A stretch of DNA of 60,445 nucleotides. It comes from Patescibacteria group bacterium. GTDB taxonomy: Bacteria; Patescibacteriota; Patescibacteriia; JAXHNJ01. Shown here in pieces: positions 1 to 60,445 of the stretch; position 1 is the first letter of the stretch; every line of letters begins with the position of its first letter. The stretch lies in contig JBDRMK010000009.1 in the NCBI GenBank assembly GCA_043812155.1, forward strand, positions 1 through 60,445, given 5' to 3'. The position numbers and the translations under genes were made by a program. The notes under the pieces are model-generated. The model saw nothing but the letters and a program-made list of their open reading frames with translations, searched no databases and was not told where the DNA came from.

Positions 1-125
1 AAGTCAGTCGGCAGGAAATCAAACGAGTTCAAAATTCACTTAATGACCGGCCCAGAAAAGCCCTCAATTTTTTGAAACCAAATGAAGTATTTTCTCAAAT
101 GCTAATTAAACCGGATTTGCGTTAG
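1..125 (+). mobile_element. 3' end of IS30-family transposase (partial, runs in from window edge)
   Basis: Frame from base 3 reads VSRQEIKRVQNSLNDRPRKALNFLKPNEVFSQMLIKPDLR*, matching the IS30 C-terminal LNxRPRKxLxxxxPxEVF motif; followed by ttgcgttagagggttgaatcca, a plausible right end. Confidence 0.8.
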
Positions 126-150
126 AGGGTTGAATCCAGCCATCTTTTTC

Positions 151-179
151 TTGACGTGAATTGAATAATATGGTATTAT
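151..179 (+). promoter_or_regulatory. sigma70-type promoter of the holB block
   Basis: TTGACG-17 nt-TATTAT upstream of ATG 214. Confidence 0.6.
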
Positions 180-213
180 ATTTTTACAATTTTTAAACTG
201 ATGTCGCTAAATT

Positions 214-1224
214 ATGAAGACGCATTTTGATAGAACAAACAAGATCTTAGGCCATAAAGGAATTATTGATTATCTTAAAAAAGGGGTAATAAATGACCGG
301 CTCGCTCACGCTTATCTTTTTCTTGGCCGCCCAGGTTTGGGCAAGAAAACAGTCGCTTTTCACTTCTTTCAAAGTATTCTTTGTCATTCGTTTAACAAAA
401 ATATCAGTATAATACCCTGCGGTGAATGTTCGGCCTGCCGGGAATTTTCCCGCGGCCAGTATCCAGATTTTTATGAAATAGAGCGAGAGGCGGGCAAAAA
501 AAATATCAGTATCGAGCAGATCCGGGCTATCCGGCACCACCTAAGCTTAAAGTCTTCCCAGGCCGGTTATAAATTCGTAATTATCAATGAAATTGAATAT
601 TTGACTTCTGAGGCGGCCAATAGTTTTTTAAAAACCCTTGAAGAACCGGCGCCAAAAACCATAATTATTTTGATCGGTTCAAATGAAGAAGCCATTCCCA
701 AGACAATATTATCCCGCTGTCAGATTATCCGATATCGGTCAGTTCCTGAGCGAGAAATCCGCGAGTATTTAAAAGCAAATAAAAATCTTGATACTTTGCC
801 GGCAAAAGTAATGGCGGAATTGTCCCGTGGCTGTCCCGGTCGGGCGATTAACTTGGCGGATAATCCTGATATTCTTGAGGAAGAAGAAAGAAAAATTGAG
901 CAATTTCTTGAATTAATTAAGTCTTCTCTGGGCCGCAGACTGGCGGAAATCTCGCGATTAAAATTTTCCGATGATATGGCGGGTGAAATATATTCTTTCT
1001 TTGACACTTGGCAGGTGGTCAGCCGGGACTTACTTCTTAATAAACTGGGTTTAAACGATCTTCTCACTCAGCGAAGTAAAAAAGTTATTTTTAGTAATAT
1101 CGGGGCAAAAAAAGATTTTAAAAAACTCCAAGAACTTCTTGATTTTTCCTTGACCGCTCCTTTCTTGCTTAAAAAAAACATTAACCCAAGAATAATCTTG
1201 GAAAATTATATGCTAAAGATATAA
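214..1224 (+). CDS. holB: DNA polymerase III subunit delta'
   Basis: HAYLFLGRPGLGK, Zn-binding CxxCxxC, AANSFLKTLEEP and TILSRCQ clamp-loader motifs. Confidence 0.92.
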   Translation: MKTHFDRTNKILGHKGIIDYLKKGVINDRLAHAYLFLGRPGLGKKTVAFHFFQSILCHSFNKNISIIPCGECSACREFSRGQYPDFYEIEREAGKKNISIEQIRAIRHHLSLKSSQAGYKFVIINEIEYLTSEAANSFLKTLEEPAPKTIIILIGSNEEAIPKTILSRCQIIRYRSVPEREIREYLKANKNLDTLPAKVMAELSRGCPGRAINLADNPDILEEEERKIEQFLELIKSSLGRRLAEISRLKFSDDMAGEIYSFFDTWQVVSRDLLLNKLGLNDLLTQRSKKVIFSNIGAKKDFKKLQELLDFSLTAPFLLKKNINPRIILENYMLKI

Positions 1225-1228
1225 TATT

Positions 1229-2293
1229 ATGAAAAGAATTTTATTTATCGTCATCATTTCGACCTTATTGATAACTGGCTGTTCCTTATCAATAAATACA
1301 AAATCTTCCTCTAATCTTGGTGTTTATAAATCGGAAAATTTCGCTGATTCTTGGCAGCAAAAAGTGAACGCCGGCGTATCAGGAAAGAAGGCCATAACCA
1401 TAAGTGGCCTAAGTGTGAATAAAATTATTTTTGATCCCTTGACGTTGGAAAACATATATTTACTGACTACAGACCGAGGGATTTATGTTTCTCACGATAA
1501 AGGCGAGCTCTGGCAATCTACGGCACTAAATCAGGGTTCATACGTCAATTTAGGCTTTGACCCGGAAAATTCCGATATTTTATATACCGCTTATGACGGG
1601 CGTATCATTAAATCGGTTAATGGGGGAAAAAGCTGGCAGACATTATATTTTGAGACGCAGGCCGGGCAACATATTACGGATTTGGCGGTTGATCACAGCC
1701 AAGGCAAGGTAATTTACGCCACGACGAACACCGGAGCCTTGATAAAAAGCGAGGATTACGGGACGACCTGGCAGATATTTAAGCGTTTCGGAAAAACTTA
1801 CATCAATAGGATAATTCTTGATCCCCGTGATTCAAAAATAATATATATTGTTATCTCTGGAAAGGGCATCTACCGCACCGATGACGGGGGAGTCAATTGG
1901 CAGCTTATCGCCGAAAGTTTAAAGGATTTTCCCAAAGCATTGAACATAAACGGTTTTTCCTTTTTTCCTAAAAATCCGGATGTTTTTCTGATTACGACTG
2001 ATTACGGTTTGCTGATCAGCGAAAATAAAGGCGGGAGTTTTAAAGCGGTTACCACTCTTTTGACTTTTGGAACGAAAATCGATAAAGCTATTTTTGATTC
2101 CGATAATTCCGATATTATATATATTGTCAAAGACAACAAGCTTCATAAAACGGAAAATGGCGGAAATAAGTGGCAAACAATCCTCTTGCCCACTGATAAT
2201 TCTGTCAGCGACCTGAAAATTTACCCCGATCCGGAAAAGATAAAAGGTTCAGTTTTATATCTGACCGTTAAAAAAGCGCCGAAGAAAAAATAA
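1229..2293 (+). CDS. BNR/Asp-box repeat beta-propeller lipoprotein (YCF48/VPS10-like)
   Basis: Lipobox LITGC; repeated SxDxGxxW Asp-boxes (SHDKGELW, SVNGGKSW, SEDYGTTW, TDDGGVNW). Confidence 0.8.
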   Translation: MKRILFIVIISTLLITGCSLSINTKSSSNLGVYKSENFADSWQQKVNAGVSGKKAITISGLSVNKIIFDPLTLENIYLLTTDRGIYVSHDKGELWQSTALNQGSYVNLGFDPENSDILYTAYDGRIIKSVNGGKSWQTLYFETQAGQHITDLAVDHSQGKVIYATTNTGALIKSEDYGTTWQIFKRFGKTYINRIILDPRDSKIIYIVISGKGIYRTDDGGVNWQLIAESLKDFPKALNINGFSFFPKNPDVFLITTDYGLLISENKGGSFKAVTTLLTFGTKIDKAIFDSDNSDIIYIVKDNKLHKTENGGNKWQTILLPTDNSVSDLKIYPDPEKIKGSVLYLTVKKAPKKK

Positions 2294-2302
2294 TATATAC
2301 TT

Positions 2303-2851
2303 ATGGATAACGACAAAATAGTGGTTGAGGGTCAAAAAATAGTCGATTTTTTTAAAAACGATCTTTCTACTATCCGGACCGGCAGAGCCTCGCCCGCCCT
2401 CATTGAAAATTTAATGGTTGATTATTACGGAACGAAAACCCCTTTGATCCAATTGGCCAGCATAAATATTCCCGAGTCAAAAATGATAGTGATTCAGCCC
2501 TGGGACAAAAATATTATTAAAGAAATAGAAAAGGCCATTCAGGCCTCGGACTTAGGCCTAAATCCTGTTAACGAAGGTCAGGTCATTCGCTTGATAATCC
2601 CTCTGATGACCGAAGAGCGCCGGCTGGAGCTGGTTAAGATTATCCATCAGAAAGCGGAAAGCGCCAAAATGAAAATCAGGAATATCAGAGAAGAGCAGAT
2701 AAAAAAGCAAAAAAAACAGAAAGAGGGCGGCGAGATCGGTGAAGACGTCTTCTACCGTCTGCAGGAGGAATTGCAGGAAAAGGTGGAGGAGTTCAACCAG
2801 AAGGTCAAAGAGCTGGCCGAGGAAAAAGAAAAAGATGTCATGACCATTTAA
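2303..2851 (+). CDS. frr: ribosome recycling factor
   Basis: IRTGRASP, IQPWDK, LGLNP and TEERR motifs. Confidence 0.97.
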   Translation: MDNDKIVVEGQKIVDFFKNDLSTIRTGRASPALIENLMVDYYGTKTPLIQLASINIPESKMIVIQPWDKNIIKEIEKAIQASDLGLNPVNEGQVIRLIIPLMTEERRLELVKIIHQKAESAKMKIRNIREEQIKKQKKQKEGGEIGEDVFYRLQEELQEKVEEFNQKVKELAEEKEKDVMTI

Positions 2852-2854
2852 TTT

Positions 2855-3985
2855 ATGCTTCTTACTTTCATCACTTTCATTATTGTCTTCAGTGTCGTAA
2901 TTTTTGTCCATGAATTCGGTCATTTTATGGCTGGTCGGAAGATGGGGGTGAAGGTGGAAGAATTCGGTTTCGGCTATCCGCCCCGCTTGAAAGCCATAAA
3001 GAAGAAAGGCACGGAATATTCCCTAAACTGGATCCCTTTCGGCGGTTTTGTCAAATTAAAAGGATTGGAAGAGGGCAGCCGGGAGGTCAAGGAAAAAGAT
3101 TTAGAAAAAGATAGTTTTAGCGGCAAAAAAATCTGGCAGCGAGCATTAATCCTATCCGCCGGCGTCCTTATGAATTTTTTACTGACTTTTTTTCTGGTGA
3201 CGCTAGGGTATATAATCGGCTTGCCATCAGCGATTGACGAAAACACGACCGGTAAAATCAGAAATGAGCAGATCCAAGTTTATGAAGTTTTAGAAAATTC
3301 GCCCGCTGAACTGGCCGGCCTTAAGACCGGGGACGCGATTATCGCTATTGATGAACAAAAATTCACGAAAATAAACGATTTGCAGGCCTATGAAGCGGAT
3401 AAAATTGATCAAACTCTGGAATTAACCGTGAAAAGAGGGAACGAATTAACCGCCATTTCCGTAAAACCTCAAGTTATGGATGAGACAAAGCAGGGTAAAC
3501 TTGGCGTGAGCTTGGTGGAAACCGCCTTGGTTTCATATCCGGTTCATATCGCTTTATATAAAGGTCTGGTCACTACCGGTTCTTTGATTTCCCAAATCGT
3601 ATACGGTATCTATGATATTATAAAAACCGCCATTATAAGCCATCATGTTTCCACCGATATTGCGGGACCCGTAGGCATCGCCGTTATCTCCGGACAAGTG
3701 GCGAAAATGGGTTTTATATATATCCTTCAATTCGTCGCTATCCTTTCCACTTCGCTGGCGATAATGAACTTTTTACCCCTGCCGGCTTTGGACGGCGGGC
3801 GACTGCTATTTTTGTTTATCGAAAAAATAAGAGGCAAGCCGGTTAACCAAAGAATAGAAAACTTAGTGCATACGTTTGGATTTTACCTGCTATTTTTGCT
3901 TTTAATTGTGGTCAGTTTTAGGGATTTGCAGAGATTTAATATTTTCCAGTCATTGTATAATTATATAAAAAATATTTTCGTTTAA
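2855..3985 (+). CDS. rseP: RIP metalloprotease RseP (M50, PDZ)
   Basis: HEFGH, IPFGGFV, PDZ domain, NFLPLPALDGG. Confidence 0.93.
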   Translation: MLLTFITFIIVFSVVIFVHEFGHFMAGRKMGVKVEEFGFGYPPRLKAIKKKGTEYSLNWIPFGGFVKLKGLEEGSREVKEKDLEKDSFSGKKIWQRALILSAGVLMNFLLTFFLVTLGYIIGLPSAIDENTTGKIRNEQIQVYEVLENSPAELAGLKTGDAIIAIDEQKFTKINDLQAYEADKIDQTLELTVKRGNELTAISVKPQVMDETKQGKLGVSLVETALVSYPVHIALYKGLVTTGSLISQIVYGIYDIIKTAIISHHVSTDIAGPVGIAVISGQVAKMGFIYILQFVAILSTSLAIMNFLPLPALDGGRLLFLFIEKIRGKPVNQRIENLVHTFGFYLLFLLLIVVSFRDLQRFNIFQSLYNYIKNIFV

Positions 3986-3988
3986 CCT

Positions 3989-5218
3989 ATGCGTCAAACT
4001 TCACTTTTTTACCGATCCTTAAGGGAAAGTCCCAAAGAAGCCCAAACCGTAAGTCATCAGCTTTTGGTTCGCGCCACTTTTATTGACCAGATATCCGCCG
4101 GGATCTGGAGCCTCCTTCCCTTGGGTTTTAGGGTATTTAAAAAAATTGAAAATATTATTCGGGAAGAAATTGACGCTATTGGCGGACAGGAGTTGTTGCT
4201 GCCCACCCTGCAGCCAAAGGATCTATGGATCCGGTCAGGCCGCTGGGATAAGATGGAGCCGCCTTTGTACAAAATTAAGGACGCCCATCAAAAAGAGTTC
4301 GCCCTTGGCCCCACTCACGAGGAAGTGATCACTGATCTGGCCGGCCGTTTCATCAACTCCTATAAGCAGCTGCCTTTATATCTTTATCAAATTCAAAATA
4401 AATTCAGAAATGAAATTCGAGTTTCCGGCGGGCTACTGCGGGTCAAGGAATTTATCATGAAAGATTTGTATAGCTTTCACGCTTCCTCCCAGGATTTGGA
4501 CGATTATTATCTTAAGGTTTTAAACGCTTATAACAAAATATTTAAAAGATGCGAACTTGAGGTCGTGGTGGTCAAGGCGGTTTCCGGTTCAATTGGCGGT
4601 GATTATTGCCATGAATTTATGGCTTTAGCCCCGACGGGCGAAGACAAAATATTGATCTGCCGCAAATGCCGTAAGGCGGTAAATTTTGAAGCCGCTCAGG
4701 ATAAAAAATCATGCCAGGATTGCGGCGGAGATCTGGACTTAAAAAACGGTATTGAGGCCGGTCACATTTTTAAACTTGGCCGTAATTACAGTCAAAAGAT
4801 GCAGGCCAGCTTTGCCGATAAAGACGGCCGTAAAAAACCTCTGGAAATGGGATGTTACGGCCTTGGCTTAGGCCGTCTGATGGCGACGATAGCGGAGAAA
4901 CATCATGATGAGGACGGCTTAATCTGGCCCCGATCAGTCAGCCCCTTTGCGGTTCATTTTTTAAATTTTTGCTCAGACAAAAAATACGCTGAAAAAATCT
5001 ATAATTCTTTTCTGGATAAATCAGTTGACGTGTTATTTGATGAACGTGATACCCCCCCGTCCGTCAAGCTGAAAGACGCTGATCTTATCGGAATTCCTTG
5101 GCGGGTAATTTTAAGTGACAAGACAAAAGGAAAAATTGAAGTGAAGGCGAGAAATAAAACAGAACAAAAAATAATGACCCCGGAAAATTTTATCACTCAA
5201 CTGTTAAAAAATGTTTAA
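3989..5218 (+). CDS. proS: proline--tRNA ligase (short form, no editing insertion)
   Basis: LGPTHEE, KFRNEIR..GLLRVKEFIMKD, MGCYGLG motifs; 409 aa. Confidence 0.95.
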   Translation: MRQTSLFYRSLRESPKEAQTVSHQLLVRATFIDQISAGIWSLLPLGFRVFKKIENIIREEIDAIGGQELLLPTLQPKDLWIRSGRWDKMEPPLYKIKDAHQKEFALGPTHEEVITDLAGRFINSYKQLPLYLYQIQNKFRNEIRVSGGLLRVKEFIMKDLYSFHASSQDLDDYYLKVLNAYNKIFKRCELEVVVVKAVSGSIGGDYCHEFMALAPTGEDKILICRKCRKAVNFEAAQDKKSCQDCGGDLDLKNGIEAGHIFKLGRNYSQKMQASFADKDGRKKPLEMGCYGLGLGRLMATIAEKHHDEDGLIWPRSVSPFAVHFLNFCSDKKYAEKIYNSFLDKSVDVLFDERDTPPSVKLKDADLIGIPWRVILSDKTKGKIEVKARNKTEQKIMTPENFITQLLKNV

Positions 5219-6260
5219 AAAAATATTCAGCCGATTTTCTAAAAACATCGGTATTGATTTAGGAACCGCGAATACTCTGGTCTATGTTATGGAAAAGGGG
5301 ATCGTGATCAACGAACCCTCGGTCGTGGCCGTAAACAACAAAACTGATCAGATTATTGCCATTGGCGATGAAGCGAAAAAAATGGTCGGCAAGACCCCGC
5401 CCCATATTAAAGCGACTAAGCCTTTGATCGCCGGAGTAATTTCCGATTTTGAGGTTACGGAGAAAATGCTTAAATATTTCATTGAAAAAGTGCACCGGGA
5501 AAATTTGATTTTTGTGCCCCGGCCGAAAGTTATTATCGGCATTCCTTTGGGCGTGACGGAAGTGGAAAAAAAGGCGGTGGAAGACGCGACCATAAATGCC
5601 GGAGCGAGCGAAGTATTTTTAGTGGAGCAGCCGATGGCCGCGGCCATCGGGGCTAGGATGCCGGTTCAAGATCCATCAGGCAATATGGTGGTGGATATCG
5701 GCGGAGGGACGGTGGAAATTGCCGTTATTTCTTTGGGTGGAATAGTTTCCTGGAAATCCATAAAAACGGCCGGCAATGAACTGGATAAAAACATTATTCA
5801 GTTCGCCCGCGACGAATTTAACCTGCTGATCGGCGATGGCAGCGCGGAAGAAGCCAAGAAAAAAATTGGGACGGCGTTAATCGAGGAAAATGATGAGCAG
5901 GAGACAAAGATTAGAGGCCGGGATCTTATCACCGGTTTGCCCAAAGAGGTATCTATAACTAGTCGGCAAATCAGAGAGGCGATTGGCCGGTCCTTAAAAA
6001 TTTTGATTGACAACATAAAGACGACCATTGAAGAAACACCTCCGGAACTGGTTTCCGATATTTATGAGCGCGGAATTACCCTGACGGGCGGCGGCGCCCT
6101 GCTTAATAAAATTGATACGCTTATTCAGCAAGAAACTCAGATCCCGGCCCATATAACCGATGATCCGCTGACCAGCGTGGTCAGAGGCATGGGTTTGATT
6201 TTAGAAGATTTTGACAAGCTTAAAGAGGTTCTTATTTTTCCTTCTGAAATAACCTCTTAA
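5211..6260 (+). CDS. mreB: rod shape-determining protein MreB
   Basis: GIDLGTANT, VDIGGGT, LTGGGALL actin-like motifs. Confidence 0.97.
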   Translation: MFKKIFSRFSKNIGIDLGTANTLVYVMEKGIVINEPSVVAVNNKTDQIIAIGDEAKKMVGKTPPHIKATKPLIAGVISDFEVTEKMLKYFIEKVHRENLIFVPRPKVIIGIPLGVTEVEKKAVEDATINAGASEVFLVEQPMAAAIGARMPVQDPSGNMVVDIGGGTVEIAVISLGGIVSWKSIKTAGNELDKNIIQFARDEFNLLIGDGSAEEAKKKIGTALIEENDEQETKIRGRDLITGLPKEVSITSRQIREAIGRSLKILIDNIKTTIEETPPELVSDIYERGITLTGGGALLNKIDTLIQQETQIPAHITDDPLTSVVRGMGLILEDFDKLKEVLIFPSEITS

Positions 6261-6262
6261 TC

Positions 6263-7072
6263 ATGAAGAATTATTTTCGCGAAAATAAAAAAATACTATT
6301 TATTAGTATGGCAGTCGTATTTCTGCTTATTTTTTTACATTCACTTAATATCCTAAGTCCTCTGGAGAAAGGACTGTCTTCTTTTATGAAGCCGGTGCAA
6401 TGGGTTTTAATAGGAGCCAGTCGTTCAGTCAGCAGCTTTTTTGAAAGGATCACTAATAATAACGATTTATTTCAAGAAAACATCCGGTTAAACGAAAAAA
6501 TAAGCGAATTGACCCGGGAAAACAGCCTTTTAAAAACAACTTTGAAAGAAAATGAAATTATCGCGCCCCAGGTTAAATTTCTGCAGGAAAAGAATTATAA
6601 TTACGTCATGGCCAGGGTTATCAGCCGGAGCGTGGATCCGACTTTCAAGGCCATGACCATCAATCAGGGGAAGCAGGAGGGAGTCGAGGTAGGCATGCCG
6701 GTGGTGGCTAATCAGGGTTATCTGGTAGGTAAGATTATTCGGACGGAAAGCAACCGGGCTGAAGTTTTGCTTTTAAATGACGCCCGGAGCAATACTTCCG
6801 CTCAGATACAGAATGAATCCGCTTCGCCCGGGATCGTCGCCGGCGAGTTCGGACTGACCTTAAAAATGGATTTTATCCCAAAAGATGATGCGATTGAAAA
6901 TAGCCAATCCGTAATTTCCAGCGGCCTGGAAAATTACATCCCTAAAGGACTTCTGCTCGGCAAAATTGAAAGTATAAAGACTAAAGCCGGCGATTTTTTT
7001 CAAACCGCGTATCTTACGCCTTTTCTTTCCTACGATCAATTGGAAGTTGTTTCAATAATTACCCATTATTAA
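6263..7072 (+). CDS. mreC: rod shape-determining protein MreC
   Basis: N-terminal TM and coiled coil, GVEVGMPVV..GYLVGKI, SSGL..IPKGL; follows mreB. Confidence 0.92.
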   Translation: MKNYFRENKKILFISMAVVFLLIFLHSLNILSPLEKGLSSFMKPVQWVLIGASRSVSSFFERITNNNDLFQENIRLNEKISELTRENSLLKTTLKENEIIAPQVKFLQEKNYNYVMARVISRSVDPTFKAMTINQGKQEGVEVGMPVVANQGYLVGKIIRTESNRAEVLLLNDARSNTSAQIQNESASPGIVAGEFGLTLKMDFIPKDDAIENSQSVISSGLENYIPKGLLLGKIESIKTKAGDFFQTAYLTPFLSYDQLEVVSIITHY

Positions 7073-7075
7073 GCG

Positions 7076-7612
7076 ATGAAAAAATACATTTTCGGCTTTA
7101 TTTTAATATTAGCCATTTTTTTACTCCAATACAGCTTTATAAATTTTTCCGGGGAATTATTTACTTTTGTCAATCCTTTGTTGTTTTCAATTATTTTTGT
7201 TTCCCTTTTTTATAGCGCCAAAATAACGATATTTTGGGTCATCATCGGCGGCTTTCTTTTAGACATATATTCGTTGTTTAATTTCGGCATTCATATTATA
7301 TCGTTAATGGTTATGGTTTTACTGGTTCACTATTTTTTTCAAAAATTCATCACTAATCACACCTTTTACTCATTTGTTTTTTTAACGGCGGCCAGTACCT
7401 TATTTTACTATTTGCTACTCATGGCTCTGACTACTTTATTATATATTTTAAATTTTTCGGAATTAACCTGGCAAATGAATAATCAGTTGACTCTGGCCAT
7501 TTTGGTCCAGATATTAATCAATTCCGTATTTATGGGTTTAATCTATTATATTTTCTCCTCATTTTCGAACCGTTTAAAGGCGAATTTTATCCTGAAATCC
7601 AATAATAAATGA
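7076..7612 (+). CDS. mreD: rod shape-determining protein MreD
   Basis: Multi-TM protein with GGFLLD..S..FG motif, located between mreC and mrdA. Confidence 0.75.
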   Translation: MKKYIFGFILILAIFLLQYSFINFSGELFTFVNPLLFSIIFVSLFYSAKITIFWVIIGGFLLDIYSLFNFGIHIISLMVMVLLVHYFFQKFITNHTFYSFVFLTAASTLFYYLLLMALTTLLYILNFSELTWQMNNQLTLAILVQILINSVFMGLIYYIFSSFSNRLKANFILKSNNK

Positions 7613-9522
7613 AAAGCTCAAAAGATATATTTTATGCGCCGGATATAAAAGACGACCGTTTGACAAAAGGCTACGAAAAATTTGAAATTGAGGCCGATAT
7701 TACACTGGCCAAAGATAATCCTACTTCATTAAGAAAAAGCATTACGCCGGCAAAAATTAGTTTCCTGAGCCTGGCCTTTTTGATTGGTTTTTTTATCATT
7801 CTCTCAAGAATATTCGCTCTTCAGGTTGTTTCCGGCCAGGAATACCGGCAAAAAGCGGAGCATAACAGAATTAAAATAGAGAATGTTACGGCTACCCGGG
7901 GCATTATTTATGATAAAAATAATAAACCCTTGGTTAGCAACGCCCCGAATTTTACTTTTTATTTTATCCCGTCAGATCTGCCTGAAGATTTAAACAGCCT
8001 AAAGCCTCTCACGGAAAATCTTGCCGATATATTGGAAATACCCGCGGATGAAATTTTTAAAAGCTTCGTTTCCGCCGAAAAAGATTCAAGTTTACCCGTT
8101 CTAATCAAAGAATATATCGGCTATGATCAAGCACTGCGTTTAAAAATCATCATTAATGAAGATCCATTTTTGAACTTGGATATCCAATTGGTCCGTGAAT
8201 ATCAGACCCGCGAGGCTTTTTCCCATCTCTTAGGTTATATGGGGAAGGTCTCTCCGGAAGAACTGGAAAAAAATTCAGATTACGGCCGCTTGGATTATTC
8301 AGGGAAAACCGGCCTGGAGGTGTATTATGAAAAGGAGTTGAAAGGGGTTAACGGCCGCCAGCAGATTGAAAGAGACAGTTTTAACAAATCGAAAAGAGTG
8401 ATTGCCACTCAGGAATCAGTACCCGGCGAAAATCTGGTCTTAACGGTTGACGCCGGACTGCAGGAGACCATGTACAATGCCTTAAAAAACGCGGTCAAAC
8501 AAAATAGAGCCAAGGCGGGAGCCGCTATCGCCCTAAACCCGAATAACGGGCGGATTCTGGCCATCACCAGCTATCCCTCATTTGATAACAACCTGTTTTA
8601 CAAAGGGATAAGCGCCGAAGATTATAATAAGATCTCCGAAAATTCTTCCAATCCTTTTATTGACCGAACGATCAGCGGCGAATATCCCTCCGGCTCCACC
8701 ATCAAACCGACGCTTGCCGCCGCCGCTTTGCAGGAAAAAATTATTTCGGCGACAACCACTGTTTTAAGCACAGGCGGCCTGGCCATTGATAAATGGTTTT
8801 TCCCGGACTGGAAAGCCGGCGGCCACGGGGTCACAAATGTCATTAAAGCCCTGGCTGAATCAGTCAATACATTTTTCTACGCCGTTTCCGGCGGTTATCA
8901 GGATATTACCGGTTTGGGTCTGGAAAAAATGGTGAAGTATTTTAAGTTATTCGGCTTAGGGAATAAATTAGGCATAGATTTACCGGGCGAAAAATCCGGT
9001 TTTCTGCCCAGTCGTGAATGGAAAGAAGAGACTAAAAACGAAGCTTGGTATATTGGCGACACCTATCATATCGGCATCGGCCAGGGCGATATCCTGGTCA
9101 CGCCTTTACAGGTGGCGGACTTTACAGCGGCGATCGCCAACGGCGGCACGGTCTATCGGCCTTACGTCGTTGATCATCTTACTGATTTTAACAACAATAC
9201 GGTAACACAAAAAAACCCCAATATTATAAACAGCGGTTTTATCAGTCCCGGTAATATTGAAACCGTGAAAAAAGGGATGCGTGAGGCCGTCATTTCCGGT
9301 TCCGCCCGGAGTCTTTCTAATCTCCCTTTCAGCGTGGCGGGGAAAACCGGCTCCGCCCAGTTCGCGTAAAATAAAACGACCCATGCCTGGTTCACCAGTT
9401 TCGCCCCGTATGAAGATCCGGAGATCGTGGTCACGGTCATTGTTGAAGAAGGGGGAGAGGGGAATATTGCCGCCATCCCGGTGGCCCGGGAGGTGTTATC
9501 CTGGTATTTCAGCCATAAATAG
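7609..9522 (+). CDS. mrdA: penicillin-binding protein 2, interrupted by in-frame TAA at 9367-9369 (nonsense or sequence error)
   Basis: RGIIYD, SxxK (GSTIK), SxN (SVN), KTG motifs; the same frame continues after the TAA with HAWFTSFAPYEDPEIVVTVIVEEGGEG to TAG at 9520-9522. Confidence 0.88.
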
Positions 9523-9616
9523 ACCTGAGTAAAATTTGGGGCTTGACAAATTCTGGCCATGGTCTATAGTATGATATATAACAAATAAACTTGTTATTTT
9601 TTATTGGTAAAATTTT

Positions 9617-10084
9617 ATGGAAAACGACACGACATTTATCACGGAAAAAGGCTTGGAAAAACTGAAAAAAGAGCTTCAGGAGTTAAAAACCGTTAAACGG
9701 AAAGAGATCGCCTGGCGCATCCAAGAAGCGAAAGAACTCGGCGATCTGTCCGAGAACGCGGAATATGCCGAAGCCAAGAACGAGCAGGCTTTCATGGAAG
9801 GCCGCATTTCTGAACTGGAAAATATCTTAAGAAATGTCACTATCATCGAAAATAATAAGAACGATCATAGCAAAGTCTCTTTGGGCTCAAAGGTTAAGGT
9901 TGAGGCGGCCGAAAAAATGGTCACCTATTTTATCGTCGGCCCGAGCGAAAGCAATCCCGTTGAAGGAAAAATCTCCCATGAATCGCCTTTAGGCCGGGCT
10001 TTTTTAGGCAAGCGCATTGGAGAAGTGGTCCAAATCGAGGTTCCCAACGGACTCAGGGATTATAAGATAATCTCCATCGGCTAA
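9617..10084 (+). CDS. greA: transcription elongation factor GreA
   Basis: GDLSENAEY and ISHESPLG motifs; TTGACA/TATAGT promoter at 9543-9570. Confidence 0.97.
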   Translation: MENDTTFITEKGLEKLKKELQELKTVKRKEIAWRIQEAKELGDLSENAEYAEAKNEQAFMEGRISELENILRNVTIIENNKNDHSKVSLGSKVKVEAAEKMVTYFIVGPSESNPVEGKISHESPLGRAFLGKRIGEVVQIEVPNGLRDYKIISIG

Positions 10085-10185
10085 TCAGCCTGGCTAATGA
10101 CCGGCAATATATACGTCGCTGGTATTTTTGGTTTGGCAAAGCAAAGAAAAGATGCTATAATAATTTGAGTTAATCACTTAAAATT

Positions 10186-11682
10186 ATGCCGGAAAAAGAA
10201 CTCGATCAATATCAATACCGAAAAACAAAGCTTGCTCAGCTGAAAAAAATGGGGATTGATCCCTATCCCAGCCGGACAAAGAGAAATCATACCGCCGAGG
10301 AAACTATTCTGGATTTTGAAAAGCTCATGACGGGTAAAAAGGAAGTGACCCTGGCCGGCCGCTTGATAAGTCTGCGTCTGCACGGCGGCTCTCTGTTTTT
10401 CCATCTGGCGGACGGCACGGAAAGTCTGCAAAACTTCATGCGAAAAGACGAGATCGGAGAGGACAGTTTCCGGCTCTTTACCGAAAATATCGATATCGGA
10501 GATTTTGTCGAAACCTCAGGCCATTTATTTGTGACTAAAAAAGGGGAAAAGACCCTAAACGTAAAGGGGTTTAAAATTTTGGCCAAAGCCCTGCGGCCGC
10601 TGCCTGAGAAGTGGCACGGCTTGACCGACACGGAAGTCAGGTTCAGAAAAAGATATCTGGATCTGATCGCCAATCCTGAAGTCAGGGGAATTTTTCGCAA
10701 ACGCAGCCGGGTCATTAAATCCATCCGTGAATTTTTGGATAATCATAATTTTTTGGAGGTTGATACTCCGATCTTGCAGCCTATCCCGGGAGGGGCCAAC
10801 GCCCGGCCATTTGTCACTCATCACAACGCTTTGAACGCGGATCTCTACTTGAGGATCGCCCCCGAGCTTTATTTAAAAAGACTGATCGTCGGCGGTTTTG
10901 AAAAAGTGTATGAGATATCGCGTTGCTTCCGCAACGAGGGGATTGACCACAGCCACAATCCGGAATTCACCCAGGTGGAATTTTACTGGGCCTACGCTGA
11001 TTATGAGGAACTGATGAAATTCACGGAAAGGATGCTGGTGTATATCCTGAAAAATATGGATTCTGACCTGATAATAAACTATGAAAACAATAAAATTGAT
11101 TTTAACCCGCCTTATCAGCGCTTGACCTTCAACGAGGCTTTGAAAAAATACGCCAAATTCGATTTGAAGGCCGGCGGAGATATCAAAGAGGCCGCGGAAA
11201 AAGCCGGTTTAAAAATTGAAAAAGGATTTCACCGGGCGAAAATAATAGATGAATTATTCAAAAAAGTTATCCGGCCGAATCTGATCCAGCCGACTTTTGT
11301 CACTGATTATCCCCTTGAAATTTCGCCCTTAAGCAAAAAAAAGGCGGCTGACCCTAAATTCACCGAGCGTTTTCAGCTGGTGGCGGCCGGCCTGGAGCTC
11401 TGCAACGCTTTTTCCGAGCTGAATGATCCGCAGGATCAGGCGGAGAGATTTTTTGAGCAGGAAAAACTGCGGGCTGAAGGGGATGCCGAGGCGCAAAGAA
11501 TAGACAAGGATTTTATTGAAGCCTTGGAATACGGCCTGCCGCCGACCGCTGGTTTCGGCTTAGGGATCGATCGCCTGGTCGCCATTTTAACCAATTCCCA
11601 TAATATCAAGGAAGTGATCTTTTTCCCGACATTAAAACCAAAAGATGACCCGCTCCCAAGCCATAAAACTGGTAGAAAATAG
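10186..11682 (+). CDS. lysS: lysine--tRNA ligase (class II)
   Basis: PLPEKWHGL, LYLRIAPELYLKRL, FRNEG, GLPPTAGFGLGIDRL. Confidence 0.97.
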   Translation: MPEKELDQYQYRKTKLAQLKKMGIDPYPSRTKRNHTAEETILDFEKLMTGKKEVTLAGRLISLRLHGGSLFFHLADGTESLQNFMRKDEIGEDSFRLFTENIDIGDFVETSGHLFVTKKGEKTLNVKGFKILAKALRPLPEKWHGLTDTEVRFRKRYLDLIANPEVRGIFRKRSRVIKSIREFLDNHNFLEVDTPILQPIPGGANARPFVTHHNALNADLYLRIAPELYLKRLIVGGFEKVYEISRCFRNEGIDHSHNPEFTQVEFYWAYADYEELMKFTERMLVYILKNMDSDLIINYENNKIDFNPPYQRLTFNEALKKYAKFDLKAGGDIKEAAEKAGLKIEKGFHRAKIIDELFKKVIRPNLIQPTFVTDYPLEISPLSKKKAADPKFTERFQLVAAGLELCNAFSELNDPQDQAERFFEQEKLRAEGDAEAQRIDKDFIEALEYGLPPTAGFGLGIDRLVAILTNSHNIKEVIFFPTLKPKDDPLPSHKTGRK

Positions 11683-12195
11683 GATCAAAAACAAGAATCT
11701 TATCAAGCATTGTTTGGCGGTCGAGGCCGTTATGCGCCGGTTAGCCCGTCATTTAAAACAGGACGAGGAAGACTGGGGCCTGGCCGGTTTGCTGCATGAT
11801 ATTGATTATGAGGAAACCAAGGATGACCCTGAAAAACACAGTATTATAGGCGCGGAGGAATTAGATAAACTCGGGCTTAAGCCAGAAATTATTTATGCGG
11901 TAAAAGTCCACAATGAAGTTCATGGCTGGCCGAGAAATTCACTTTTAGACAAGGCTTTATACAGCTCAGACCCGTTAACCGGTTTGATCGTGGCCGCCAC
12001 TCTCGTCCTGCCCGAAAAAAAATTAATTCCTTGACCAAAGACTCAGTTTTAAACCGTTACCGGGAAAAATCTTTCGCCCGAGGCGCCAATCGTCAGGCGA
12101 TAGCGGACTGCCAGAAGATCGGACTTAGTTTGGAAGCATTTTCTGAAATCGGTTTGGAAGCCATGAAGGAAATATCTGAGGATTTAAATTTATAA
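11645..12195 (+). pseudogene. HDIG/HD-domain metal-dependent phosphohydrolase with a -1 frameshift at an A8 run (12015-12022)
   Basis: KHCLAVEAVM and GLLHDIDYE motifs; the shifted frame gives SVLNRYREKSFARGANRQAIADCQKIGLSLEAFSEIGLEAMKEISEDLNL* ending at 12195, the expected family C-terminus. Confidence 0.75.
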
Positions 12196-12199
12196 AAAT

Positions 12200-13444
12200 A
12201 TGCTCGATATAAATTTAATCCGGAAAAATCCGGATTTAGCCAAAGAAAAAATAAAAAGCCGGAATTTTGACGCCCAAGCGGTGGACCGGTTTTTGGATCT
12301 GGATACAAAGGTCAATAATTTCCTCAAACGGATCGAAGAGCTTAGGCACGAAAGAAATGTCAATTCTAAGAAAAAGCCTTCAGATGAAGACCATGCTTTT
12401 TTGAAACACCGTAAGGGCACCATTAAAACCCTGGAAATGGGTTTGGCGGAATACACGAAAGAAAGGGATAAAATTCTTTTGAGTTTGCCGAACATTCCTT
12501 TAGACGATGTAAAGATCGGGCAGAGCGATAAAGATAATGAAATTGTCAAAACTGTGGGGGAAAGAACAAAGTTTAACTTTTCACCAAAGGATTACTTGAC
12601 CCTGACTCAGTCTCTTGATCTGATTGACCTTAATCAGGCGGCTCTCGTCTCCGGCTCACGCTTCAGTTATTTAAAAGGACGATTGGTCCAGCTTCAGCAG
12701 GCGGTCCTTAATTTTGCCTTTAAACATTTGATAAAATCCGGATTTAAGCCTCTAGTCCCGCCTTTAATGATCAAGGATGAAGTGATGCGCGGTTTAGGCT
12801 ATATCGAGGGGATCGAGGAGCAGGAAAAATATCATTTTGAAAAGGACGGTTTATATTTGATCGCTACGGCCGAACATTCATTGATCCCGTATCATATGAA
12901 CCAGACCTTGAAAGTTGAGGCTTTGCCTTTGCGCTACTTTGCCTTCACTCCCGCCTTTCGGAGGGAAGCCGGGTCTTACGGCCAGGACACCAGGGGAATT
13001 TTGCGTTCGCACCAGTTTGATAAATTGGAAATGGTGAGTTTTTCCGAGCCTTCAAAAAGCGGCGAAGAGCAGCTCCATCTTTTTTCCGTGGTTGAAAAAT
13101 TGATGGCTGACCTAAAATTGCCGTACCGGGTGGTAAAAATGTGCACCGGCGACCTGGTTCTGCCTTCGGCCCGGACCTTCGACATAGAAACTTGGCTGCC
13201 CGGTCAGAATAAATACCGGGAAACGCATTCCTGCTCAAATTGCACTGATTACCAGGCTCGCCGACTGAGGATAAAATTTAAAGACAAAAACAACCAAACA
13301 CAATTTGTTCATACTTTGAACAGCACGGTCTTTGCCATGGGCCGGATCTTGATCGCCATCATGGAAAATTATCAGACCAAAGAGGGGACGGTCAAAGTGC
13401 CAAAAATTTTGCAAAAATATTGCGGTTTTAAAGAAATAAAGTAG
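12200..13444 (+). CDS. serS: serine--tRNA ligase
   Basis: LIATAE, FRREAGSYG.DTRGILRSHQFDKLE, SCSNCTDYQARRL. Confidence 0.97.
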   Translation: MLDINLIRKNPDLAKEKIKSRNFDAQAVDRFLDLDTKVNNFLKRIEELRHERNVNSKKKPSDEDHAFLKHRKGTIKTLEMGLAEYTKERDKILLSLPNIPLDDVKIGQSDKDNEIVKTVGERTKFNFSPKDYLTLTQSLDLIDLNQAALVSGSRFSYLKGRLVQLQQAVLNFAFKHLIKSGFKPLVPPLMIKDEVMRGLGYIEGIEEQEKYHFEKDGLYLIATAEHSLIPYHMNQTLKVEALPLRYFAFTPAFRREAGSYGQDTRGILRSHQFDKLEMVSFSEPSKSGEEQLHLFSVVEKLMADLKLPYRVVKMCTGDLVLPSARTFDIETWLPGQNKYRETHSCSNCTDYQARRLRIKFKDKNNQTQFVHTLNSTVFAMGRILIAIMENYQTKEGTVKVPKILQKYCGFKEIK

Positions 13445-14593
13445 ATGATTAAATACCGGAATAATAATTTAGCCACCTGGGTTGAAATTGATAAATCAGC
13501 TCTTTTGCATAATCTGGATCAGTTCATCAGATTAGCGGGGAAAGGGGTTAAAATCTGCCCTATTATTAAGTCTTTTGCCTATGGCCATGATATGGCTCAG
13601 GCGGCAAAAACTCTTCAAAATCAGCCGATTTGGGGCTTTGGCGGGGTCAATTTGGAGGAGGCCTTGTTATTGCGGCGGGACGGGATAAAAAAGCCTATTT
13701 TGGTCTTAAGTTACGCTAACGCGGATCTGGCCGCCGGTATAAAGCAAAATATCATTTTTTCCGTTTATTCCCTGGCTTTTGCCGAGAAATTAAACCGGTT
13801 AGGCCAGAAACTAAAAAAACAGGTTAAAATTCATGTGAAGGCGGACGTGGGGACCTCGCGCCTCGGGCTTATGCCTCGCAATCTCCCGCTGTTTATTAAA
13901 AAATTACATAAATTAAAATATATTAAAATTGACGGGTTATTCGCCCATTTCGCGGATTCGGAAAACCAGAATTGGAACTTTACTCTTAAGCAATTGGCTC
14001 TATTTAAAAAAATCATTATTCTGGCGGAAAAAGCCGGCCAAAAAATTCCGGTTAAGCATATCGCTTGTTCGGCCGCCGCCTTGGGAAGCAAAGAGACGCA
14101 TTTTAACCTGATCCGGCTCGGCCTTTCTCTTTACGGGCTTTGGCCATCGGAGAGTACCCGGCGGCGGGCCTTAAATAAACATAAATGGTTTTCCTTGAAA
14201 CCGGCTCTTTCCTGGCAGACAAAAATAATCCAAATAAAAATTCTGCCTAAAAATTCCCGGATCGGTTACGGCGGAACATATAAGGCAAATAAGAAAATAA
14301 AAATAGCGGTTTTGCCGGTCGGGTACTACGAAGGCTATGACCGCCGATTGTCAAACAAAGGCGAGGTTTTGATCAAAGGCCGGCGCTGCCCGGTCTTAGG
14401 CCGCGTCTGCATGAACATGATTATGGTCGATGTTTCAAAGATCAATAATATAAAAACAGGGGATAGAGCGACTTTGATCGGCAAGCAGAAGAATAAAGAG
14501 ATAACCGCTGATGAGCTGGCCAAAAAAATCGGCACCATTAACTACGAAGTGGTGGCCAGAATTAATCCTTTAATCCCACGAGTCTATGGCTAA
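13445..14593 (+). CDS. alr: alanine racemase
   Basis: IIKSFAYGH (PLP lysine), IGYGG, VGYYEG, GRVCMN. Confidence 0.93.
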
Positions 14594-15698
14594 AAAAATA
14601 AGAGTCGGAGTGATCTTCGGCGGCCGTTCCGCGGAGCACGAGGTTTCCCTGGTTTCCGCCGCTTCGGTCATTTCCGCCTTGGATCAAAAAATATACGAAG
14701 TGATCCCGATCGGCATCACCAAACAAGGCCAGTGGCTGGTCGGCGAGCCTCTGAAAGCCTTGAAATCCGGAAATTTAAAACAGGTGAATCCGGTGACGCC
14801 GCCGACCAATGTCTTGCAGAAAGGACTGGTTAGAGCCGAGAAAAAGGCCAGGACTTTAGCGATCGACGTTTTTTTTCCGGTTTTGCACGGCCCATACGGC
14901 GAGGACGGCACTATTCAGGGTTTGCTTGAATTGACCGATATCCCTTACGTCGGGGCCGGCGTTTTGGCATCCGCTTTAGGCATGGATAAAGTGGCACAAA
15001 AACAGCTTTATGAGCAGGCCGGGATTCCCACTCCAAAATTCATATTTTTCCATCAATCGGACTGGCGCAAAGATCGTAACAAAATCATTAAACGGATAAA
15101 AAAGGAAATTGGATTCCCGTGTTTCATAAAACCGCCGAATTTAGGCTCTTCCGTCGGCATTTCAAAGGTCCGGCAGGAAAAGGATCTTATTAAGGCGATA
15201 AAGATGGCTTTCCGCTATGACCTTAAGGTGATCGTGGAAAAAAGCGTGGAAGAAGCCCGGGAAATAGAAATTTCCGTCTTAGGGAATGACCAGCCGCGAG
15301 TCTCCCTTCCCGGCGAGATCGTGCCTTCAAACGAATTCTACGATTATGAGGCTAAATACATCGACAACCGGTCAAAAGCCGTTATTCCGGCCAAGCTCCC
15401 GAAAACAGTTATAAAAAAAATTCAGGCCTACGCCCTAGCCGCCTTTAAACTGTTAAATATTTCGGGCATGGCCAGAGCGGATTTTTTAGTAGAAAAAAAA
15501 GGCTTTAAAATATATTTGAACGAGATCAACACAATTCCCGGCTTCACTTCCATTTCCATGTATCCGAAGCTCTGGCAGGCTTCCGGCTTGGATTACGCGG
15601 ATCTGATTTCTGAACTGATAAGATTGGCCAGGGAAAGGAACCGGCAAAAAAAAGCCTTGCAGACCTCTTACCGGCCGAAAAAAAATTGGTATAAGTAA
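14586..15698 (+). CDS. ddl: D-alanine--D-alanine ligase
   Basis: [34 protein letters not shown]. Confidence 0.96.
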
Positions 15699-15700
15699 TT

Positions 15701-16738
15701 ATGCGTTTCAACCCTTTTCGCAAACGAAGAACGGTCAAAGGTTTTGCCGCCCCCAAAAGGGTCTTTAAGAACCCGTTTTTCAGCCGGGAGAATTTCAGCG
15801 ACGTGCTGTTCCGGACCTTAAAAATCCATTACGGCCTGATAATTCTTTTGACTTTCGGCCTTTTATACTTGATATTTTTTTCCGAGATCTTCCAGATCCG
15901 CTTCATTGTCGTCAAGGGAGCGGTTAAAGTGCCGGCCGAGACCATTGAAAGCTATGTTAGGGAAGAGCTTTCCGGCCAGCGCCTTGGTTTTTTGCCTCAA
16001 TCAAACTATTTCTTTCTGGATGAAAAATCTGTGAGGGAAAAGGTCAGGGAAAAAATCCAAGCCACAATTGGCCTGGAAGAATACTCGCTCGACAAGCGTT
16101 TTCCCCGGACGGTCTCTGTCCGCTTAAAAGAGACAATACCCTCCTTAACCTGGAAAACCGGAAGCGATTATTATTACCTGGATAAAAGCGGAATCGTGGC
16201 TCAAAGCGTGGCCGAAGAAGAAGTGGATAAAAATTTCCCCTTAATTGAGGATCTGAATAATTTGTTGACCGCGCCCCAGGAACAGACGGTCAGTCCTCAA
16301 TGGCTTGCGTCAATCCCGGAAATAACCAAGGATCTAGGCGATAATAACCTGGCTTTTGACCATTTTCTAGTGCCGGTTGTCCGCTGTTATTCGCCGGAAT
16401 TGCCTGTCAGTACCGATGAAGAGATCACTCTTAACGCGAATGGCAATCTGAATGAAAATACCAACGCCGAGATTGACGATAATGAAAATTTGAACCTGAA
16501 TTTAAATGATAATATTAACGCGAGCGCTCCCGAATGCCGGCTTAAGGATGAGCTGAAAAAATTAACGCGGATAGATGTCTTGATGAAAGATGGCTATCAA
16601 ATATATCTGGCTACTGACCGGAACATCGCGGTCCAGATAAATAATCTGAACCTGGTGCTCACCACCAAATTAAAGGGAAAAACCTCAACCTTAAAATATA
16701 TTGATTTAAGATTTGATAACCGGATCTATTACCAATGA
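15701..16738 (+). CDS. ftsQ: FtsQ/DivIB-like POTRA protein with an Asn-rich insertion
   Basis: Single TM, KRFPRTVSVRLKE, C-terminal YIDLRFDNRIYY; downstream of ddl. Confidence 0.65.
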   Translation: MRFNPFRKRRTVKGFAAPKRVFKNPFFSRENFSDVLFRTLKIHYGLIILLTFGLLYLIFFSEIFQIRFIVVKGAVKVPAETIESYVREELSGQRLGFLPQSNYFFLDEKSVREKVREKIQATIGLEEYSLDKRFPRTVSVRLKETIPSLTWKTGSDYYYLDKSGIVAQSVAEEEVDKNFPLIEDLNNLLTAPQEQTVSPQWLASIPEITKDLGDNNLAFDHFLVPVVRCYSPELPVSTDEEITLNANGNLNENTNAEIDDNENLNLNLNDNINASAPECRLKDELKKLTRIDVLMKDGYQIYLATDRNIAVQINNLNLVLTTKLKGKTSTLKYIDLRFDNRIYYQ

Positions 16739-18012
16739 ACTATTTCGTTTTAGCCTTATTCATTATTACTTATATTTTTCTTGTCTGGGGCAGGATCAAT
16801 AAGCTTCTGGTGGTTGGGGTTTCCGCCGGACTCCTGATCTTTACCCGGATCATAAGCCTTCCCCAGGCCTTTGATTTCGTCAATTGGAACGTGATCGCTA
16901 TTTTTGTCGGCATGCTGGTCTTGGCGGACATGTTCATTGATTCGCGCGTCCCGGCCTATCTGGCTCGGGCCCTGGCTTCCAAGGCAAAGACCACGGCTTT
17001 GGCCTTTATTTTTATCTGCGCTTTGACCAGTTTTATTTCCGCTTTCGTGGAAAATGTGGCCACGGTCCTGATCATCGCGCCGATCGCTATTTCTTTGGCC
17101 CGGCATTTGAATATCAAGGTGGCCCCGTTTCTCATCGGCATTGCCATCTGCTCCAATCTGCAGGGGACGGCCACCCTGGTCGGCGACCCGCCGAGCATGA
17201 TCCTGGCCGGCTGGGGAAAAATGACCTTTAACGATTTTTTTTGGTTCAACGGCCGGCCGGGAATTTTTTTCGCGGTTCAGATCGCAGCTGTTGTTTCATT
17301 TGTCGTCCTTTATATAATTTTTCGCAAACATCGCCGCGGAGTCGGGGAGCTTGAAGGCGTCCATGTCAATTCCTGGGTGCCGACCTGGCTCATAATTTTG
17401 CTTATCGTCTCACTGGCCTATGCTTCTATTTACGGCCGCCAATATTACTATATTACCGGCATTATCACCCTTATTTTTGCTTTGTTCGGCCTTTTATGGA
17501 AGCTGCTGCGCGAAGGCTACGGTTCCCTCTCCGGCCTTTTAAAACCCCTGGATTGGAATACCAGTTTTTTTCTCCTTTGTATATTTGTCATTGTCGGCAG
17601 CTTGACTCCGGCCGGCGTGATCGATAAATTAACCGAAGTTATGAAATCCCTGACCGGCTCCAATGTATTCCTGACCTACTCGATCATTATGTGGTTTTCT
17701 GTCATCGCCTCCGCCTTTATAGACAATGTGCCCTATATATTAATGATGCTGCCGGTGGCTATGGGTCTGGCCAGCCATTTAGGCGTCAGTCCGTATCTTT
17801 TTTATTTTTCTCTCTTGATCGGAGCTTCCGTCGGTGGTAATATTACCCCGATCGGCGCCTCGGCCAACATCGTCGCGGTCGGACTGGCCAAAAAGAAAGC
17901 GGACGAAAAAATCAGCTTCTGGGAATTCGTAAAGATCGGCCTGCCTTTTACCTTGTCGGCGGTCACCGCCGCCTGGATTGTCGGCTGGTTCTTCTGGCGG
18001 TATCTGATTTAA
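16735..18012 (+). CDS. ArsB/NhaD/P-permease family anion or ion transporter
   Basis: About 11-12 TM segments; SAFVENV, GTATLVGDPP, SAFIDNVP, GGNITPIGASAN. Confidence 0.85.
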   Translation: MNYFVLALFIITYIFLVWGRINKLLVVGVSAGLLIFTRIISLPQAFDFVNWNVIAIFVGMLVLADMFIDSRVPAYLARALASKAKTTALAFIFICALTSFISAFVENVATVLIIAPIAISLARHLNIKVAPFLIGIAICSNLQGTATLVGDPPSMILAGWGKMTFNDFFWFNGRPGIFFAVQIAAVVSFVVLYIIFRKHRRGVGELEGVHVNSWVPTWLIILLIVSLAYASIYGRQYYYITGIITLIFALFGLLWKLLREGYGSLSGLLKPLDWNTSFFLLCIFVIVGSLTPAGVIDKLTEVMKSLTGSNVFLTYSIIMWFSVIASAFIDNVPYILMMLPVAMGLASHLGVSPYLFYFSLLIGASVGGNITPIGASANIVAVGLAKKKADEKISFWEFVKIGLPFTLSAVTAAWIVGWFFWRYLI

Positions 18013-18092
18013 AATTTCTTTTTTTGATCGCGGGCACAGCGGCCCGCGCTGTCCAATTAGCCATTTAACTAACCAGCCAATCAACTAACAAC

Positions 18093-18464
18093 ATGCAATA
18101 TACTCAAAAAGTTCTAAGTCACTTCCAAAACCCCCATAACTTGGGACGGATAGAAAACGCTGACGGAGTCGGTGAAGTGGGCAATCCGGTCTGCGGCGAC
18201 ATCATGAAGCTCTACATTAAGGTCAAAGACGATAAGATCACGGAAATTAAATTTGAAACTCTGGGCTGCGGCGCGGCTATTGCCACTTCGTCCATGATCA
18301 CAGATTTAGCCCGGGGCAAAACAATAAAGGAAGCCAAATTGATCTCCCGGGAAGACGTTGCCTCTGAATTAGGCGGTCTGCCGCCGGTCAAGATGCACTG
18401 CTCCAATTTGGCGGCCGAAGCCCTGGCCAAGGCCATCAAGGATTACGAAAGCCGAAAAAAATAA
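18093..18464 (+). CDS. nifU: Fe-S cluster scaffold NifU/IscU
   Basis: GNPVCGD, GCGAAIA, KMHCSNLA. Confidence 0.92.
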   Translation: MQYTQKVLSHFQNPHNLGRIENADGVGEVGNPVCGDIMKLYIKVKDDKITEIKFETLGCGAAIATSSMITDLARGKTIKEAKLISREDVASELGGLPPVKMHCSNLAAEALAKAIKDYESRKK

Positions 18465-18480
18465 ACATCATGAATAAATT

Positions 18481-19614
18481 ATGAAAAAATTCTTATTTTT
18501 AAGTGTCAGTCTATTTTTATTATTTTTTCTTTCCAGCTGCGCCAAAAAAGACGTATCCGTAGATACCGGCGATAAAGACAAAAATAATATCTTGGCGGAA
18601 CAGATTGACATTAACAACCGTTTCGGCTGGCTGGGCGGGGACGAGAACAGTTTTAATTACGTCTCCGGCCAGGGCGGCGGCTGGGTCAGGCCGCATCCGG
18701 GCCCCATGGTCTGGGACATGATGCAAAATAAAGAAAACCAGGCAATAGATTTCACCAATATGGACAGTATTGTCAAGGCCTCCCAGGCTTACGGCATAAA
18801 TTTACTGATCACGATCTGGCCCTTTGCCAACTGGGACCAGATGAAAAGAAGCGATGCGTCCGCCTGTCAGGTCTCTTCAGATGACGAATTTTTGCCCCAA
18901 AACGACAAAAAAGGCCGCGATTCCTACCTGCCTTTATATAGATGCAATCCTTCTGATTGGGATACTTATAAGAATTTTGTCTCCCAGGTAGTGGAAAGAT
19001 ACGACGGGGACGGCATAGGTGACTACGAGAGGCTGCAATACCCGATAAAATATTGGGAAGTTATGAACGAGCCGGATCTTTCCGGGGGTATGGGTCTGGA
19101 TTTTTACAAACAGGGTTATTCGGAGTACGCCGAACCTCTTAAAAATACTTATGAAGCGGTCAAAGCCGCGGACGCCACCGCCCAGGTCCTGATCTCCGGG
19201 GCGGCCGGAGGGGATACGCGTTTTATAAGTTTTTATGAGAATATGTTAAAAGCCGATGCCACTCTGGCTAATTATTTTGACATCGCCAATATCCACTGCA
19301 TTTCCAATGACCGCAGCACCAATTCTTTCAACGTCGTGCCCTATAAACAGATGCTGCTGAGGAACGGGATTGATAAGCCTCTCTGGGTCACGGAAGCGGA
19401 AATGATGACCGGCCAGACCTTAGAGGATAACGCGAAAACAACAGCGGAAAACGTGAAAGGCGCTTTGGCGGCCGGCGCCGCCAAGATATTTTTCACCCGT
19501 TACGACTTCGCCGACACCCGCACGGATATGAGCCAAAAATTCGAGCCGACCAAGCAGGAGCAGGAAGAAAGCGACGAATCGTACCGCGATATTATCAAAT
19601 CATACAATAATTAA
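18481..19614 (+). CDS. clan GH-A glycoside hydrolase-like lipoprotein (GH5/GH39-like)
   Basis: Lipobox LSSC; WEVMNEPD acid/base and LWVTE nucleophile motifs. Confidence 0.7.
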   Translation: MKKFLFLSVSLFLLFFLSSCAKKDVSVDTGDKDKNNILAEQIDINNRFGWLGGDENSFNYVSGQGGGWVRPHPGPMVWDMMQNKENQAIDFTNMDSIVKASQAYGINLLITIWPFANWDQMKRSDASACQVSSDDEFLPQNDKKGRDSYLPLYRCNPSDWDTYKNFVSQVVERYDGDGIGDYERLQYPIKYWEVMNEPDLSGGMGLDFYKQGYSEYAEPLKNTYEAVKAADATAQVLISGAAGGDTRFISFYENMLKADATLANYFDIANIHCISNDRSTNSFNVVPYKQMLLRNGIDKPLWVTEAEMMTGQTLEDNAKTTAENVKGALAAGAAKIFFTRYDFADTRTDMSQKFEPTKQEQEESDESYRDIIKSYNN

Positions 19615-20424
19615 ATGGGAAAAAACCGGCCAAAAATCGGCCTCGCCCTGGGCAGCGGGGGGTTTCGGGGACTGGCTCATATCGGCGTCATTAAAGTCCT
19701 GGAAAGAAACAATATCCCGATTGATTATATCGCCGGCTCCAGTATCGGCGCCCTGATCGGTGCTTTTTACGCTGACTGCCGGGATATCAAAAAAATTGAA
19801 GAAATTGCCTTAAAAACCGACTGGAAAATGGGTGTTTCCATTTTTGATCTGGGCCGGCATGGAGGATTGGTCAAAGGCAAAAAGATTGAAAATTTAATTA
19901 AAAAATGGCTCGGCCACACCTGTTTTGAGCATATAAAAATTCCTATTGGCGTAGTCGCAACTGACCTTTCCACGGGCCAGGAGCTTGTCGTGACAAAAGG
20001 AAATCTGGTCAAGGCGATCCGGGCCAGTTTTTCCGTACCCTTGATTTTTGAACCGATCGTCTTTCAGGGCAAATTACTGGCGGACGGCGGGTTAGTTGAT
20101 CCGGTCCCGGACGGAGTGGTTAAAAATATGGGGGCGGACAAGGTCATCGCCGTTAATTTAGAAAACGGCAACTTTAAACAGGCCCTGCACCGGAAAAAAG
20201 TCTCTTTTTTAAAAGTCGCCTTAAGATCGTATAATATCCTGGCCTGGCATTTGGCGGAAACTTCCATGAGTGAAGCGGATGTCATTATTTCCCCCGAAGT
20301 CGGCGGCGACGATATCGTCGGCTTCGGCAAATTTTTTGACCATAAGAACGTAAAAAAGATCATCCGGACCGGTGAAATAGCCGCGGAGAAAGAGTTGCCG
20401 AAAATAAAAAAACTTGTGTTTTGA
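19615..20424 (+). CDS. patatin-like phospholipase (RssA family)
   Basis: GSGGFRG, GSSIG nucleophile elbow, DGG. Confidence 0.9.
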   Translation: MGKNRPKIGLALGSGGFRGLAHIGVIKVLERNNIPIDYIAGSSIGALIGAFYADCRDIKKIEEIALKTDWKMGVSIFDLGRHGGLVKGKKIENLIKKWLGHTCFEHIKIPIGVVATDLSTGQELVVTKGNLVKAIRASFSVPLIFEPIVFQGKLLADGGLVDPVPDGVVKNMGADKVIAVNLENGNFKQALHRKKVSFLKVALRSYNILAWHLAETSMSEADVIISPEVGGDDIVGFGKFFDHKNVKKIIRTGEIAAEKELPKIKKLVF

Positions 20425-20446
20425 TTTATTAAGATTTTATAAAAAT

Positions 20447-20479
20447 AAAAATCCCCTCGACTTGACAGAAGAGGGGATT
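20447..20479. terminator. hairpin between convergent genes
   Basis: aatcccctc...gaggggatt inverted repeat with an A-run on the left. Confidence 0.55.
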
Positions 20480-20501
20480 ATCTTGGTTACATAGGCAGTT
20501 T

Positions 20502-20912
20502 TCAGGCCGCCTGGCGGAGATAAGTGCGACGTTTAGCCTGAAGCCAGGAAAGATGGGCAAGAAGGTCGGTTTTCAGGACACGGACGGACTGGTAATAGTC
20601 GTCAATTTGAATATCGAATGCTAACCGGCTCTTACCCCGATAAGTGACCCGGATAGGACCGAACCAACCGCTTATCTGGCCGTTTGTTTCGCCCGTAACC
20701 AGAAGGTTGTGGGCTTTAAGACTGATGATTTTGTGATCAAAGTCTCCCTGAAAAAAATGCGTTTCCGCGCCGGGTATTCTCTCCTCCTTGCTATAGGGCC
20801 GGATAATCACTCGTCCGGTCCGTTCAATCTGACAGCATAGACTGACACAACCAAAAGCGTTTAGTACCGGGCAAAAAGTGGTGGCGACGACTTTACCCAG
20901 CATCTTGGACAT
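20502..20912 (-). CDS. hypothetical protein
   Basis: 136-aa ORF with GGAGGTG SD upstream, TTGACT-type promoter near 21000 and a downstream hairpin. Confidence 0.65.
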   Translation of the reverse strand: MSKMLGKVVATTFCPVLNAFGCVSLCCQIERTGRVIIRPYSKEERIPGAETHFFQGDFDHKIISLKAHNLLVTGETNGQISGWFGPIRVTYRGKSRLAFDIQIDDYYQSVRVLKTDLLAHLSWLQAKRRTYLRQAA

Positions 20913-21025
20913 CTCACACCTCCAGTTTTTGATGTTTTAAAAAAAATGATCAGCTGATTGATTCGTGCCCGTATCTTATTTTAAAAGAAGAAAATAGTCA
21001 AGATTTATAATATATCGATTACATA

Positions 21026-21072
21026 TTTTGCGACCCATAGGATTTGACATATAATTGGAGATAATATAAAGT
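21026..21072 (+). promoter_or_regulatory. conserved unit-head motif copy 1 plus sigma70 promoter
   Basis: TTTTGCGACCCATAGGATTTGAC (21026-21048); TTGACA-17-TAAAGT. Confidence 0.75.
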
Positions 21073-21102
21073 GTAAAGTTCGCTAGTAAAAGGAGGCCTT
21101 GT

Positions 21103-21282
21103 ATGTGGCACACGATAGTTCCTTATCTGCTTTTTGGCGGGGGACTCGCAGGCTTAATAACGGCCCTGGTCATTCATATTATGATTAGGAGGAGGTCCCA
21201 GAAGACGGAGTTTTGGGGCGACGCAAGATTCTTTTTTCTCGCCGTCGGTTTCCTGCTGATCGCGACCTGGTTTATCCGGTGA
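21103..21282 (+). CDS. small two-TM membrane protein (59 aa, absent from the ORF track)
   Basis: AAGGAGG SD; MWHTIVPYLLFGGGLAGLITALVIHIMIRRRSQKTEFWGDARFFFLAVGFLLIATWFIR*; followed by a terminator. Confidence 0.75.
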   Translation: MWHTIVPYLLFGGGLAGLITALVIHIMIRRRSQKTEFWGDARFFFLAVGFLLIATWFIR

Positions 21283-21302
21283 ATCACCCCGTTTTCTTTT
21301 TC

Positions 21303-21337
21303 ATTAGGCTGTCCCCTCGGATAGCCTAATTTATTTT
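21303..21337 (+). terminator. intrinsic terminator of unit 1
   Basis: attaggctgtcc-cctc-ggatagcctaat followed by ttatttt. Confidence 0.7.
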
Positions 21338-21385
21338 GCGATCACATATATATAGATTGACTTTATCAATAAAAGAGCTTAAGAT
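21334..21385 (+). promoter_or_regulatory. unit-head motif copy 2 (variant) plus promoter
   Basis: TTTTGCGATCACATATATATAGATTGAC; TTGACT-17-TAAGAT. Confidence 0.65.
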
Positions 21386-21421
21386 GTTTAACTAACAGGT
21401 TCTTTAAAAAAAGAGGTGCCC

Positions 21422-21754
21422 ATGGTAAAGATAATTGTCTTTTTCGTGCTATCAGTCATTTGTCTCATGTTAGCTGAGAGGTGGCGGAGATTAGCCACAT
21501 ATTTTTTTGATTATAGGTTCCCTTGGAACGCTTCTGTTCGCCAGCGAATGAAAAAGCTTAAGAAATCGCTCAAGGAGGCAAAAAAGAAGAAGTACAAAAG
21601 TGACCTGGATAAGTTCATACATGGCCCCTTTCAGATCCAATTCAAACACAGCCATTTTTTTAAGTATGATCGGTTAAAAAGGATCGCCTTCACGTTTGCT
21701 CTGATCTGTTTGGCAATTACGATCATTCTTGTTTACCAGAGATATGCGGGTTGA
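21422..21754 (+). CDS. small two-TM membrane protein with a lysine-rich loop
   Basis: Hydrophobic N- and C-terminal helices, basic loop; GAGGTG SD (GTG at 21416 is an alternative start). Confidence 0.65.
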   Translation: MVKIIVFFVLSVICLMLAERWRRLATYFFDYRFPWNASVRQRMKKLKKSLKEAKKKKYKSDLDKFIHGPFQIQFKHSHFFKYDRLKRIAFTFALICLAITIILVYQRYAG

Positions 21755-21783
21755 CTGATAAGCCGTCTTTCAAAGGGGGAATC

Positions 21784-22005
21784 ATGAACGTCAAAGAGGT
21801 GCTATTAATCGTCTTGGCAAGTCTGGGTCTTCTTAGCGGCCTCGTAACGGTCATTCTGCTCGAAATGACCAGCCGGAAGATAAAGAGGGAGATAGATTTC
21901 AATTGGATAAATCCAGATGCAATTAAGAAAATCAATTGGACCAGAACACTTACTTGCATAACTATCACCCTTTTAGGCTTCATTCTCTTCTTTCTTCTAA
22001 CGTAA
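21784..22005 (+). CDS. small two-TM membrane protein
   Basis: AAGGGGGA SD before ATG 21784; two hydrophobic helices. Confidence 0.7.
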   Translation: MNVKEVLLIVLASLGLLSGLVTVILLEMTSRKIKREIDFNWINPDAIKKINWTRTLTCITITLLGFILFFLLT

Positions 22006-22047
22006 GAAATGGGGGAATGGCTCGGGAAGCTGGAAAAAAGATTAGCG

Positions 22048-22078
22048 GGCTGCGTCAGCTAGGACGCGGCCTTTTTTT
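22048..22078 (+). terminator. intrinsic terminator of unit 2
   Basis: ggctgcgtc-agctag-gacgcggcc followed by T7. Confidence 0.75.
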
Positions 22079-22089
22079 ATAAAATAGAT

Positions 22090-22136
22090 TTTTGCGACAC
22101 ATAGGATTTGACTTAAATAATATATTTATATAATAT
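22090..22136 (+). promoter_or_regulatory. unit-head motif copy 3 plus promoter
   Basis: TTTTGCGACACATAGGATTTGAC (22090-22112); TTGACT-17-TAATAT. Confidence 0.75.
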
Positions 22137-22171
22137 AAAGTTAAATTTGTCGTTCCTTGAAGGGGGTTGAT

Positions 22172-22366
22172 ATGTTCAGTATAAAGAATCTAATATGGCT
22201 GATGGCGTTAGTCTTTTTGGCCTTAAGCCTCGGCTGGGGGATTGCCGGGTTTGTCTACCGGAAAAGAACTCCAGTATTGAAAGCATATAATGCGTCGGCT
22301 AATGCCGTAGGCTTATTGATCATTTCTCTTTTTCTGATGTGGATAGCCCATAAGTTCTTTCCGTGA
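22172..22366 (+). CDS. small two-TM membrane protein
   Basis: AAGGGGG SD before ATG 22172; two hydrophobic helices with an RKR loop. Confidence 0.7.
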   Translation: MFSIKNLIWLMALVFLALSLGWGIAGFVYRKRTPVLKAYNASANAVGLLIISLFLMWIAHKFFP

Positions 22367-22398
22367 AATTATATTTTTGTCGGTCCTATTTCTTACGG

Positions 22399-22425
22399 GG
22401 CTGTCCCTCTCGGGCAGCCTTTTTT
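22399..22425 (+). terminator. intrinsic terminator of unit 3
   Basis: ggctgtcc-ctctc-gggcagcc followed by T6; homologous to the terminator at 21303. Confidence 0.75.
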
Positions 22426-22426
22426 A

Positions 22427-22473
22427 TTTTGTGACACATGGATTTGACGACATACCTTATTATGTAATAAGAT
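22427..22473 (+). promoter_or_regulatory. unit-head motif copy 4 plus promoter
   Basis: TTTTGTGACACATGGATTTGAC (22427-22448); TTGACG-18-TAAGAT. Confidence 0.7.
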
Positions 22474-22529
22474 AATTAACCCGATAAGAACTATTTATTG
22501 ACTACCAGCTTCTTGAAGGAGGTTATCGC

Positions 22530-22784
22530 ATGTCACCGACACAAATAGGAGCTCTTTGTTCTTTATTTGGCTCGGCCCTTTGTTTAGTGGTTTCTGTCGT
22601 TCTTTGGCAGTTAGTCCTGCCTTTCGCCGGCAGACAGCTGTTCGAAGAGGAGACAGGGGAGGTTCGGCCCAAGATTACGACATACCCGACCGAAAAGAAA
22701 GCGGTTCGACGATTCATCGGGTGTCTTCTGATCAGCGCCGCGATTCTCATCGTTCTTTCCATATATCTCTTTTATAGAAAATAA
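22530..22784 (+). CDS. small two-TM membrane protein
   Basis: AAGGAGG SD; two hydrophobic helices. Confidence 0.72.
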   Translation: MSPTQIGALCSLFGSALCLVVSVVLWQLVLPFAGRQLFEEETGEVRPKITTYPTEKKAVRRFIGCLLISAAILIVLSIYLFYRK

Positions 22785-22798
22785 GACAGCCTCATAAT

Positions 22799-22829
22799 AA
22801 CAGGTCCTCCCCCGAGTGACCTGTTTTTT
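22799..22829 (+). terminator. intrinsic terminator of unit 4
   Basis: aacaggtc...gacctgtt followed by a T-run. Confidence 0.7.
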
Positions 22830-22882
22830 CTTAGGGGAGTAGCATCTTGACGTATTTTGGCTATAGGTTTAAAATGAATAGA

Positions 22883-22910
22883 GAGTCATATAATATAGGT
22901 TAAGCGCCCC
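22883..22910. other. candidate dif-like Xer recombination site
   Basis: GAGTCATATAA-TATAGG-TTAAGCGCCCC has 11-6-11 architecture with a TAA-N6-TTA core; it lies between the TTGACG-17-TAAAAT promoter (22847-22875) and the first xer gene. Confidence 0.4.
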
Positions 22911-22925
22911 AAGAGTGTCTATTTT

Positions 22926-23900
22926 ATGAACAAATCTAATAAACCCATAATTAGCCATATTCCCGATTACCTTGAGTTTTGCGAGGTGGAAAAGGGATTA
23001 GCTAATCTTTCCGTAAAAAATTACGACGAATTTTTAGTACCTTTTAAAAAGTGGCTTCAAAAGAATAACCTGACTCGGTTATTGCCTCATGAGTTAACTA
23101 AGCAGCATATCTGGGACTTTCGGCCGTTTCTTTCCCGGTTTGTGATAGTTAATACCAAAAAGAACCTGCAAAAAACGACCCAGAACTATTATTTGATCGC
23201 CCTAAGGGGACTTTTATCCTATTTCGCGGAAAAAGACATCACTTCCCTGCCCCCGGAGAAAATTAAACTAAGCAAGAAAAACAAGAGCCGGGTGATTAAA
23301 TTTTTGTCTCTTGACCAGATTGAAAAACTTTTGATGGCTCCTGACCTTACTAATATAATCGGTTTGCGTGACCGTGCCATCCTAGAAACTCTTTTCAGCA
23401 CGGGTTTACGTGTTACTGAGCTTATAAACCTTAATCGAGACCAGATTAACCTGGAATTATTGCGAAAAAATCGGAATAAAGACATGGAGTTGGTCATTGT
23501 CGGAAAAGGCAATAAACCCAGAACAGTTTACCTGTCAGAGAGGACAATTGAGTGGCTGATCAAGTTTCTCGAGAAAAGAAATGATAATGATCCGGCTTTA
23601 TTCATAAATGTCTTAAAAAATAAATCCACGCAGTCAAAACGTCTGACTTCTCGTTCAGTTGAGAAAATGATCAAAAAGTATTGTAAAATACAAGGTCTGC
23701 CGATTACCACTACTCCGCACACCATAAGACATTCATACGCCACAGATTTATTAGAACAAGGTGTTGACTTGCGCACCATTCAGGAATTCTTGGGCCATCA
23801 AAATATCGTTACCACTCAAGTCTATACTCATGTCACTAATAAACATCTACGAGACGTTCATAGAGCCTTTCATAGCGGAAATAAGCTAAAAAACGAGTGA
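22926..23900 (+). CDS. tyrosine recombinase, XerC/XerD family
   Basis: RDRAILETLFSTGLRVTEL, GKGNK, PHTIRHSYAT, LGH..TTQVY: complete R-K-H-R-H-Y set plus N-terminal core-binding domain. Confidence 0.93.
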   Translation: MNKSNKPIISHIPDYLEFCEVEKGLANLSVKNYDEFLVPFKKWLQKNNLTRLLPHELTKQHIWDFRPFLSRFVIVNTKKNLQKTTQNYYLIALRGLLSYFAEKDITSLPPEKIKLSKKNKSRVIKFLSLDQIEKLLMAPDLTNIIGLRDRAILETLFSTGLRVTELINLNRDQINLELLRKNRNKDMELVIVGKGNKPRTVYLSERTIEWLIKFLEKRNDNDPALFINVLKNKSTQSKRLTSRSVEKMIKKYCKIQGLPITTTPHTIRHSYATDLLEQGVDLRTIQEFLGHQNIVTTQVYTHVTNKHLRDVHRAFHSGNKLKNE

Positions 23901-23904
23901 TTAT

Positions 23905-24432
23905 ATGAATAACAATTTACCTTGGCATGAAGTAGAAAAATCTATTCATAAAGAAATTACTTGGTTAAAAAACGTTGTTGACACCCAGGAAAACCTAAAT
24001 TTTCTTTTTGCGCCCGAGCAAGTGGACAAATGGACTTCGTACTATTTTATTTATCGTTTAATAGCCATTGCCATTGTACGAGGAGATGTTAAAGCGAGAG
24101 AAATAAATGCGAAAAATAACCAAGATTTATGGGATAATTTGACAAAAACTTTTACCGAACCCATAAAAGCAAAACATGGACAGGATTGGCATAAAAGAAT
24201 GATCGACATATTAGAAAAGTATTTTACTGAGCAAGATTACGAAGTATCCATTGAACCGAATTTATTTCACGGCCGTGCAGATTTAGGAATACACAAAAAT
24301 GGCAAGAAAAACATCTATGTTGAAGTGGGAAAAACGTCTATTTATAAATTGTGCGTAAATTTACTTAACATGAAAGAGTGCATCATCTTATTGGTTCCGC
24401 AGAATAACAAAGCGATAGAATTTGAATTATAA
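23905..24432 (+). CDS. hypothetical protein, possible PD-(D/E)XK-fold nuclease
   Basis: IEPNLFHGRADLGIHKNGKKNIYVEVG resembles an E...AD...(V)EV restriction-endonuclease-like core; AT-rich. Confidence 0.5.
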   Translation: MNNNLPWHEVEKSIHKEITWLKNVVDTQENLNFLFAPEQVDKWTSYYFIYRLIAIAIVRGDVKAREINAKNNQDLWDNLTKTFTEPIKAKHGQDWHKRMIDILEKYFTEQDYEVSIEPNLFHGRADLGIHKNGKKNIYVEVGKTSIYKLCVNLLNMKECIILLVPQNNKAIEFEL

Positions 24433-24436
24433 TAAT

Positions 24437-25372
24437 ATGCTTCCCCTATTCAAAGAATATATTTCATATTTAAACACAAAAATCTATTCCAAAGAAACCG
24501 TTTACAATTACGAAAGAGATTTGAAAGTCTTTGAAGAATTCCTGCAGGAGATGGGTCTCCCCTGGAAAAAGCTCAATCGGAGGGCCATTGAACAATACAA
24601 GGCCTATTTGACCTCCATTGACCGAAAAACGGCCCAGAACGCCAAAATAGAGGCTAAATTGGGCTCTTACAGCATTAATCGCATGCTTTCAAGCCTTAGA
24701 TCTTACCTCAAGTACTTAATTGATAATGAATACGAAACACCCATTTCACCGGAAGTGGTGAAGCTGACTAAGACAGAGAAAAAACACCCCAGAGTCGCGG
24801 AACTCCAGGACTTGATCCGCTTAATTGAATCCCCTGCTGTTTTTGAAAAAAACAAGGAAGTGATTTTGCGCAACCGCGCCATGCTGGAAGTTTTATTTTC
24901 CACTGGCTTGCGCATCTCGGAGCTGACCAATCTTAACCGCGACCAGATTGATAATTCCGGCAAGATCTTTGTCATGGGCAAAGGGAAAAAAGAAAGATTC
25001 GTTTATCTGACCGAGAGAGCCAAAGAACATCTGAAAAACTATCTAAATACCAGAAAAGACAATTCCCCTAGCCTATTCATCCCCTACCGCGGCTCGGCGG
25101 TCAAAACCACGCACCGAAGAATTTCCATAAATTATATTCAGGAAAGAATAAAAAGATACCGGGAGCTTTTAAAAATAAACGTACCAACGTCAGCCCATAG
25201 TTTAAGACACGGCTTTGCCACATATTTAGCCGAATCCGGCGCCAATCCCGCGGCAATTCAAATATTACTAGGCCATGAGTCGTTAGATACGACAACTCGT
25301 TATGTTCATGCCTCTGATAGATATGCAGAAGAGACAATGAAAAAATTTCATCCGTTAAAAAATAAGCAATGA
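24437..25372 (+). CDS. tyrosine recombinase, XerC/XerD family (second copy)
   Basis: RNRAMLEVLFSTGLRISEL, GKGKKER, HSLRHGFAT, LGHESLDTTTRY. Confidence 0.93.
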   Translation: MLPLFKEYISYLNTKIYSKETVYNYERDLKVFEEFLQEMGLPWKKLNRRAIEQYKAYLTSIDRKTAQNAKIEAKLGSYSINRMLSSLRSYLKYLIDNEYETPISPEVVKLTKTEKKHPRVAELQDLIRLIESPAVFEKNKEVILRNRAMLEVLFSTGLRISELTNLNRDQIDNSGKIFVMGKGKKERFVYLTERAKEHLKNYLNTRKDNSPSLFIPYRGSAVKTTHRRISINYIQERIKRYRELLKINVPTSAHSLRHGFATYLAESGANPAAIQILLGHESLDTTTRYVHASDRYAEETMKKFHPLKNKQ

Positions 25373-25803
25373 TAAATTTTAGCGTTAATCAGCCGGAAAA
25401 AGATAAAAAATATTTTCAGCGTATCGGAGCATACGTCATTATTATTAATGACAATTTATTGGCGACCGTAAAAACAAAAACAGGTTATTTTTTACCGGGT
25501 GGCGGACTGGAAAAAAATGAATCTCCGGAAAATTGCTTAGTTAGGGAATGTCTGGAAGAAATAGGAATAAAGATCAAAGTAATTAAAAAAATCAGCCAAG
25601 GCAATTATTACTTTTTTTCCACCACGAAACAGACGGATATGGAAAATATCGGCCATTTTTATGAAGGAAAAATTGAAAGCGTTATAAACGTTCAGACCGA
25701 AAAAGACCATGAATTAATCTGGTTAGAGCCAAAAAAGGCGATAACATGGTTATATCTGAAAAATCAACAAGAAGCGGTCCGACTTTTCTTAAATAATAAT
25801 TAA
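25369..25803 (+). CDS. NUDIX hydrolase
   Basis: Nudix box GGGLEKNESPENCLVRECLEEIG. Confidence 0.9.
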   Translation: MINFSVNQPEKDKKYFQRIGAYVIIINDNLLATVKTKTGYFLPGGGLEKNESPENCLVRECLEEIGIKIKVIKKISQGNYYFFSTTKQTDMENIGHFYEGKIESVINVQTEKDHELIWLEPKKAITWLYLKNQQEAVRLFLNNN

Positions 25804-25820
25804 TAACGGTTCTTAGACTA

Positions 25821-25920
25821 AAACAGGCCGAAAGGGCCCTTTTTGTTAAATAATAAATCCAAAATTCTAAATTCTAAACAAATTCGAAATTCGAAATTTC
25901 AAGCACGACTATCCCCTACT
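25821..25920 (+). repeat. composite intergenic element copy A
   Basis: ggccgaaagggcc hairpin, tttttgttaaa, an AAATTC/AAATCC-like tract, then cacgactatcccctact; same order recurs at 27279-27392. Confidence 0.7.
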
Positions 25921-25994
25921 CTTAAATTATAACTAAAGAAGAACCCCGCAGAAGGCTGCAGGGTTCGTTGGGAACGTGTTGATTCGAATCAGAA

Positions 25995-27119
25995 TTATTC
26001 GCCAGGCGGCGGCAAGGTGATACCTTCGGGCTCGAAGATGACCTTTCTTTCCCCTTCCTCGACCCGGCCGAGATCAATGAGATCGTAGCCGGCTGGCTTG
26101 GCCATGGCGATGGCGACTTCCACTTCGCTTTCCGGCACGTAAATATAGTAGCCGATGCCCCAGTTGAAGGTAGTCAGGCAGTCTGACAGAGTTACGCCGA
26201 GCTGGCGCATGAAGAGGAAAATCTGGGGAATCTCATCCACCCATTTGCTGATGCGATACGTGAACGGCCGGTGGTCGAAAGCGATCTTGGCCACGCCGCT
26301 GCCGGTGCCAGGCAACAAAGCGTGAATGTCCACGCCGGCGTCAAGCAAAGCCTCAACCAAGGCCACGTAGGAACGTGTGGGTATCAGGGCGTGCTCACCC
26401 AGGGTTCGGCCGTCGGGCAGAAGAGTGAGGAATTTCTCCGGAAGAGTCATGGCCCGCCTGATTACCAGTGAAATGCCGTTGGCATGGATGCCGGTGGAAG
26501 GCGCGCCGAGGATGTGGTCCCCCGCGCAGAGCTTTTCTCCGCTTATCAGCCGGCTGGACGGTGCGATGACGCCGGTAGTGCAGCCGGAAAAAGACGGGGC
26601 GCTTTTGACCGGCGGCGCGGCTTTGATAAGATAGACCAGCGAGGGCGACTCTCCGGCCACGACCGCAATGCCATCCTGGAAGCAAAGCTCCAGCATGCCG
26701 ACCGTCAAAGCCTGGCTTCTTTTTTCGTCCAAAAACCAGTCGCTGTCGCCGGCCGCCACCTCGTCGGTGTAAATCGCCGGCATAGCGCCCTGAGCGATGA
26801 GATCGTTGATCGCCATCAGCATGGTGTCCCACATGATGTACTCGTAGAAAGTCCTGCCCGTGCCCGAAAACTGATACATCCATTCGGCGATCCAGTTCTT
26901 GTTGCCAAGGCCTTCCGTGGTCTTGCACCAGATGTGGGGTAAATCGCCTCGATACTCGAAGACCCCGCCGTGGCTGTGGAGCAGAGACTCCTTGACGTAG
27001 AACCCGCGCCAGTTGGGACACCCGAGGGTCCTCCGACAGGCCTCGATCATGATACGTTTGAAAGGTTCGATCTTGCGGTAATCCACCGCTTGCGCGTATT
27101 CAGAACCTCCCTGTTTCAT
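25995..27119 (-). CDS. purM: AIR synthase (PurM)-like protein, divergent and orphan
   Basis: TEGLGNK, MAINDLIAQGA, AGESP, GDHILGAPSTGIHANGISL, PTRSY, TFNWGIG align with PurM motifs; AGGAGG SD. Confidence 0.7.
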   Translation of the reverse strand: MKQGGSEYAQAVDYRKIEPFKRIMIEACRRTLGCPNWRGFYVKESLLHSHGGVFEYRGDLPHIWCKTTEGLGNKNWIAEWMYQFSGTGRTFYEYIMWDTMLMAINDLIAQGAMPAIYTDEVAAGDSDWFLDEKRSQALTVGMLELCFQDGIAVVAGESPSLVYLIKAAPPVKSAPSFSGCTTGVIAPSSRLISGEKLCAGDHILGAPSTGIHANGISLVIRRAMTLPEKFLTLLPDGRTLGEHALIPTRSYVALVEALLDAGVDIHALLPGTGSGVAKIAFDHRPFTYRISKWVDEIPQIFLFMRQLGVTLSDCLTTFNWGIGYYIYVPESEVEVAIAMAKPAGYDLIDLGRVEEGERKVIFEPEGITLPPPGE

Positions 27120-27203
27120 AGAATCCTCCTTTTTCTTTCGGTGAGGCTGAACACTAATTTAATTAACCTTATCTTATTACAAAAAATAAAATAGTCAAGG
27201 AAA

Positions 27204-27220
27204 CACGACTATCCCCTACT
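27204..27220 (+). repeat. 17-bp direct repeat flanking the purM unit
   Basis: cacgactatcccctact is identical to 25904-25920. Confidence 0.85.
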
Positions 27221-27278
27221 AGATCATCAGCTTGCCGTAAAAGTGAGGCATGAGGTAAGGATATTACTTCTGGGGGCA

Positions 27279-27392
27279 AAAAACCCGGCCGAAAGGGCCT
27301 TTTTTGTTAAATCCAAAGCACAAAGCACCAAATCCAAAACAATATCAAATGCTCAAAATTCAAAATTCGAAACACGACGGCTATCCCCTGCT
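27279..27392 (+). repeat. composite intergenic element copy B
   Basis: aaaaacccggccgaaagggccttttttgttaaa, low-complexity tract, then cacgacggctatcccctgct; the hairpin part occurs a third time at 27772-27805. Confidence 0.7.
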
Positions 27393-27478
27393 TTGAAGTT
27401 CAGGCTTGACAAAAAGCCAAGCAATTGAAATAATTACCAACTAAAACAGATTGCGCGTCAAATTCCAAGGAGGTCGAA

Positions 27479-27709
27479 ATGAACCGTTTTTTATCTTGGC
27501 TGGCGGCAAAAGCCAGAAAAATGTTCTCCCTCAATGGCGGTCATCTATACAGCGTCGACTTATTCGGTCGGTATGACCCGAATGACCCTGAACCCCTCCT
27601 GTCTTCATGTCCAGACGGCTGGATAAAAAGTGTTGTGGTGAGCAAAGACAACCCTTTCTGTCCAAGATGCCACAAACGGGTTTTCTTTCCGAAAAAAGAA
27701 AAAACATGA
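27479..27709 (+). CDS. small hypothetical protein with a C-terminal CxxC
   Basis: AAGGAGG SD, TTGACA promoter near 27406, CPRCHKR motif. Confidence 0.6.
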   Translation: MNRFLSWLAAKARKMFSLNGGHLYSVDLFGRYDPNDPEPLLSSCPDGWIKSVVVSKDNPFCPRCHKRVFFPKKEKT

Positions 27710-27821
27710 GGCCAAAAAACGGTCTCATTCCGCTCTTCGCCCGACGATCCTCGCCGGGCTTTTTCTTAATTAAAAACCCGGCCGAAAGGGCCTGATTTAT
27801 GTTAAAAAATATTTTCTATTT

Positions 27822-28685
27822 TTAAATTTTCGAAGAAATTAGAGCGCCGGAATGCGTAACCCGGTCGATCAGTTCTTCAATAATCGAACCCATATCCGCT
27901 TCTGATCTGGAATCAAAGCCGATATGAGTATAAAAGCACTGCTGATGGTCAAAGAAAATGATCGGCTGGCCGGACAGTTTCAGATACCACTCCATAAAAT
28001 CCGGGGAAAGGATCTGATAAGCGATCTTCGCCTGGTCAGTGTGAACCAGGGTTTTTTTATTGAATTCCACGCTCTCCAGGTCAATATCGCGGCCGATGGT
28101 CGGCCCGTTGACTCTCTGCAGGATCAGCCGGCCGGGAAACTCTTTCGGAAAATTCACCCGGGCCTGCATGATCCGGAATTGGCCGGTCATTTGGGCCTGG
28201 CCGCTTGCGGCCGGCGAGTTTATTTTATGGACAAATACCCGTTTGCCAAAAGGCGCGGAAATAGCCGGTCGGGCCGGCCCGGCGGGCATCGCTTCTTCAG
28301 GCATAAAGTTGATCTGGAAAATTTGATAATTTACCCCCTGCTTTGTCCCCTGTCCCATTTTCTTGGGCCAGATCTTCGGCTGCCGGCTGAAAAATCGGAT
28401 CATTTCCCCCAGGCCGGGAAAAATATCAGCGAAAGAAAGCGCTTCGCCTTCCTGCCAGGACCAGACTTTAGGCGACAAAACCAGGTTTGACTGGCCCAGC
28501 TGGCGCATTCCCTTAAAGACAGAGAAGAACCGGCCGGCGGAGCGCGCAAACATTATACAGACAAAAGCGATGATAACGGGATAAATAACGTAATCAGGCA
28601 AATGGCCATGGCTAAAATAGCCGGCGATGATTAAAATAATGAAGATTAAGAAGAAAATAACATCCTTATCTGATCTTGCTCGCAT
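27822..28685 (-). CDS. membrane protein with a DUF3137-like domain
   Basis: Two N-terminal TMs; LESVEFNKK..HTDQAKIAYQILSPDFM motif; start placed at the ATG after the upstream gene's stop. Confidence 0.6.
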   Translation of the reverse strand: MRARSDKDVIFFLIFIILIIAGYFSHGHLPDYVIYPVIIAFVCIMFARSAGRFFSVFKGMRQLGQSNLVLSPKVWSWQEGEALSFADIFPGLGEMIRFFSRQPKIWPKKMGQGTKQGVNYQIFQINFMPEEAMPAGPARPAISAPFGKRVFVHKINSPAASGQAQMTGQFRIMQARVNFPKEFPGRLILQRVNGPTIGRDIDLESVEFNKKTLVHTDQAKIAYQILSPDFMEWYLKLSGQPIIFFDHQQCFYTHIGFDSRSEADMGSIIEELIDRVTHSGALISSKI

Positions 28686-28702
28686 AATAATCGATTTAAT
28701 TA

Positions 28703-29170
28703 TTATTCCAATAAATCTTCCGGCGTCACCCATTTCCCATTCGGCACGCTGTTGCAGGCGGCGGCGGCGTAAGCCACGGATTCATCGGTATAGCCTCCAG
28801 AGCCTTCACTGTAAGCCCAGGCGATTGATTCCATGACAGAGCCGCCATTCATCTGGCAGCCGCCGAATTCGGAATAAGGGCAGGCGTTCAGGGAAAAAGT
28901 CCGGCTTTCTCCGCAATTTAATTTGGCGGAGTCGCTGTCATTCCACATGGAACCGACATAATCAATACAATTGCTGGAATTAACAATGTCATTGCAGCTG
29001 GCATAAACCTTTCTCGGGCCGGTTTCTTTTAAGCCTTCAGTCACTTGCTCCAAGTCCGTATTTTCGTCCACGCCTGTCTCTTCCGGCAGATTTTCCGTCC
29101 GTCCGGCTAAAAAGTAATAACCCAGGGCCCCGACCCCTAAAACCAGGATAACGATCAATACTTTGGTCAT
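28703..29170 (-). CDS. membrane-anchored Cys-rich hypothetical protein
   Basis: N-terminal TM anchor, acidic linker, six Cys in the external domain. Confidence 0.7.
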   Translation of the reverse strand: MTKVLIVILVLGVGALGYYFLAGRTENLPEETGVDENTDLEQVTEGLKETGPRKVYASCNDIVNSSNCIDYVGSMWNDSDSAKLNCGESRTFSLNACPYSEFGGCQMNGGSVMESIAWAYSEGSGGYTDESVAYAAAACNSVPNGKWVTPEDLLE

Positions 29171-29432
29171 AAATGTCTTTTAAATAATAAATATGTTTTT
29201 ATTATAACACTTTAGGTAAAAAATAAAAAAATCCCGGCTTGGTTGGATTTGTTGCTCTTTCTGACAGCAGAAAGAACCAAAGACTGCTGGGGGCTTCAAT
29301 TTTTTTGTTACTAACATCTTATTTGTATTCTGACCCCCGTGGGTACAAAAAGGAAGCCCCCAGACCCCAGTATGCTAAAGGATTTAGTTTCTGCTAATTG
29401 TTTTTCTTTGAGGCGCCACAAAGTTTGTTCTC

Positions 29433-29693
29433 TTATTTCCGGTATTTACGATAAGCGAGCAGATAAGCCGGGATCAGAAAAATAATAAAATCTAATATCA
29501 AATAAAGGGGCCTGAAGACATCGGCCATTGGACCACCGATCATGTAAGAGCCTTCCTGAAAATACCAAAAAGGCAGACCCCATTTATGCGGCATGTCCGT
29601 GGCATGCCCTAAAGTCGAAAAAATGTAGCCTAAGAAGAGGAATATAAGGGTGTTTGAAAGGGTTAAAATAATTCTTTTGCGCCGGATATTCAT
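29433..29693 (-). CDS. small membrane protein
   Basis: Two TMs with a WGLPFWY loop; TATAAT 6 nt before ATG. Confidence 0.6.
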   Translation of the reverse strand: MNIRRKRIILTLSNTLIFLFLGYIFSTLGHATDMPHKWGLPFWYFQEGSYMIGGPMADVFRPLYLILDFIIFLIPAYLLAYRKYRK

Positions 29694-29771
29694 GCTTCAA
29701 TTATACCTTTTACCTCAAGAATAAAAAAGCGGCTCTGACCCCCGCGGGCAAGGCACTCATGTAATTTAAAT

Positions 29772-30506
29772 TTAGTCGAAATATTTTTCGACCATACCGA
29801 TTATCTTTATGTCCGTCCTGATCTCCTTTTCCGGATGATCCAGTTTTCGCGAATTTAGCCGGATAAAAAAGTAGCGGCCGCTGAATTCCATCAAGGCTTT
29901 GACCTTTTGCTCAAGGATGACGCGCATGAGATGAGGGTCTAAAAGCTCAAAAGCCAGCTTGGCGTCAGAAGCCGTGACGCCATAATAACGGTTGAACTCC
30001 CGGCTTTCCAGAAAAACCTGTTTGCCGCTTTTAAGATAAAATGTCATCGGTGATTCATGCCGTTTGATCATCACGCTGCCAGGCACAAAACCCCGGTGCT
30101 TGATCCCTATAAACAGATCTTCAATAGGGCAAATTCCTTCCCTATCCTGTATTTCACCGGCCAATTGCACCAGAAAAAAATCATGGCCGTCTATTATTCC
30201 CCGCGCCTCCTCCACGATCCTCACTTTCTGCCAATCATGGATCAGATGCATCTCTGTCCAGGGCTCCTCTATCTCTTTGGATTCATGACTATAATTCAGC
30301 GGAAAAATGGCGGCCGTTTTCTTGATATAACGAGTGAACGATTCGCCGGTTATCTGGGGAAAAAGCGGTAAAAAGATCAGTACGGCCAGGCCGAGGGAAA
30401 GCATGCCCACGCTCGGATAAGAGCGGGCGATCACAAGAAAAATCACTATAAAGACCAGAACGATGATCATTAATATATTCCGGGTTTTTGATTCGAGCAT
30501 CGGCAT
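29772..30506 (-). CDS. membrane protein with a DUF3137-like domain
   Basis: Two N-terminal TMs; LESREFNRYYGVTASDAKLAFELLDPHLM motif shared with the 27822-28685 protein. Confidence 0.6.
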   Translation of the reverse strand: MPMLESKTRNILMIIVLVFIVIFLVIARSYPSVGMLSLGLAVLIFLPLFPQITGESFTRYIKKTAAIFPLNYSHESKEIEEPWTEMHLIHDWQKVRIVEEARGIIDGHDFFLVQLAGEIQDREGICPIEDLFIGIKHRGFVPGSVMIKRHESPMTFYLKSGKQVFLESREFNRYYGVTASDAKLAFELLDPHLMRVILEQKVKALMEFSGRYFFIRLNSRKLDHPEKEIRTDIKIIGMVEKYFD

Positions 30507-30536
30507 ATAAATTCATTATAGCATTGGAAATTAGAT

Positions 30537-30568
30537 AAAAAAAGCGGGCTGTTAGGATACAGCCCGCT
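30537..30568 (-). terminator. intrinsic terminator of the rSAM-precursor operon
   Basis: agcgggctgt...acagcccgct stem followed by T7 on the minus strand. Confidence 0.8.
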
Positions 30569-30590
30569 GAAAAGGACTAGAAGATTTTGA

Positions 30591-30779
30591 CTAGTCCCCT
30601 GGATCGTCGCCTTGGTCGGGACCGGAAGGACAATCACAGTCATTTTGGCCGCAATCGCCATCGCAGTCGCAACCGCCGTTGACACCGGCCGCGAACGCCC
30701 GCAGCGGCGTTTCAGCCATTGCCTTGGCAGAAACCGTGGCAAAATCACGGCTGACTAGACCTTCAATGATACTGCTCAT
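30591..30779 (-). CDS. putative RiPP precursor peptide (Cys/Asp-rich core after Gly-Gly)
   Basis: AGAAAGGAGG SD; leader ending VNGG, then CDCDGDCGQNDCDCPSGPDQGDDPGD; directly downstream of the SPASM rSAM gene. Confidence 0.75.
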   Translation of the reverse strand: MSSIIEGLVSRDFATVSAKAMAETPLRAFAAGVNGGCDCDGDCGQNDCDCPSGPDQGDDPGD

Positions 30780-30836
30780 GGTAGGGGTTCCTCCTTTCTA
30801 TCATGAGACATTTAGAGAAAATAAACCTCCTTTCTT

Positions 30837-31841
30837 TCATGAGGCCTTTGGAAGGCCGGGAATACTTGCTCTGGCATCGCGCGCAAACCAGATGAGATTG
30901 CATCCGCCGCGGCAAGTCGTCCAGAGCCGGCAATCCGTGCATTTGTCACTGGGCGCGTGCGTTTCCAAAAAGAGTTTCTCTATTTCTCGCGTTTTCAGGA
31001 AACTCGTGATCGCTTCCGGATCATTCAGATTGCCATAGCTTAAGTCAGGCATGTGGGTGCAAGGATTAAGATTGCCGAAAGGATCGACCGCTACTGCCGT
31101 GCCATAGAAACTGCAGGACACACGTAGCCTACCTGACTGAATGAGTTGAGGAAGGGCCGCCTGGTCAAAAAGGCAGAGAGGTATCAGCGCGTAGAACCGC
31201 ACAAAATCATACTTCTGCCCGATCGACTCGACCACGCGGGCGTAATCCGCCAAATCAATCTGTCCGTTATGTTCGCGAGGCGGGTACCCGCTTGGCTGCG
31301 CTGAGCACATATTGAAGGCGGCAACGCGCACCCGTAAATCACGGAGTATTTGTACCACCTCTTCAATAATCTCAAGGTTGTAGCGGCTGACGGTGGTAAT
31401 GCTGTTGCAGCGGATATCCGCCGTTATCAGATTACGCAAACCCTGCATAGACTCCTGGAATGAACCGGGCACTCGAGTGATGTGGTCATGGACCGCTTCA
31501 GTCCCTTCAATTGAGACGGCGCAATAATGCAAACCCGCCTGCTTGAGTGCCGTCACTAGGGCCATGTCTTTTAGCGCGCGGCCGTTGCTCATGATCCTTA
31601 CTTCAATCCCGAGACCGGACATGAAGTGCACCAACGGCACAATATCAGTGTAGTCTGTCGGTTCGCCGCCCACAAGAATGCACGATTTTGCACCCGCCGC
31701 CGCCAACTGCCGCACGTAAGATTTTGCGGTCTCGAGTGTCACAGCACTCTCTTTAGAAAGCTTTGCCCCGGCGTAGCACATTCGACAACGGTTTTTGCAA
31801 TCGTAAGTTGGAGAAAACCAAAATCCGGAAATCCCTTTCAT
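30837..31841 (-). CDS. radical SAM/SPASM domain protein (putative peptide maturase)
   Basis: CKNRCRMC, GGEP, and SPASM motif C...GNLNPC...CTDCRLWTTCRGGC; AAGGAGG SD before ATG 31841. Confidence 0.9.
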   Translation of the reverse strand: MKGISGFWFSPTYDCKNRCRMCYAGAKLSKESAVTLETAKSYVRQLAAAGAKSCILVGGEPTDYTDIVPLVHFMSGLGIEVRIMSNGRALKDMALVTALKQAGLHYCAVSIEGTEAVHDHITRVPGSFQESMQGLRNLITADIRCNSITTVSRYNLEIIEEVVQILRDLRVRVAAFNMCSAQPSGYPPREHNGQIDLADYARVVESIGQKYDFVRFYALIPLCLFDQAALPQLIQSGRLRVSCSFYGTAVAVDPFGNLNPCTHMPDLSYGNLNDPEAITSFLKTREIEKLFLETHAPSDKCTDCRLWTTCRGGCNLIWFARDARASIPGLPKAS

Positions 31842-31937
31842 GACACCCTCCTTATTTGTAAAAGAACAGGCCATTGTTTTGCCCTGATCCAAGTCTTTCT
31901 ATTCTAGCCCTGTGCTCAAGATCTCGGGCTTCTCTCT

Positions 31938-31966
31938 TTTATATACCTTATTAAAGAAACTGTCAA
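31938..31966 (-). promoter_or_regulatory. sigma70 promoter of the rSAM-precursor operon
   Basis: TTGACA-17-TATAAA on the minus strand. Confidence 0.65.
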
Positions 31967-32015
31967 GGCCTACGGGTAAATAAAAAATCAAGTCCATAAT
32001 ATGCTTTACTCTAAA

Positions 32016-32205
32016 ATAAAAAAAGCGGCTCAATCCCCTATTGGGCAAATCCCAAGCACCCTGCCTCACCGACCGGCGGGCAAGCTACAAATAAATTCAA
32101 AGCACCAAATCCTAAATCCAAAACAAATCCGAATATCTAAATTCCAAATCCAAAACCACGTTAGAAACGCCGTTTCTAAACAGGGAAACAAATTCCAAAT
32201 TCCAA
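32016..32205. repeat. intergenic repeat cluster (half-terminator copy, small palindrome, AAATCC/AAATTC tract)
   Basis: ataaaaaaagcggctcaatcccct shared with 35212; cctgcc...ggcgggcaag; many aaatcc/aaattc units. Confidence 0.6.
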
Positions 32206-32279
32206 TGACCGAAAGCCCAAACGTAGATAAAAAAACAGGGAGCCGTTTGATGGGCTCCCTATAAGATCGGAAAAGAAGT

Positions 32280-32816
32280 TTATTTTTTTGCCGAAACTAG
32301 GCCGTCATACTTACCCAATAGCCATTTACCCTGCCAATGGCTATCGGTCGTGATACCACCCGTCTGCCAAATCTGGCTTAGGACGGCAAAAAGTCCGTCC
32401 ATGTCCCTTTTGGCCAGTCGTCCGCCATCGGTAAAATCATCGCCGGCAAAACCAGCGAATACCCTTTCACAAAACTGCACTTCATAACAATATATGTACT
32501 TCGGCGACTCTTCCCCTTCCTGGGCCTCAAACTGATGGACCCAGAGCTCACGGACATAGTTATCGTCAATCGATTGGGACTCCGTGGCAATTAAGCGGGC
32601 AAAAATCTTGGCGTTCTCCCAGGGGTCCAGCCGGCTTTTAAGCAGATAAACCCGCGGCGGCTCTCCCCCATACCTGATCATGCGCAACGGATAGTCTTGA
32701 ATGCGAATAACAACGCATTCCTCACTGTCCTCCTCCCAGTTGGCCTCAACCATATTCTCCAACAGAAAGGCCAAGCCGTATCTACAATGAGTAGCTTCAT
32801 CAATAGTGTGCGACAT
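32280..32816 (-). CDS. hypothetical acidic protein
   Basis: 178 aa, AAGGAGG SD, downstream hairpin agggagcc...ggctccct at 32237-32260. Confidence 0.7.
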   Translation of the reverse strand: MSHTIDEATHCRYGLAFLLENMVEANWEEDSEECVVIRIQDYPLRMIRYGGEPPRVYLLKSRLDPWENAKIFARLIATESQSIDDNYVRELWVHQFEAQEGEESPKYIYCYEVQFCERVFAGFAGDDFTDGGRLAKRDMDGLFAVLSQIWQTGGITTDSHWQGKWLLGKYDGLVSAKK

Positions 32817-33093
32817 CTCGAACCTCCTTAGAAGTGATTTTTGATTCTCCTTAGATTTGTATAAAAAAGCGATCAGTTAAATCTAGTCAACTCCGAATAT
32901 TAGCAAGTCTTTCTTTTTTTGTCAACCTGATAATCAAGTCTTTCCTCCGTCGTTGCTTAGAGCAGGGTCTGGGCTCGGGACTTTGGGGATAAAAAAGGAC
33001 AAACTGCATCTTGACAAAAGAATAATTAGTGATAAGGTCAAATTACTAATTTTGCTGTTTGAAAACCTTAAACTTAGCAAAGGAGTGGTTAAA

Positions 33094-34494
33094 ATGAAGC
33101 CGCTATTCTATTTCCTGCTTATGATCCTGTTTCTCTCTCTATCCTGCGATCAGACCACAAAACCGGTGAAGCCGACCTACGGCTACCTTTATGTTAATTC
33201 GGCTCCGGAAAACGCCTCTGTCCTTATTGACGGCAGAGACACCGGCCAGAAAACTCCGTCTCTGGTCACTCATATTGAAACCGGCAGCCGGCGAGTGGTA
33301 GTTTCGCTTGAGAATTACGAAGACTGGTCAGCCATGATCTTGATCAAGGAGAATCATACTGATTCGGTCTTTGCCCAGCTTTCGCTGAAACCGATCATCT
33401 TGATCGTCAATTCAGACCCGCCGGGAGCGATGATCACGGTTAACGGAGTGATCAACGGCATGACGACCCCGGACACCATCCGGAATTTCAATCCCGGCCC
33501 CTACCTGATCGGCTTGCGTAAACCGGGCTACTTCCCTTATGACGAAAAAGTGGAGCTTCATTACGGCGACACGAAAACGGTCTTTTCCTCTCTGGTCCGC
33601 TGCCCGGACTACGCTCTCGCTTACACCATCGGCTCAGTCATTTACCACTGCCGTCTTGACGGAACCAACCTTAAAACCCTGGCTTCCGATTACAAAAATG
33701 ACGGTAACGGTTTAGTGATGTCGCCGGACGGAAAGTGTCTCGCTTATGGCAACGGTTCGGGTATCCGGGTCATCAATTCTGAGGGCCAGGAAGAATACCT
33801 GATCCCCTACACCAACCGGGCTAATGACCACACCTGGTCGCATGACAGCCGCTATCTGGTCTGGGGCGTTTACACGCCGGGGATCTACCGCTACGACACC
33901 GAGACCAAAGCAGTGGCCAGGATCTATGCCACGCCCGGCTACCGCTACAGCCATTGTCCGGTCTATGACCAGGATGACCAGCGGGTCGCTTTTGTCCGGC
34001 ATGAGTGGGAAACCCAGGCCAGCCTTTTTGTCATGAAGGCGGACGGTTCTCTGGTGCAGATGACTTCCGGCGAATTCCTGACGGAATACGACGAGAACAT
34101 CCAGCTTAACTGGGCCGGCGACAGCCTTCTGGTTTTTCGGACCACAAGGACCAAAGGCACTCTTTACGGCCTTTACACTTTTGACCTCCGTAGCAGAACA
34201 GTCAGCCGGGTAAATCAAAAAGCAATCAGCTTTCTGACCACTTCGCCTGACCAGCAGCAATACGCCTACTATGCCTACCCCAACGTTTGTTACGGGCCGA
34301 TCGGCAACTGGGAAAATCCGGCCTTGAATAAGGATATTTACTTCCCGACCCGGATTGCCTGGTCGCCGGAGAGTGACTTCTTCCTGGTCAGAGGGGCCGA
34401 GGGTATCTATATGGTCACGCCGGACCAGCGGGTTATTCCGGTTGTTACTTTTACCGGTTACCACGCCAGCGGCGGCCTCACTATTGCTCATTAA
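33094..34494 (+). CDS. PEGA-domain lipoprotein with a TolB-like beta-propeller
   Basis: AAGGAG SD before ATG 33094; lipobox LSLSC; two VNSxPxxAxxxxxG PEGA repeats; SPDG/WSHD/SPD propeller repeats. Confidence 0.82.
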   Translation: MKPLFYFLLMILFLSLSCDQTTKPVKPTYGYLYVNSAPENASVLIDGRDTGQKTPSLVTHIETGSRRVVVSLENYEDWSAMILIKENHTDSVFAQLSLKPIILIVNSDPPGAMITVNGVINGMTTPDTIRNFNPGPYLIGLRKPGYFPYDEKVELHYGDTKTVFSSLVRCPDYALAYTIGSVIYHCRLDGTNLKTLASDYKNDGNGLVMSPDGKCLAYGNGSGIRVINSEGQEEYLIPYTNRANDHTWSHDSRYLVWGVYTPGIYRYDTETKAVARIYATPGYRYSHCPVYDQDDQRVAFVRHEWETQASLFVMKADGSLVQMTSGEFLTEYDENIQLNWAGDSLLVFRTTRTKGTLYGLYTFDLRSRTVSRVNQKAISFLTTSPDQQQYAYYAYPNVCYGPIGNWENPALNKDIYFPTRIAWSPESDFFLVRGAEGIYMVTPDQRVIPVVTFTGYHASGGLTIAH

Positions 34495-34509
34495 ACTAGT
34501 TTTGTCTTC

Positions 34510-34533
34510 AAGCTCCCTTCGGGGAGCTTTTTT
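34510..34533 (+). terminator. intrinsic terminator
   Basis: aagctccc-ttcg-gggagctt followed by a T-run. Confidence 0.85.
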
Positions 34534-34641
34534 ATTAATCGACCCTCATCAAACCAGTTGACAAAAAACTGAAATAGATGTAAGCTTATAAGCTTTATTC
34601 AAGTTCATTAATAATTATTTATCTTAAAAAAGGAGCCTGAA

Positions 34642-35160
34642 ATGAAAGTCCTTCCTGTTCATGTTCAGATGACCAAGCGGCTTTTTGACGAGGGCTATGT
34701 TTGGAGTTTTTTTTGGCGGTTTGTGGTATCTGAAACAGACGCTCTTTTCCGAAGCTACGTTAACGACTACCTCTTTGAACAAAAAGCCGGTTTCTTGCCC
34801 GAAATTCATCTGTACGGCCAGAAAGAAAGAACCGAAATCCGCTTTAAAGAGCTTCAAACCCCAGGAGAAGTGGAAAAGGTCGTCAAAGTCCTGGTCAGCA
34901 TAATTGGTCCGATCCATTACGCTGGCCATGAAAATGTATTATGGGTAAAAGGAGAGAATTTTTCCATAAGGCCGGAGATTTTGGCTGATGAAATCAAACA
35001 CTTGGGCGAATTCTTGGCTTTTTTCGGCCAACACGAACCGGCCTGGGGCCAGCTGGTTGAACAATACCTGGGCGAGCTTAATGATCGCCAGCTGGAAAAG
35101 CTGGTTTGCGCCTTTGCCCGGCCCTTAGTTGAACCTTGGCGAAAAGCCTGGAAATTGTAA
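34642..35160 (+). CDS. hypothetical protein
   Basis: AAGGAG SD, TTGACA promoter near 34558, terminator gccctgt...acagggc-T7 at 35172-35209. Confidence 0.7.
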   Translation: MKVLPVHVQMTKRLFDEGYVWSFFWRFVVSETDALFRSYVNDYLFEQKAGFLPEIHLYGQKERTEIRFKELQTPGEVEKVVKVLVSIIGPIHYAGHENVLWVKGENFSIRPEILADEIKHLGEFLAFFGQHEPAWGQLVEQYLGELNDRQLEKLVCAFARPLVEPWRKAWKL

Positions 35161-35213
35161 ATTTTATTTATGCCCTGTTCTAGATCAAATCATGGACAGG
35201 GCTTTTTTTAGAT

Positions 35214-35250
35214 AAAAAAAGCGGCTCAATCCCCTTGTGGGACGAGCCGC
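35214..35250 (-). terminator. intrinsic terminator of the NHL gene
   Basis: gcggctc...gagccgc stem followed by T7 on the minus strand. Confidence 0.75.
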
Positions 35251-35273
35251 GTCTTAAACTAGAGAACGAACTG

Positions 35274-37139
35274 CTACCGCAGAACTACGATCTTCTGCGT
35301 TTTGATTTCCGCGCCGGATGAGAGCCGGAGGAAGTAGACCCCGGAAGCACCTTGGTGCTGGTACGCGAACCGGTATTGACCCGTTTCCCTCTGCTCATGG
35401 TTGATAAGAGTCTTGACCAGCCCTCCGTTTACGTCGTAGACCGAAAGCGAGATCAAGCCGGCCTTCGGCACGTTGTAGATGATCGTCGTCATCGGGTTAA
35501 AAGGATTCGGGTAAGCGCTTAAGGCCAGTTTCAGCGGGGGCAGATCTTCCACGCCGGTCAGGTAGGCCGGTGAGGACACGCCGCTTTCGTTGCCGTTGAA
35601 ATCGGTGACGGAAACGAAGTAATAGGTGCACCCGGTTGCTTCGCTCAGATCATAGCTGTTTTCCGTAGTGTGTTCGATCAGCACAGCTGTTTCGTCGAAC
35701 TCGGCTGACGAAGACCCGTAGATTGAGTAGAAGTTGAAATCAGGCTCGCTCGCCGGGTTCCAAGTGAGCATGTCCGCTTCGACGCTCAGATTCAGAGGCG
35801 CGGCCGGGGCAAGATTGTCCACGGAATAACCGGAGTCAACCGCAGAGTCAAAGTAAACCAGAGGGTCGGCCGTGGCCGCCCGGATGAAGAACTCTGACCA
35901 GTAGATGCCTTGTTCTTTGGTGGAATCGGCCAGCGTGGGCGCAATCATGTTGTATCCGTCTTCGCCGTGAGCTGGAATGGCGCCGACAAATTCCCAATCC
36001 ATAAGCATCGGCGAAGGATGCAATATCTGGCCTTGGATTTTGGTTGGCGCGCTGTTCACGGTTGCGTTCAGCAAGGGATCAATCCGGCGGTATGCCTCAT
36101 ACTGCAGGATCGGGGTGAGAGAATTGTAAGAGTCTCTTCCTGATTTGGTAAAGTTAAGACGAACCAACCGGCCTTGATCGTTCACAACGTCCTTGATAAC
36201 CAAGTCATGCGGGGCCAGAAACCCGAACTTCTGGACGCGGTTGTTTAAATAATCAGTCACATAGATATTACCCCAGGCGTCAGCTGCGATATCCGCAGGC
36301 CACCTAAACTGACCATCACCACCGCCGCTTGTTCCCCACTTGAGGATAAACACGCCTTCACTCGTGAACTTCTGGACGCGGTTGTTTTCATATTCAGCCA
36401 CATAGACATTACCCCAGGCGTCAACCGTGATGCCACGGGGGTAATAAAACTGACCATCGCCAATGCCGATAGTTCCCCACTTGAGGATAAACTCGCCGTC
36501 ACTCGTGAACTTCTGGACGCGATAGTTTCCATAATCAGTCACATAGATATTACCCCAGGCGTCAGCTGCGATGCCCGCAGGGTAATTAAACTGACCATCG
36601 CCAGTACCGGCAGTTCCCCACTTAGTGATAAACTCGCCTTCACTCGTGAACTTCTGGACGCGGTTGTTTCCATAATCAGCCACATAGACATTATTCCCGG
36701 CGTCAACCGTGATGCCAAAAGGAGCATAAAACTGACCATCGCCAGCGCCGTATGACCCCCATTTGAGGATAAAGGTGCCGTCACTCGTGAACTTCTGGAC
36801 GCGGTTGTTTCCATATTCAGCCACATAGACATTACCCCAGGCGTCAGCCGCGATACCCGCAGGGTAATTAAACTGACCATTGCCAGTACCGTATGTTCCC
36901 CACTTGCGGATAAACACGCCGTCACTCGTGAACTTCTGGACGCGGTCGTTCATATAATCAGCCACATAGACATTACCCCAGGCGTCAGCTGCGATACCCG
37001 CTGGGCAATTAAACTGACCATCGCCAGTACCGGCAGTTCCCCACTTGAGGATAAACTCCGGCGGGTCTTCCGCTTGAGCCAGACTTGCGGCAAACAGGGT
37101 GATGAGCGCGATAAAGATGACAAAGAGCGTTCTTTTCAT
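35274..37139 (-). CDS. secreted NHL-repeat beta-propeller protein with a FlgD-Ig/T9SS type A-like C-terminal domain
   Basis: Signal peptide (AQA), six 47-aa NHL repeats (GQFNYPAGIAADAWGNVYVADY.N.RVQKF), C-terminal AYPNPFNP...ASGVYFLRL...TQKIVVLR. Confidence 0.88.
   Translation of the reverse strand: MKRTLFVIFIALITLFAASLAQAEDPPEFILKWGTAGTGDGQFNCPAGIAADAWGNVYVADYMNDRVQKFTSDGVFIRKWGTYGTGNGQFNYPAGIAADAWGNVYVAEYGNNRVQKFTSDGTFILKWGSYGAGDGQFYAPFGITVDAGNNVYVADYGNNRVQKFTSEGEFITKWGTAGTGDGQFNYPAGIAADAWGNIYVTDYGNYRVQKFTSDGEFILKWGTIGIGDGQFYYPRGITVDAWGNVYVAEYENNRVQKFTSEGVFILKWGTSGGGDGQFRWPADIAADAWGNIYVTDYLNNRVQKFGFLAPHDLVIKDVVNDQGRLVRLNFTKSGRDSYNSLTPILQYEAYRRIDPLLNATVNSAPTKIQGQILHPSPMLMDWEFVGAIPAHGEDGYNMIAPTLADSTKEQGIYWSEFFIRAATADPLVYFDSAVDSGYSVDNLAPAAPLNLSVEADMLTWNPASEPDFNFYSIYGSSSAEFDETAVLIEHTTENSYDLSEATGCTYYFVSVTDFNGNESGVSSPAYLTGVEDLPPLKLALSAYPNPFNPMTTIIYNVPKAGLISLSVYDVNGGLVKTLINHEQRETGQYRFAYQHQGASGVYFLRLSSGAEIKTQKIVVLR
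36226..37060 (-). repeat. 141-bp tandem coding repeat (six units)
   Basis: cactcgtgaacttctggacgcg recurs at 36359, 36500, 36641, 36782 and 36923, exactly 141 bp apart. Confidence 0.9.
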
Positions 37140-37368
37140 GACTTTTTCCTCCTTTTGCCATGAAAACCCAAAACAGCCAGATCATGAATTAATACCTATG
37201 TCTTACTTCTATTTAGCAATTGTGTCAAGCCAAAAATCAAGGAATAAAAAAGCGGCTGGCTATCGCTGACTTTTTGTCAATCCCCTGCTTTTATTTAAAC
37301 AATAAGAAAAAAGCCGCTTCCGGAAGGAAGACGGCTCTTAGTTATTGTTTTGAACTTCTGGCCAGGGA

Positions 37369-37602
37369 TCAGCCGGCCGTGAAATCGGCGATGAAAGTCA
37401 CTTCGGATCTGGAGCACGGAAGAATGCCGTTATCACCGAAGTCGACATTCACGTGATCGTCGTTCAAGGTCAGCTCTTCGACGGTCACGGTGCCGATTAC
37501 CTTGCGGATGTATCGCGTCACGTCTTCGCCGGAAGGCAAAACTACACTCACCTGCGGGACGCAGCGATGATCCACTAAGACTTTAACAAAGGGCTTTCTC
37601 AT
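37369..37602 (-). CDS. small hypothetical protein
   Basis: AAGGAGG SD; downstream terminator-like hairpin at 37308-37337. Confidence 0.6.
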   Translation of the reverse strand: MRKPFVKVLVDHRCVPQVSVVLPSGEDVTRYIRKVIGTVTVEELTLNDDHVNVDFGDNGILPCSRSEVTFIADFTAG

Positions 37603-37635
37603 CGGTTTTCCCTCCTTTCCTGATAAATCGGGGTT

Positions 37636-38007
37636 TCAGAGGCGGCGCAGATTGCCGCCGTCGGCTTGGAACCTTATAACCGCTTCCTTGACCGCCTCAA
37701 TGCGTCTGCCGGACCAGCCTTCGTCTTTTGTCAGATGGCGGGCAATCTCGGCCCCATCCAGCAGGCACGGGTTGGCCAAACAGAAATCACAAAGCGAAAA
37801 GCTGGCTTGTCTCGGCGGCTCGTCATTCTGGGGTTTATACAAAATCATTCCGCCTTTTTTCCCCCACCAGGTATCGCCGCAGCCGGGGCATATTCCCCAG
37901 CCGTTCAGCTTTCCGATAATGTTGCGAAGACAGCGAAAACCGTTGCTGAGGACATACAGCACAAAAAGCCCGTAGACAAGCAATAGCATGCCAAGAATCC
38001 TGTTCAT
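37636..38007 (-). CDS. membrane-anchored hypothetical protein with CxxC...CxxC
   Basis: AGGAGG SD; N-terminal TM; CPGC and CDFC motifs. Confidence 0.65.
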   Translation of the reverse strand: MNRILGMLLLVYGLFVLYVLSNGFRCLRNIIGKLNGWGICPGCGDTWWGKKGGMILYKPQNDEPPRQASFSLCDFCLANPCLLDGAEIARHLTKDEGWSGRRIEAVKEAVIRFQADGGNLRRL

Positions 38008-38098
38008 GACCGCCTCCTGGTTAATGAACGTGATAAAAAAGATCAGTTAAAAATATTAGCATTTAAATTTTTCCAAGTCAATACCGGATATTTATAAA

Positions 38099-38134
38099 TA
38101 AAAAAATAGAGCCCGCAGCGGATGCCGCGAGCTC
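38099..38134 (-). terminator. intrinsic terminator of the mini transcription unit
   Basis: gagctcgcggc-atcc-gctgcgggctc-tatttttt on the minus strand; pairs fully only with G-U wobbles on this strand. Confidence 0.75.
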
Positions 38135-38149
38135 AAGGAGTGGGTCATA

Positions 38150-38224
38150 TCAGTTTAATATGATATGCGAAGGGGCGATATGGTGAAGCTTTTTACGGCT
38201 TCGTGAAGTGGAGATAACGTTCAT
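38150..38224 (-). CDS. putative 24-aa small peptide (or sRNA)
   Basis: AAGGGGAG SD, MNVISTSRSRKKLHHIAPSHIILN*; own promoter TTGACA-17-TAAGGT (38301-38329) and terminator. Confidence 0.4.
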   Translation of the reverse strand: MNVISTSRSRKKLHHIAPSHIILN

Positions 38225-38424
38225 AGATACTCCCCTTGGACGCACCGGGCAGGTTTGCCCATTTGGCGTCAGCTGAAAGGGAGGTTCTGCGAATACTAAC
38301 ACCTTATCATACCTTGTTTATCTTGTCAAGACCAACCCCTACTTCTTGACATATTAAAGAATTTATGCTAACTTTTACTGTCGTTCATTTTGCTCAGAAA
38401 CGATTCTTGAAACGGAGGAAAAAA

Positions 38425-38877
38425 ATGCTGCCACGTATCGGAACGCCTGAAGGCCAGAAAGGCTTTCTTTACCAGTTCGTGATTACCGGCACCAGAAATG
38501 GCAGATTTTCCGGTGAGAACGCTGATTTTTACCGGACGCTTTTTCCGGACATGGACCGCCGGGGCAAGGTACCCTTAGGGTTTCTACTGCCAAAAAGACT
38601 GAATGTCCGTCAAAATTTCCTTCTGGCCGTCTGCGAGGAGGAAACCAAGCCGGATAATCAGCTTCTTAAAAGAATCCGCCATTGCTTTGAGCAGCCGAGC
38701 GTGCCGAAATCCGGCAGGATTCTCGTTCATTTCGACGCCAATTCCATTGACCGGCCGATGCTGGTTAAAATTCTTCGGCTTCTCGAAGAGCTCAACGAGC
38801 CGTACCGAAGCCTCGGAATCTATTTTTACCTTGATCAGGAGGTTGATATCGGTTCCCTGGGAATATGTGAAATATAA
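38425..38877 (+). CDS. hypothetical protein
   Basis: GGAGG SD before ATG 38425, TTGACA promoter near 38346, terminator at 38888-38912. Confidence 0.65.
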   Translation: MLPRIGTPEGQKGFLYQFVITGTRNGRFSGENADFYRTLFPDMDRRGKVPLGFLLPKRLNVRQNFLLAVCEEETKPDNQLLKRIRHCFEQPSVPKSGRILVHFDANSIDRPMLVKILRLLEELNEPYRSLGIYFYLDQEVDIGSLGICEI

Positions 38878-39163
38878 ATTTAGCGCGAAGCGGCCCCTTG
38901 GGTCGCTTTTTTCATCTTTAAAAAATCCGGCTTCCGTCGGATGTTTAATAATGATTTAGGTGAGATTTTTCGTTTCACTCTGAATTACAAATATAGGCGG
39001 TTTTTATATTTTGGTATTTTCCTCCAGAGGCGGATCAGCCTCTGGCTGAGGATTTAAATATTGTTTTGTGCTTAGGATTTTGAGCTTTGTGCTTCACAAA
39101 ATAGCCCTAAGACCAAACCTTAGGACTTAACCAGCGGCCATACCCAAAACCATACCAGCAAAG

Positions 39164-40921
39164 CTATATAAACCCTCCCGCCTGAAGCTGCCAGAGATTT
39201 TTATAGATGCCGCCCGGTTTTCTGATCAATTGATTATGCGTCCCCTCTTCCGCGATCTTGCCCTGGTCTATCACAATGATCCGGTCCATTTTTTTAATGG
39301 TGGAAAGACGGTGGGCAATGGCCAGTACGGTTTTATTTTTCATCAATTTATCCAAAGCGTCCTGGATCAGTCGCTCTGATTCAGAATCCAAAGATGAAGT
39401 CGCTTCGTCCAAAACCAGAATCGGCGCGTTATAAAGAATCGCCCGGGCAATGGCCACCCGCTGGCGCTCGCCGCTTGACAGCTTGATGCCCCTCTCGCCG
39501 ACGTGAGTCATATAGCCTTCGGCCAGCTTCTCGATGAACTCATGGCAATGGGCTTTTTTCGCCGCCTCTATGACTTCGCTATCTTTGGCTTCCGGCCGGC
39601 CGTAGCGAATGTTATCCATTAAGCTCCGGTGGAACAAGATCGGATCCTGGGGCACCAGGCTGATCTGTCGGCGCAGGCTTTTTTGGCTGACGCGGCTGAT
39701 ATTCTGGTTATCAATAAGTATCTGTCCGGCCGTCACTTCATGCAGGCGGAGCAAAAGCTTGATCAGGGTTGTTTTGCCCGCGCCGGAAGGGCCGACAATG
39801 GCCAGTCTTTCGCGAGGCTTGACTTCCAAGCTGAAATCCTTTAAAACGGTCCGGGTTTGCTGGTAATTGAAATCAACGCGGTCAAAATTTAGGCGCGCTT
39901 CGGAAACGCGGAGATCTTTGGCTTTTGGCACGTCCGTGATTTCTACCGGTGTTTCCAAAATAACGGTCATTTCTTCCGCGTCCGCCAGGCTTTCATAGAT
40001 ATGGCGGATTATTTTGCCGAAATCCCAGATGCGGGCGAATATGTTAAGAAGATAGGTCTGGATCAGGACAAAATCGCCGATGGTCAAAACGCCCTTTTGC
40101 CATAAATCAATGGCTAAAAAGAAGATCCCGATCTCCAAGGCCGTCATAAGCAAACCCTGGACCGCCTCAAAAATATTGCCGTAATCCCAGGTCAGCTTGC
40201 GCAAACGCCTTAACTGTTCGTTGACCTGACTAAAACCAGAAACCTCGCGCTCATAGCCGTCAAAAAGCTTGATCGTGCTTTGGTTGGTTATGCTGTCGGC
40301 GATCACGGCCGTGGTCCGGGTTTCCGCTTCGCTTCTCGCCAGATCATATTTCAGCTTAAAACGGATAAAGACACTGTTGACGATAAGGAAAATCACGAGC
40401 CAAACCAAAAGACCCGCCCCCAAATAAAAATTCCGGCGGAAAAGGATGTAAATGATGATGGCGATGTTCACGAACAATGGGCCCAGATCCCAGAATAATT
40501 TGTCGGTAATGACCTCAAACGAGCGGCCGAACCATTTAACTTTTTTGACGAGCGAGCCGACGAAATTATCCGTGAAAAAACCGTATGAGTGCTTCTGCAG
40601 ATAGCCGAAGCAAAAATCAGTCAGATCCGCCATCACTTTGGACTGAAAATAGCTGGCGGAAAAAGTGCATAGCCGGTAAAAAAGCCATTGGCCAAAGCGC
40701 AGGATAGCGATGATGACGACCACGGAAATTAAACTCTTTGCTACACTGGAAATCATCTCTCCGCTGGTCATCAGGTCAACGAATTTTTTCAAATACAAAG
40801 GCACGACCACGTTGATCACCGCCGCGCCGATCACCCCGACGACGGTCAGAACAGCCGTTTTTTTATAATGTAAGCTGGCCCGCCAGTAATAGCCTAATGT
40901 TTTTCTGATGTTAAAACGCAT
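39164..40921 (-). CDS. ABC exporter, fused permease/ATP-binding (MdlB/MsbA-like)
   Basis: Six-TM N-terminal domain, GPSGAGKT, LSSGERQR, LVLDEATSSLD, AHRLST; no C39 peptidase domain. Confidence 0.93.
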   Translation of the reverse strand: MRFNIRKTLGYYWRASLHYKKTAVLTVVGVIGAAVINVVVPLYLKKFVDLMTSGEMISSVAKSLISVVVIIAILRFGQWLFYRLCTFSASYFQSKVMADLTDFCFGYLQKHSYGFFTDNFVGSLVKKVKWFGRSFEVITDKLFWDLGPLFVNIAIIIYILFRRNFYLGAGLLVWLVIFLIVNSVFIRFKLKYDLARSEAETRTTAVIADSITNQSTIKLFDGYEREVSGFSQVNEQLRRLRKLTWDYGNIFEAVQGLLMTALEIGIFFLAIDLWQKGVLTIGDFVLIQTYLLNIFARIWDFGKIIRHIYESLADAEEMTVILETPVEITDVPKAKDLRVSEARLNFDRVDFNYQQTRTVLKDFSLEVKPRERLAIVGPSGAGKTTLIKLLLRLHEVTAGQILIDNQNISRVSQKSLRRQISLVPQDPILFHRSLMDNIRYGRPEAKDSEVIEAAKKAHCHEFIEKLAEGYMTHVGERGIKLSSGERQRVAIARAILYNAPILVLDEATSSLDSESERLIQDALDKLMKNKTVLAIAHRLSTIKKMDRIIVIDQGKIAEEGTHNQLIRKPGGIYKNLWQLQAGGFI

Positions 40922-40950
40922 ATAATACTGTTAATTAGAACCAATGATTT

Positions 40951-41097
40951 AAAAAACCCCGCGTCGGCGGGATTATTCACGAAGAATAGGAGGCTTTATG
41001 ACAAATCACGCCGGTTTGAACCGGTTTATTTCTAAATATACTTGAATGACAAAATATTTCATATAGGCATTATAACCAAACTCTATAAATGAGTCAA
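40951..41097 (-). promoter_or_regulatory. leader-peptide transcription attenuator of the ABC exporter
   Basis: TTGACT-17-TATAAT promoter (41097-41069), leaderless 18-aa ORF 41062-41006, terminator aatcccgc-cgac-gcggggtttttt (40974-40951) before the ABC start. Confidence 0.65.
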
Positions 41098-41188
41098 ACT
41101 AGAGTCTAATTTTCTCTAATAGAAGCCAAAATCGGGCTTTTGCCGGATGGTTAAGAAAATTTGAAATCCGAACTTTATTTGTTGTTAC

Positions 41189-41272
41189 TGCCACCCCGAA
41201 CTTGATTCGGGGTCTCGGTAAAAAACCGAGCAACATTATTTAACGGGATTCCGGGTCGAGCCCGGAATGACA
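41189..41272. repeat. REP/RPE-like palindromic element
   Basis: tgccaccccgaacttgattcggggtct ... gggattccgggtcgagcccggaatgaca: two hairpins in inverted arrangement with an internal ctcggt/accgag stem. Confidence 0.65.
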
Positions 41273-41376
41273 AGAGTAGAATAAGTTTCGAATTTGGGAT
41301 TTAGAATTTCCAATAAAAAATAGACTGTACAACCAAGAGACGGCCAAATTCTTGCCCTGACAAAAAACTGAAAAAA

Positions 41377-42783
41377 TTAAGGAAGATACTGCGCCGGATC
41401 AACCGGAATCGGAATGCCGTTTTCATTGACTTTGCGCGCTTCAAAATGCAGATGAGCACCAGTAGAATAGAGTCCGGTACCTGCCATACCAGGTAATCCT
41501 CCGCTGGCACCAATTACCTGACCTTTAGTGACAAAATCGCCTTCTCCCACGCTGACCTGGCTTAAATGGCCGTACAAAGTGGAGAGCTCTTCATTATGGA
41601 CGATGCTAATGTAATTATATGCAGATCTTTTGCAACCTTTTGGATCTTTACATGTCTTCTCATCATAGGAATAAATAATCCAGTCTAATTTTCTGGCCAC
41701 GGCCACATAGCCGTCCGCGGCGGCATAAACAGGAGAACCTTGGGCCACGGCAATGTCTATGGCCGGATGCGGACCGAGCCATTTTTCATATGGATATCCT
41801 GAACAGTGAAAACCGCAGCTGACGATCCGCGAATTCACCGGCCAGATAAATACCCCGGAAAATTCGCCGTAATACTGCTCGCCTTTTTCCAGCATGAGCT
41901 TCTCACGCATCCTTTTTTCCAAAGATGAAACTTCGCCCCGGACAGCTAAGGCTTCTTTTTTGGCCGAATCTAAAAGGGCGGCGTATTGGCTCTCGCTGCT
42001 GGCTGTTTGATCCAAAAGAATATTTTGGTAATCAATCTGCTCGCTTAGGTCTGATTTTTTTGAAACTAACGTCTGGCGGGAGTCGTCAAGCTCCAATTTT
42101 TTGCCGGCCAGATCCTCTTTTGTTATTTCCAGATCATGCTTTAACTGGACGAATTTATCCAGGTCTTTTTTCACCTGGCTTTGGACATTGCTGATATATT
42201 TCACCTGGTTGAAAAAATCGGAAAAACTGTCGTTGAGCAAAGCGATCTCCAGATAAGACGTCTGCTCATTTTTGTACATGATTTGGACAAACTCGGCGAT
42301 CTGGCTTTTTTGCTGATTAATCTCTTCGACTTTTTCGTCAATTTTACCCTGCGCCTCTTCAATGGAAAGCATCAGACTTTCAATTTCCGTCTGTTTCTTG
42401 CTAATATCAAGATTGGTCAAGCTTATCTGATTATTAAGAATGTAAACTTCATTGCTTAAGCTGGCTTTTTCATTTTGCTTTTCTTTCAGATTTTCCTGGT
42501 AGATCTTTGATTGTTCGTTCAATTCATCGATTCTTTTCTTTTTCTCGTTTATCTCATTGGTCAGGTCCCCTACCGGCGCGTCGGCGGCCACGGCGGAATT
42601 AGTATTGGCATTGTCATTGACGCTGGTCTCGGGGTCAGCGTTTACATTATCGTTAATATTGTTGTTGCTGTTTGTTTCCTGGGCGACCAAGGGAAAAGCC
42701 ATAAGCAAAAAAACAGCCATTAACACAATGACTGTCGGCAATAAAAGTATTTTAGCTCGTATTTTATTTTTATTTTCCGTCAT
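41377..42783 (-). CDS. coiled-coil M23 peptidase (EnvC/murein hydrolase activator-like)
   Basis: Signal peptide, Asn-rich linker, long coiled coil, HPAIDI, YGHL, STGAHLHFE. Confidence 0.85.
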   Translation of the reverse strand: MTENKNKIRAKILLLPTVIVLMAVFLLMAFPLVAQETNSNNNINDNVNADPETSVNDNANTNSAVAADAPVGDLTNEINEKKKRIDELNEQSKIYQENLKEKQNEKASLSNEVYILNNQISLTNLDISKKQTEIESLMLSIEEAQGKIDEKVEEINQQKSQIAEFVQIMYKNEQTSYLEIALLNDSFSDFFNQVKYISNVQSQVKKDLDKFVQLKHDLEITKEDLAGKKLELDDSRQTLVSKKSDLSEQIDYQNILLDQTASSESQYAALLDSAKKEALAVRGEVSSLEKRMREKLMLEKGEQYYGEFSGVFIWPVNSRIVSCGFHCSGYPYEKWLGPHPAIDIAVAQGSPVYAAADGYVAVARKLDWIIYSYDEKTCKDPKGCKRSAYNYISIVHNEELSTLYGHLSQVSVGEGDFVTKGQVIGASGGLPGMAGTGLYSTGAHLHFEARKVNENGIPIPVDPAQYLP

Positions 42784-42841
42784 TTTTGCCTATTTTAGCC
42801 TTTCTTAAGCGCTTACCCATTATAGCAAAAAATAGCCGGTT

Positions 42842-44278
42842 TTACAAGTTCTTAAGCTTTTTGATCGCTTCTTCCAATTCGTTCAGTGATTTAACCGGTC
42901 CGAATATTTCCAGGATGTCGAAGACATCCGGCGAGGCCCGCTTGCCTGAGAGAGCCGTCCGCAAAGGCCACAAAAAATTATTGGTTTTTAAATTATTTTC
43001 CTTGATGAATTTCAAGAAATATTCCCTCAAGTATCCGGCTTTAAAGTCCGCCTCTTTTATCTTTTTAAGCTCTTGGGAAGCGGTTTTCAAATTTTTCAAA
43101 GTTTCCTCTTTTTGGCTTTTTGGCGGCACCAGGATCTCCGCCGGATAATCCCCTTTTTCAAAGACAAAATCGCAGAGGCTGTTGATCTGCTTTAAGGTGT
43201 TGATCCTTTCTTTGGCCATGGCCCAAAGTTTTACCGGATCAATTTTTTCTTTTTTTAAGGCGGCCAGATACGCAGGCAAAAGATAGCTTTCCCCGATCTT
43301 GGCCAATTCTTCCGAAGACATATTCCTGATATACAAACCATTGAGCCACAAGAGCTTGTCAATATTAAAGATCGCGCCGGCCTTATTCACGTTTTCCAGG
43401 GAAAAATCCCTGATCAGTTCTTTGCGCGAAAAGAATTCTTTTTCCGTTTTCGGATTCCAGCCTAAAAATGACAAAAAATTCAGCATCGCTTCCGGCAGAT
43501 AGCCGTCCTCAATATACTGCTGAACGGAAGTGGCCCCATGGCGCTTGGAAAGTTTTTTCTTGTCATGGCCTAAGATCATGGGCAAATGGGCGAATTGCGG
43601 CCGCGGCCAGCCGAATGCCTCGTAAAGCTGGATATGCTTCGGGGTGGAAGGCAGCCATTCTTCCGCCCGGATGACATGAGTGATGCCCATCAGATGATCG
43701 TCAATCACCACGGCCAAATGGTAAGTGGGAAAGCCATCGGATTTCAAAAGCACGGAATCATCAAGATTCTGGTTCTCAAAGCTGACCTGGCCCCGGATAA
43801 GGTCCGTGAATTCGGTATCGCCTTGCGGATCGATGTTCTGACGGATGACATAGGGCTCACCATTCTTTATTTTTTGTTCGATCTCTTCTTTAGACAGGCT
43901 CAAACAGCATTTGTCATAGCGCGGCGGCTGCTTGGTTTCCGCCTGCTCGATCCTCATTTTTTCCAAACGCTCTTTGGAGCAAAAGCAGTAATAAGCGTCA
44001 TGGCTTTCGATGAGCTTCATCACGTATTCTTTGTAGATGGCCAGGCGTTCGGACTGGAAGATCGGGCCTTCATCCCAGGACAATCCCAGCCATTTTAAGG
44101 CCTCGGTGATCCCGCTAACGCTTGATTCCCGGAATCTTTCCCGGTCAGTGTCCTCAACCCTTAAAATAAACTGGCCGCCTTTATTTTTGGCGAATAACCA
44201 GTTAAAAAGCGCCGTGCGCAGGCCTCCAACATGAAGGTCGCCGGTGGGTGATGGCGCGAATCGGACCTTGACGCTCAT
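42842..44278 (-). CDS. gltX: glutamate--tRNA ligase
   Basis: RFAPSPTGDLHVGG (HIGH) and KLSKR (KMSKS). Confidence 0.97.
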   Translation of the reverse strand: MSVKVRFAPSPTGDLHVGGLRTALFNWLFAKNKGGQFILRVEDTDRERFRESSVSGITEALKWLGLSWDEGPIFQSERLAIYKEYVMKLIESHDAYYCFCSKERLEKMRIEQAETKQPPRYDKCCLSLSKEEIEQKIKNGEPYVIRQNIDPQGDTEFTDLIRGQVSFENQNLDDSVLLKSDGFPTYHLAVVIDDHLMGITHVIRAEEWLPSTPKHIQLYEAFGWPRPQFAHLPMILGHDKKKLSKRHGATSVQQYIEDGYLPEAMLNFLSFLGWNPKTEKEFFSRKELIRDFSLENVNKAGAIFNIDKLLWLNGLYIRNMSSEELAKIGESYLLPAYLAALKKEKIDPVKLWAMAKERINTLKQINSLCDFVFEKGDYPAEILVPPKSQKEETLKNLKTASQELKKIKEADFKAGYLREYFLKFIKENNLKTNNFLWPLRTALSGKRASPDVFDILEIFGPVKSLNELEEAIKKLKNL

Positions 44279-45414
44279 AGTTTTTTCAATAAATTAATAA
44301 TTTCAAAAACGACTCCGGTGACAAAGATCAGGATGTAGAAATATTTGGCGAATGTCGGCAGCCAAAATTTATAGGCGAACCGTCCGTCGCATTGTTTTTT
44401 TGCCCTCAGGCAAATGAGAAAGATAATGATCCCTTCTATGCCCATCAAAAAGGCGCCGGTCACCCCGATAATATTGATAAAGCTTTTTAAACCCAGCAAA
44501 TACAGGGCCAGCGGGATGAACATGGCGAAAAACCAGGAATAGTTTTTCGGGATCCCGTAATCAAAGGTCATAATCTTCTTTAAGACCAGGCCCAGAGTGA
44601 TAAACGAAGTGAAAGTGGCCAAAAATCCGAATATATAGCTGAACAGGATGATCTTATCCCCGAGCAAACCCTTAAGCCCGCTGACCGCATCCGTTGATGT
44701 TTGATTGCCGGTGATGCCTAAGACCAAGATAATGAAGGAGAGATAAAAAATCGCCGAGATTATCACACCCCAGATTATTACCCCTTTCATCCGTTTCTCT
44801 TCGCCTTTTAAGATGTCCTTTATTTCCGGGATCACGGAAAGCCCCCAGAGGGCGAAGGTAAGCACGCCAAAAGGAAGAAAAATATTACTGGAAGGCAATT
44901 TTAGGTTTTCCCAGGAAATGTGATGATAACCGGAAATCGTAAACAAGATCACCAACAAAAAAAACAAGGCGAGCATGATTATTTCCACTCGGGCGATTGT
45001 TCTTGCGTCACGAAAGACCAAAAAAGCGCCGAAAGCGAAGTACATGAGCACGTATAAGATTATCGGGCCGCCGATCAAAGGGTTAAAAAGCCCGTGCAAA
45101 AATTGGCCGCCGATTATCAGATATGAAAGAAGGGTGCCGATTAAGCCGAATGAAATGGAAAAAAATACGATATGCTTGGCCTTTTTGCCTAAATATTTTT
45201 CCGCGTAAACCGGCAAGCGGTGAGAGCCGTCGGTGGCGGTGACCACCTGGCCGTAAAGAAGACCGGCCACCAGAATAGTCGAGCCGACAATGACAAAATA
45301 CAAAAGCATGACCCAAAAACCGCTTTGCGAAGCGACGTATGGCAGTCCGAAAAAACCTGAACCGATGATGGTCCCGGTAAAAGTGGCCAAAGCAAATATG
45401 GTTTTTTTACTCAT
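44275..45414 (-). CDS. aromatic amino acid permease family protein (Mtr/TyrP-like)
   Basis: GTIIGSGFFGLPY N-terminal motif; about 11 TMs. Confidence 0.8.
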   Translation of the reverse strand: MSKKTIFALATFTGTIIGSGFFGLPYVASQSGFWVMLLYFVIVGSTILVAGLLYGQVVTATDGSHRLPVYAEKYLGKKAKHIVFFSISFGLIGTLLSYLIIGGQFLHGLFNPLIGGPIILYVLMYFAFGAFLVFRDARTIARVEIIMLALFFLLVILFTISGYHHISWENLKLPSSNIFLPFGVLTFALWGLSVIPEIKDILKGEEKRMKGVIIWGVIISAIFYLSFIILVLGITGNQTSTDAVSGLKGLLGDKIILFSYIFGFLATFTSFITLGLVLKKIMTFDYGIPKNYSWFFAMFIPLALYLLGLKSFINIIGVTGAFLMGIEGIIIFLICLRAKKQCDGRFAYKFWLPTFAKYFYILIFVTGVVFEIINLLKKL

Positions 45415-46154
45415 TTATTTTTCTTTATTTTTAATATTTCAAGGCTGAAACGAAAGGTGGCGTTTATAATTCTCGGCCAGCGCCAGGGCTGCCGCCAGAG
45501 GCGAAAAAGCCATTCCAGTCCCAGCTGGCGCATTATTGCCGGCGCCCGCCTGACCTGGCCGGAAATATAATCAAAGGCCCCGCCCACGCCCATGCCGATT
45601 TTTACGCTGGTCAATTTTGGCAAATTATTATACAGCCATTTTTCCTGGCGAGGGGCCCCAAAGGCCACGAAAATAATATCCGGCTTGGCGCGTTTGATTT
45701 TTTCCCGTAATTTACCTTCGGGCAGACGCCAGCCCCAGGACCGGAAGCCGTTTTCAAAGCCCGCGATCTTTAAATTCGGAAATTTTGCCAAAAGTTTTTC
45801 CGCAGTTTTTTCCGGCACTCTCCCCTGCCCGCCGAGCAGAAAAACGGAATGATTTTTTTCCGCGGCCAGCCGGCAGATCTTAAGCATCAGATCTATCCCG
45901 GCCATTCTCCGCTTCAATCTCTTTTTTAAATAACACGAAGCGAGCATCAGGCCGAAACCGTCCGGCAAAGCCAGATCGGAATTATTCAGGATTTTTTTAA
46001 ATTCCGGATCGTGCCCGGCCGCCAGAATGATTTCCGGATTGGGGGTAGTAATTAAATGTGGACGTCCGTTATGCAATAAAGATGCTAATTTTTCCGAAAT
46101 TTCTTCTTCATCAAGAGAATCAATTTCCACTCCTAAAATATTTACTTTTGACAT
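45411..46154 (-). CDS. WecB/TagA/CpsF family glycosyltransferase
   Basis: TPNPE, PDGFG, FGAPRQEKW, GVGGAFD, GLEWLFRL. Confidence 0.93.
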   Translation of the reverse strand: MSKVNILGVEIDSLDEEEISEKLASLLHNGRPHLITTPNPEIILAAGHDPEFKKILNNSDLALPDGFGLMLASCYLKKRLKRRMAGIDLMLKICRLAAEKNHSVFLLGGQGRVPEKTAEKLLAKFPNLKIAGFENGFRSWGWRLPEGKLREKIKRAKPDIIFVAFGAPRQEKWLYNNLPKLTSVKIGMGVGGAFDYISGQVRRAPAIMRQLGLEWLFRLWRQPWRWPRIINATFRFSLEILKIKKNK

Positions 46155-46687
46155 AAGGAAAATGATTGAATAATTTCATATCGCGAAGCCGGGAGGCTTT
46201 TCATCAATGAGAGGGCGGAAACTTGAAAACATCCGTTTATTTTCTTTTTTTCTAAATTAGTAATGTCTTCCGCTTCATTCCTTGCCCGGCCCAGGGTCAA
46301 ATGCGGGACAAATTTTCTTTTTTCCTCAAGGCCGATCGCCAAAATGCCGAATTCCTTTTTTACGGCCTCGAATAATCCCGTCAGCTCCGGTCTGTTTTTC
46401 ACCGTTAAGGCTAGAACCTTCGCTTCAGAAAGCGAGGGAAAAGCAGTAAAGCCATCAAATTCAAGAGAAAAAGGAGAAAACGAAGCGGCGATTCTAATGA
46501 GGATCTTTCGGCTTTCTTCGATCTCTTCCGGAGAAATATTGCCTAAGAATCTTAAAGTCAAATGAACGCTGCGGCCGTCCAAGAAACGGAAACTATTAAA
46601 ATCTTTTTTAAGGGACGAGATCAAAACCTCTAATTTTTCCCTCGCGGCCTGATCAAGATCTAAAGCCACAAAAGATCGGATGTTCAT
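46142..46687 (-). CDS. thpR: RNA 2',3'-cyclic phosphodiesterase
   Basis: Two HxT motifs: HLTLRFLG and PHLTLGR. Confidence 0.9.
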   Translation of the reverse strand: MNIRSFVALDLDQAAREKLEVLISSLKKDFNSFRFLDGRSVHLTLRFLGNISPEEIEESRKILIRIAASFSPFSLEFDGFTAFPSLSEAKVLALTVKNRPELTGLFEAVKKEFGILAIGLEEKRKFVPHLTLGRARNEAEDITNLEKKKINGCFQVSALSLMKSLPASRYEIIQSFSLCQK

Positions 46688-46752
46688 GACCTAATTATAA
46701 CAGATTTTGCCGGTTTTTTCAAACCCGGCTTGAAGTGCTATAATAAAAACTC

Positions 46753-47769
46753 ATGAAAGAGGCCTTATTATCTGAAAAATTAAAAAATAATCAGGTCAAG
46801 TGCGGACTTTGTCACCACTTTTGCCTGATTAACCCGGGATCCAGGGGTATTTGCGGCGTACGGGAAAACATAGAGGGCAAGCTGTATACCTTAGTTTATG
46901 GCAAAGCCATCAGTGAAGCCATTGATCCGATCGAAAAAAAGCCTTTATTTCATTTTTTGCCGGGAAGCAAGGCCTTATCCTTTGCCGCTTTAGGCTGCAA
47001 TTTCCGCTGTGATAACTGCCAGAATTGGCAAATTTCGCAAGGTTCTAAAGCGGGCGGCGAAATTGCCGGCCAAAACTTGCCCCCGGAAAAGATCGTGGCC
47101 GACGCTTTAAAGAACAAGTGCGCTTCGATCGCTTATACTTACACCGAGCCGACCATTTTCTTTGAATACGCTCTCGACACCATGAAGCTGGCCCAGAAAA
47201 AAGGGCTAAAGAATGTCTTTGTCTCCAACGGCTACATGACTCCTGATTGCCTGAAAATGGCTGAAGGATATCTTGACGCCATAAATGTCGACCTGAAATT
47301 TTTTGACGATAAGGCTTATTTGAAAAATTGCGGCGCTCATTTGGATCCGATCCTTAATAATCTAATCACTTTAAAAAAAATGGGCGTCTGGCTGGAAATA
47401 ACCACCCTTTCTGTCCCCACTCTTTCTGATTCTCCGGTTATGTTTGAAAAAATGGCAAAATTTATTTATGATAAGTTAGGAGCGGAGACTCCCTGGCACA
47501 TTTCGCGGTTTTCCGGCTCGATATCCTATAAGCTCGGGGGTTTGCCGGATACGCCGGTTGAAACCCTGACCCAGGCCAGAGAGATCGGTATGAGAGCCGG
47601 CTTGAAATACGTTTATCTCGGCAATCTTCCTGGCGAAGGCGAAAACACTTCTTGCCCGCAATGCCAGACAATAATTATCGAGCGGCTCGGCTACGAGGTC
47701 GCCAGGCATGATATTAAAGGCCAATGCCCGAAGTGCCATTATCAATTAAAAGGAATATTTATCCCATGA
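46753..47769 (+). CDS. amrS: AmmeMemoRadiSam system radical SAM enzyme
   Basis: DPIEKKPLFHF, GCNFRCDNCQNWQISQ, AYTYTEP. Confidence 0.93.
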   Translation: MKEALLSEKLKNNQVKCGLCHHFCLINPGSRGICGVRENIEGKLYTLVYGKAISEAIDPIEKKPLFHFLPGSKALSFAALGCNFRCDNCQNWQISQGSKAGGEIAGQNLPPEKIVADALKNKCASIAYTYTEPTIFFEYALDTMKLAQKKGLKNVFVSNGYMTPDCLKMAEGYLDAINVDLKFFDDKAYLKNCGAHLDPILNNLITLKKMGVWLEITTLSVPTLSDSPVMFEKMAKFIYDKLGAETPWHISRFSGSISYKLGGLPDTPVETLTQAREIGMRAGLKYVYLGNLPGEGENTSCPQCQTIIIERLGYEVARHDIKGQCPKCHYQLKGIFIP

Positions 47770-49139
47770 AAAAAACGATCGCCATTATTTGCCTGCTTGC
47801 TTCCTTAAGCCCGAACTTGGTTCTGGCCTACGCTTTTGACAAGAATAATATTATCTCGGACAGCGATCTGACGAACTCCAGCGCCATGTCGCTTTCAAGG
47901 ATCCAGGAATTTTTAACGGTCAAGGGCGGGACTCTCGGCCAATACAGCTGCAATGTCAGCGGCACGATAAAATCCGCCGCGGAAATCATCAGCGAGATAG
48001 CCACTGCTTACCGCTTGAACCCTAAGTTCCTTCTGACCACCCTGCAGAAAGAACAGAGCCTGATAACCGACTCCTCCCCTTCGCAAGATCAGTACGACTG
48101 GGCCTTGGGCTACGGCGTCTGCGACAGCTGTTCCAAATCTGATCCGGCTTTGCAGATCTATAAAGGACTTTATAATCAGCTTTACTACGCCGGCAGCCGG
48201 CTGCGAGGCGATTATTATCTCGGGGGCTTGGAAAAATACGGACACACTATTTCCGGCTACGGCCCCGGGATCACTAAAATTGTGGATGGTGAAACCGTCA
48301 CTCCGGCCAATAACGCCACCGCGGTATTGTACACCTACACCCCGCATATTTCCGGCAACCTTTCCTTCTGGAATATCTGGTCGCGCTGGTTTCTGATCAA
48401 ATATCCGAACGGCTCCCTTTTGCGGGTCGCGGGCGAGAATGGCATCTGGCTGATCCGGAACAACAAGCGCTACAATTTCGTTTCCCGCTCCGCTTTCATT
48501 TTCTCTTACGACCCCAAAAAAGTGATCGATGTTTCTTTAAACGACCTCCAGGCTTACGAATACGGCGCCCCGATCAAATTCGCGGATTATAGCCTCCTGC
48601 AGGCCCCTTCCGGCGGCGTTTACCTCTTAGTAAACGGCGAAAAGAGGCCGATTATCTCCCGCGAGGCTTTCCGTAATTTAGGCTACAGTCCGGAAGAAAA
48701 GATAATGGTCACCTGGGATGACCTGGCCGCCTATCCGACCGGCGAAAAAATCACGGCTGACACGACCAACCCGACCGGCGTTCTTCTTCAGGCCAAGGAA
48801 ACCGGCGGTATATATTACATTGCAAACAACCAAAAGCACGCCATTTTTTCCCGGGAGATACTGAACTCGCAATTCAGCCGGCGCAAATGGACCACCGTTC
48901 CCCAAAGTGAGATCGACAAATACGAAAGCGGCGACCCGGTTTACTTCAGGGACGGCGAACTTATTACTTCACCTTCCGCCAACGGCGTATACCTGATCGC
49001 CGACGGCCAAAAGCATCCGATCCCTTCGGCGGAAATTTTCAATCAAATGGGTTTTAAATGGTCCAATATCATCAGAACCACGGATCGGTCCTTGGAGATC
49101 CATCCCTTAGGCGACAAAATTGATTATTTAACCCAGTAA
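47766..49139 (+). CDS. secreted hypothetical protein with a possible lysozyme-like N-domain and C-terminal beta repeats
   Basis: Signal peptide from ATG 47766; LNPKFLLTTLQKEQSL, LYTYTPH; four GxLL...GVYLIxxGxKxPI repeats. Confidence 0.7.
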   Translation: MKKTIAIICLLASLSPNLVLAYAFDKNNIISDSDLTNSSAMSLSRIQEFLTVKGGTLGQYSCNVSGTIKSAAEIISEIATAYRLNPKFLLTTLQKEQSLITDSSPSQDQYDWALGYGVCDSCSKSDPALQIYKGLYNQLYYAGSRLRGDYYLGGLEKYGHTISGYGPGITKIVDGETVTPANNATAVLYTYTPHISGNLSFWNIWSRWFLIKYPNGSLLRVAGENGIWLIRNNKRYNFVSRSAFIFSYDPKKVIDVSLNDLQAYEYGAPIKFADYSLLQAPSGGVYLLVNGEKRPIISREAFRNLGYSPEEKIMVTWDDLAAYPTGEKITADTTNPTGVLLQAKETGGIYYIANNQKHAIFSREILNSQFSRRKWTTVPQSEIDKYESGDPVYFRDGELITSPSANGVYLIADGQKHPIPSAEIFNQMGFKWSNIIRTTDRSLEIHPLGDKIDYLTQ

Positions 49140-49142
49140 TAT

Positions 49143-49934
49143 ATGCTTACTTTCGCGGGGATTTCCCCCCATCCGCCGCTGCTTATACCCAACATCGGAC
49201 AGGAAAACATCAAGCAGGTGGAAAGGACTAAAGCGGCTTTGGAAAAATTGGAACAAGAACTCTACGCCGCCAAACCGGACGCCGTGGTCATAATTTCCCC
49301 CCACTCCCCTGTTATGCCCGACGCTTTTTGCATAAACATCGCGCAAAATTTTTCCGGAAATTTTTCTGAGTTCGGCGACCTGGCCACTAAATTGAATTTT
49401 AGATCTAATCTCGCCTTTTCCCACCGCTTAAAAGAACGCCTGGAAGACCGTCGCTTTTCCGGGCTTTTGATCAACCAGGACAATCTTGATCACGGCGTCC
49501 TGGTGCCTTTATTCTATTTGACGCCTCATTTGCCGGACCTTCCTCTGACCCCCATCAGTTTTTCTCTTCTTGACCTGAAGACCCATTTTGACTTCGGCCG
49601 GATCATTTCCGAAGAGATCCACCAGACCAACCAGAGGATCGCCGTAATCGCCTCCGGCGATCTTTCCCACCGGCTGACCAAAGCCGCTCCCGCCGGCTAT
49701 TCCCAGCAGGGCAAGGTCTTTGACCAAAAACTGATAGAGCTTCTGCAGAAAAAAGAGACCGCGGAAATAATAAGTCTTGACCCGGCCTTGGTGGAAGAAG
49801 CCGGCGAATGCGGTTTGCGCTCAATCATCATTCTGCTCGGCATTTTGAACCAAAAAGAATACCAGCCGGAGATCCTTTCTTATGAAGGGCCTTTCGGCGT
49901 GGGATACCTGGTCGCTAATTTTAAACTCCGCTAA
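49143..49934 (+). CDS. amrB: AmmeMemoRadiSam protein B / MEMO1-LigB family
   Basis: SPHPP, ISPH, DHG, ASGDLSH, ECG, YEGPFGVGY. Confidence 0.85.
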   Translation: MLTFAGISPHPPLLIPNIGQENIKQVERTKAALEKLEQELYAAKPDAVVIISPHSPVMPDAFCINIAQNFSGNFSEFGDLATKLNFRSNLAFSHRLKERLEDRRFSGLLINQDNLDHGVLVPLFYLTPHLPDLPLTPISFSLLDLKTHFDFGRIISEEIHQTNQRIAVIASGDLSHRLTKAAPAGYSQQGKVFDQKLIELLQKKETAEIISLDPALVEEAGECGLRSIIILLGILNQKEYQPEILSYEGPFGVGYLVANFKLR

Positions 49935-49939
49935 ATCCG

Positions 49940-50698
49940 ATGGAAATAATACCCGTAAAAACTCCGCTCATCAAACCCGGGGAGGATCTCGCCCCGCTTT
50001 TTTTGAAGTTGCTGAAAAATCATTCTCTAAAAAATAAGGATATGGTCGTTATTTCCTCAAAGATAATCGCCATTTCCCAAAACCGGCTGGTGAAATTAAA
50101 TCAAATAAAACCCCGGCCTTCTGCTTACGCTTTAAGCCGAAAATATGCCCTAACACCGGAATTCTGTGAACTGGTCATCAGGGAGTCGGATAAGATCGTC
50201 GGCGGAGTGAAAAAAGCGATCTTAACTCTTAAAAACGGGATGGCCGTGGCCAATGCCGGAATTGATCTTTCTAATGTAAAATCAGGCCTAGCCGTTCTCT
50301 GGCCGTCTAAACCTGCAATATACCTAGACAAGCTAAAAAAGGGCTTGGAACGTCGTTTTAAAGCGAAAATCGGGCTTATAGCCGCTGATTCCCATTGCAG
50401 CCCCCTCCGTTTAGGTACCCGCGGGGTAGCCCTGGCTATTGCCGGCTTTAACGGAATTATTGATGAAAGAGGAAAAAAGGATCTGTTCGGCAAGAAAATG
50501 CGGATCACCCGGGTCGGTCTGGCCGATGAACTGGCCAGCGCCGCGGCCAGCCTGATGGGCGAAAGAGATCAAAAAGTGCCGATAGTCATCATCCGCCGGG
50601 CGCCGCTCACGCTCTCAAATAAATCCAGCCAAAGCCTCACTCGGAAACTTCTGATAAAACCCTCTGCTTGTCTTTTTAAGAATTATCAGGTAAAATAA
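49940..50698 (+). CDS. cofE: CofE-like (coenzyme F420-0:L-glutamate ligase family) protein
   Basis: ISSK, ANAGIDLSN, DSH..PLRLG, DLFG motifs. Confidence 0.75.
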   Translation: MEIIPVKTPLIKPGEDLAPLFLKLLKNHSLKNKDMVVISSKIIAISQNRLVKLNQIKPRPSAYALSRKYALTPEFCELVIRESDKIVGGVKKAILTLKNGMAVANAGIDLSNVKSGLAVLWPSKPAIYLDKLKKGLERRFKAKIGLIAADSHCSPLRLGTRGVALAIAGFNGIIDERGKKDLFGKKMRITRVGLADELASAAASLMGERDQKVPIVIIRRAPLTLSNKSSQSLTRKLLIKPSACLFKNYQVK

Positions 50699-50725
50699 CC
50701 GCGCTGATCAATAATCATCTCCCAT

Positions 50726-51418
50726 ATGAAAAAATTAAATAAACATTCAGTAATATTTCTTATTATTTTTATCGGCTTAGGTTTAGTGTTCTTGCGAATC
50801 CCCTTTTCCGGTATTGTCGGCTCCAGTCAAAGCTTCACTCTTTTTGATTATATAGGACCGACCACCGGACTTTTCTTAGGGCCTTTATTCGGCGCCCTTT
50901 CCATTTTCCTGGTCAAGATATTCAACACGTTATTGGGCGGGCAGAGTTTAGACTTTATTTCCATCCTAAGATTTTTACCCATGATGTTGGCCGCAGTTTA
51001 TTTAGGAACAAAAACAAAAAAGAATATTATCATCCCCTTGCTTTGCCTGATTTTGTTCATCGCCCATCCTCAAGGCCGGATCGCCTGGTACTATTCTCTC
51101 TACTGGCTGATCCCGGTATTCGCCGTCTTTAAAAAGAACCGCTTGATTTTTAACGCCCTGGGCGCCACTTTTACCGCCCACGCTGTGGGCTCGGTTATTT
51201 TCTTGTACGCTTTCAATCTGCCGGCGGCGGTCTGGATCAGTCTGATCCCTATTGTGGCGATTGAGCGGAGTTTATTTACCTTAGGCATCTGGGTCAGCTA
51301 TCCGGTCTTCAACACCATTTTGGAAAAACTTGACGTTAAATTCCATCTACCAGCTTTAAAGCGCCTGACCAATCCCAATTACGTTTACTCCAAAAAATTC
51401 TTCCGGCAGTACGCCTAG
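50726..51418 (+). CDS. integral membrane protein (possible ECF S-component-like)
   Basis: About 6-7 TMs with GxFLGPxFGA and TFTAHAVG; followed by hairpin aaacactct...agagtgttt at 51434-51461. Confidence 0.55.
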   Translation: MKKLNKHSVIFLIIFIGLGLVFLRIPFSGIVGSSQSFTLFDYIGPTTGLFLGPLFGALSIFLVKIFNTLLGGQSLDFISILRFLPMMLAAVYLGTKTKKNIIIPLLCLILFIAHPQGRIAWYYSLYWLIPVFAVFKKNRLIFNALGATFTAHAVGSVIFLYAFNLPAAVWISLIPIVAIERSLFTLGIWVSYPVFNTILEKLDVKFHLPALKRLTNPNYVYSKKFFRQYA

Positions 51419-51494
51419 TAAATCATACTTGCCAAACACTCTTTTCCCAAAGAGTGTTTTTGTTAAACAGGAGCAAAAATGATACAATTTAAAC

Positions 51495-52016
51495 ATGGAT
51501 AAATACGTGGCCTTGGCAAAAAAAACGATCGAAGCTTTTATCAAAACCGGCCAAATAATCAAGGTGCCGGCTGATCTGCCTGAAGGCTTATTAAAAGAAA
51601 AAGCCGGGGTTTTTGTTTCCCTGCACCGGAAATCCGACCGTTCTTTGCGCGGCTGTATCGGCACCTTCCAGCCAACCAAAGAAAATATCGCTTTGGAAAT
51701 TATTTCCAACGCGGTTTCCGCGGCCTTCCGCGATCCGCGCTTCAACCCCATAAAGTCGGAGGAATTGGAAGACTTGGAGATCAATGTCGATGTTTTGACT
51801 TCTCCGGAACCGGTTGATGACATAAAACTCTTGGACGCCAAGAAATACGGAGTTATCGTCAAGACCGAGGACGGACGGGCCGGCCTTCTTTTGCCGGATC
51901 TTGAAGGCGTGGAATCGCCCCAGGAACAGATTGATATCTGCGGCCAGAAAGGCGGCATAGACCCTGAGAATGAGAAGATTTCTCTTCTTAGATTCAGAGT
52001 GGAAAGGCATAAATAA
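51495..52016 (+). CDS. amrA: AmmeMemoRadiSam protein A (AMMECR1 domain)
   Basis: GVFVSL, LRGCIG, AAFRDPRF, GLLLP. Confidence 0.92.
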   Translation: MDKYVALAKKTIEAFIKTGQIIKVPADLPEGLLKEKAGVFVSLHRKSDRSLRGCIGTFQPTKENIALEIISNAVSAAFRDPRFNPIKSEELEDLEINVDVLTSPEPVDDIKLLDAKKYGVIVKTEDGRAGLLLPDLEGVESPQEQIDICGQKGGIDPENEKISLLRFRVERHK

Positions 52017-52017
52017 C

Positions 52018-53910
52018 ATGTTCGCGGAAATTTTACCTTTAAGAAAAATGCCGAAAAACCTGGATTACTTCGATTACCAGGTGCCTTTGAATTTAAAAAG
52101 TAAAATCAAATTAGGCCAGGTGGTCAGCGTGCCTTTTCGTCATCAAAATTTAAAAGGGATCGTCTTCCGGCTTAAACAAAAAACTGAATTTAAAAATGTT
52201 AAGGAGGTAACCAGTATTATCCAGAAAGAGCCGATTCTAACCTCTCAGCAAATTAAGTTGGCCACTTTTGTCGCGGATTATTATCTTGCCTCGCTGGCCA
52301 CGGTTTTAAAACAGATGGCGCCGCCGATTCTTAAAAAACCGCGGGCCGCCAAACTATCCGGCATCATCTCCCGGATAAAAACGAAGAAAATGCCGGAAAT
52401 TGAAAATTTAGCTGATGAAGTCATTGCCTCCAGCCACGATAAATTTCTCTTTTTTTATCAGTCGCCTGGGCAAAGGCTGTCTTTTTTGCAGAAATTAACC
52501 CTGGATTTTCCCAAAAAAGGAAACCAGGTATTATTAATATTTCCGGAAATAGTTGATCTTGAAAATTTTATTCGATACCTTCCGGGAAAATTGGCGGAAA
52601 AAACCGTCAGCATCCACCACCTGCTTTCTGATTCCGTTTTTGCCTCGATCTATTCTGAAATAAAAAGCGGACAAGCGAAAATAATCCTGGGCACGCCGCA
52701 AAGTATTTTTCTTCCCTTTAAAAAACTCGGATTGGTAATCATTGACCAGGAAGAAAACCAGAATCACAAACAGTCAGAGCAAAATCCGCGCTTTTCGGAC
52801 AAAACCGCGGCGGAAGAACTGGTTAAGCTGTTCCCGGCCAAGCTGGTTTTAATTACCGTTTCCCCAAATATAGAAACGTACTTCAAGACGCTTAACAAAG
52901 AATATTCCCTGATAAAAACTCCGGCGAAAACAAAAGATATACGCCTGACAGACCTAAGAAGGCAAGCCAGCGGCACGGTTATCTCCTCAGATCTAAAAAA
53001 TGAAATCGAAGTAACCCTGAAAAATCATGGCCGGGTATTTTTATTCCATAACCGCCGGGGCTTTTCCCGGGCCTTGATCTGTTCCGATTGCGGCCGGACT
53101 TCCCTTTGCCCCCGCTGCCAGGTTCCTTTCACTTTCCATGAGGAAAATCATTCTTCTTATCTGCTCTGTCATCGCTGCGGCCAAAAACAAGACCGGCATT
53201 TGGCCTGCCCTAACTGCCAGGGCGTGAATTTAAAGAATATCGGCTTTGGCACGGAAAAAGTGGAGAACGTTCTGAAAGAACTTTACCCGCAGGCCAGGAT
53301 CGGCCGTTTTGAGGGTAAACTGGCGACCAACCTTGATTTAGGCAGGTACGATATCATTGTTTCCACCCATCTCACTTTTAAGCACGTCGATTGGGAAAAA
53401 ATCAGTTTGATCGGCGTTATTTCCGCCGACTCCTTGCTTCATCTGCCGGATTTCCGGGTCCAGGAAAAAACATTCCAGCTGCTCTCGCGCTTATTAAGCT
53501 ATTCTTTTTCAAACATAAAAAGCCAGCTGCTGATTCAAACCTATAATCCGGAAAATCCGGCCTTAAAGTTTTTCCCCGGTCGCTTTGACGCTTTTTTCCG
53601 GGAAGAATTAAAAACCCGCAAAGAATTCAAATATCCGCCGTTTGTCAGGCTGATTAAACTATCCAGTCAAAACCCCTCCCCTTCCATGGCTTTAGATCAG
53701 GCAAAAAACGTTTTTAATTATTTGAAGAATAATGCCAATTTTTCCGTTAGCCCTCCCCTGCCGGCTTTTATATTTGAACGCTTCGGCCAATTCCGCTACC
53801 ACTTGGTCTTAAAATTAAATGAGCCGGCCAGCCCGGCCCGGTTAAAAGACTGGCTGAAAATAGTCCCGGCTAACTGGCTTATTGACGTGGATCCGGAAAA
53901 TCTTCTTTAA
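52018..53910 (+). CDS. priA: primosomal protein N' (degenerate helicase motifs)
   Basis: FDY N-terminus, NRRG..CxxC..CxxC..CxxC..CxxC Zn region, GTEKV, PDFR, YPPF; Walker A missing. Confidence 0.85.
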   Translation: MFAEILPLRKMPKNLDYFDYQVPLNLKSKIKLGQVVSVPFRHQNLKGIVFRLKQKTEFKNVKEVTSIIQKEPILTSQQIKLATFVADYYLASLATVLKQMAPPILKKPRAAKLSGIISRIKTKKMPEIENLADEVIASSHDKFLFFYQSPGQRLSFLQKLTLDFPKKGNQVLLIFPEIVDLENFIRYLPGKLAEKTVSIHHLLSDSVFASIYSEIKSGQAKIILGTPQSIFLPFKKLGLVIIDQEENQNHKQSEQNPRFSDKTAAEELVKLFPAKLVLITVSPNIETYFKTLNKEYSLIKTPAKTKDIRLTDLRRQASGTVISSDLKNEIEVTLKNHGRVFLFHNRRGFSRALICSDCGRTSLCPRCQVPFTFHEENHSSYLLCHRCGQKQDRHLACPNCQGVNLKNIGFGTEKVENVLKELYPQARIGRFEGKLATNLDLGRYDIIVSTHLTFKHVDWEKISLIGVISADSLLHLPDFRVQEKTFQLLSRLLSYSFSNIKSQLLIQTYNPENPALKFFPGRFDAFFREELKTRKEFKYPPFVRLIKLSSQNPSPSMALDQAKNVFNYLKNNANFSVSPPLPAFIFERFGQFRYHLVLKLNEPASPARLKDWLKIVPANWLIDVDPENLL

Positions 53911-53949
53911 ATTTTCTTTAAAGCCGATTTTTGCTATAATTATAACCAT

Positions 53950-54426
53950 ATGGCTAAACTGACGATCTATAAGGATGGCAGCCCCATCTTAAGAAAAAAA
54001 GCAACGAGCGTAAATAAGCTGGATAAGGCTGTTTTCAAATTTGCCAACGACATGGCAGAAACCATGGAAAAAGAAAATGGGATCGGCTTGGCCGCGCCCC
54101 AGGTTGGAAAATCATGGCGCCTGATCTGCGTCAAAGCCAAGCAAGGACCCTTAGTTTTTATCAATCCTTTGATCATCAAAAAATCCTTCCGGAAAAATGC
54201 GGCCGAGGAAGGGTGCTTGAGCGTCCCGGGCATTTTTGGCCGGGTTAAAAGACATAATAGCCTCATTTTGTCCGCTCAAGGCCTTTCTAATGAAATAATA
54301 AAACTCAAGGCCAAAGGATTGATGGCTCGGGTCATCCAGCATGAAATTGACCACTTGGACGGAATATTATTTACGGATAAAGTGGAGAAAGGGGAAAAAA
54401 GTGACAAAGACCAAAGAAGAATATAG
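53950..54426 (+). CDS. def: peptide deformylase
   Basis: GIGLAAPQ, EGCLS, QHEIDH. Confidence 0.97.
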   Translation: MAKLTIYKDGSPILRKKATSVNKLDKAVFKFANDMAETMEKENGIGLAAPQVGKSWRLICVKAKQGPLVFINPLIIKKSFRKNAAEEGCLSVPGIFGRVKRHNSLILSAQGLSNEIIKLKAKGLMARVIQHEIDHLDGILFTDKVEKGEKSDKDQRRI

Positions 54427-55348
54427 GATTATTTTTTTTGGCACGCCGGATTTCGCCGTTCCCCCTTTAGAAGCTCTGATAAGCCAAAATTATGAGGTCG
54501 TGGCCTGCGTCACGAAACCGGACACTACAAAAGGCCGCGATTTGAAATTATCGGCCTCGCCGGTCAAAAATCTGGCTTTAAAGCATAATATCCCGGTCCT
54601 TCAGCCGGATAAAATAAAAGATGATAATTTTTATCAGGCCATAAAAAATTTAAGGCCCGATATTATAATTGTCGTGGCCTACGGAAAAATCCTCCCCCTC
54701 TCCATTCTAGAAATACCTTTTTTAGGCTGTCTTAATATTCATGCTTCACTCTTGCCCTTTTACCGCGGTCCCTCCCCAATCCATTACGCTCTTCTTAATC
54801 AGGAAAAAGAAACCGGCCTCACCTTGATGAAAATGGACGAACATATGGACACCGGCCCGATCCTCTGCCAGGAAAAAATAAAAATATCGGAAAATGACGA
54901 TTTTGAATCCTTGCATAATAAACTGGCCAAACTAGGGGCGAAATTATTGATTGAGACTTTGCCCTTATACTTAAATAATAAGATAAGGCCGCGGCCGCAA
55001 AATGAATCCCAGGCCACTTACACCAAGATCATAAAAAAGGAGGATGGACGTTTGGATTTTAACCGGCCGGCCTCGGTGCTGGCGGGAAAAATCAGGGCCT
55101 CTAATCCCTGGCCGGGCGCTTTTTGCGTCTGGCAGGGAAAAAACCTGAAAATATTGAAAGCCTCCGTTCTTCAGGAAAAATCAGAGGGACATCCGGGCCA
55201 GGTTATGATTAATAATGGCAAAATATTTGTTTCCACTGAGGATAAAATGCTGGAAATAAAAACTCTCCAGCTTGAAGCCCGGAAGGTCTTGAGCGCGAAA
55301 GATTTTGTCATTGGCTATCCTGAAATTAAAGAGGCGGTCTTGACTTAA
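54401..55348 (+). CDS. fmt: methionyl-tRNA formyltransferase
   Basis: FFGTPDFA, VVAYG, NIHASLLP.YRG, MDTG; start placed at GTG 54401. Confidence 0.95.
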   Translation: MTKTKEEYRIIFFGTPDFAVPPLEALISQNYEVVACVTKPDTTKGRDLKLSASPVKNLALKHNIPVLQPDKIKDDNFYQAIKNLRPDIIIVVAYGKILPLSILEIPFLGCLNIHASLLPFYRGPSPIHYALLNQEKETGLTLMKMDEHMDTGPILCQEKIKISENDDFESLHNKLAKLGAKLLIETLPLYLNNKIRPRPQNESQATYTKIIKKEDGRLDFNRPASVLAGKIRASNPWPGAFCVWQGKNLKILKASVLQEKSEGHPGQVMINNGKIFVSTEDKMLEIKTLQLEARKVLSAKDFVIGYPEIKEAVLT

Positions 55349-56853
55349 TTGTGCCTGACTTTTTTCGTTGATTGAAAACCCAGGTATTTGCCGAGCATCA
55401 AACGCGTCTGGGCGTCCGTGGCCGGGATAGAACCGAATATTATCATGCTTACCGGGAATAATATCCACTGCAGCAGCATCAGGGGGTATTTCAAGCGGGA
55501 ATGTTTTTTTGGCTTGGGCGGCAGAATGACCAGGCTTAAAATGGCGGAAACAAACAAGCCGAAAGTGGCCGCCCCCATCAGCCAGCCCAAAATAGAAGGA
55601 GCGTTCTGGACCAGCGGACTGAATTTTTCCGGACGCTCAAAATGATGGATGACCCAAACCGGCAAACGCCCTAAAATGAAGATAAGAATAGGGGCGGTCG
55701 CCCAGGAATAAACGCCTTCCAGCTGATTCCAAAGGTAGCGCAGTTTCGACCCCAGCCGGATCTTATTATTGGGAAAAAAATTCCAGAACATGAAAGGAAA
55801 ATTTTCCACGCCGTAGGCCCAGCGGCGCTGCTGCTTATAAAGGTTTTTAAAGCTTTCCCAAAAATTAGCGCCTAAGACCGTATCCATGGAGATGGGGATA
55901 TACATGGGCAAAACCCGGTAATCGCCGTCATACCGGATAAACCCTTGGATAAAAATCCTGGAATCCTCGGTGACGATGTCCGACTGCCAAAAATCCACGT
56001 CCACTAAAGCCTTAAAGCTCATGGAATGCGAGGCAAAGGTGAATAGTCTTTCGGGCCGCAAGGTTTCGCTCATCAGCCAGAAAGTCGTGCTGTTTGAGGC
56101 CACCCGCATCAGGGCCGGCGAATCCCAGATATTATTATTAAATAAGGGAATCGGCTGATAGCTGGTTCGGGTGGGTTTCTCCACCGTTAAATATTTATGG
56201 GTCAGGTATGAAAAATATTCCGGATGAACGCAGGTGTCCACGTCAAAGGAAGAAACCACGATATTTTCATAAGGAATTTGCCTCTCGTCAAGCCAAATTT
56301 TTGCCTGACGGCCGGCATAAGCGATATTGGAACCTTTTCCCGCCACTTCGCCCGGCACGTCTTTGGGATGCCGGGTCCAAATGAATTTAAAGAAAGATTG
56401 TCCGAATTCCTGCTCAATTATCTTCGCTTTATTTATCGCCTCTTCCCCTTCTTTATCTTCAAAAGCCAGAACGACGATCAGCTTATTTAAGGGGTATGAT
56501 ATTTGTTTTAAATATTTTAAGGAGGTGCGGATGATATTGATATCGTCTTTGTATGTGGCAATGACGATCAAATGATAAACGTTTTCAAAATTTGCAATTT
56601 TCCGGCAGACCGAGAGCCAATCCACCTTAATCTCGCGCCGGTAGCGGCGGTAAGCGATTATTAAATATACAAAGATATAAAAAACCCGGATCAGCCAATA
56701 CAGGTCAAAAAAGATGATAAAATATATGACCCATAGGGGTTTTATAAATGATACTACAATAGCCAGGAAAAAGGTCAGCCAGATAGAAAATCCCGGGATT
56801 ATTTCTAATATCCGGTATTTAGTATGATCGGAGATTTTGGCCCAGAAACGCAT
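55345..56853 (-). CDS. membrane-bound GT2-family glycosyltransferase
   Basis: GKGSN, DVD, TED and QQRRW processive GT2 motifs with flanking TMs. Confidence 0.85.
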   Translation of the reverse strand: MRFWAKISDHTKYRILEIIPGFSIWLTFFLAIVVSFIKPLWVIYFIIFFDLYWLIRVFYIFVYLIIAYRRYRREIKVDWLSVCRKIANFENVYHLIVIATYKDDINIIRTSLKYLKQISYPLNKLIVVLAFEDKEGEEAINKAKIIEQEFGQSFFKFIWTRHPKDVPGEVAGKGSNIAYAGRQAKIWLDERQIPYENIVVSSFDVDTCVHPEYFSYLTHKYLTVEKPTRTSYQPIPLFNNNIWDSPALMRVASNSTTFWLMSETLRPERLFTFASHSMSFKALVDVDFWQSDIVTEDSRIFIQGFIRYDGDYRVLPMYIPISMDTVLGANFWESFKNLYKQQRRWAYGVENFPFMFWNFFPNNKIRLGSKLRYLWNQLEGVYSWATAPILIFILGRLPVWVIHHFERPEKFSPLVQNAPSILGWLMGAATFGLFVSAILSLVILPPKPKKHSRLKYPLMLLQWILFPVSMIIFGSIPATDAQTRLMLGKYLGFQSTKKVRHN

Positions 56854-56855
56854 AT

Positions 56856-58355
56856 TTATTGACCGATTTTATAAATAATGACCCGACTTAAGGCTTTTTT
56901 TGCCAATAAAATGCGCTCGCGGCTCCGGGCGAATAAGGTGATCAGCTTCTCCCCTTTTTCCACGCGATCGCCGATTTTTTGATGCAGGCGCATGCCGGCT
57001 AATTTGTCTTCCGGCGCGCCCAAGGAGCGGGCGACTTCATCGATCGCCCGGTTATCAATGGCGGTAACTTGGCCTTCTTTTCGTGAATATATCCTTAATT
57101 TTTGGGCGCCCAAAGTTATGGATTCCGAATCAATGTTTTTCCGGCCGCCCTGACTGATGATCATTTCGTTCATTTTATTCCAGGCTTTTTTTGTAAAAAG
57201 GAGCTGCCGCGCCAAGGCCTCCCCTTCTCCCGGACGGCTCTTGCCGCAAAGTTCAAAAAGCTGGCCCGCTAAATACAGGGATTTTTTTTCAAGATCCGCG
57301 GGCCTTTTTTCTTTTTGCTGCAAAACCCGCAAGACATCCCTGGCTTCCAGGGCCGGGCCGATGCCATTGCCGATCGGCTCCTCGGCTTTAAGTATCGTCA
57401 CTTTCAGTTTAATTCCGAATTTATCGCAAAGATACTGAAATTTTGCCGCCACCTGCCGGGCCATGGCCAGATCTTGTATTTTTGCCGAAGGACCGACTGG
57501 TATGTCAATTAAAAGATATTTTATGCCCATGGCTTCTTTTTTCGCCATAATAGAAACGATCATCTTTGAAAGCGGCTCAAGCGAGATATCTTTTGTCAGA
57601 CGGATGATCATGTCATCGGCCGGCGCGATATTGGTCGCCCCGCCCCAGACCAAACAGCCATGATTCTTTTTGACCAGCTTCACCACTTCGCTCAATTTAA
57701 AAGTCACCGGGGCCAAGACTTCCATGGTGTCGGCCGTGCCGGCCGGCGAGGTGACGGCCCGGGAAGAAGTTTTGGGGATAAAAAGACCGGCCGCCGCGAT
57801 GATCGGAACCACCACCATGGTCGTCCGGTTGCCCGCCAGTCCGCCCACGCAATGCTTGTCCACGATTTTTTTGTCGCCGAAATCCACGGTTTCCCCGGTA
57901 TCCACCATCGCCTTGGTCAAAAAATACAGTTCTTCGTCGCGGAAATCATTGGTAAAGCCGGAGGCGATAAAAAAAGCCAGCTCGCAATCGCTGATCCGTC
58001 CGGCCAGGAGATCGCGGATGATCGTGTACATTTCATGATAGCTTAAGGACTGGCCGCTCAGCTTTTTTTTAATGGCTTTAATTGAGGTCGGACGGGCAAA
58101 TAATTCCAGATAAACTATCTCATTATTCTTTATTTTTGTTTTCTGGGAAGTTTCTTTAAATAATCCGATATAACCCGGAACTATTTTCGTCTTTGTCGTT
58201 TCAATATTAACAACCGCCTCCTTTTTCTGCCAATTAAGCTCAACGCGGTCGCCGGCATGGAGGTCAAAAATAGCCGCGTCTTTTTCATTGATCATCACGG
58301 TCATGGCCCGACCCGACTTGAAATCCAATTTTTTAGCTTTAAGAAAAAATGACAT
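56856..58355 (-). CDS. deoA: AMP phosphorylase (thymidine phosphorylase family, long form)
   Basis: N-terminal double-psi barrel, DKHCVGGLAGNRTT, KTSSRAVTSPAGTADTMEVL. Confidence 0.9.
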   Translation of the reverse strand: MSFFLKAKKLDFKSGRAMTVMINEKDAAIFDLHAGDRVELNWQKKEAVVNIETTKTKIVPGYIGLFKETSQKTKIKNNEIVYLELFARPTSIKAIKKKLSGQSLSYHEMYTIIRDLLAGRISDCELAFFIASGFTNDFRDEELYFLTKAMVDTGETVDFGDKKIVDKHCVGGLAGNRTTMVVVPIIAAAGLFIPKTSSRAVTSPAGTADTMEVLAPVTFKLSEVVKLVKKNHGCLVWGGATNIAPADDMIIRLTKDISLEPLSKMIVSIMAKKEAMGIKYLLIDIPVGPSAKIQDLAMARQVAAKFQYLCDKFGIKLKVTILKAEEPIGNGIGPALEARDVLRVLQQKEKRPADLEKKSLYLAGQLFELCGKSRPGEGEALARQLLFTKKAWNKMNEMIISQGGRKNIDSESITLGAQKLRIYSRKEGQVTAIDNRAIDEVARSLGAPEDKLAGMRLHQKIGDRVEKGEKLITLFARSRERILLAKKALSRVIIYKIGQ

Positions 58356-59582
58356 TTAAAAATGTTTTAAGGCTATTTTTAACTCTTCGTTATTCTCGGC
58401 AAATCGTTTTAAGGAAAAGCGGCTGACGGTCGCCTCAATCGCCTGCTTAACCGCCAAAACTCCCGCCTTAGAACCTTGCGGATGGCCATGCACTCCCCCG
58501 CCGAAATTCATGATAAAATCATTTCCTAATAAGGCTACAAGTTTAGGAATTAAAGCGGGATGAAGGCCGCCAGAAGCGATCGGCAGGGTCTTTTTTATAT
58601 CAAACCAGGGAGAAGTTAAAAATTTGTTCAGGGTCAAAACCTGTTGCCGACCCCCTTCCATTTTGCCGACGACCGTGCCTGAATGCAGCTGGTCAATCCC
58701 AGCTAGCCGGGCAAGTTTAGTTAATACTAATATTGATAAACCCTGGTGCGAGTCGCGGGTGAAGGCCGAATGCATCGCCCGATGACCATGGATGATCAGG
58801 CCTAAATTCGCTTTTCTTAGGGCCTGAACCCCGGAAAAACCGCTGGTTACCACATCCACCATAACACAGCGACCGCCCTGATTTTTCACGAATTCCGCTC
58901 GTTTTATCATCTGGCTTGTTTCCGCCGTAACATTAAAAGCGACTAATTTTCTGGTCTTACTCCCCTTTTCTATCTTTTTTACATAAGCTAAAGTTTTGAC
59001 CACCCGCTCGTTAAAATGATTGAATTTCTGATCCGTTAAATTTTCATCATCTTTAACTAAATCCGCGCCGGACGATAAGACTTCGTGAGCAAGTCTTGAG
59101 TGCTGTCCGGCTGACAGCCCCAATTTTGGCTTCATGATCACGCCGATCAAAGGCCGGTTTTTTATACCCGTTATTTTTCTTATCCCCTCAAGGCCGAAAG
59201 CCGGCCCGGCAAAGGACCGGACAAATTTTTCCGGCAGCTCCAGATCCAGCAGTTTGAGATGCTTTATTTCCTTTAAACTGTAAATGTTGCCGGCCACCGA
59301 AGATAAAAGCTGGGGGATATTTCCGAATTCAAATAGATCAAGCGGATAGGCGACTTTAATGATATTTTTCCTGAAATCAATATGGTAAACTTTGGCGGCC
59401 AGTTTTTTAAATTTGTTCTTATTCAATGTTCCCACCTCAGTCCAGGTGCCGATGGAAGATTCCGTGGCAATCGCCGCCCCGGCTTCCCGGTCCGTCAGCG
59501 TTGAATCCACATAAAAAGTGGCCAGAATGTGATCTTGAGGCTTGAACTTTTTTCCCAAAGCCAAATAATCCAAATTATACAT
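58356..59582 (-). CDS. rbcL: ribulose-bisphosphate carboxylase, form III-like
   Basis: ESSIGTW, GN, KPK, KDDE, HRAMH, HSGTVVGKMEG, ASGG and FGGG: catalytic residues all present. Confidence 0.9.
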   Translation of the reverse strand: MYNLDYLALGKKFKPQDHILATFYVDSTLTDREAGAAIATESSIGTWTEVGTLNKNKFKKLAAKVYHIDFRKNIIKVAYPLDLFEFGNIPQLLSSVAGNIYSLKEIKHLKLLDLELPEKFVRSFAGPAFGLEGIRKITGIKNRPLIGVIMKPKLGLSAGQHSRLAHEVLSSGADLVKDDENLTDQKFNHFNERVVKTLAYVKKIEKGSKTRKLVAFNVTAETSQMIKRAEFVKNQGGRCVMVDVVTSGFSGVQALRKANLGLIIHGHRAMHSAFTRDSHQGLSILVLTKLARLAGIDQLHSGTVVGKMEGGRQQVLTLNKFLTSPWFDIKKTLPIASGGLHPALIPKLVALLGNDFIMNFGGGVHGHPQGSKAGVLAVKQAIEATVSRFSLKRFAENNEELKIALKHF

Positions 59583-60445
59583 ATCGTTTGAATAAATCCG
59601 GATAATATTTTTTCACGGTCTTGGCGATATCTTTTGGTTTTATCAGGCCGAATTCCGTGATAAATCCAGTGATAAACTTGGACGGAATGTAATCAAAGGC
59701 ATAGTTTTCCAGACTTAATCCTTTTGGCGCTTCCGGCCAAATTTCTGAACTATCCCTTTTTTCCAAAGGAATGGTAATACGTTTCTTGCTCAGAGTGTCT
59801 ATCTTTAGCAGACTGGCCGCGACATACAAAGGGATCTTTGACTCCCAGGCCGCCAAAGCCAGGCCGAAACTGCCGATCTTATTGACGGCCCAGCCGTTTA
59901 ACCCCACCACGTCCGCTCCTAAAAAAACTTTATTTATCCTTATATCATCACCTGAATGATCGCTGATAAAAAAAGCGGCCGCGGAATCGCAGACCTGGGT
60001 CACTTTAATCTGATTTTTTACTAAATTATTGGAAGTGATCCTTCCCTGAAAAAGCGGCCGCGTTTCCGAATTATAAACATGGAATCTTTTTTTTCGGTTT
60101 TTTGCTTCGACAAATATCTTTTCGACTAAAGAAGAATGGCAATGGGTAAAGATATTTTCCCCGGGTTTGAGTAATCCCGCTCCCTTTTTCACGATAATAT
60201 TTTCTAAACGCCGGTAATCGCTTATGAGTTTATTTACCTCTTTGATCAGTGTTTGTGGATGGACACACGTTTTTTTTCTTAATTCATTGATCAGGAGCCG
60301 GGAAAAATTAAGGACTTGCGGCTCAGTCGGTCTTATCTCTAATATCTCCCTTCTCCCCCGGATAATCTTATGTATCAGTTCTTCCTGTATTTTAAAAGTC
60401 AGCTTTTTTACTAATAAAACAAACGCGACCGCCACCTGGCTGGCG
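59575..60445 (-). CDS. ribose-1,5-bisphosphate isomerase (eIF2B family), 5' partial
   Basis: RPTEP, THCHSS, ETRP..QG, GAD, NKIGS, FDYIP; frame stays open to the window edge; adjacent to rbcL and AMP phosphorylase. Confidence 0.85.
   Translation of the reverse strand, partial: ASQVAVAFVLLVKKLTFKIQEELIHKIIRGRREILEIRPTEPQVLNFSRLLINELRKKTCVHPQTLIKEVNKLISDYRRLENIIVKKGAGLLKPGENIFTHCHSSLVEKIFVEAKNRKKRFHVYNSETRPLFQGRITSNNLVKNQIKVTQVCDSAAAFFISDHSGDDIRINKVFLGADVVGLNGWAVNKIGSFGLALAAWESKIPLYVAASLLKIDTLSKKRITIPLEKRDSSEIWPEAPKGLSLENYAFDYIPSKFITGFITEFGLIKPKDIAKTVKKYYPDLFKRYV

Follow-up and report, generated by a model that had tools for sequence, protein, structure and literature searches.

A tandem array of probably autonomous small-membrane-protein gene units with a shared 12-nt box beside a conserved Xer-family recombinase gene in a Patescibacteria genome

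The 60,445-nt contig of a Patescibacteria group bacterium analyzed here (the window; JBDRMK010000009.1) contains, between coordinates 21026 and 22829, four consecutive units on the forward strand, each composed of a short box (TTTTGYGAYMC), a sigma-70-like promoter, a strong Shine-Dalgarno (SD) sequence, either a single small ORF or a pair, and a terminator hairpin, with five ORFs in all. This organization had been proposed in the original prediction, and it is borne out by the coordinates, the promoter matches, and the folding of the hairpins relative to shuffled sequences. We favor, with modest confidence, the interpretation that this is a family-restricted tandem array, variable in copy number, of autonomous units for small membrane proteins that share a regulatory module and occupy an insertion hotspot beside a conserved recombinase gene, xer2. 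The parts of the literature available to us hold no description of such arrays in Patescibacteria.

Unit 1 starts with box copy 1 (21026–21037; TTTTGCGACCCA), whose positional counterpart in another genome of the same genus (G001) is at L021:8385, and the -35 element of its promoter (TTGACA-17-TAAAGT; 21044–21072) follows 18 nt on. It encodes P1 (21103–21282; 59 aa), a two-TM hairpin with a basic loop, and ends in terminator T1 (21303–21330), a 12-bp stem including a G-U pair with a T-run that extends into the second box (-17.9 kcal/mol). Unit 2 has a variant box (TTTTGCGATCAC; box and promoter 21334–21385) and the promoter TTGACT-17-TAAGAT (21357–21385), with the -35 sitting 23 nt from the box start, 5 nt farther than usual. 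Two genes share this unit, P2 (21422–21754; 110 aa, a two-TM hairpin with a 69-aa lysine-rich loop) and P3 (21784–22005; 73 aa, also a two-TM hairpin), separated by a 29-nt gap with neither a box nor a terminator between them, although P3 has its own SD; terminator T2 (22047–22072; -18.8 kcal/mol) follows. Unit 3 (box TTTTGCGACACA and promoter, 22090–22136; TTGACT-17-TAATAT at 22108–22136) encodes the two-TM hairpin P4 (22172–22366; 64 aa), and its terminator T3 (22397–22421) is homologous to both T1 and the terminator of the G001 unit. Unit 4 (box TTTTGTGACACA and promoter, 22427–22473; TTGACG-18-TAAGAT at 22444–22473) encodes P5 (22530–22784; 84 aa), a two-TM hairpin with a mixed-charge loop, and is closed by T4 (22799–22831), a bulged stem and T-run of -14.7 kcal/mol followed by TTTTTTCTTAGGG, a sequence that also stands after the G001 unit. 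A further promoter-like site (TTGACG-17-TAAAAT; 22847–22875) precedes the xer genes.

Each unit thus has its own terminator and its own -35/-10 pair matching at least 9 of 12 positions, and an SD of the AGGAGG, GAGGTG, or AGGGGG type lies 4–7 nt upstream of every ATG. The terminator hairpins with their T-runs fold at -14.7 to -18.8 kcal/mol, values equaled by 0, 0, 0, and 3 of 200 shuffles, and the stems contain G-U pairs that form only in the RNA of the forward strand, so that the hairpins fit RNA terminators. The non-coding flanks of the units are related to one another: the box regions of units 1 and 3 are 92% identical over 26 nt, the hairpin, T-run, and box segments S1 and S3 79% over 29 nt, and the SD regions of units 3 and 4 92% over 13 nt. 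Similarity extends to the single G001 unit, with 70% identity over 100 nt between its promoter and that of unit 3 (22080–22176) and 84% over 31 nt between its terminator and T3. No such similarity is seen between the ORF bodies: in each of the 15 pairwise DNA comparisons the score is reached by 15 or more of 200 codon shuffles. At the sequence level these comparisons support a modular structure, with conserved flanks around apparently unrelated ORF bodies.

The four box copies (TTTTGYGAY, starting at 21026, 21334, 22090, and 22427) are all direct repeats on the forward strand. A box with TTGAC 5–16 nt downstream occurs four times in the whole 1.14-Mb genome, always within the array, rather than at many unrelated promoters, which had been one doubt attached to the original prediction; a 23-mer allowing up to three mismatches has two matches in the window, and none of 100 shuffles gives two. 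The box is an asymmetric 12-mer with ~12–14 nt conserved over 11 instances and no second half-site, and its distances to the -35 are 17, 18, 18, 19, 23, and 29 nt. A second conserved box locus has no obvious promoter; it lies directly 3′ of a small gene for a one-TM protein, immediately past the stop codon, with a parS-like palindrome ~130 nt downstream. This copy, together with a box in a relative that has no live ORF (see below), suggests that the box may not be a promoter element.

The family comparison comprises four genomes: the present one (G000), G001 from the same genus, G002, and G003. In all four the conserved xer2 gene is preceded by the box, and the contents of the units differ. 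G000 has four units, four boxes, and five ORFs; G001 has one unit with one box and a 99-aa two-TM ORF unrelated to those of G000; G002 has one unit and one box plus an extra two-TM ORF; and G003 has one box with a decayed unit reduced to an SD-ATG-2-codon remnant. Unit number therefore varies among relatives with linkage to xer2 constant, and the array is neither invariant nor unlinked to xer genes, a second doubt raised at the outset. The hairpin layout is kept in all eight such ORFs (five in G000, one in G001, and two in G002), seven of which lie in box units with an SD. Box count equals unit count in every genome, which fits the box belonging to each unit. Low-depth contig fragments from three sequencing runs cover the stretch and have no joints, at a depth too shallow to show either variability or its absence; none of the runs listed is recorded as RNA.

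According to the interpretation we favor, each unit would produce one or two very small membrane proteins from a sigma-70-type promoter, with a strong SD and an intrinsic terminator that likewise belong to that unit. The shared homologous module comprises the terminator hairpin, T-run, 12-nt box, promoter, and 5′ UTR; unequal homologous recombination in these conserved flanks would make the array grow and shrink, and ORFs would be lost, replaced, or diverge between lineages. The box directly upstream of the -35 is a putative cis-regulatory site for a single trans-acting factor, such that the units may be switched together, and the Xer proteins would not be movers of the units. Besides the box copies with no obvious promoter or no live ORF, two observations count against this account. 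The variation in box to -35 spacing is unusual for an activator of fixed geometry. Secondly, if P1 evolves at an ordinary rate (73% identity to its relative P0006), the fact that the G001 ORF is wholly unlike every G000 ORF points to replacement of ORFs rather than divergence, and replacement between conserved flanks is not explained by plain duplication.

A different role for the box is envisaged if the locus is a recombinase-dependent cassette platform, in which promoter-bearing small-ORF cassettes are inserted and excised at the 12-nt box by Xer2, or by Xer1 and Xer2 together in G000. We regard this as unlikely, as we do its more detailed form in which the box upstream of xer2 is a site unlike dif, attI, or attC, cassettes are captured, duplicated, and exchanged there, and the second box locus is an empty secondary site. 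It would account for the position of box-bounded units immediately before xer2 in every one of the four family genomes, for the different ORFs in each, for conserved flanks around unrelated ORFs, and for the box marking a second conserved intergenic site; moreover, gene content looks younger toward xer2, the order expected from serial insertion beside a recombinase gene. However, no 11-(6–8)-11 dyad surrounds the box: in windows of this form that include the box the best arm complementarity is 6–7 of 11, and the best dyads within -30/+50 nt of a box are equaled by 90–484 of 500 shuffles. Integration of circles would also give one box more than the number of units, rather than the equal numbers of direct boxes observed. 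Further evidence against a platform comes from 15 more distant genomes, which conserve an xer2-type gene (62–70% identity) with no box-promoter unit upstream in any of them, from the host-like GC3 of the small ORFs (0.49–0.63, compared to 0.54–0.59 in neighboring host genes), and from the finding of no P1–P5 relative in another lineage, P0006 being on a 13.5-kb contig of unplaced lineage.

An integron-like mechanism driven by the recombinases, as an extension of the integron-like array of the original prediction, is not supported on these grounds, as well as on the terminator-type hairpins, the low integrase scores, and the recent insertion of xer1. There is a resemblance to integrons in the tandem short unrelated ORFs beside a tyrosine recombinase gene, the content that varies in relatives, and the conserved sequence between ORFs. 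Integron cassettes, though, are promoterless and rely on a common promoter, whereas the present units come with separate promoters and plain intrinsic terminators; the array yielded no attC-like site, and the hairpins between its ORFs consist of simple G+C-rich stems, 4–6-nt loops, and T-runs that follow. The array also reads toward the recombinase gene, ending 97 nt before xer1, with as many repeats as units instead of one more. Both recombinases are Xer-like rather than IntI, scoring 93.2 (Xer1) and 74.4 (Xer2) bits on the integron integrase model TIGR02249, far below its cut-off of 265, and higher on XerC/XerD models. The dif modules of Acinetobacter and other Xer-dependent elements (IMEX) are similar in that small gene modules are bounded by short repeated sites and Xer recombinases are the proposed movers. 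Their pdif sites consist of XerC and XerD arms of 11 nt each on either side of a 6-nt spacer and are listed alternately as C/D and D/C in Table 1 of PMC13141974, in contrast to an asymmetric 12-mer with no partner arm present in four direct copies on one strand. Co-regulated, diversified small membrane proteins, the alternative also put forward in the original prediction, would from sequence fit better than an integron-like mechanism.

The recombinase genes are not strictly in tandem: the distance from the array to the first had been correctly estimated at about 100 bp, and a 175-aa ORF separates the two. The order, all on the forward strand, is xer1 (22926–23900), orf175 (23905–24432), and xer2 (24437–25372). 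Xer1 and Xer2 both belong to the Xer family by virtue of their phage integrase catalytic domain (PF00589, E values of 1.6e-38 and 6.9e-34, respectively) and N-terminal SAM-like domain (PF02899, 3e-06 and 2e-12), and neither reaches the XerC or XerD equivalog level, with Xer1 scoring 224.2 bits for XerD (cut-off 329.6) and Xer2 204.8 for XerC (cut-off 335.15). Xer2 is conserved, with 94% amino acid identity within the genus. Within the family xer1 is found only in G000, and its closest relatives (52–60% identity) are in records titled Parcubacteria, Nealsonbacteria, and similar; orf175 has no family match and was not found in G001–G003, and a relative with 37% identity is situated 3′ of the xer2-type gene in the distant locus L041. 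With GC3 values of 0.43 (xer1) and 0.33 (orf175), these two genes are a later low-GC3 insertion present only in G000 among the family. No strict dif patterns were found in the genome, and fuzzy searching with consensus sequences returned 15 and 2 loose matches, one of which (22883–22910, upstream of xer1) was judged to be at chance level. The divergent neighbor of unit 1, orf136 (20502–20912, reverse strand), is genus-restricted, with a relative of 62–63% identity, P0004, encoded on a 2.8-kb contig; comparison of its structural model (pLDDT 70) with the PDB gave no match at E ≤ 0.001. It is ruled out as a box-binding regulator, being present only in G000 and G001, with G002, G003, and G061 having the box and no orf136.

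Relatives differ in the regions flanking xer2 on either side. In three of the 15 distant loci (L029, L030, and L042) xer2 directly follows alr, ddl, and a ~300-aa ORF, and in L041 it directly follows a weak relative of orf345 (25% identity). In the four family genomes orf345 and xer2 are separated by CitMHS, IscU, and additional genes that differ. The genes in this interval have successively narrower distributions, with CitMHS and IscU family-wide, orf377 and orf136 at the genus level, the units genome-specific, and xer1 and orf175 in G000 only. The best reading is that the family inherited the site 5′ of xer2 from its ancestor and that this site is in a long-term insertion hotspot.

P1–P5 each have two Kyte-Doolittle hydrophobic segments flanking a charged loop, and the second segment reaches the C-terminus in all five. 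The loops contain 5/2 (P1), 22/6 (P2), 7/3 (P3), 4/0 (P4), and 6/5 (P5) K+R/D+E residues, such that the original description of two helices around a mostly basic loop holds for the layout of every protein, with the reservation that the P5 loop is not clearly basic. Also upheld is the claim that the five lack mutual similarity, none being significant at either the protein or the DNA level; weak protein similarities of P2 with P3 (z 5.1) and P1 with P3 (z 4.3) were not accepted as relatedness because the whole-sequence shuffles used destroy the TM segments and inflate z. Searches of Pfam, PHROGs, NCBIfam, and PADLOC gave sub-threshold transmembrane noise and no known family, with no PHROG match below an E value of 0.01. 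P1 alone has a relative elsewhere, P0006, in which the loop and N-terminus are invariant, which marks P1 as a real gene under constraint; its profile identified, in 401 class genomes, its own genome and one chance match antisense within a 335-aa ORF (PheS-like by eye). Searches of 251 class genomes returned for P3 its own genome and one chance match (E value 0.0099, with an internal stop) and for P4 its own genome and six chance matches (E values 0.0015–0.008). P2 has no relative among 1.84 billion representatives and P5 none among 5.8 billion proteins in a word-indexed search, and for neither of these two does the best ESM Atlas score (0.88 and 0.89) reach 0.9, the level taken as a lead.

In enterobacteria, the tandem type I toxin-antitoxin loci known as long direct repeats have a shared toxin ORF, an antisense RNA gene, and single-TM toxins of mostly fewer than 60 aa. 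The array is similar in its tandem repeated units, strong promoters and SDs of their own, and small hydrophobic membrane proteins, and could by analogy be an array of small membrane toxins, each checked by an unrecognized antisense RNA; promoter-like sites on the reverse strand within the unit 1 and unit 3 regulatory regions (21090–21063 and 22144–22117) would be consistent with this. We nonetheless consider this highly unlikely, as the ORFs are unrelated where the known repeats share theirs, the proteins are 59–110 aa long (four of five exceeding 60 aa), and each contains two TM segments, not one. Moreover, the promoter DNA that holds the reverse-strand sites is A+T-rich, and matches of this kind are to be expected in it (26 promoter-like sites in the region compared to 11.8 in shuffles), and Rfam has no match in 20400–26100.

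Less credible again is that the locus is the remnant of an integrated mobile element, filamentous-phage-like or otherwise exploiting Xer, with the small proteins as leftover structural or exclusion genes. The adjoining Xer genes, the variable regions flanking xer2, and the foreign-looking GC3 of xer1, orf175, and a NUDIX gene (0.33) are as expected of such a remnant, but the small ORFs themselves have host-like GC3 and so look resident, and they lack PHROG matches. A separate promoter and terminator for each gene is also unlike a packed phage operon, and the only motif match in viral contigs is inside a coding sequence. Among the ORFs scanned in 10186–37136 there is no morphogenesis ATPase, replication initiator, lysin, or other phage or plasmid family, and a filamentous-phage-like prophage was rejected accordingly. 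Class II holins have two TM helices with a charged C-terminal tail and are encoded next to a lysis enzyme gene; this assignment was also rejected, given the hydrophobic C-termini of all five proteins and the absence of PHROG matches and of a lysin among the scanned neighbors.

The least credible alternative, to which we give very little weight, is that the ORFs are non-functional, chance or decaying frames 3′ of duplicated promoters, as might be suggested by the four of five with no relative anywhere, by the decayed unit in G003, and by a public gene call for P2 that begins at M43 and hence omits TM1; against it stand the hairpin layout retained in all eight ORFs of three genomes, the clustering within the 1.8-kb array of five of the 17 ORFs genome-wide that have this layout (55–115 aa; 1353 ATG-ORFs considered), the conservation of P1, and the host-like GC3.

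Within the favored account of autonomous small-membrane-protein units, P1–P5 are probably helical hairpins, as judged from their hydrophobic segments, with a charged, mostly basic loop that is therefore probably cytoplasmic and almost nothing exposed outside the cell. Immunity and superinfection-exclusion proteins of phage and bacteriocin loci are very small, fast-evolving, and lineage-specific; many have two TM helices, and many are encoded in variable islands. The array proteins are likewise very small, lineage-specific, and of integral-membrane type, although the array has no cognate toxin, bacteriocin, or phage context and no sequence or profile match to such proteins; the sole immunity-type lead, an Imm17 cluster, has an Atlas score at chance level (0.75). 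As a guess from topology alone, a protective or modulatory role within the membrane (such as conferring immunity to toxins that act on membranes or excluding incoming DNA) is favored over host contact because the proteins are almost wholly buried in the membrane.

Patescibacteria have tiny genomes, are mostly not growable alone, and devote a large share of their genes to small membrane proteins whose roles are obscure. The array is a compact and well-delimited case, with autonomous units, a shared rare box, and a constant position next to the conserved xer2 gene, in which the number and identity of small membrane-protein genes change between species of one family. It also offers handles in the 12-nt box as bait, the promoter module, and six to eight tiny proteins. 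Were the box a recombination site, the locus would represent a gene-capture system of a new kind; were it a regulator site, the units would form a small regulon, in an episymbiont lineage, of membrane proteins with fast turnover.

A loose form of the box pattern is matched in 40 of 61 class genomes, and of the 21 matches inspected (in 20 loci) 18 are within stop-free frames of at least 147 aa, indicating that the loose pattern is not meaningful outside of the family. The strict motif identified three loci in genome contigs of public collections, one of them (L047) on the same contig as G001 and another (L049) inside a coding sequence by eye. The third, L048, from another Patescibacteria record, has a box followed by TTGACT-16-TATAAT and an ORF cut by the contig end. 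Viral contigs gave the single coding-sequence locus noted above, and metagenomes gave six, of which one is the G001 contig and four are in coding sequences by eye. In the sixth, L056, the box is intergenic and adjoins a tRNA.

Four consecutive units, all on the + strand, occupy positions 21026–22829 of contig C9 in a genome of 1,140,755 bases assembled in 31 contigs (G000). Each is headed by a 12-nt motif, the box (TTTTGYGAY; unit starts at 21026, 21334, 22090, and 22427, +), with a −35 hexamer, TTGAC(A/T/G), 17–23 nt after the box start and a −10 element behind a 17–18-nt spacer (promoter matches at 21044–21072, 21357–21385, 22108–22136, and 22444–22473, +). Every ATG is preceded by a strong SD sequence at 4–7 nt, and all four units end in a G+C-rich hairpin and a T-run. 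As RNA, the hairpins fold at −17.9, −18.8, −16.3, and −14.7 kcal/mol, and the numbers of shuffles folding equally well are 0, 0, 0, and 3 of 200, respectively; they hold G-U pairs that work only in + strand RNA, and are thus terminators.

The units encode five small proteins, P1 (59 aa), P2 (110 aa) and P3 (73 aa) in one unit, P4 (64 aa), and P5 (84 aa), each with two hydrophobic segments that nearly reach the termini and a charged loop between them (K+R/D+E of 5/2, 22/6, 7/3, 4/0, and 6/5 for P1 to P5). This layout is found in 17 of the 1353 ATG-initiated ORFs of 55–115 aa in the six frames of the genome, and five of the 17 are the array ORFs. The bare box 9-mer has 54 genome copies on both strands; with TTGAC 5–16 nt downstream it occurs four times, always within the array, to which the hairpin–T-run–box junction is likewise confined. 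The original observation of a four-unit array of two-TM proteins is borne out, and the finding is real, if somewhat unusual. Publicly catalogued proteins and the ESM Atlas list P2 (21422–21754) solely as a 68-aa version that starts at M43 and so omits TM helix 1; the longer version of 110 aa is favoured by the SD and ATG at 21422.

The regulatory flanks are homologous among units: in the box region units 1 and 3 are 92% identical over 26 nt, the junctions ahead of units 2 and 4 are 79% identical over 29 nt, and the SD regions of units 3 and 4 are 92% identical over 13 nt. Between the ORF bodies no pair has DNA similarity above codon-shuffled controls (every one of the 15 pairs is matched in score by 15 or more of its 200 shuffles), and no protein similarity among P1–P5 was accepted; the two top z-values, for P2–P3 and P1–P3, arise in TM segments that the null model breaks up. 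P1–P5 gave no match above noise in Pfam, PHROGs, NCBIfam, or PADLOC and have no paralogues in their own genome. Among 1.84 billion representatives the sole match to P2 is P2 itself, called from M43; P5 has no relative in a collection of 5.8 billion, and P3 and P4 have only chance-level matches among 251 genomes of the class. P1 has a single relative (P0006, 59 aa, 73% identity), in which the loop (RRSQK.EFWGDARFFF) and N-terminus are invariant and all substitutions fall in the helices; P1 is thus a genuine gene and constrained. The small ORFs have a GC3 (0.49–0.63) resembling that of adjacent host genes (0.54–0.59).

The family comprises G000 and three other genomes, G001 of the same genus and G002 and G003 of two further genera. 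In G001 the flanks match those of G000, with homologues of orf377, the patatin gene, and orf136, and an xer-type recombinase gene, xer2, with 88% DNA and 94% amino acid identity. Between them lies one unit (box TTTTGCGACACA at L021:8385) with TTGACG-17-TAAAGT, GGGAGG, a 99-aa two-TM ORF unrelated to P1–P5, and a hairpin terminator with the same TTTTTTCTTAGGG as in G000, followed by the xer2 promoter; its promoter is 70% identical to that of unit 3 over 100 nt, and its terminator 84% identical to the third G000 terminator over 31 nt. G002 has a hairpin, box, TTGACA-17-TAGTAT, and an 88-aa two-TM ORF, then, where the contig ends, a promoter of the xer type, with an additional 69-aa two-TM ORF directly 5′ of the unit. 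In G003 the order is patatin, a 580-nt A+T-rich spacer, and xer2, the spacer containing ATATTTTGCGACAC and a remnant of an SD, ATG, and two codons. Unit number thus differs between relatives (four, one, one, and decayed in G000 to G003), and the position is always 5′ of xer2. Outside the family, none of 15 loci with xer2-type genes (62–70% identity) has a box-promoter unit 5′ of that gene, although in L038 a two-TM ORF of 62 aa lies 477 nt upstream of it. Searches of public collections with the strict motif gave, besides the G001 contig, one convincing site in another Patescibacteria record (L048; box, TTGACT-16-TATAAT, ~110-nt leader, and an ORF ended by the contig edge), the remaining matches being apparently within coding sequence or ambiguous.

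On balance we lean towards a tandem array of variable make-up, whose self-contained genes encode tiny hairpin proteins embedded in the membrane and have a regulatory module in common. Its units would be gained, lost, and possibly exchanged when the conserved flanks recombine by homology, at a hotspot adjoining xer2. Pure duplication and divergence is strained, because P1 seems to evolve at an ordinary rate and the G001 ORF, though its flanks are orthologous, is unlike any of P1–P5; this suggests ORF replacement.

A recombinase-based origin of the array is improbable. Its main support is that more lineage-specific content tends to sit closer to xer2, the pattern expected of serial insertion beside a recombinase gene. 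The region around the array is a hotspot for insertions. In three of the 15 distant loci (L029, L030, L042) alr, ddl, and a ~300-aa ORF lie immediately 5′ of xer2, and in L041 a weak orf345 relative (25% identity) precedes it. All four family genomes have CitMHS and IscU genes between orf345 and xer2, with further genes before xer2 that vary by genome: G000 and G001 have orf377, patatin, and orf136, G003 has a 153-aa ORF on the reverse strand plus patatin, and G002 has an acyltransferase. The gene after xer2 differs in G000, G001, and G003, and in G002 xer2 is cut off by the contig end. Against recombination at the box, an alignment of 11 instances (four in the array, the G001–G003 copies 5′ of xer2, L048, and three at a second locus) conserves only (T)ATTTTGCGACAC(A/T) and has no second half-site, and no 11-(6–8)-11 dyad at the box exceeds shuffles. 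The array copies are all direct, and box count equals unit count in every family genome, whereas circle integration at a site would leave one site more than units. Low-depth contigs from three runs contain no joints over the array, at a depth too low to show absence. An integron-like reading is unsupported, as the defining features of integrons and of dif modules, the latter compared with the published pdif architecture (PMC13141974), were sought at the array and not found.

Across that hotspot, comparison of window positions 13445–25372 with L029, L030, L042, L069, and L127 reveals a growing gene set in the family between alr/ddl/~300-aa ORF and xer2, made up of CitMHS, IscU, orf377, patatin, orf136, the array, and xer1/orf175. 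In G001 (L021 1916–4099) the orf345 homologue directly follows that of alr, with no ddl match between them, unlike G000, G002, and G003. On the 3′ side of xer2 in G003 (L127 610–3814), the gene for a P-loop protein of 858 aa and an ORF of 207 aa without a Pfam match converge on xer2, and may form a defence-type island.

Two recombinase genes follow the array in G000, xer1 and xer2, with orf175 also 3′ of the array. Both products contain Phage_integrase and SAM-like domains, share 34% identity, and score under the XerC/XerD equivalog cut-offs and far under the integron-integrase cut-off. The lineage's conserved recombinase gene is xer2; xer1 and orf175 (22926–24432) look like a later two-gene insertion that separated xer2 from its old promoter, since their GC3 is low (0.43 and 0.33) and neither has a counterpart in G001–G003. 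A weak trace of the insertion is present in the first 32 nt of xer1, 81% identical to the G003 xer2 start. The tandem recombinases, originally taken as a feature of the array, are therefore not conserved with it, being in the family particular to G000. Tandem pairs of xer2- and xer1-type genes occur in four of the 15 distant loci (L031, L032, L035, L043). The nearest xer1 relatives (52–60% identity) occur widely among other Patescibacteria, under record titles such as Parcubacteria, Nealsonbacteria, and Falkowbacteria, and an orf175 relative (37%) comes after the xer2-type gene in L041.

Activators, repressors, and UP-like elements act directly upstream of −35 hexamers. The box lies directly 5′ of each array −35, and we infer that it is a protein-binding cis element common to the units; its distance to the −35, however, varies among instances (17, 18, 18, 19, 23, and 29 nt). 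The divergent neighbour of unit 1, orf136, was rejected as the binder, being absent from G002, G003, and the L048 genome, all of which have the box. At a second locus, kept in three genera (G000:C17:189271, G001:C1:115217, and G002:C4:2276), the box immediately follows the stop codon of a gene for an 84-aa one-TM protein; ~130 nt beyond it lie a perfect palindrome of 16 nt, TGTTCCACGTGGAACA, and a tRNA-Arg gene. This stretch (G000:C17:189271–189420, L118 2771–2920; also L066 and L067) keeps its arrangement in G001 and G002, and the palindrome, which we take to resemble parS, has one perfect copy in the genome.

A host-contact role for P1–P5, one of those first proposed, is unlikely because they are predicted to expose little beyond a cytoplasmic loop; our guess is an in-membrane, protective or modulatory role.

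Elsewhere, an A+T-rich repeat (aaattctaaattctaaac...ttcgaaattcgaaat) at 25840–25900, which separates the NUDIX gene from the one that follows, has at least 14 matches in G001 (77–89% identity). Two contig starts (G000:C7:98 and G000:C25:123) are nearly identical (TTTGTCGCATTTGCGATGAAAGAATGCGA...), lead into a strong promoter-like site, and probably represent a repeated element at assembly breaks. Downstream of the locus, 35274–37136 (−) and 27822–30503 (−) encode, respectively, an NHL-repeat protein of 620 aa that matches Por_Secre_tail at 37.4 bits, and two DUF3137 proteins.

Follow-up and report, generated by a model that had tools for sequence, protein, structure and literature searches.

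Within the window, by which we mean the whole 60,445-nt stretch of contig JBDRMK010000009.1 that was analysed, a two-gene unit on the minus strand encodes a 334-aa radical SAM enzyme with a SPASM-type C-terminal region, followed by a 62-aa peptide whose ORF runs from 30779 to 30591 including the stop codon. Both genes, with the CKNRCRMC motif of the enzyme, are present as an earlier note on this DNA had read them, and the features of the unit are the following.

31938-31966, minus strand: promoter-like site, read by eye (TTGACA at 31966-31961, 17-nt spacer, TATAAA at 31943-31938)
31847-31852, minus strand: ribosome-binding site AGGAGG, with the enzyme ATG 5 nt downstream
30837-31841, minus strand: radical SAM enzyme with a SPASM-type C-terminal region, 334 aa, without an N-terminal RRE
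30790-30795, minus strand: ribosome-binding site AGGAGG, with the peptide ATG 10 nt downstream
30672-30779, minus strand: precursor leader, residues 1-36, with M-x-T-I-I ... R11 ... V16-S17 ... A-L/M kept in the alignments
30594-30671, minus strand: precursor core, residues 37-62, CDCDGDCGQNDCDC and an acidic tail; stop codon at 30593-30591
30537-30568, minus strand: intrinsic terminator with a 10-bp stem, a 6-nt loop and seven T

The closed operon described in the earlier note stands, with its two AGGAGG sites and the terminator at 30568-30537: the upstream gene ends at a second terminator (32262-32235), so that the enzyme and the peptide form a closed unit. The promoter held up in part, in that a consensus scan of the stretch returned no promoters whereas TTGACA and TATAAA, 17 nt apart, are visible by eye; the scan passed over this site solely because it demands a T at the end of the second hexamer, where TATAAA has an A.

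The radical SAM enzyme

The enzyme belongs to the radical SAM superfamily, with a score of 73.9 bits against the Pfam Radical_SAM model (PF04055; cut-off 29.5). The three cysteines of the cluster motif C15-x3-C19-x2-C22 (CKNRCRMC) are invariant in 22 of 22 aligned sequences, and so, in the same 22-member alignment, are the elements of C243-x12-G256-x4-C261 and all four cysteines of the C-terminal motif C301-x2-C304-x5-C310-x3-C314. The SPASM pattern comprises seven cysteines (C-x9-15-G-x4-C, gap, C-x2-C-x5-C-x3-C, gap, C), the last of which is missing in the window enzyme (S326) and present in 4 of the 22 aligned members; the Pfam SPASM model (PF13186) gives 17.4 bits against a cut-off of 21.5. 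Four more invariant cysteines, C54, C107, C179 and C223, lie outside the cluster motifs, and C179 falls within the family signature F-N-M-C-S-x-Q-P, beside the predicted contact residues 175, 177 and 183.

The enzyme falls well short of the cut-offs of all curated NCBIfam families, and among the best 25 of 69 matches the highest scores come from haem-pathway enzymes, not from peptide maturases. The AhbD model reaches 97.2 (cut-off 500) over residues 12-206 only and the NirJ2 model reaches 89 (cut-off 500), which leaves the enzyme outside AhbD/NirJ; the PapB family model (NF047865) gives 47.6 bits against a cut-off of 340, so it is not a PapB family member either, and the scores of MftC (66.7 bits) and PqqE (48.1 bits) are weak. 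The predicted structure of the enzyme (mean pLDDT 79.6) is similar to those of the peptide-modifying enzymes SkfB, anSME, SuiB and CteB, with TM normalised to the query of 0.57-0.69, a range in which the non-peptide radical SAM enzymes BlsE and viperin match equally well.

With its first cluster cysteine at residue 15, the enzyme leaves no space for an RRE at the N-terminus, as the earlier note had maintained. Close full-length homologues are 330-345 aa long, no fused longer forms were found among the close homologues in a search spanning 183-585 aa, and the PqqD/RRE profile PF05402 has no match in the 99.8%-complete host genome at E up to 0.1. With neither a fused nor a discrete RRE, the enzyme/peptide pair lies outside the RRE-dependent RiPP maturases.

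The paired peptide

The earlier note had raised the prospect that close homologues of the enzyme might have no similar peptide next to them, and the reverse was observed. In 12 of the 16 close loci (the window and 15 others, with enzymes at least 45% identical), a complete peptide is encoded directly downstream on the same strand. Elsewhere the contigs end too soon, cutting the peptide leader (L009), stopping at the Shine-Dalgarno sequence and ATG (L008) or stopping inside the enzyme gene (L013, L034); every related locus at this level of identity with enough DNA has the peptide beside the enzyme. An AGGAGG-like site precedes the peptide ATG in 12 family loci (GGGGG in L014), with equivalent sites in two near relatives and none in the weak candidate L020. 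In an all-against-all BLAST of ORFs of at least 50 aa from 12 loci and from 22-40 kb of the window, the only widely shared genes were the enzyme and the peptide. The pairing is not due to chance.

The core D-C-D-G-D-C-G-x-x-D-C-D-C is kept in the protein while its codons vary: 11 of its 13 residues are invariant, and all 11 show synonymous codon changes across 12 loci. That the small ORF could be a chance frame or a non-coding element is thus hardly credible, given this synonymous variation over an invariant protein core, the ribosome-binding sites of the family loci and the 16 short peptides that a profile search recovered among 1.84 billion representatives. On computational grounds, the gene is real, obligately paired with the enzyme and under purifying selection, and its product has a leader/core layout.

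The alignments agree on this layout and on the conserved pair that the earlier note had proposed. In the leader, R11 is invariant and V16 nearly so; a linker of variable length follows; the core is invariant or nearly so at D38, C39, G41, D42, G44, D47, C48, D49 and C50; and the C-termini vary. Counted by hand, the 26-residue tail after VNGG holds 5 Cys and 9 Asp, with two CDC motifs and one CGQND. The C-x3-D motif emphasised earlier is conserved, but the invariant signature is instead G-x-x-D-C-D-C. One locus (L010) carries two tandem precursor genes that are diverged copies. With a leader and a Cys-rich core encoded beside a SPASM radical SAM enzyme, the unit has the gene layout of sactipeptides and ranthipeptides.

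The 'double-glycine' label that had been attached to the peptide was abandoned, and with it the double-glycine leader class: of 25 family peptides, only 4 have Gly-Gly ahead of the core, and the C39 peptidase model (PF03412) has no match in the host genome, the control having matched in 7 of 14 genomes.

The description of the peptide as probably undescribed proved sound. It matched no family at E up to 1 in NCBIfam and Pfam, including SCIFF and other curated precursors, and a search of the ESM Atlas gave no usable feature match (the pLDDT of the peptide model is 0.37, and the structure rows were disregarded). A literature text search for 'cdcdgdc' returned nucleotide notation only, with no peptide motif, and searches on radical SAM with CPR and RiPP and on Patescibacteria with ranthipeptide found nothing on the CDCDGDC family at the level of titles and abstracts.

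Beyond the close family, 15 of 18 loci with enzymes 24-39% identical have an adjacent small ORF with C-x-C (CDC, CQC or CSC). The 35,071 bp that lie no more than 700 nt from the enzyme contain 21 open frames with at least two C-x-C in 20 residues, in 20 of 33 loci; the other 152,425 bp contain 6. The peptide types track the enzyme clades, with 100/100 support both for the CDCDGDCG clade together with L015 and for the CQCQC clade. By these sequence comparisons, the family appears to belong to a wider, unnamed group of radical SAM/C-x-C peptide pairs.

Modelled peptide binding and probable chemistry

The predicted complex of the enzyme with the peptide scores 0.76 (0.74, 0.76 and 0.76 in three runs), and the best of three controls scores 0.02; solved complexes attained the mark for this score in 58 of 80 cases and mismatched pairs in 2 of 110, a calibration that holds only roughly because custom alignments and riding ligands were used. 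The runs have at least 52% of contacts in common, with a partner pLDDT of at least 54. Leader residues 13-17 and 20 are predicted to contact enzyme residues 293-308 in the SPASM region, and core residues 37-42 to contact barrel residues 8, 55, 57, 84, 108, 146, 148, 175 and 177, among which W8, N146, I148 and N177 are family-invariant. The model thus supports a seat of the peptide with its leader on the SPASM region and its core in the barrel, no RRE being involved. The score may partly reflect likeness to solved enzyme-peptide complexes; the SuiB-SuiA, CteB-CteA and anSME-peptide structures are among the fold matches of the enzyme.

We consider it probable that the pair represents a new, RRE-less family of radical-SAM-modified peptides, a RiPP cassette whose products probably carry Cys-to-Asp thioethers. 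The self-contained two-gene cassette would make a ribosomal, enzyme-modified peptide, with the 62-aa product as a precursor in which a variable linker joins a conserved leader at the N-terminus to an acidic Cys/Asp core that is likewise conserved. The RRE-less enzyme would itself bind the leader through its C-terminal SPASM-type region, and the core would be threaded into the barrel, where it would lie over SAM and the radical SAM cluster. Most likely, by analogy, the reaction is thioether formation with Asp as the acceptor, in which the enzyme would abstract hydrogen from an Asp carbon and join this carbon to the sulfur of a neighbouring Cys; after several passes the product would be small, knotted and strongly anionic, a thioether peptide of ranthipeptide or sactipeptide type.

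It is less likely, albeit a serious alternative, that the peptide is the substrate of a different reaction, such as formation of a sactionine between Cys and the alpha-carbon of Gly or Gln, anSME-like Cys oxidation, epimerisation with an enzyme Cys as the hydrogen donor, or a reaction that depends on two Cys on either side of one residue (C-x-C). Distant relatives keep C-x-C while its middle residue varies (D, Q, S, N), and what they have in common as a target may be the two Cys and not Asp; the invariant C54, C107, C179 and C223, of which C179 is near the predicted contacts, and the presence of anSME among the fold matches also favour a different reaction. However, within the close family D38, D47 and D49 vary no more than the Cys do, the core has almost no other reactive side chain, and the C/S-x-P/A-x-R site carried by anSME substrates is absent from the peptide.

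The invariant C39, C43, C48 and C50, together with the many Asp, could also bind a metal, and the peptide might then serve the enzyme as a small partner that binds a metal or Fe-S, or bind metal on its own, with no covalent change. The lack of a protease or exporter among the neighbours and the missing last SPASM Cys of the enzyme are compatible with such a role, which we nevertheless regard as improbable: the leader/linker/core/tail layout and the tandem diverged copies are typical of precursors, the model seats the core in the active-site barrel, and the peptides of related clades have only three Cys (C-Q-C-Q-C-R-R) or many more, a variation that does not fit one fixed metal site.

Modification and metal binding might also be combined, although we put this forward as a rather unlikely speculation. 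The family would then be one clade of a broad, RRE-less short-SPASM class acting on C-x-C, and the product a thioether-caged, metal-binding Asp cage. On this combined reading, the SPASM region itself may read the peptide leader without an RRE; members of the class may occur widely in uncultured bacteria of ultra-small size and in further lineages known from metagenomes; and the polyanionic product may bind a metal such as Ca, Fe or Zn for a cell of minimal metabolism and not act as an antibiotic. The spacing of D-x-D-G-D is reminiscent of calcium loops rich in Asp; Pfam gives the peptide no calcium-loop match.

Several known systems are close to the window pair. The SCIFF system (CteA/CteB, thermocellin) is likewise minimal, with a short Cys-rich peptide, a SPASM maturase and no known dedicated protease or exporter, and the fold matches include CteB (entries 5why and 5wgg); however, CteB has 421-440 residues in the solved chains as against 334 in the window enzyme, the SCIFF core is not acidic and differs in Cys pattern, and no NCBIfam model matches the window peptide at E up to 1. 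QhpD, also a SPASM enzyme, forms thioethers between Cys and Asp/Glu in the small polypeptide QhpC. Unlike the window peptide, QhpC is a subunit of an enzyme (quinohemoprotein amine dehydrogenase), and its processing involves further factors; the best 25 of 69 NCBIfam matches do not include QhpD. The GeoRSP and ACGX-repeat enzymes (TIGR04303 and TIGR04340; 325 and 341 positions), computationally defined partners of Cys-rich peptides, align over the full window enzyme, but with 78.7 and 74.8 bits against cut-offs of 400 and with unrelated peptide families; neither system is known to have been characterised.

PapA/PapB (freyrasin, a ranthipeptide) likewise combines a SPASM radical SAM enzyme with a peptide of repeated Cys and Asp. 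PapB joins the Cys sulfur to the Asp beta-carbon with 0-6 residues between them, and leader binding to the RRE is assumed (PMC9413430). The window core offers C-x0, C-x2 and C-x3-D spacings, whereas the window enzyme has no RRE and the core motif and leader are unrelated. The SPASM enzyme CrpC of Methanococcus voltae also forms thioethers, on a Cys-rich substrate that carries C-x-x-Q/D motifs (PMC13692751). This substrate, CrpA, resembles the window peptide in being Cys-rich and Asp/Glu-rich, encoded beside the enzyme and equipped with a leader-like N-terminus, but is a large protein with ten 17-residue repeats rather than a 62-aa peptide, and CrpC, a member of TIGR04463, has a predicted RRE that the window enzyme lacks (PMC13692751).

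Radical-SAM-modified peptides are a main source of new peptide chemistry, and large efforts to mine them have leaned on the RRE domain; a compendium of ~15,000 enzymes collects RRE-associated enzymes only (PMC10288494). The absence of an RRE, the two-gene layout and the short, cloneable genes make the present pair a clean test case. It raises the questions of how a SPASM enzyme recognises a leader without an RRE, what becomes of a C-D-C motif under radical chemistry and why a 1.1-Mb genome pays for such a product.

Host, distribution and neighbours

The host is a reduced CPR genome, as had been suggested, of 1.14 Mb at 99.8% completeness, and the named relatives are Parcubacteria or Staskawiczbacteria MAGs. 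One survey detected no biosynthetic clusters in Patescibacteria MAGs (PMC11613949) and another reported some in Patescibacteria (PMC9927545). Only 1 of 401 sampled genomes of the phylum, the host itself, has the cassette, which is missing from a genome of the same genus; its distribution is accessory or patchy.

This occurrence fits an accessory trait, not a cofactor, and bears on the proposal that the peptide serves as the sacrificial scaffold from which a small cofactor is made, in the manner of PQQ or mycofactocin. The weak scores of the SPASM enzymes PqqE and MftC would favour such a role; yet those pathways need peptidases and further enzymes, none of which is linked to the cassette, and the C-termini of the peptides vary, so that we consider the scaffold very improbable.

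The absence of an adjacent protease or transporter, claimed earlier for the window, extends to the 20 flanking ORFs of six other loci, and none of the loci examined has a protease, exporter or immunity gene alongside the pair; there is hence no indication of a secreted bioactive product.

Both the window and L002 encode a 155-aa secreted protein close to the cassette; obligate linkage was rejected, as the protein also occurs in three genomes that gave no enzyme match. A 57-nt direct repeat flanks 27.3-32.1 kb; having 40 matches genome-wide, it is a dispersed element and not a boundary, and a repeat-bounded island was discarded. The GC content of the enzyme (53.1%) and peptide (58.7%) genes is raised relative to the window mean of 45.2% (sd 4.2, 1-kb windows), which is suggestive, but only suggestive, of a foreign origin of the cassette.

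Layout of the cassette

The two genes of the cassette, together with the Shine-Dalgarno sites and the terminator that the earlier note had ascribed to it, are present on the minus strand of the window:

32262-32235, minus: terminator closing the gene that precedes the cassette
31966-31938, minus: promoter-like site (TTGACA, 17 nt, TATAAA), read by eye
31841-30837, minus: enzyme ORF (radical SAM), 334 aa, ATG 5 nt past AGGAGG
30779-30591, minus: peptide ORF, 62 aa, downstream of the enzyme, 10 nt past a second AGGAGG
30568-30537, minus: cassette terminator, a hairpin and seven T, after the peptide ORF

The promoter claimed for this unit stands in part: both hexamers can be read by eye, but a consensus scan found no sigma-70 promoter for the cassette because the second hexamer deviates at its final base alone. 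At the enzyme-peptide junction, there is a 27-nt duplication, 85% identical (30790-30816 and 30826-30852), both copies of which contain AGGAGG and CTCATGA; the first copy overlaps the enzyme stop codon and is followed by a possible 11-codon mini-ORF that terminates on the start codon of the peptide. A dispersed A/C-rich intergenic repeat of ~65 nt (32092-32156 and 27308-27373 in the window) has 40 matches, on either strand, throughout the 1.14-Mb genome that holds the window (G000), and one copy separates the cassette's promoter-like site from the upstream terminator.

Pairing and conservation of enzyme and peptide

Pattern scans of species-representative genomes gave 3 loci and those of metagenomes 37; 16 loci, the window counted, encode an enzyme at least 45% identical to that of the window. 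A complete peptide gene lies just downstream, on the same strand, in 12 of the 16 (the window, L002-L007, L010 with two copies, L011, L012, L014 and L017); in L009, the conserved leader is present and cut by the contig end, and the remaining contigs end early, L008 at the Shine-Dalgarno site and ATG, and L013 and L034 inside the enzyme gene. The test named in the earlier note, the presence of a similar peptide beside close homologs of the enzyme, came out in favor of the pairing, and the peptide is real and accompanies the enzyme in every related contig long enough to show it. An AGGAGG-like site precedes the peptide gene in all 12 family loci (GGGGG in L014). The 13-residue core D-C-D-G-D-C-G-x-x-D-C-D-C has 11 residues that are invariant across 12 loci, and the codons of all 11 vary synonymously. 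In L010, the two precursor copies (4993-5387) stand in tandem and their cores have diverged.

A profile of 14 peptides, compared with 1.84 billion representatives, matched 17 proteins at E <=0.001, 16 of them 52-100 aa long and the other a 2518-aa protein (E 1e-5). In an alignment of 25 peptides, leader and core are conserved, the linker between them differs in length and the acidic tail is variable; R11, C39, D47, D49 and C50 are invariant and M1, V16, D38, G41, D42, G44 and C48 nearly so. This plan is that of a RiPP precursor. The composition originally reported for the core is correct (26 residues with 5 Cys, 9 Asp, two CDC and one CGQND).

A word-indexed search with the enzyme found 42 proteins at E <=0.001, of which 27, the window protein included, are at least 50% identical to it; the next match falls to 30%, so the enzyme family is small and sharply bounded. 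The enzyme belongs to the radical SAM superfamily (73.9 bits, Pfam) and scores 17.4 bits with the Pfam SPASM model against a cut-off of 21.5, and no NCBIfam model comes near its cut-off, the top ones being AhbD (97.2 vs 500) and NirJ2 (89 vs 500). Full-length NCBIfam matches include GeoRSP (78.7), ACGX (74.8), StsB (70.7), DynA (69.4), MftC (66.7), anSME (65) and PapB (47.6). The peptide has no match at E <=1 in NCBIfam or Pfam.

The core motif gave matches only to nucleotide notation in the full-text literature, and the publications found that link radical SAM enzymes with CPR/Patescibacteria and RiPPs or ranthipeptides are, by their titles and abstracts, surveys only. The family is absent from the literature searched, which lies outside the supplements of an RRE-based compendium (PMC10288494) and the 'RiPP-RaS' dataset, both possible places for an entry; this compendium leaves out RRE-less enzymes by design. 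The proposal that the cassette represents a radical-SAM peptide family not described before is supported. The cassette stands out as minimal, RRE-less and pointing to a larger C-x-C class.

Enzyme, predicted complex and possible chemistry

The window protein was aligned with 21 of its 26 other close homologs, five shorter fragments (P0010, P0012, P0024, P0028 and P0029) being left out. Invariant in these 22 sequences are C15/C19/C22, C243-x12-G256-x4-C261 and C301/C304/C310/C314, along with four further cysteines, C54, C107, C179 and C223. Conservation does not extend to the last cysteine usual in SPASM domains, the S326 position being Cys in 4, His in 7 and others in 11 of the 22. In agreement with the original reading, there is no room for an N-terminal RRE because the first cluster cysteine is residue 15; the 99.8%-complete G000 has no PqqD match. 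The enzyme gene is split across two frames in metagenome contigs L007 (4001-5025) and L017 (199-674), where frameshift and assembly error are both possible.

The AlphaFold model of the enzyme (mean pLDDT 79.6, low beyond residue 297) matches the folds of BlsE, SkfB, viperin, anSME, SuiB and CteB with query-normalised TM of 0.57-0.69; among solved chains, SkfB is also the closest in sequence, in the radical SAM core only. The enzyme-peptide complex, predicted from both alignments with three 4Fe-4S clusters and SAM, scored 0.76 (runs 0.74, 0.76 and 0.76) vs 0.02 for the best control, with at least 52% of contacts common to the runs and a partner pLDDT of at least 54. Among 80 solved complexes, 58 attain the score mark, and among 110 mismatched pairs, 2 do, a calibration only rough here given the custom alignments and riding ligands; the score may partly reflect likeness because solved enzyme-peptide complexes of the same fold exist. 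The model has leader residues 13-17 and 20 in contact with enzyme residues 293-308, at the start of the C-x2-C-x5-C-x3-C region, and core residues 37-42 inside the barrel at residues 8, 55, 57, 84, 108, 146, 148, 175 and 177, several of which are family-invariant. Thus modeled, the leader would be held on the start of the SPASM-type cysteine region, with the core threaded into the barrel.

Because the core consists almost entirely of Cys, Asp and Gly, Cys-centered chemistry with an Asp partner is the simplest reading. By analogy, thioether chemistry on the peptide is plausible: PapB joins a Cys sulfur to the Asp beta-carbon with 0-6 residues between (PMC9413430; PMC10739248), and CrpC provides a precedent for thioethers installed on a Cys-rich substrate (PMC13692751). 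The double-glycine leader initially proposed is not supported for the family: Gly-Gly precedes the core in just 4 of the 25 peptides, the others having A-G, E-G, L-A, M-A and like pairs, and G000 contains no Peptidase_C39 match. The reported lack of an adjacent protease or transporter is borne out by Pfam scans of the window's neighbors and of 20 flanking ORFs from six other loci; enzyme and peptide alone are widely common to the loci (BLAST, ORFs of at least 50 aa, 12 loci and window 22-40 kb).

Related enzymes and genomic setting

Beyond the family, 18 loci encode enzymes 24-39% identical to that of the window, 15 of them with an adjacent same-strand small C-x-C-rich ORF:

L015, L016: peptide terminates ...W-D-C-D-C-C-D-K
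L018, L019, L022: two peptides upstream, with CDC, CSC and CES runs
L021: peptide with CDC and CSCDC
L023, L025, L026, L027, L030: peptides terminate ...C-Q-C-Q-C-R-R
L024, L031, L032, L033: peptides with other C-x-C cores

L020 has a weak peptide candidate only, the L028 contig stops 27 nt past the enzyme, and L029, near-identical to L033, stops 97 nt past it. Neither these relatives nor their peptides attain a curated NCBIfam model. As a crude control, open frames holding at least two C-x-C in 20 residues were counted: 21 lie within 700 nt of an enzyme (35,071 bp, 20 of 33 loci) vs 6 in the other 152,425 bp. In the enzyme tree (n=25), from which L032 (internal stop) and the partial, split or duplicate genes of L004, L007, L013, L016, L017, L019, L028, L034 and loci numbered beyond it were excluded, the CDCDGDCG type with L015 and the CQCQC type are each clades with 100/100 support; the deeper nodes, which involve long branches, are uncertain. 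The C-Q-C-Q-C-R-R peptides are a separate conserved family of ~41 aa, downstream of related enzymes that form a monophyletic clade. In L018, L019, L021 and L022, Cys/Asp-rich peptides lie upstream of the enzyme, and a downstream ORF of ~107 aa resembles, by eye, the mobile domain of PEP-utilising enzymes.

The genome's size fits the reduced CPR genome claimed (1.14 Mb at 99.8% completeness; class relatives 0.7-1.3 Mb). The enzyme occurs in G000 only, among 41 relatives (E <=1e-20), and G000 is the sole match in a sample of 401 genomes of the phylum (E <=1e-50). A same-genus genome is syntenic with the window at 24469-25370 and 39169-40000 and has no counterpart of the cassette, which therefore lies in a variable region. 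This region (~25.4-37.1 kb of the window, both flanks retained in that genome) also contains two DUF3137 membrane proteins, a PEGA-domain protein and an NHL-repeat protein; the last (621 aa, 35274-37139, minus) bears a Por_Secre_tail (type IX secretion) sorting domain in this 1.1-Mb genome. Relatives that carry a name comprise MAGs of Parcubacteria and Staskawiczbacteria and one contig binned as Gammaproteobacteria, their enzymes being publicly annotated as 'radical SAM protein' and nothing more. In L010, the cassette has an IS605-type TnpB gene (1948-3183) upstream; a related ORF occurs in L014.

A 155-aa predicted secreted Cys-containing protein (28703-29170, minus; no Pfam match) is 37.5% identical to the product of the gene immediately after the peptide in L002 (5277-5735); it is rare, with 4 of the 151 class genomes having it, and is also present in 3 genomes without an enzyme match. 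Upstream of the L002 cassette (2801-3451, minus) is a 216-aa membrane protein, without a Pfam match, whose Cys/Asp-rich C-terminal tail, ending in an Asp run, recalls the peptide core. G000 has, in total, 6 SPASM matches (4 above the cut-off) and 14 radical SAM matches. It also carries a second enzyme-peptide pair (contig C6, locus L045, 2078-3618, minus): a 441-aa radical SAM/SPASM enzyme and, directly after it, a 72-aa ORF whose C-terminus is Cys-rich; neither attains an NCBIfam model.
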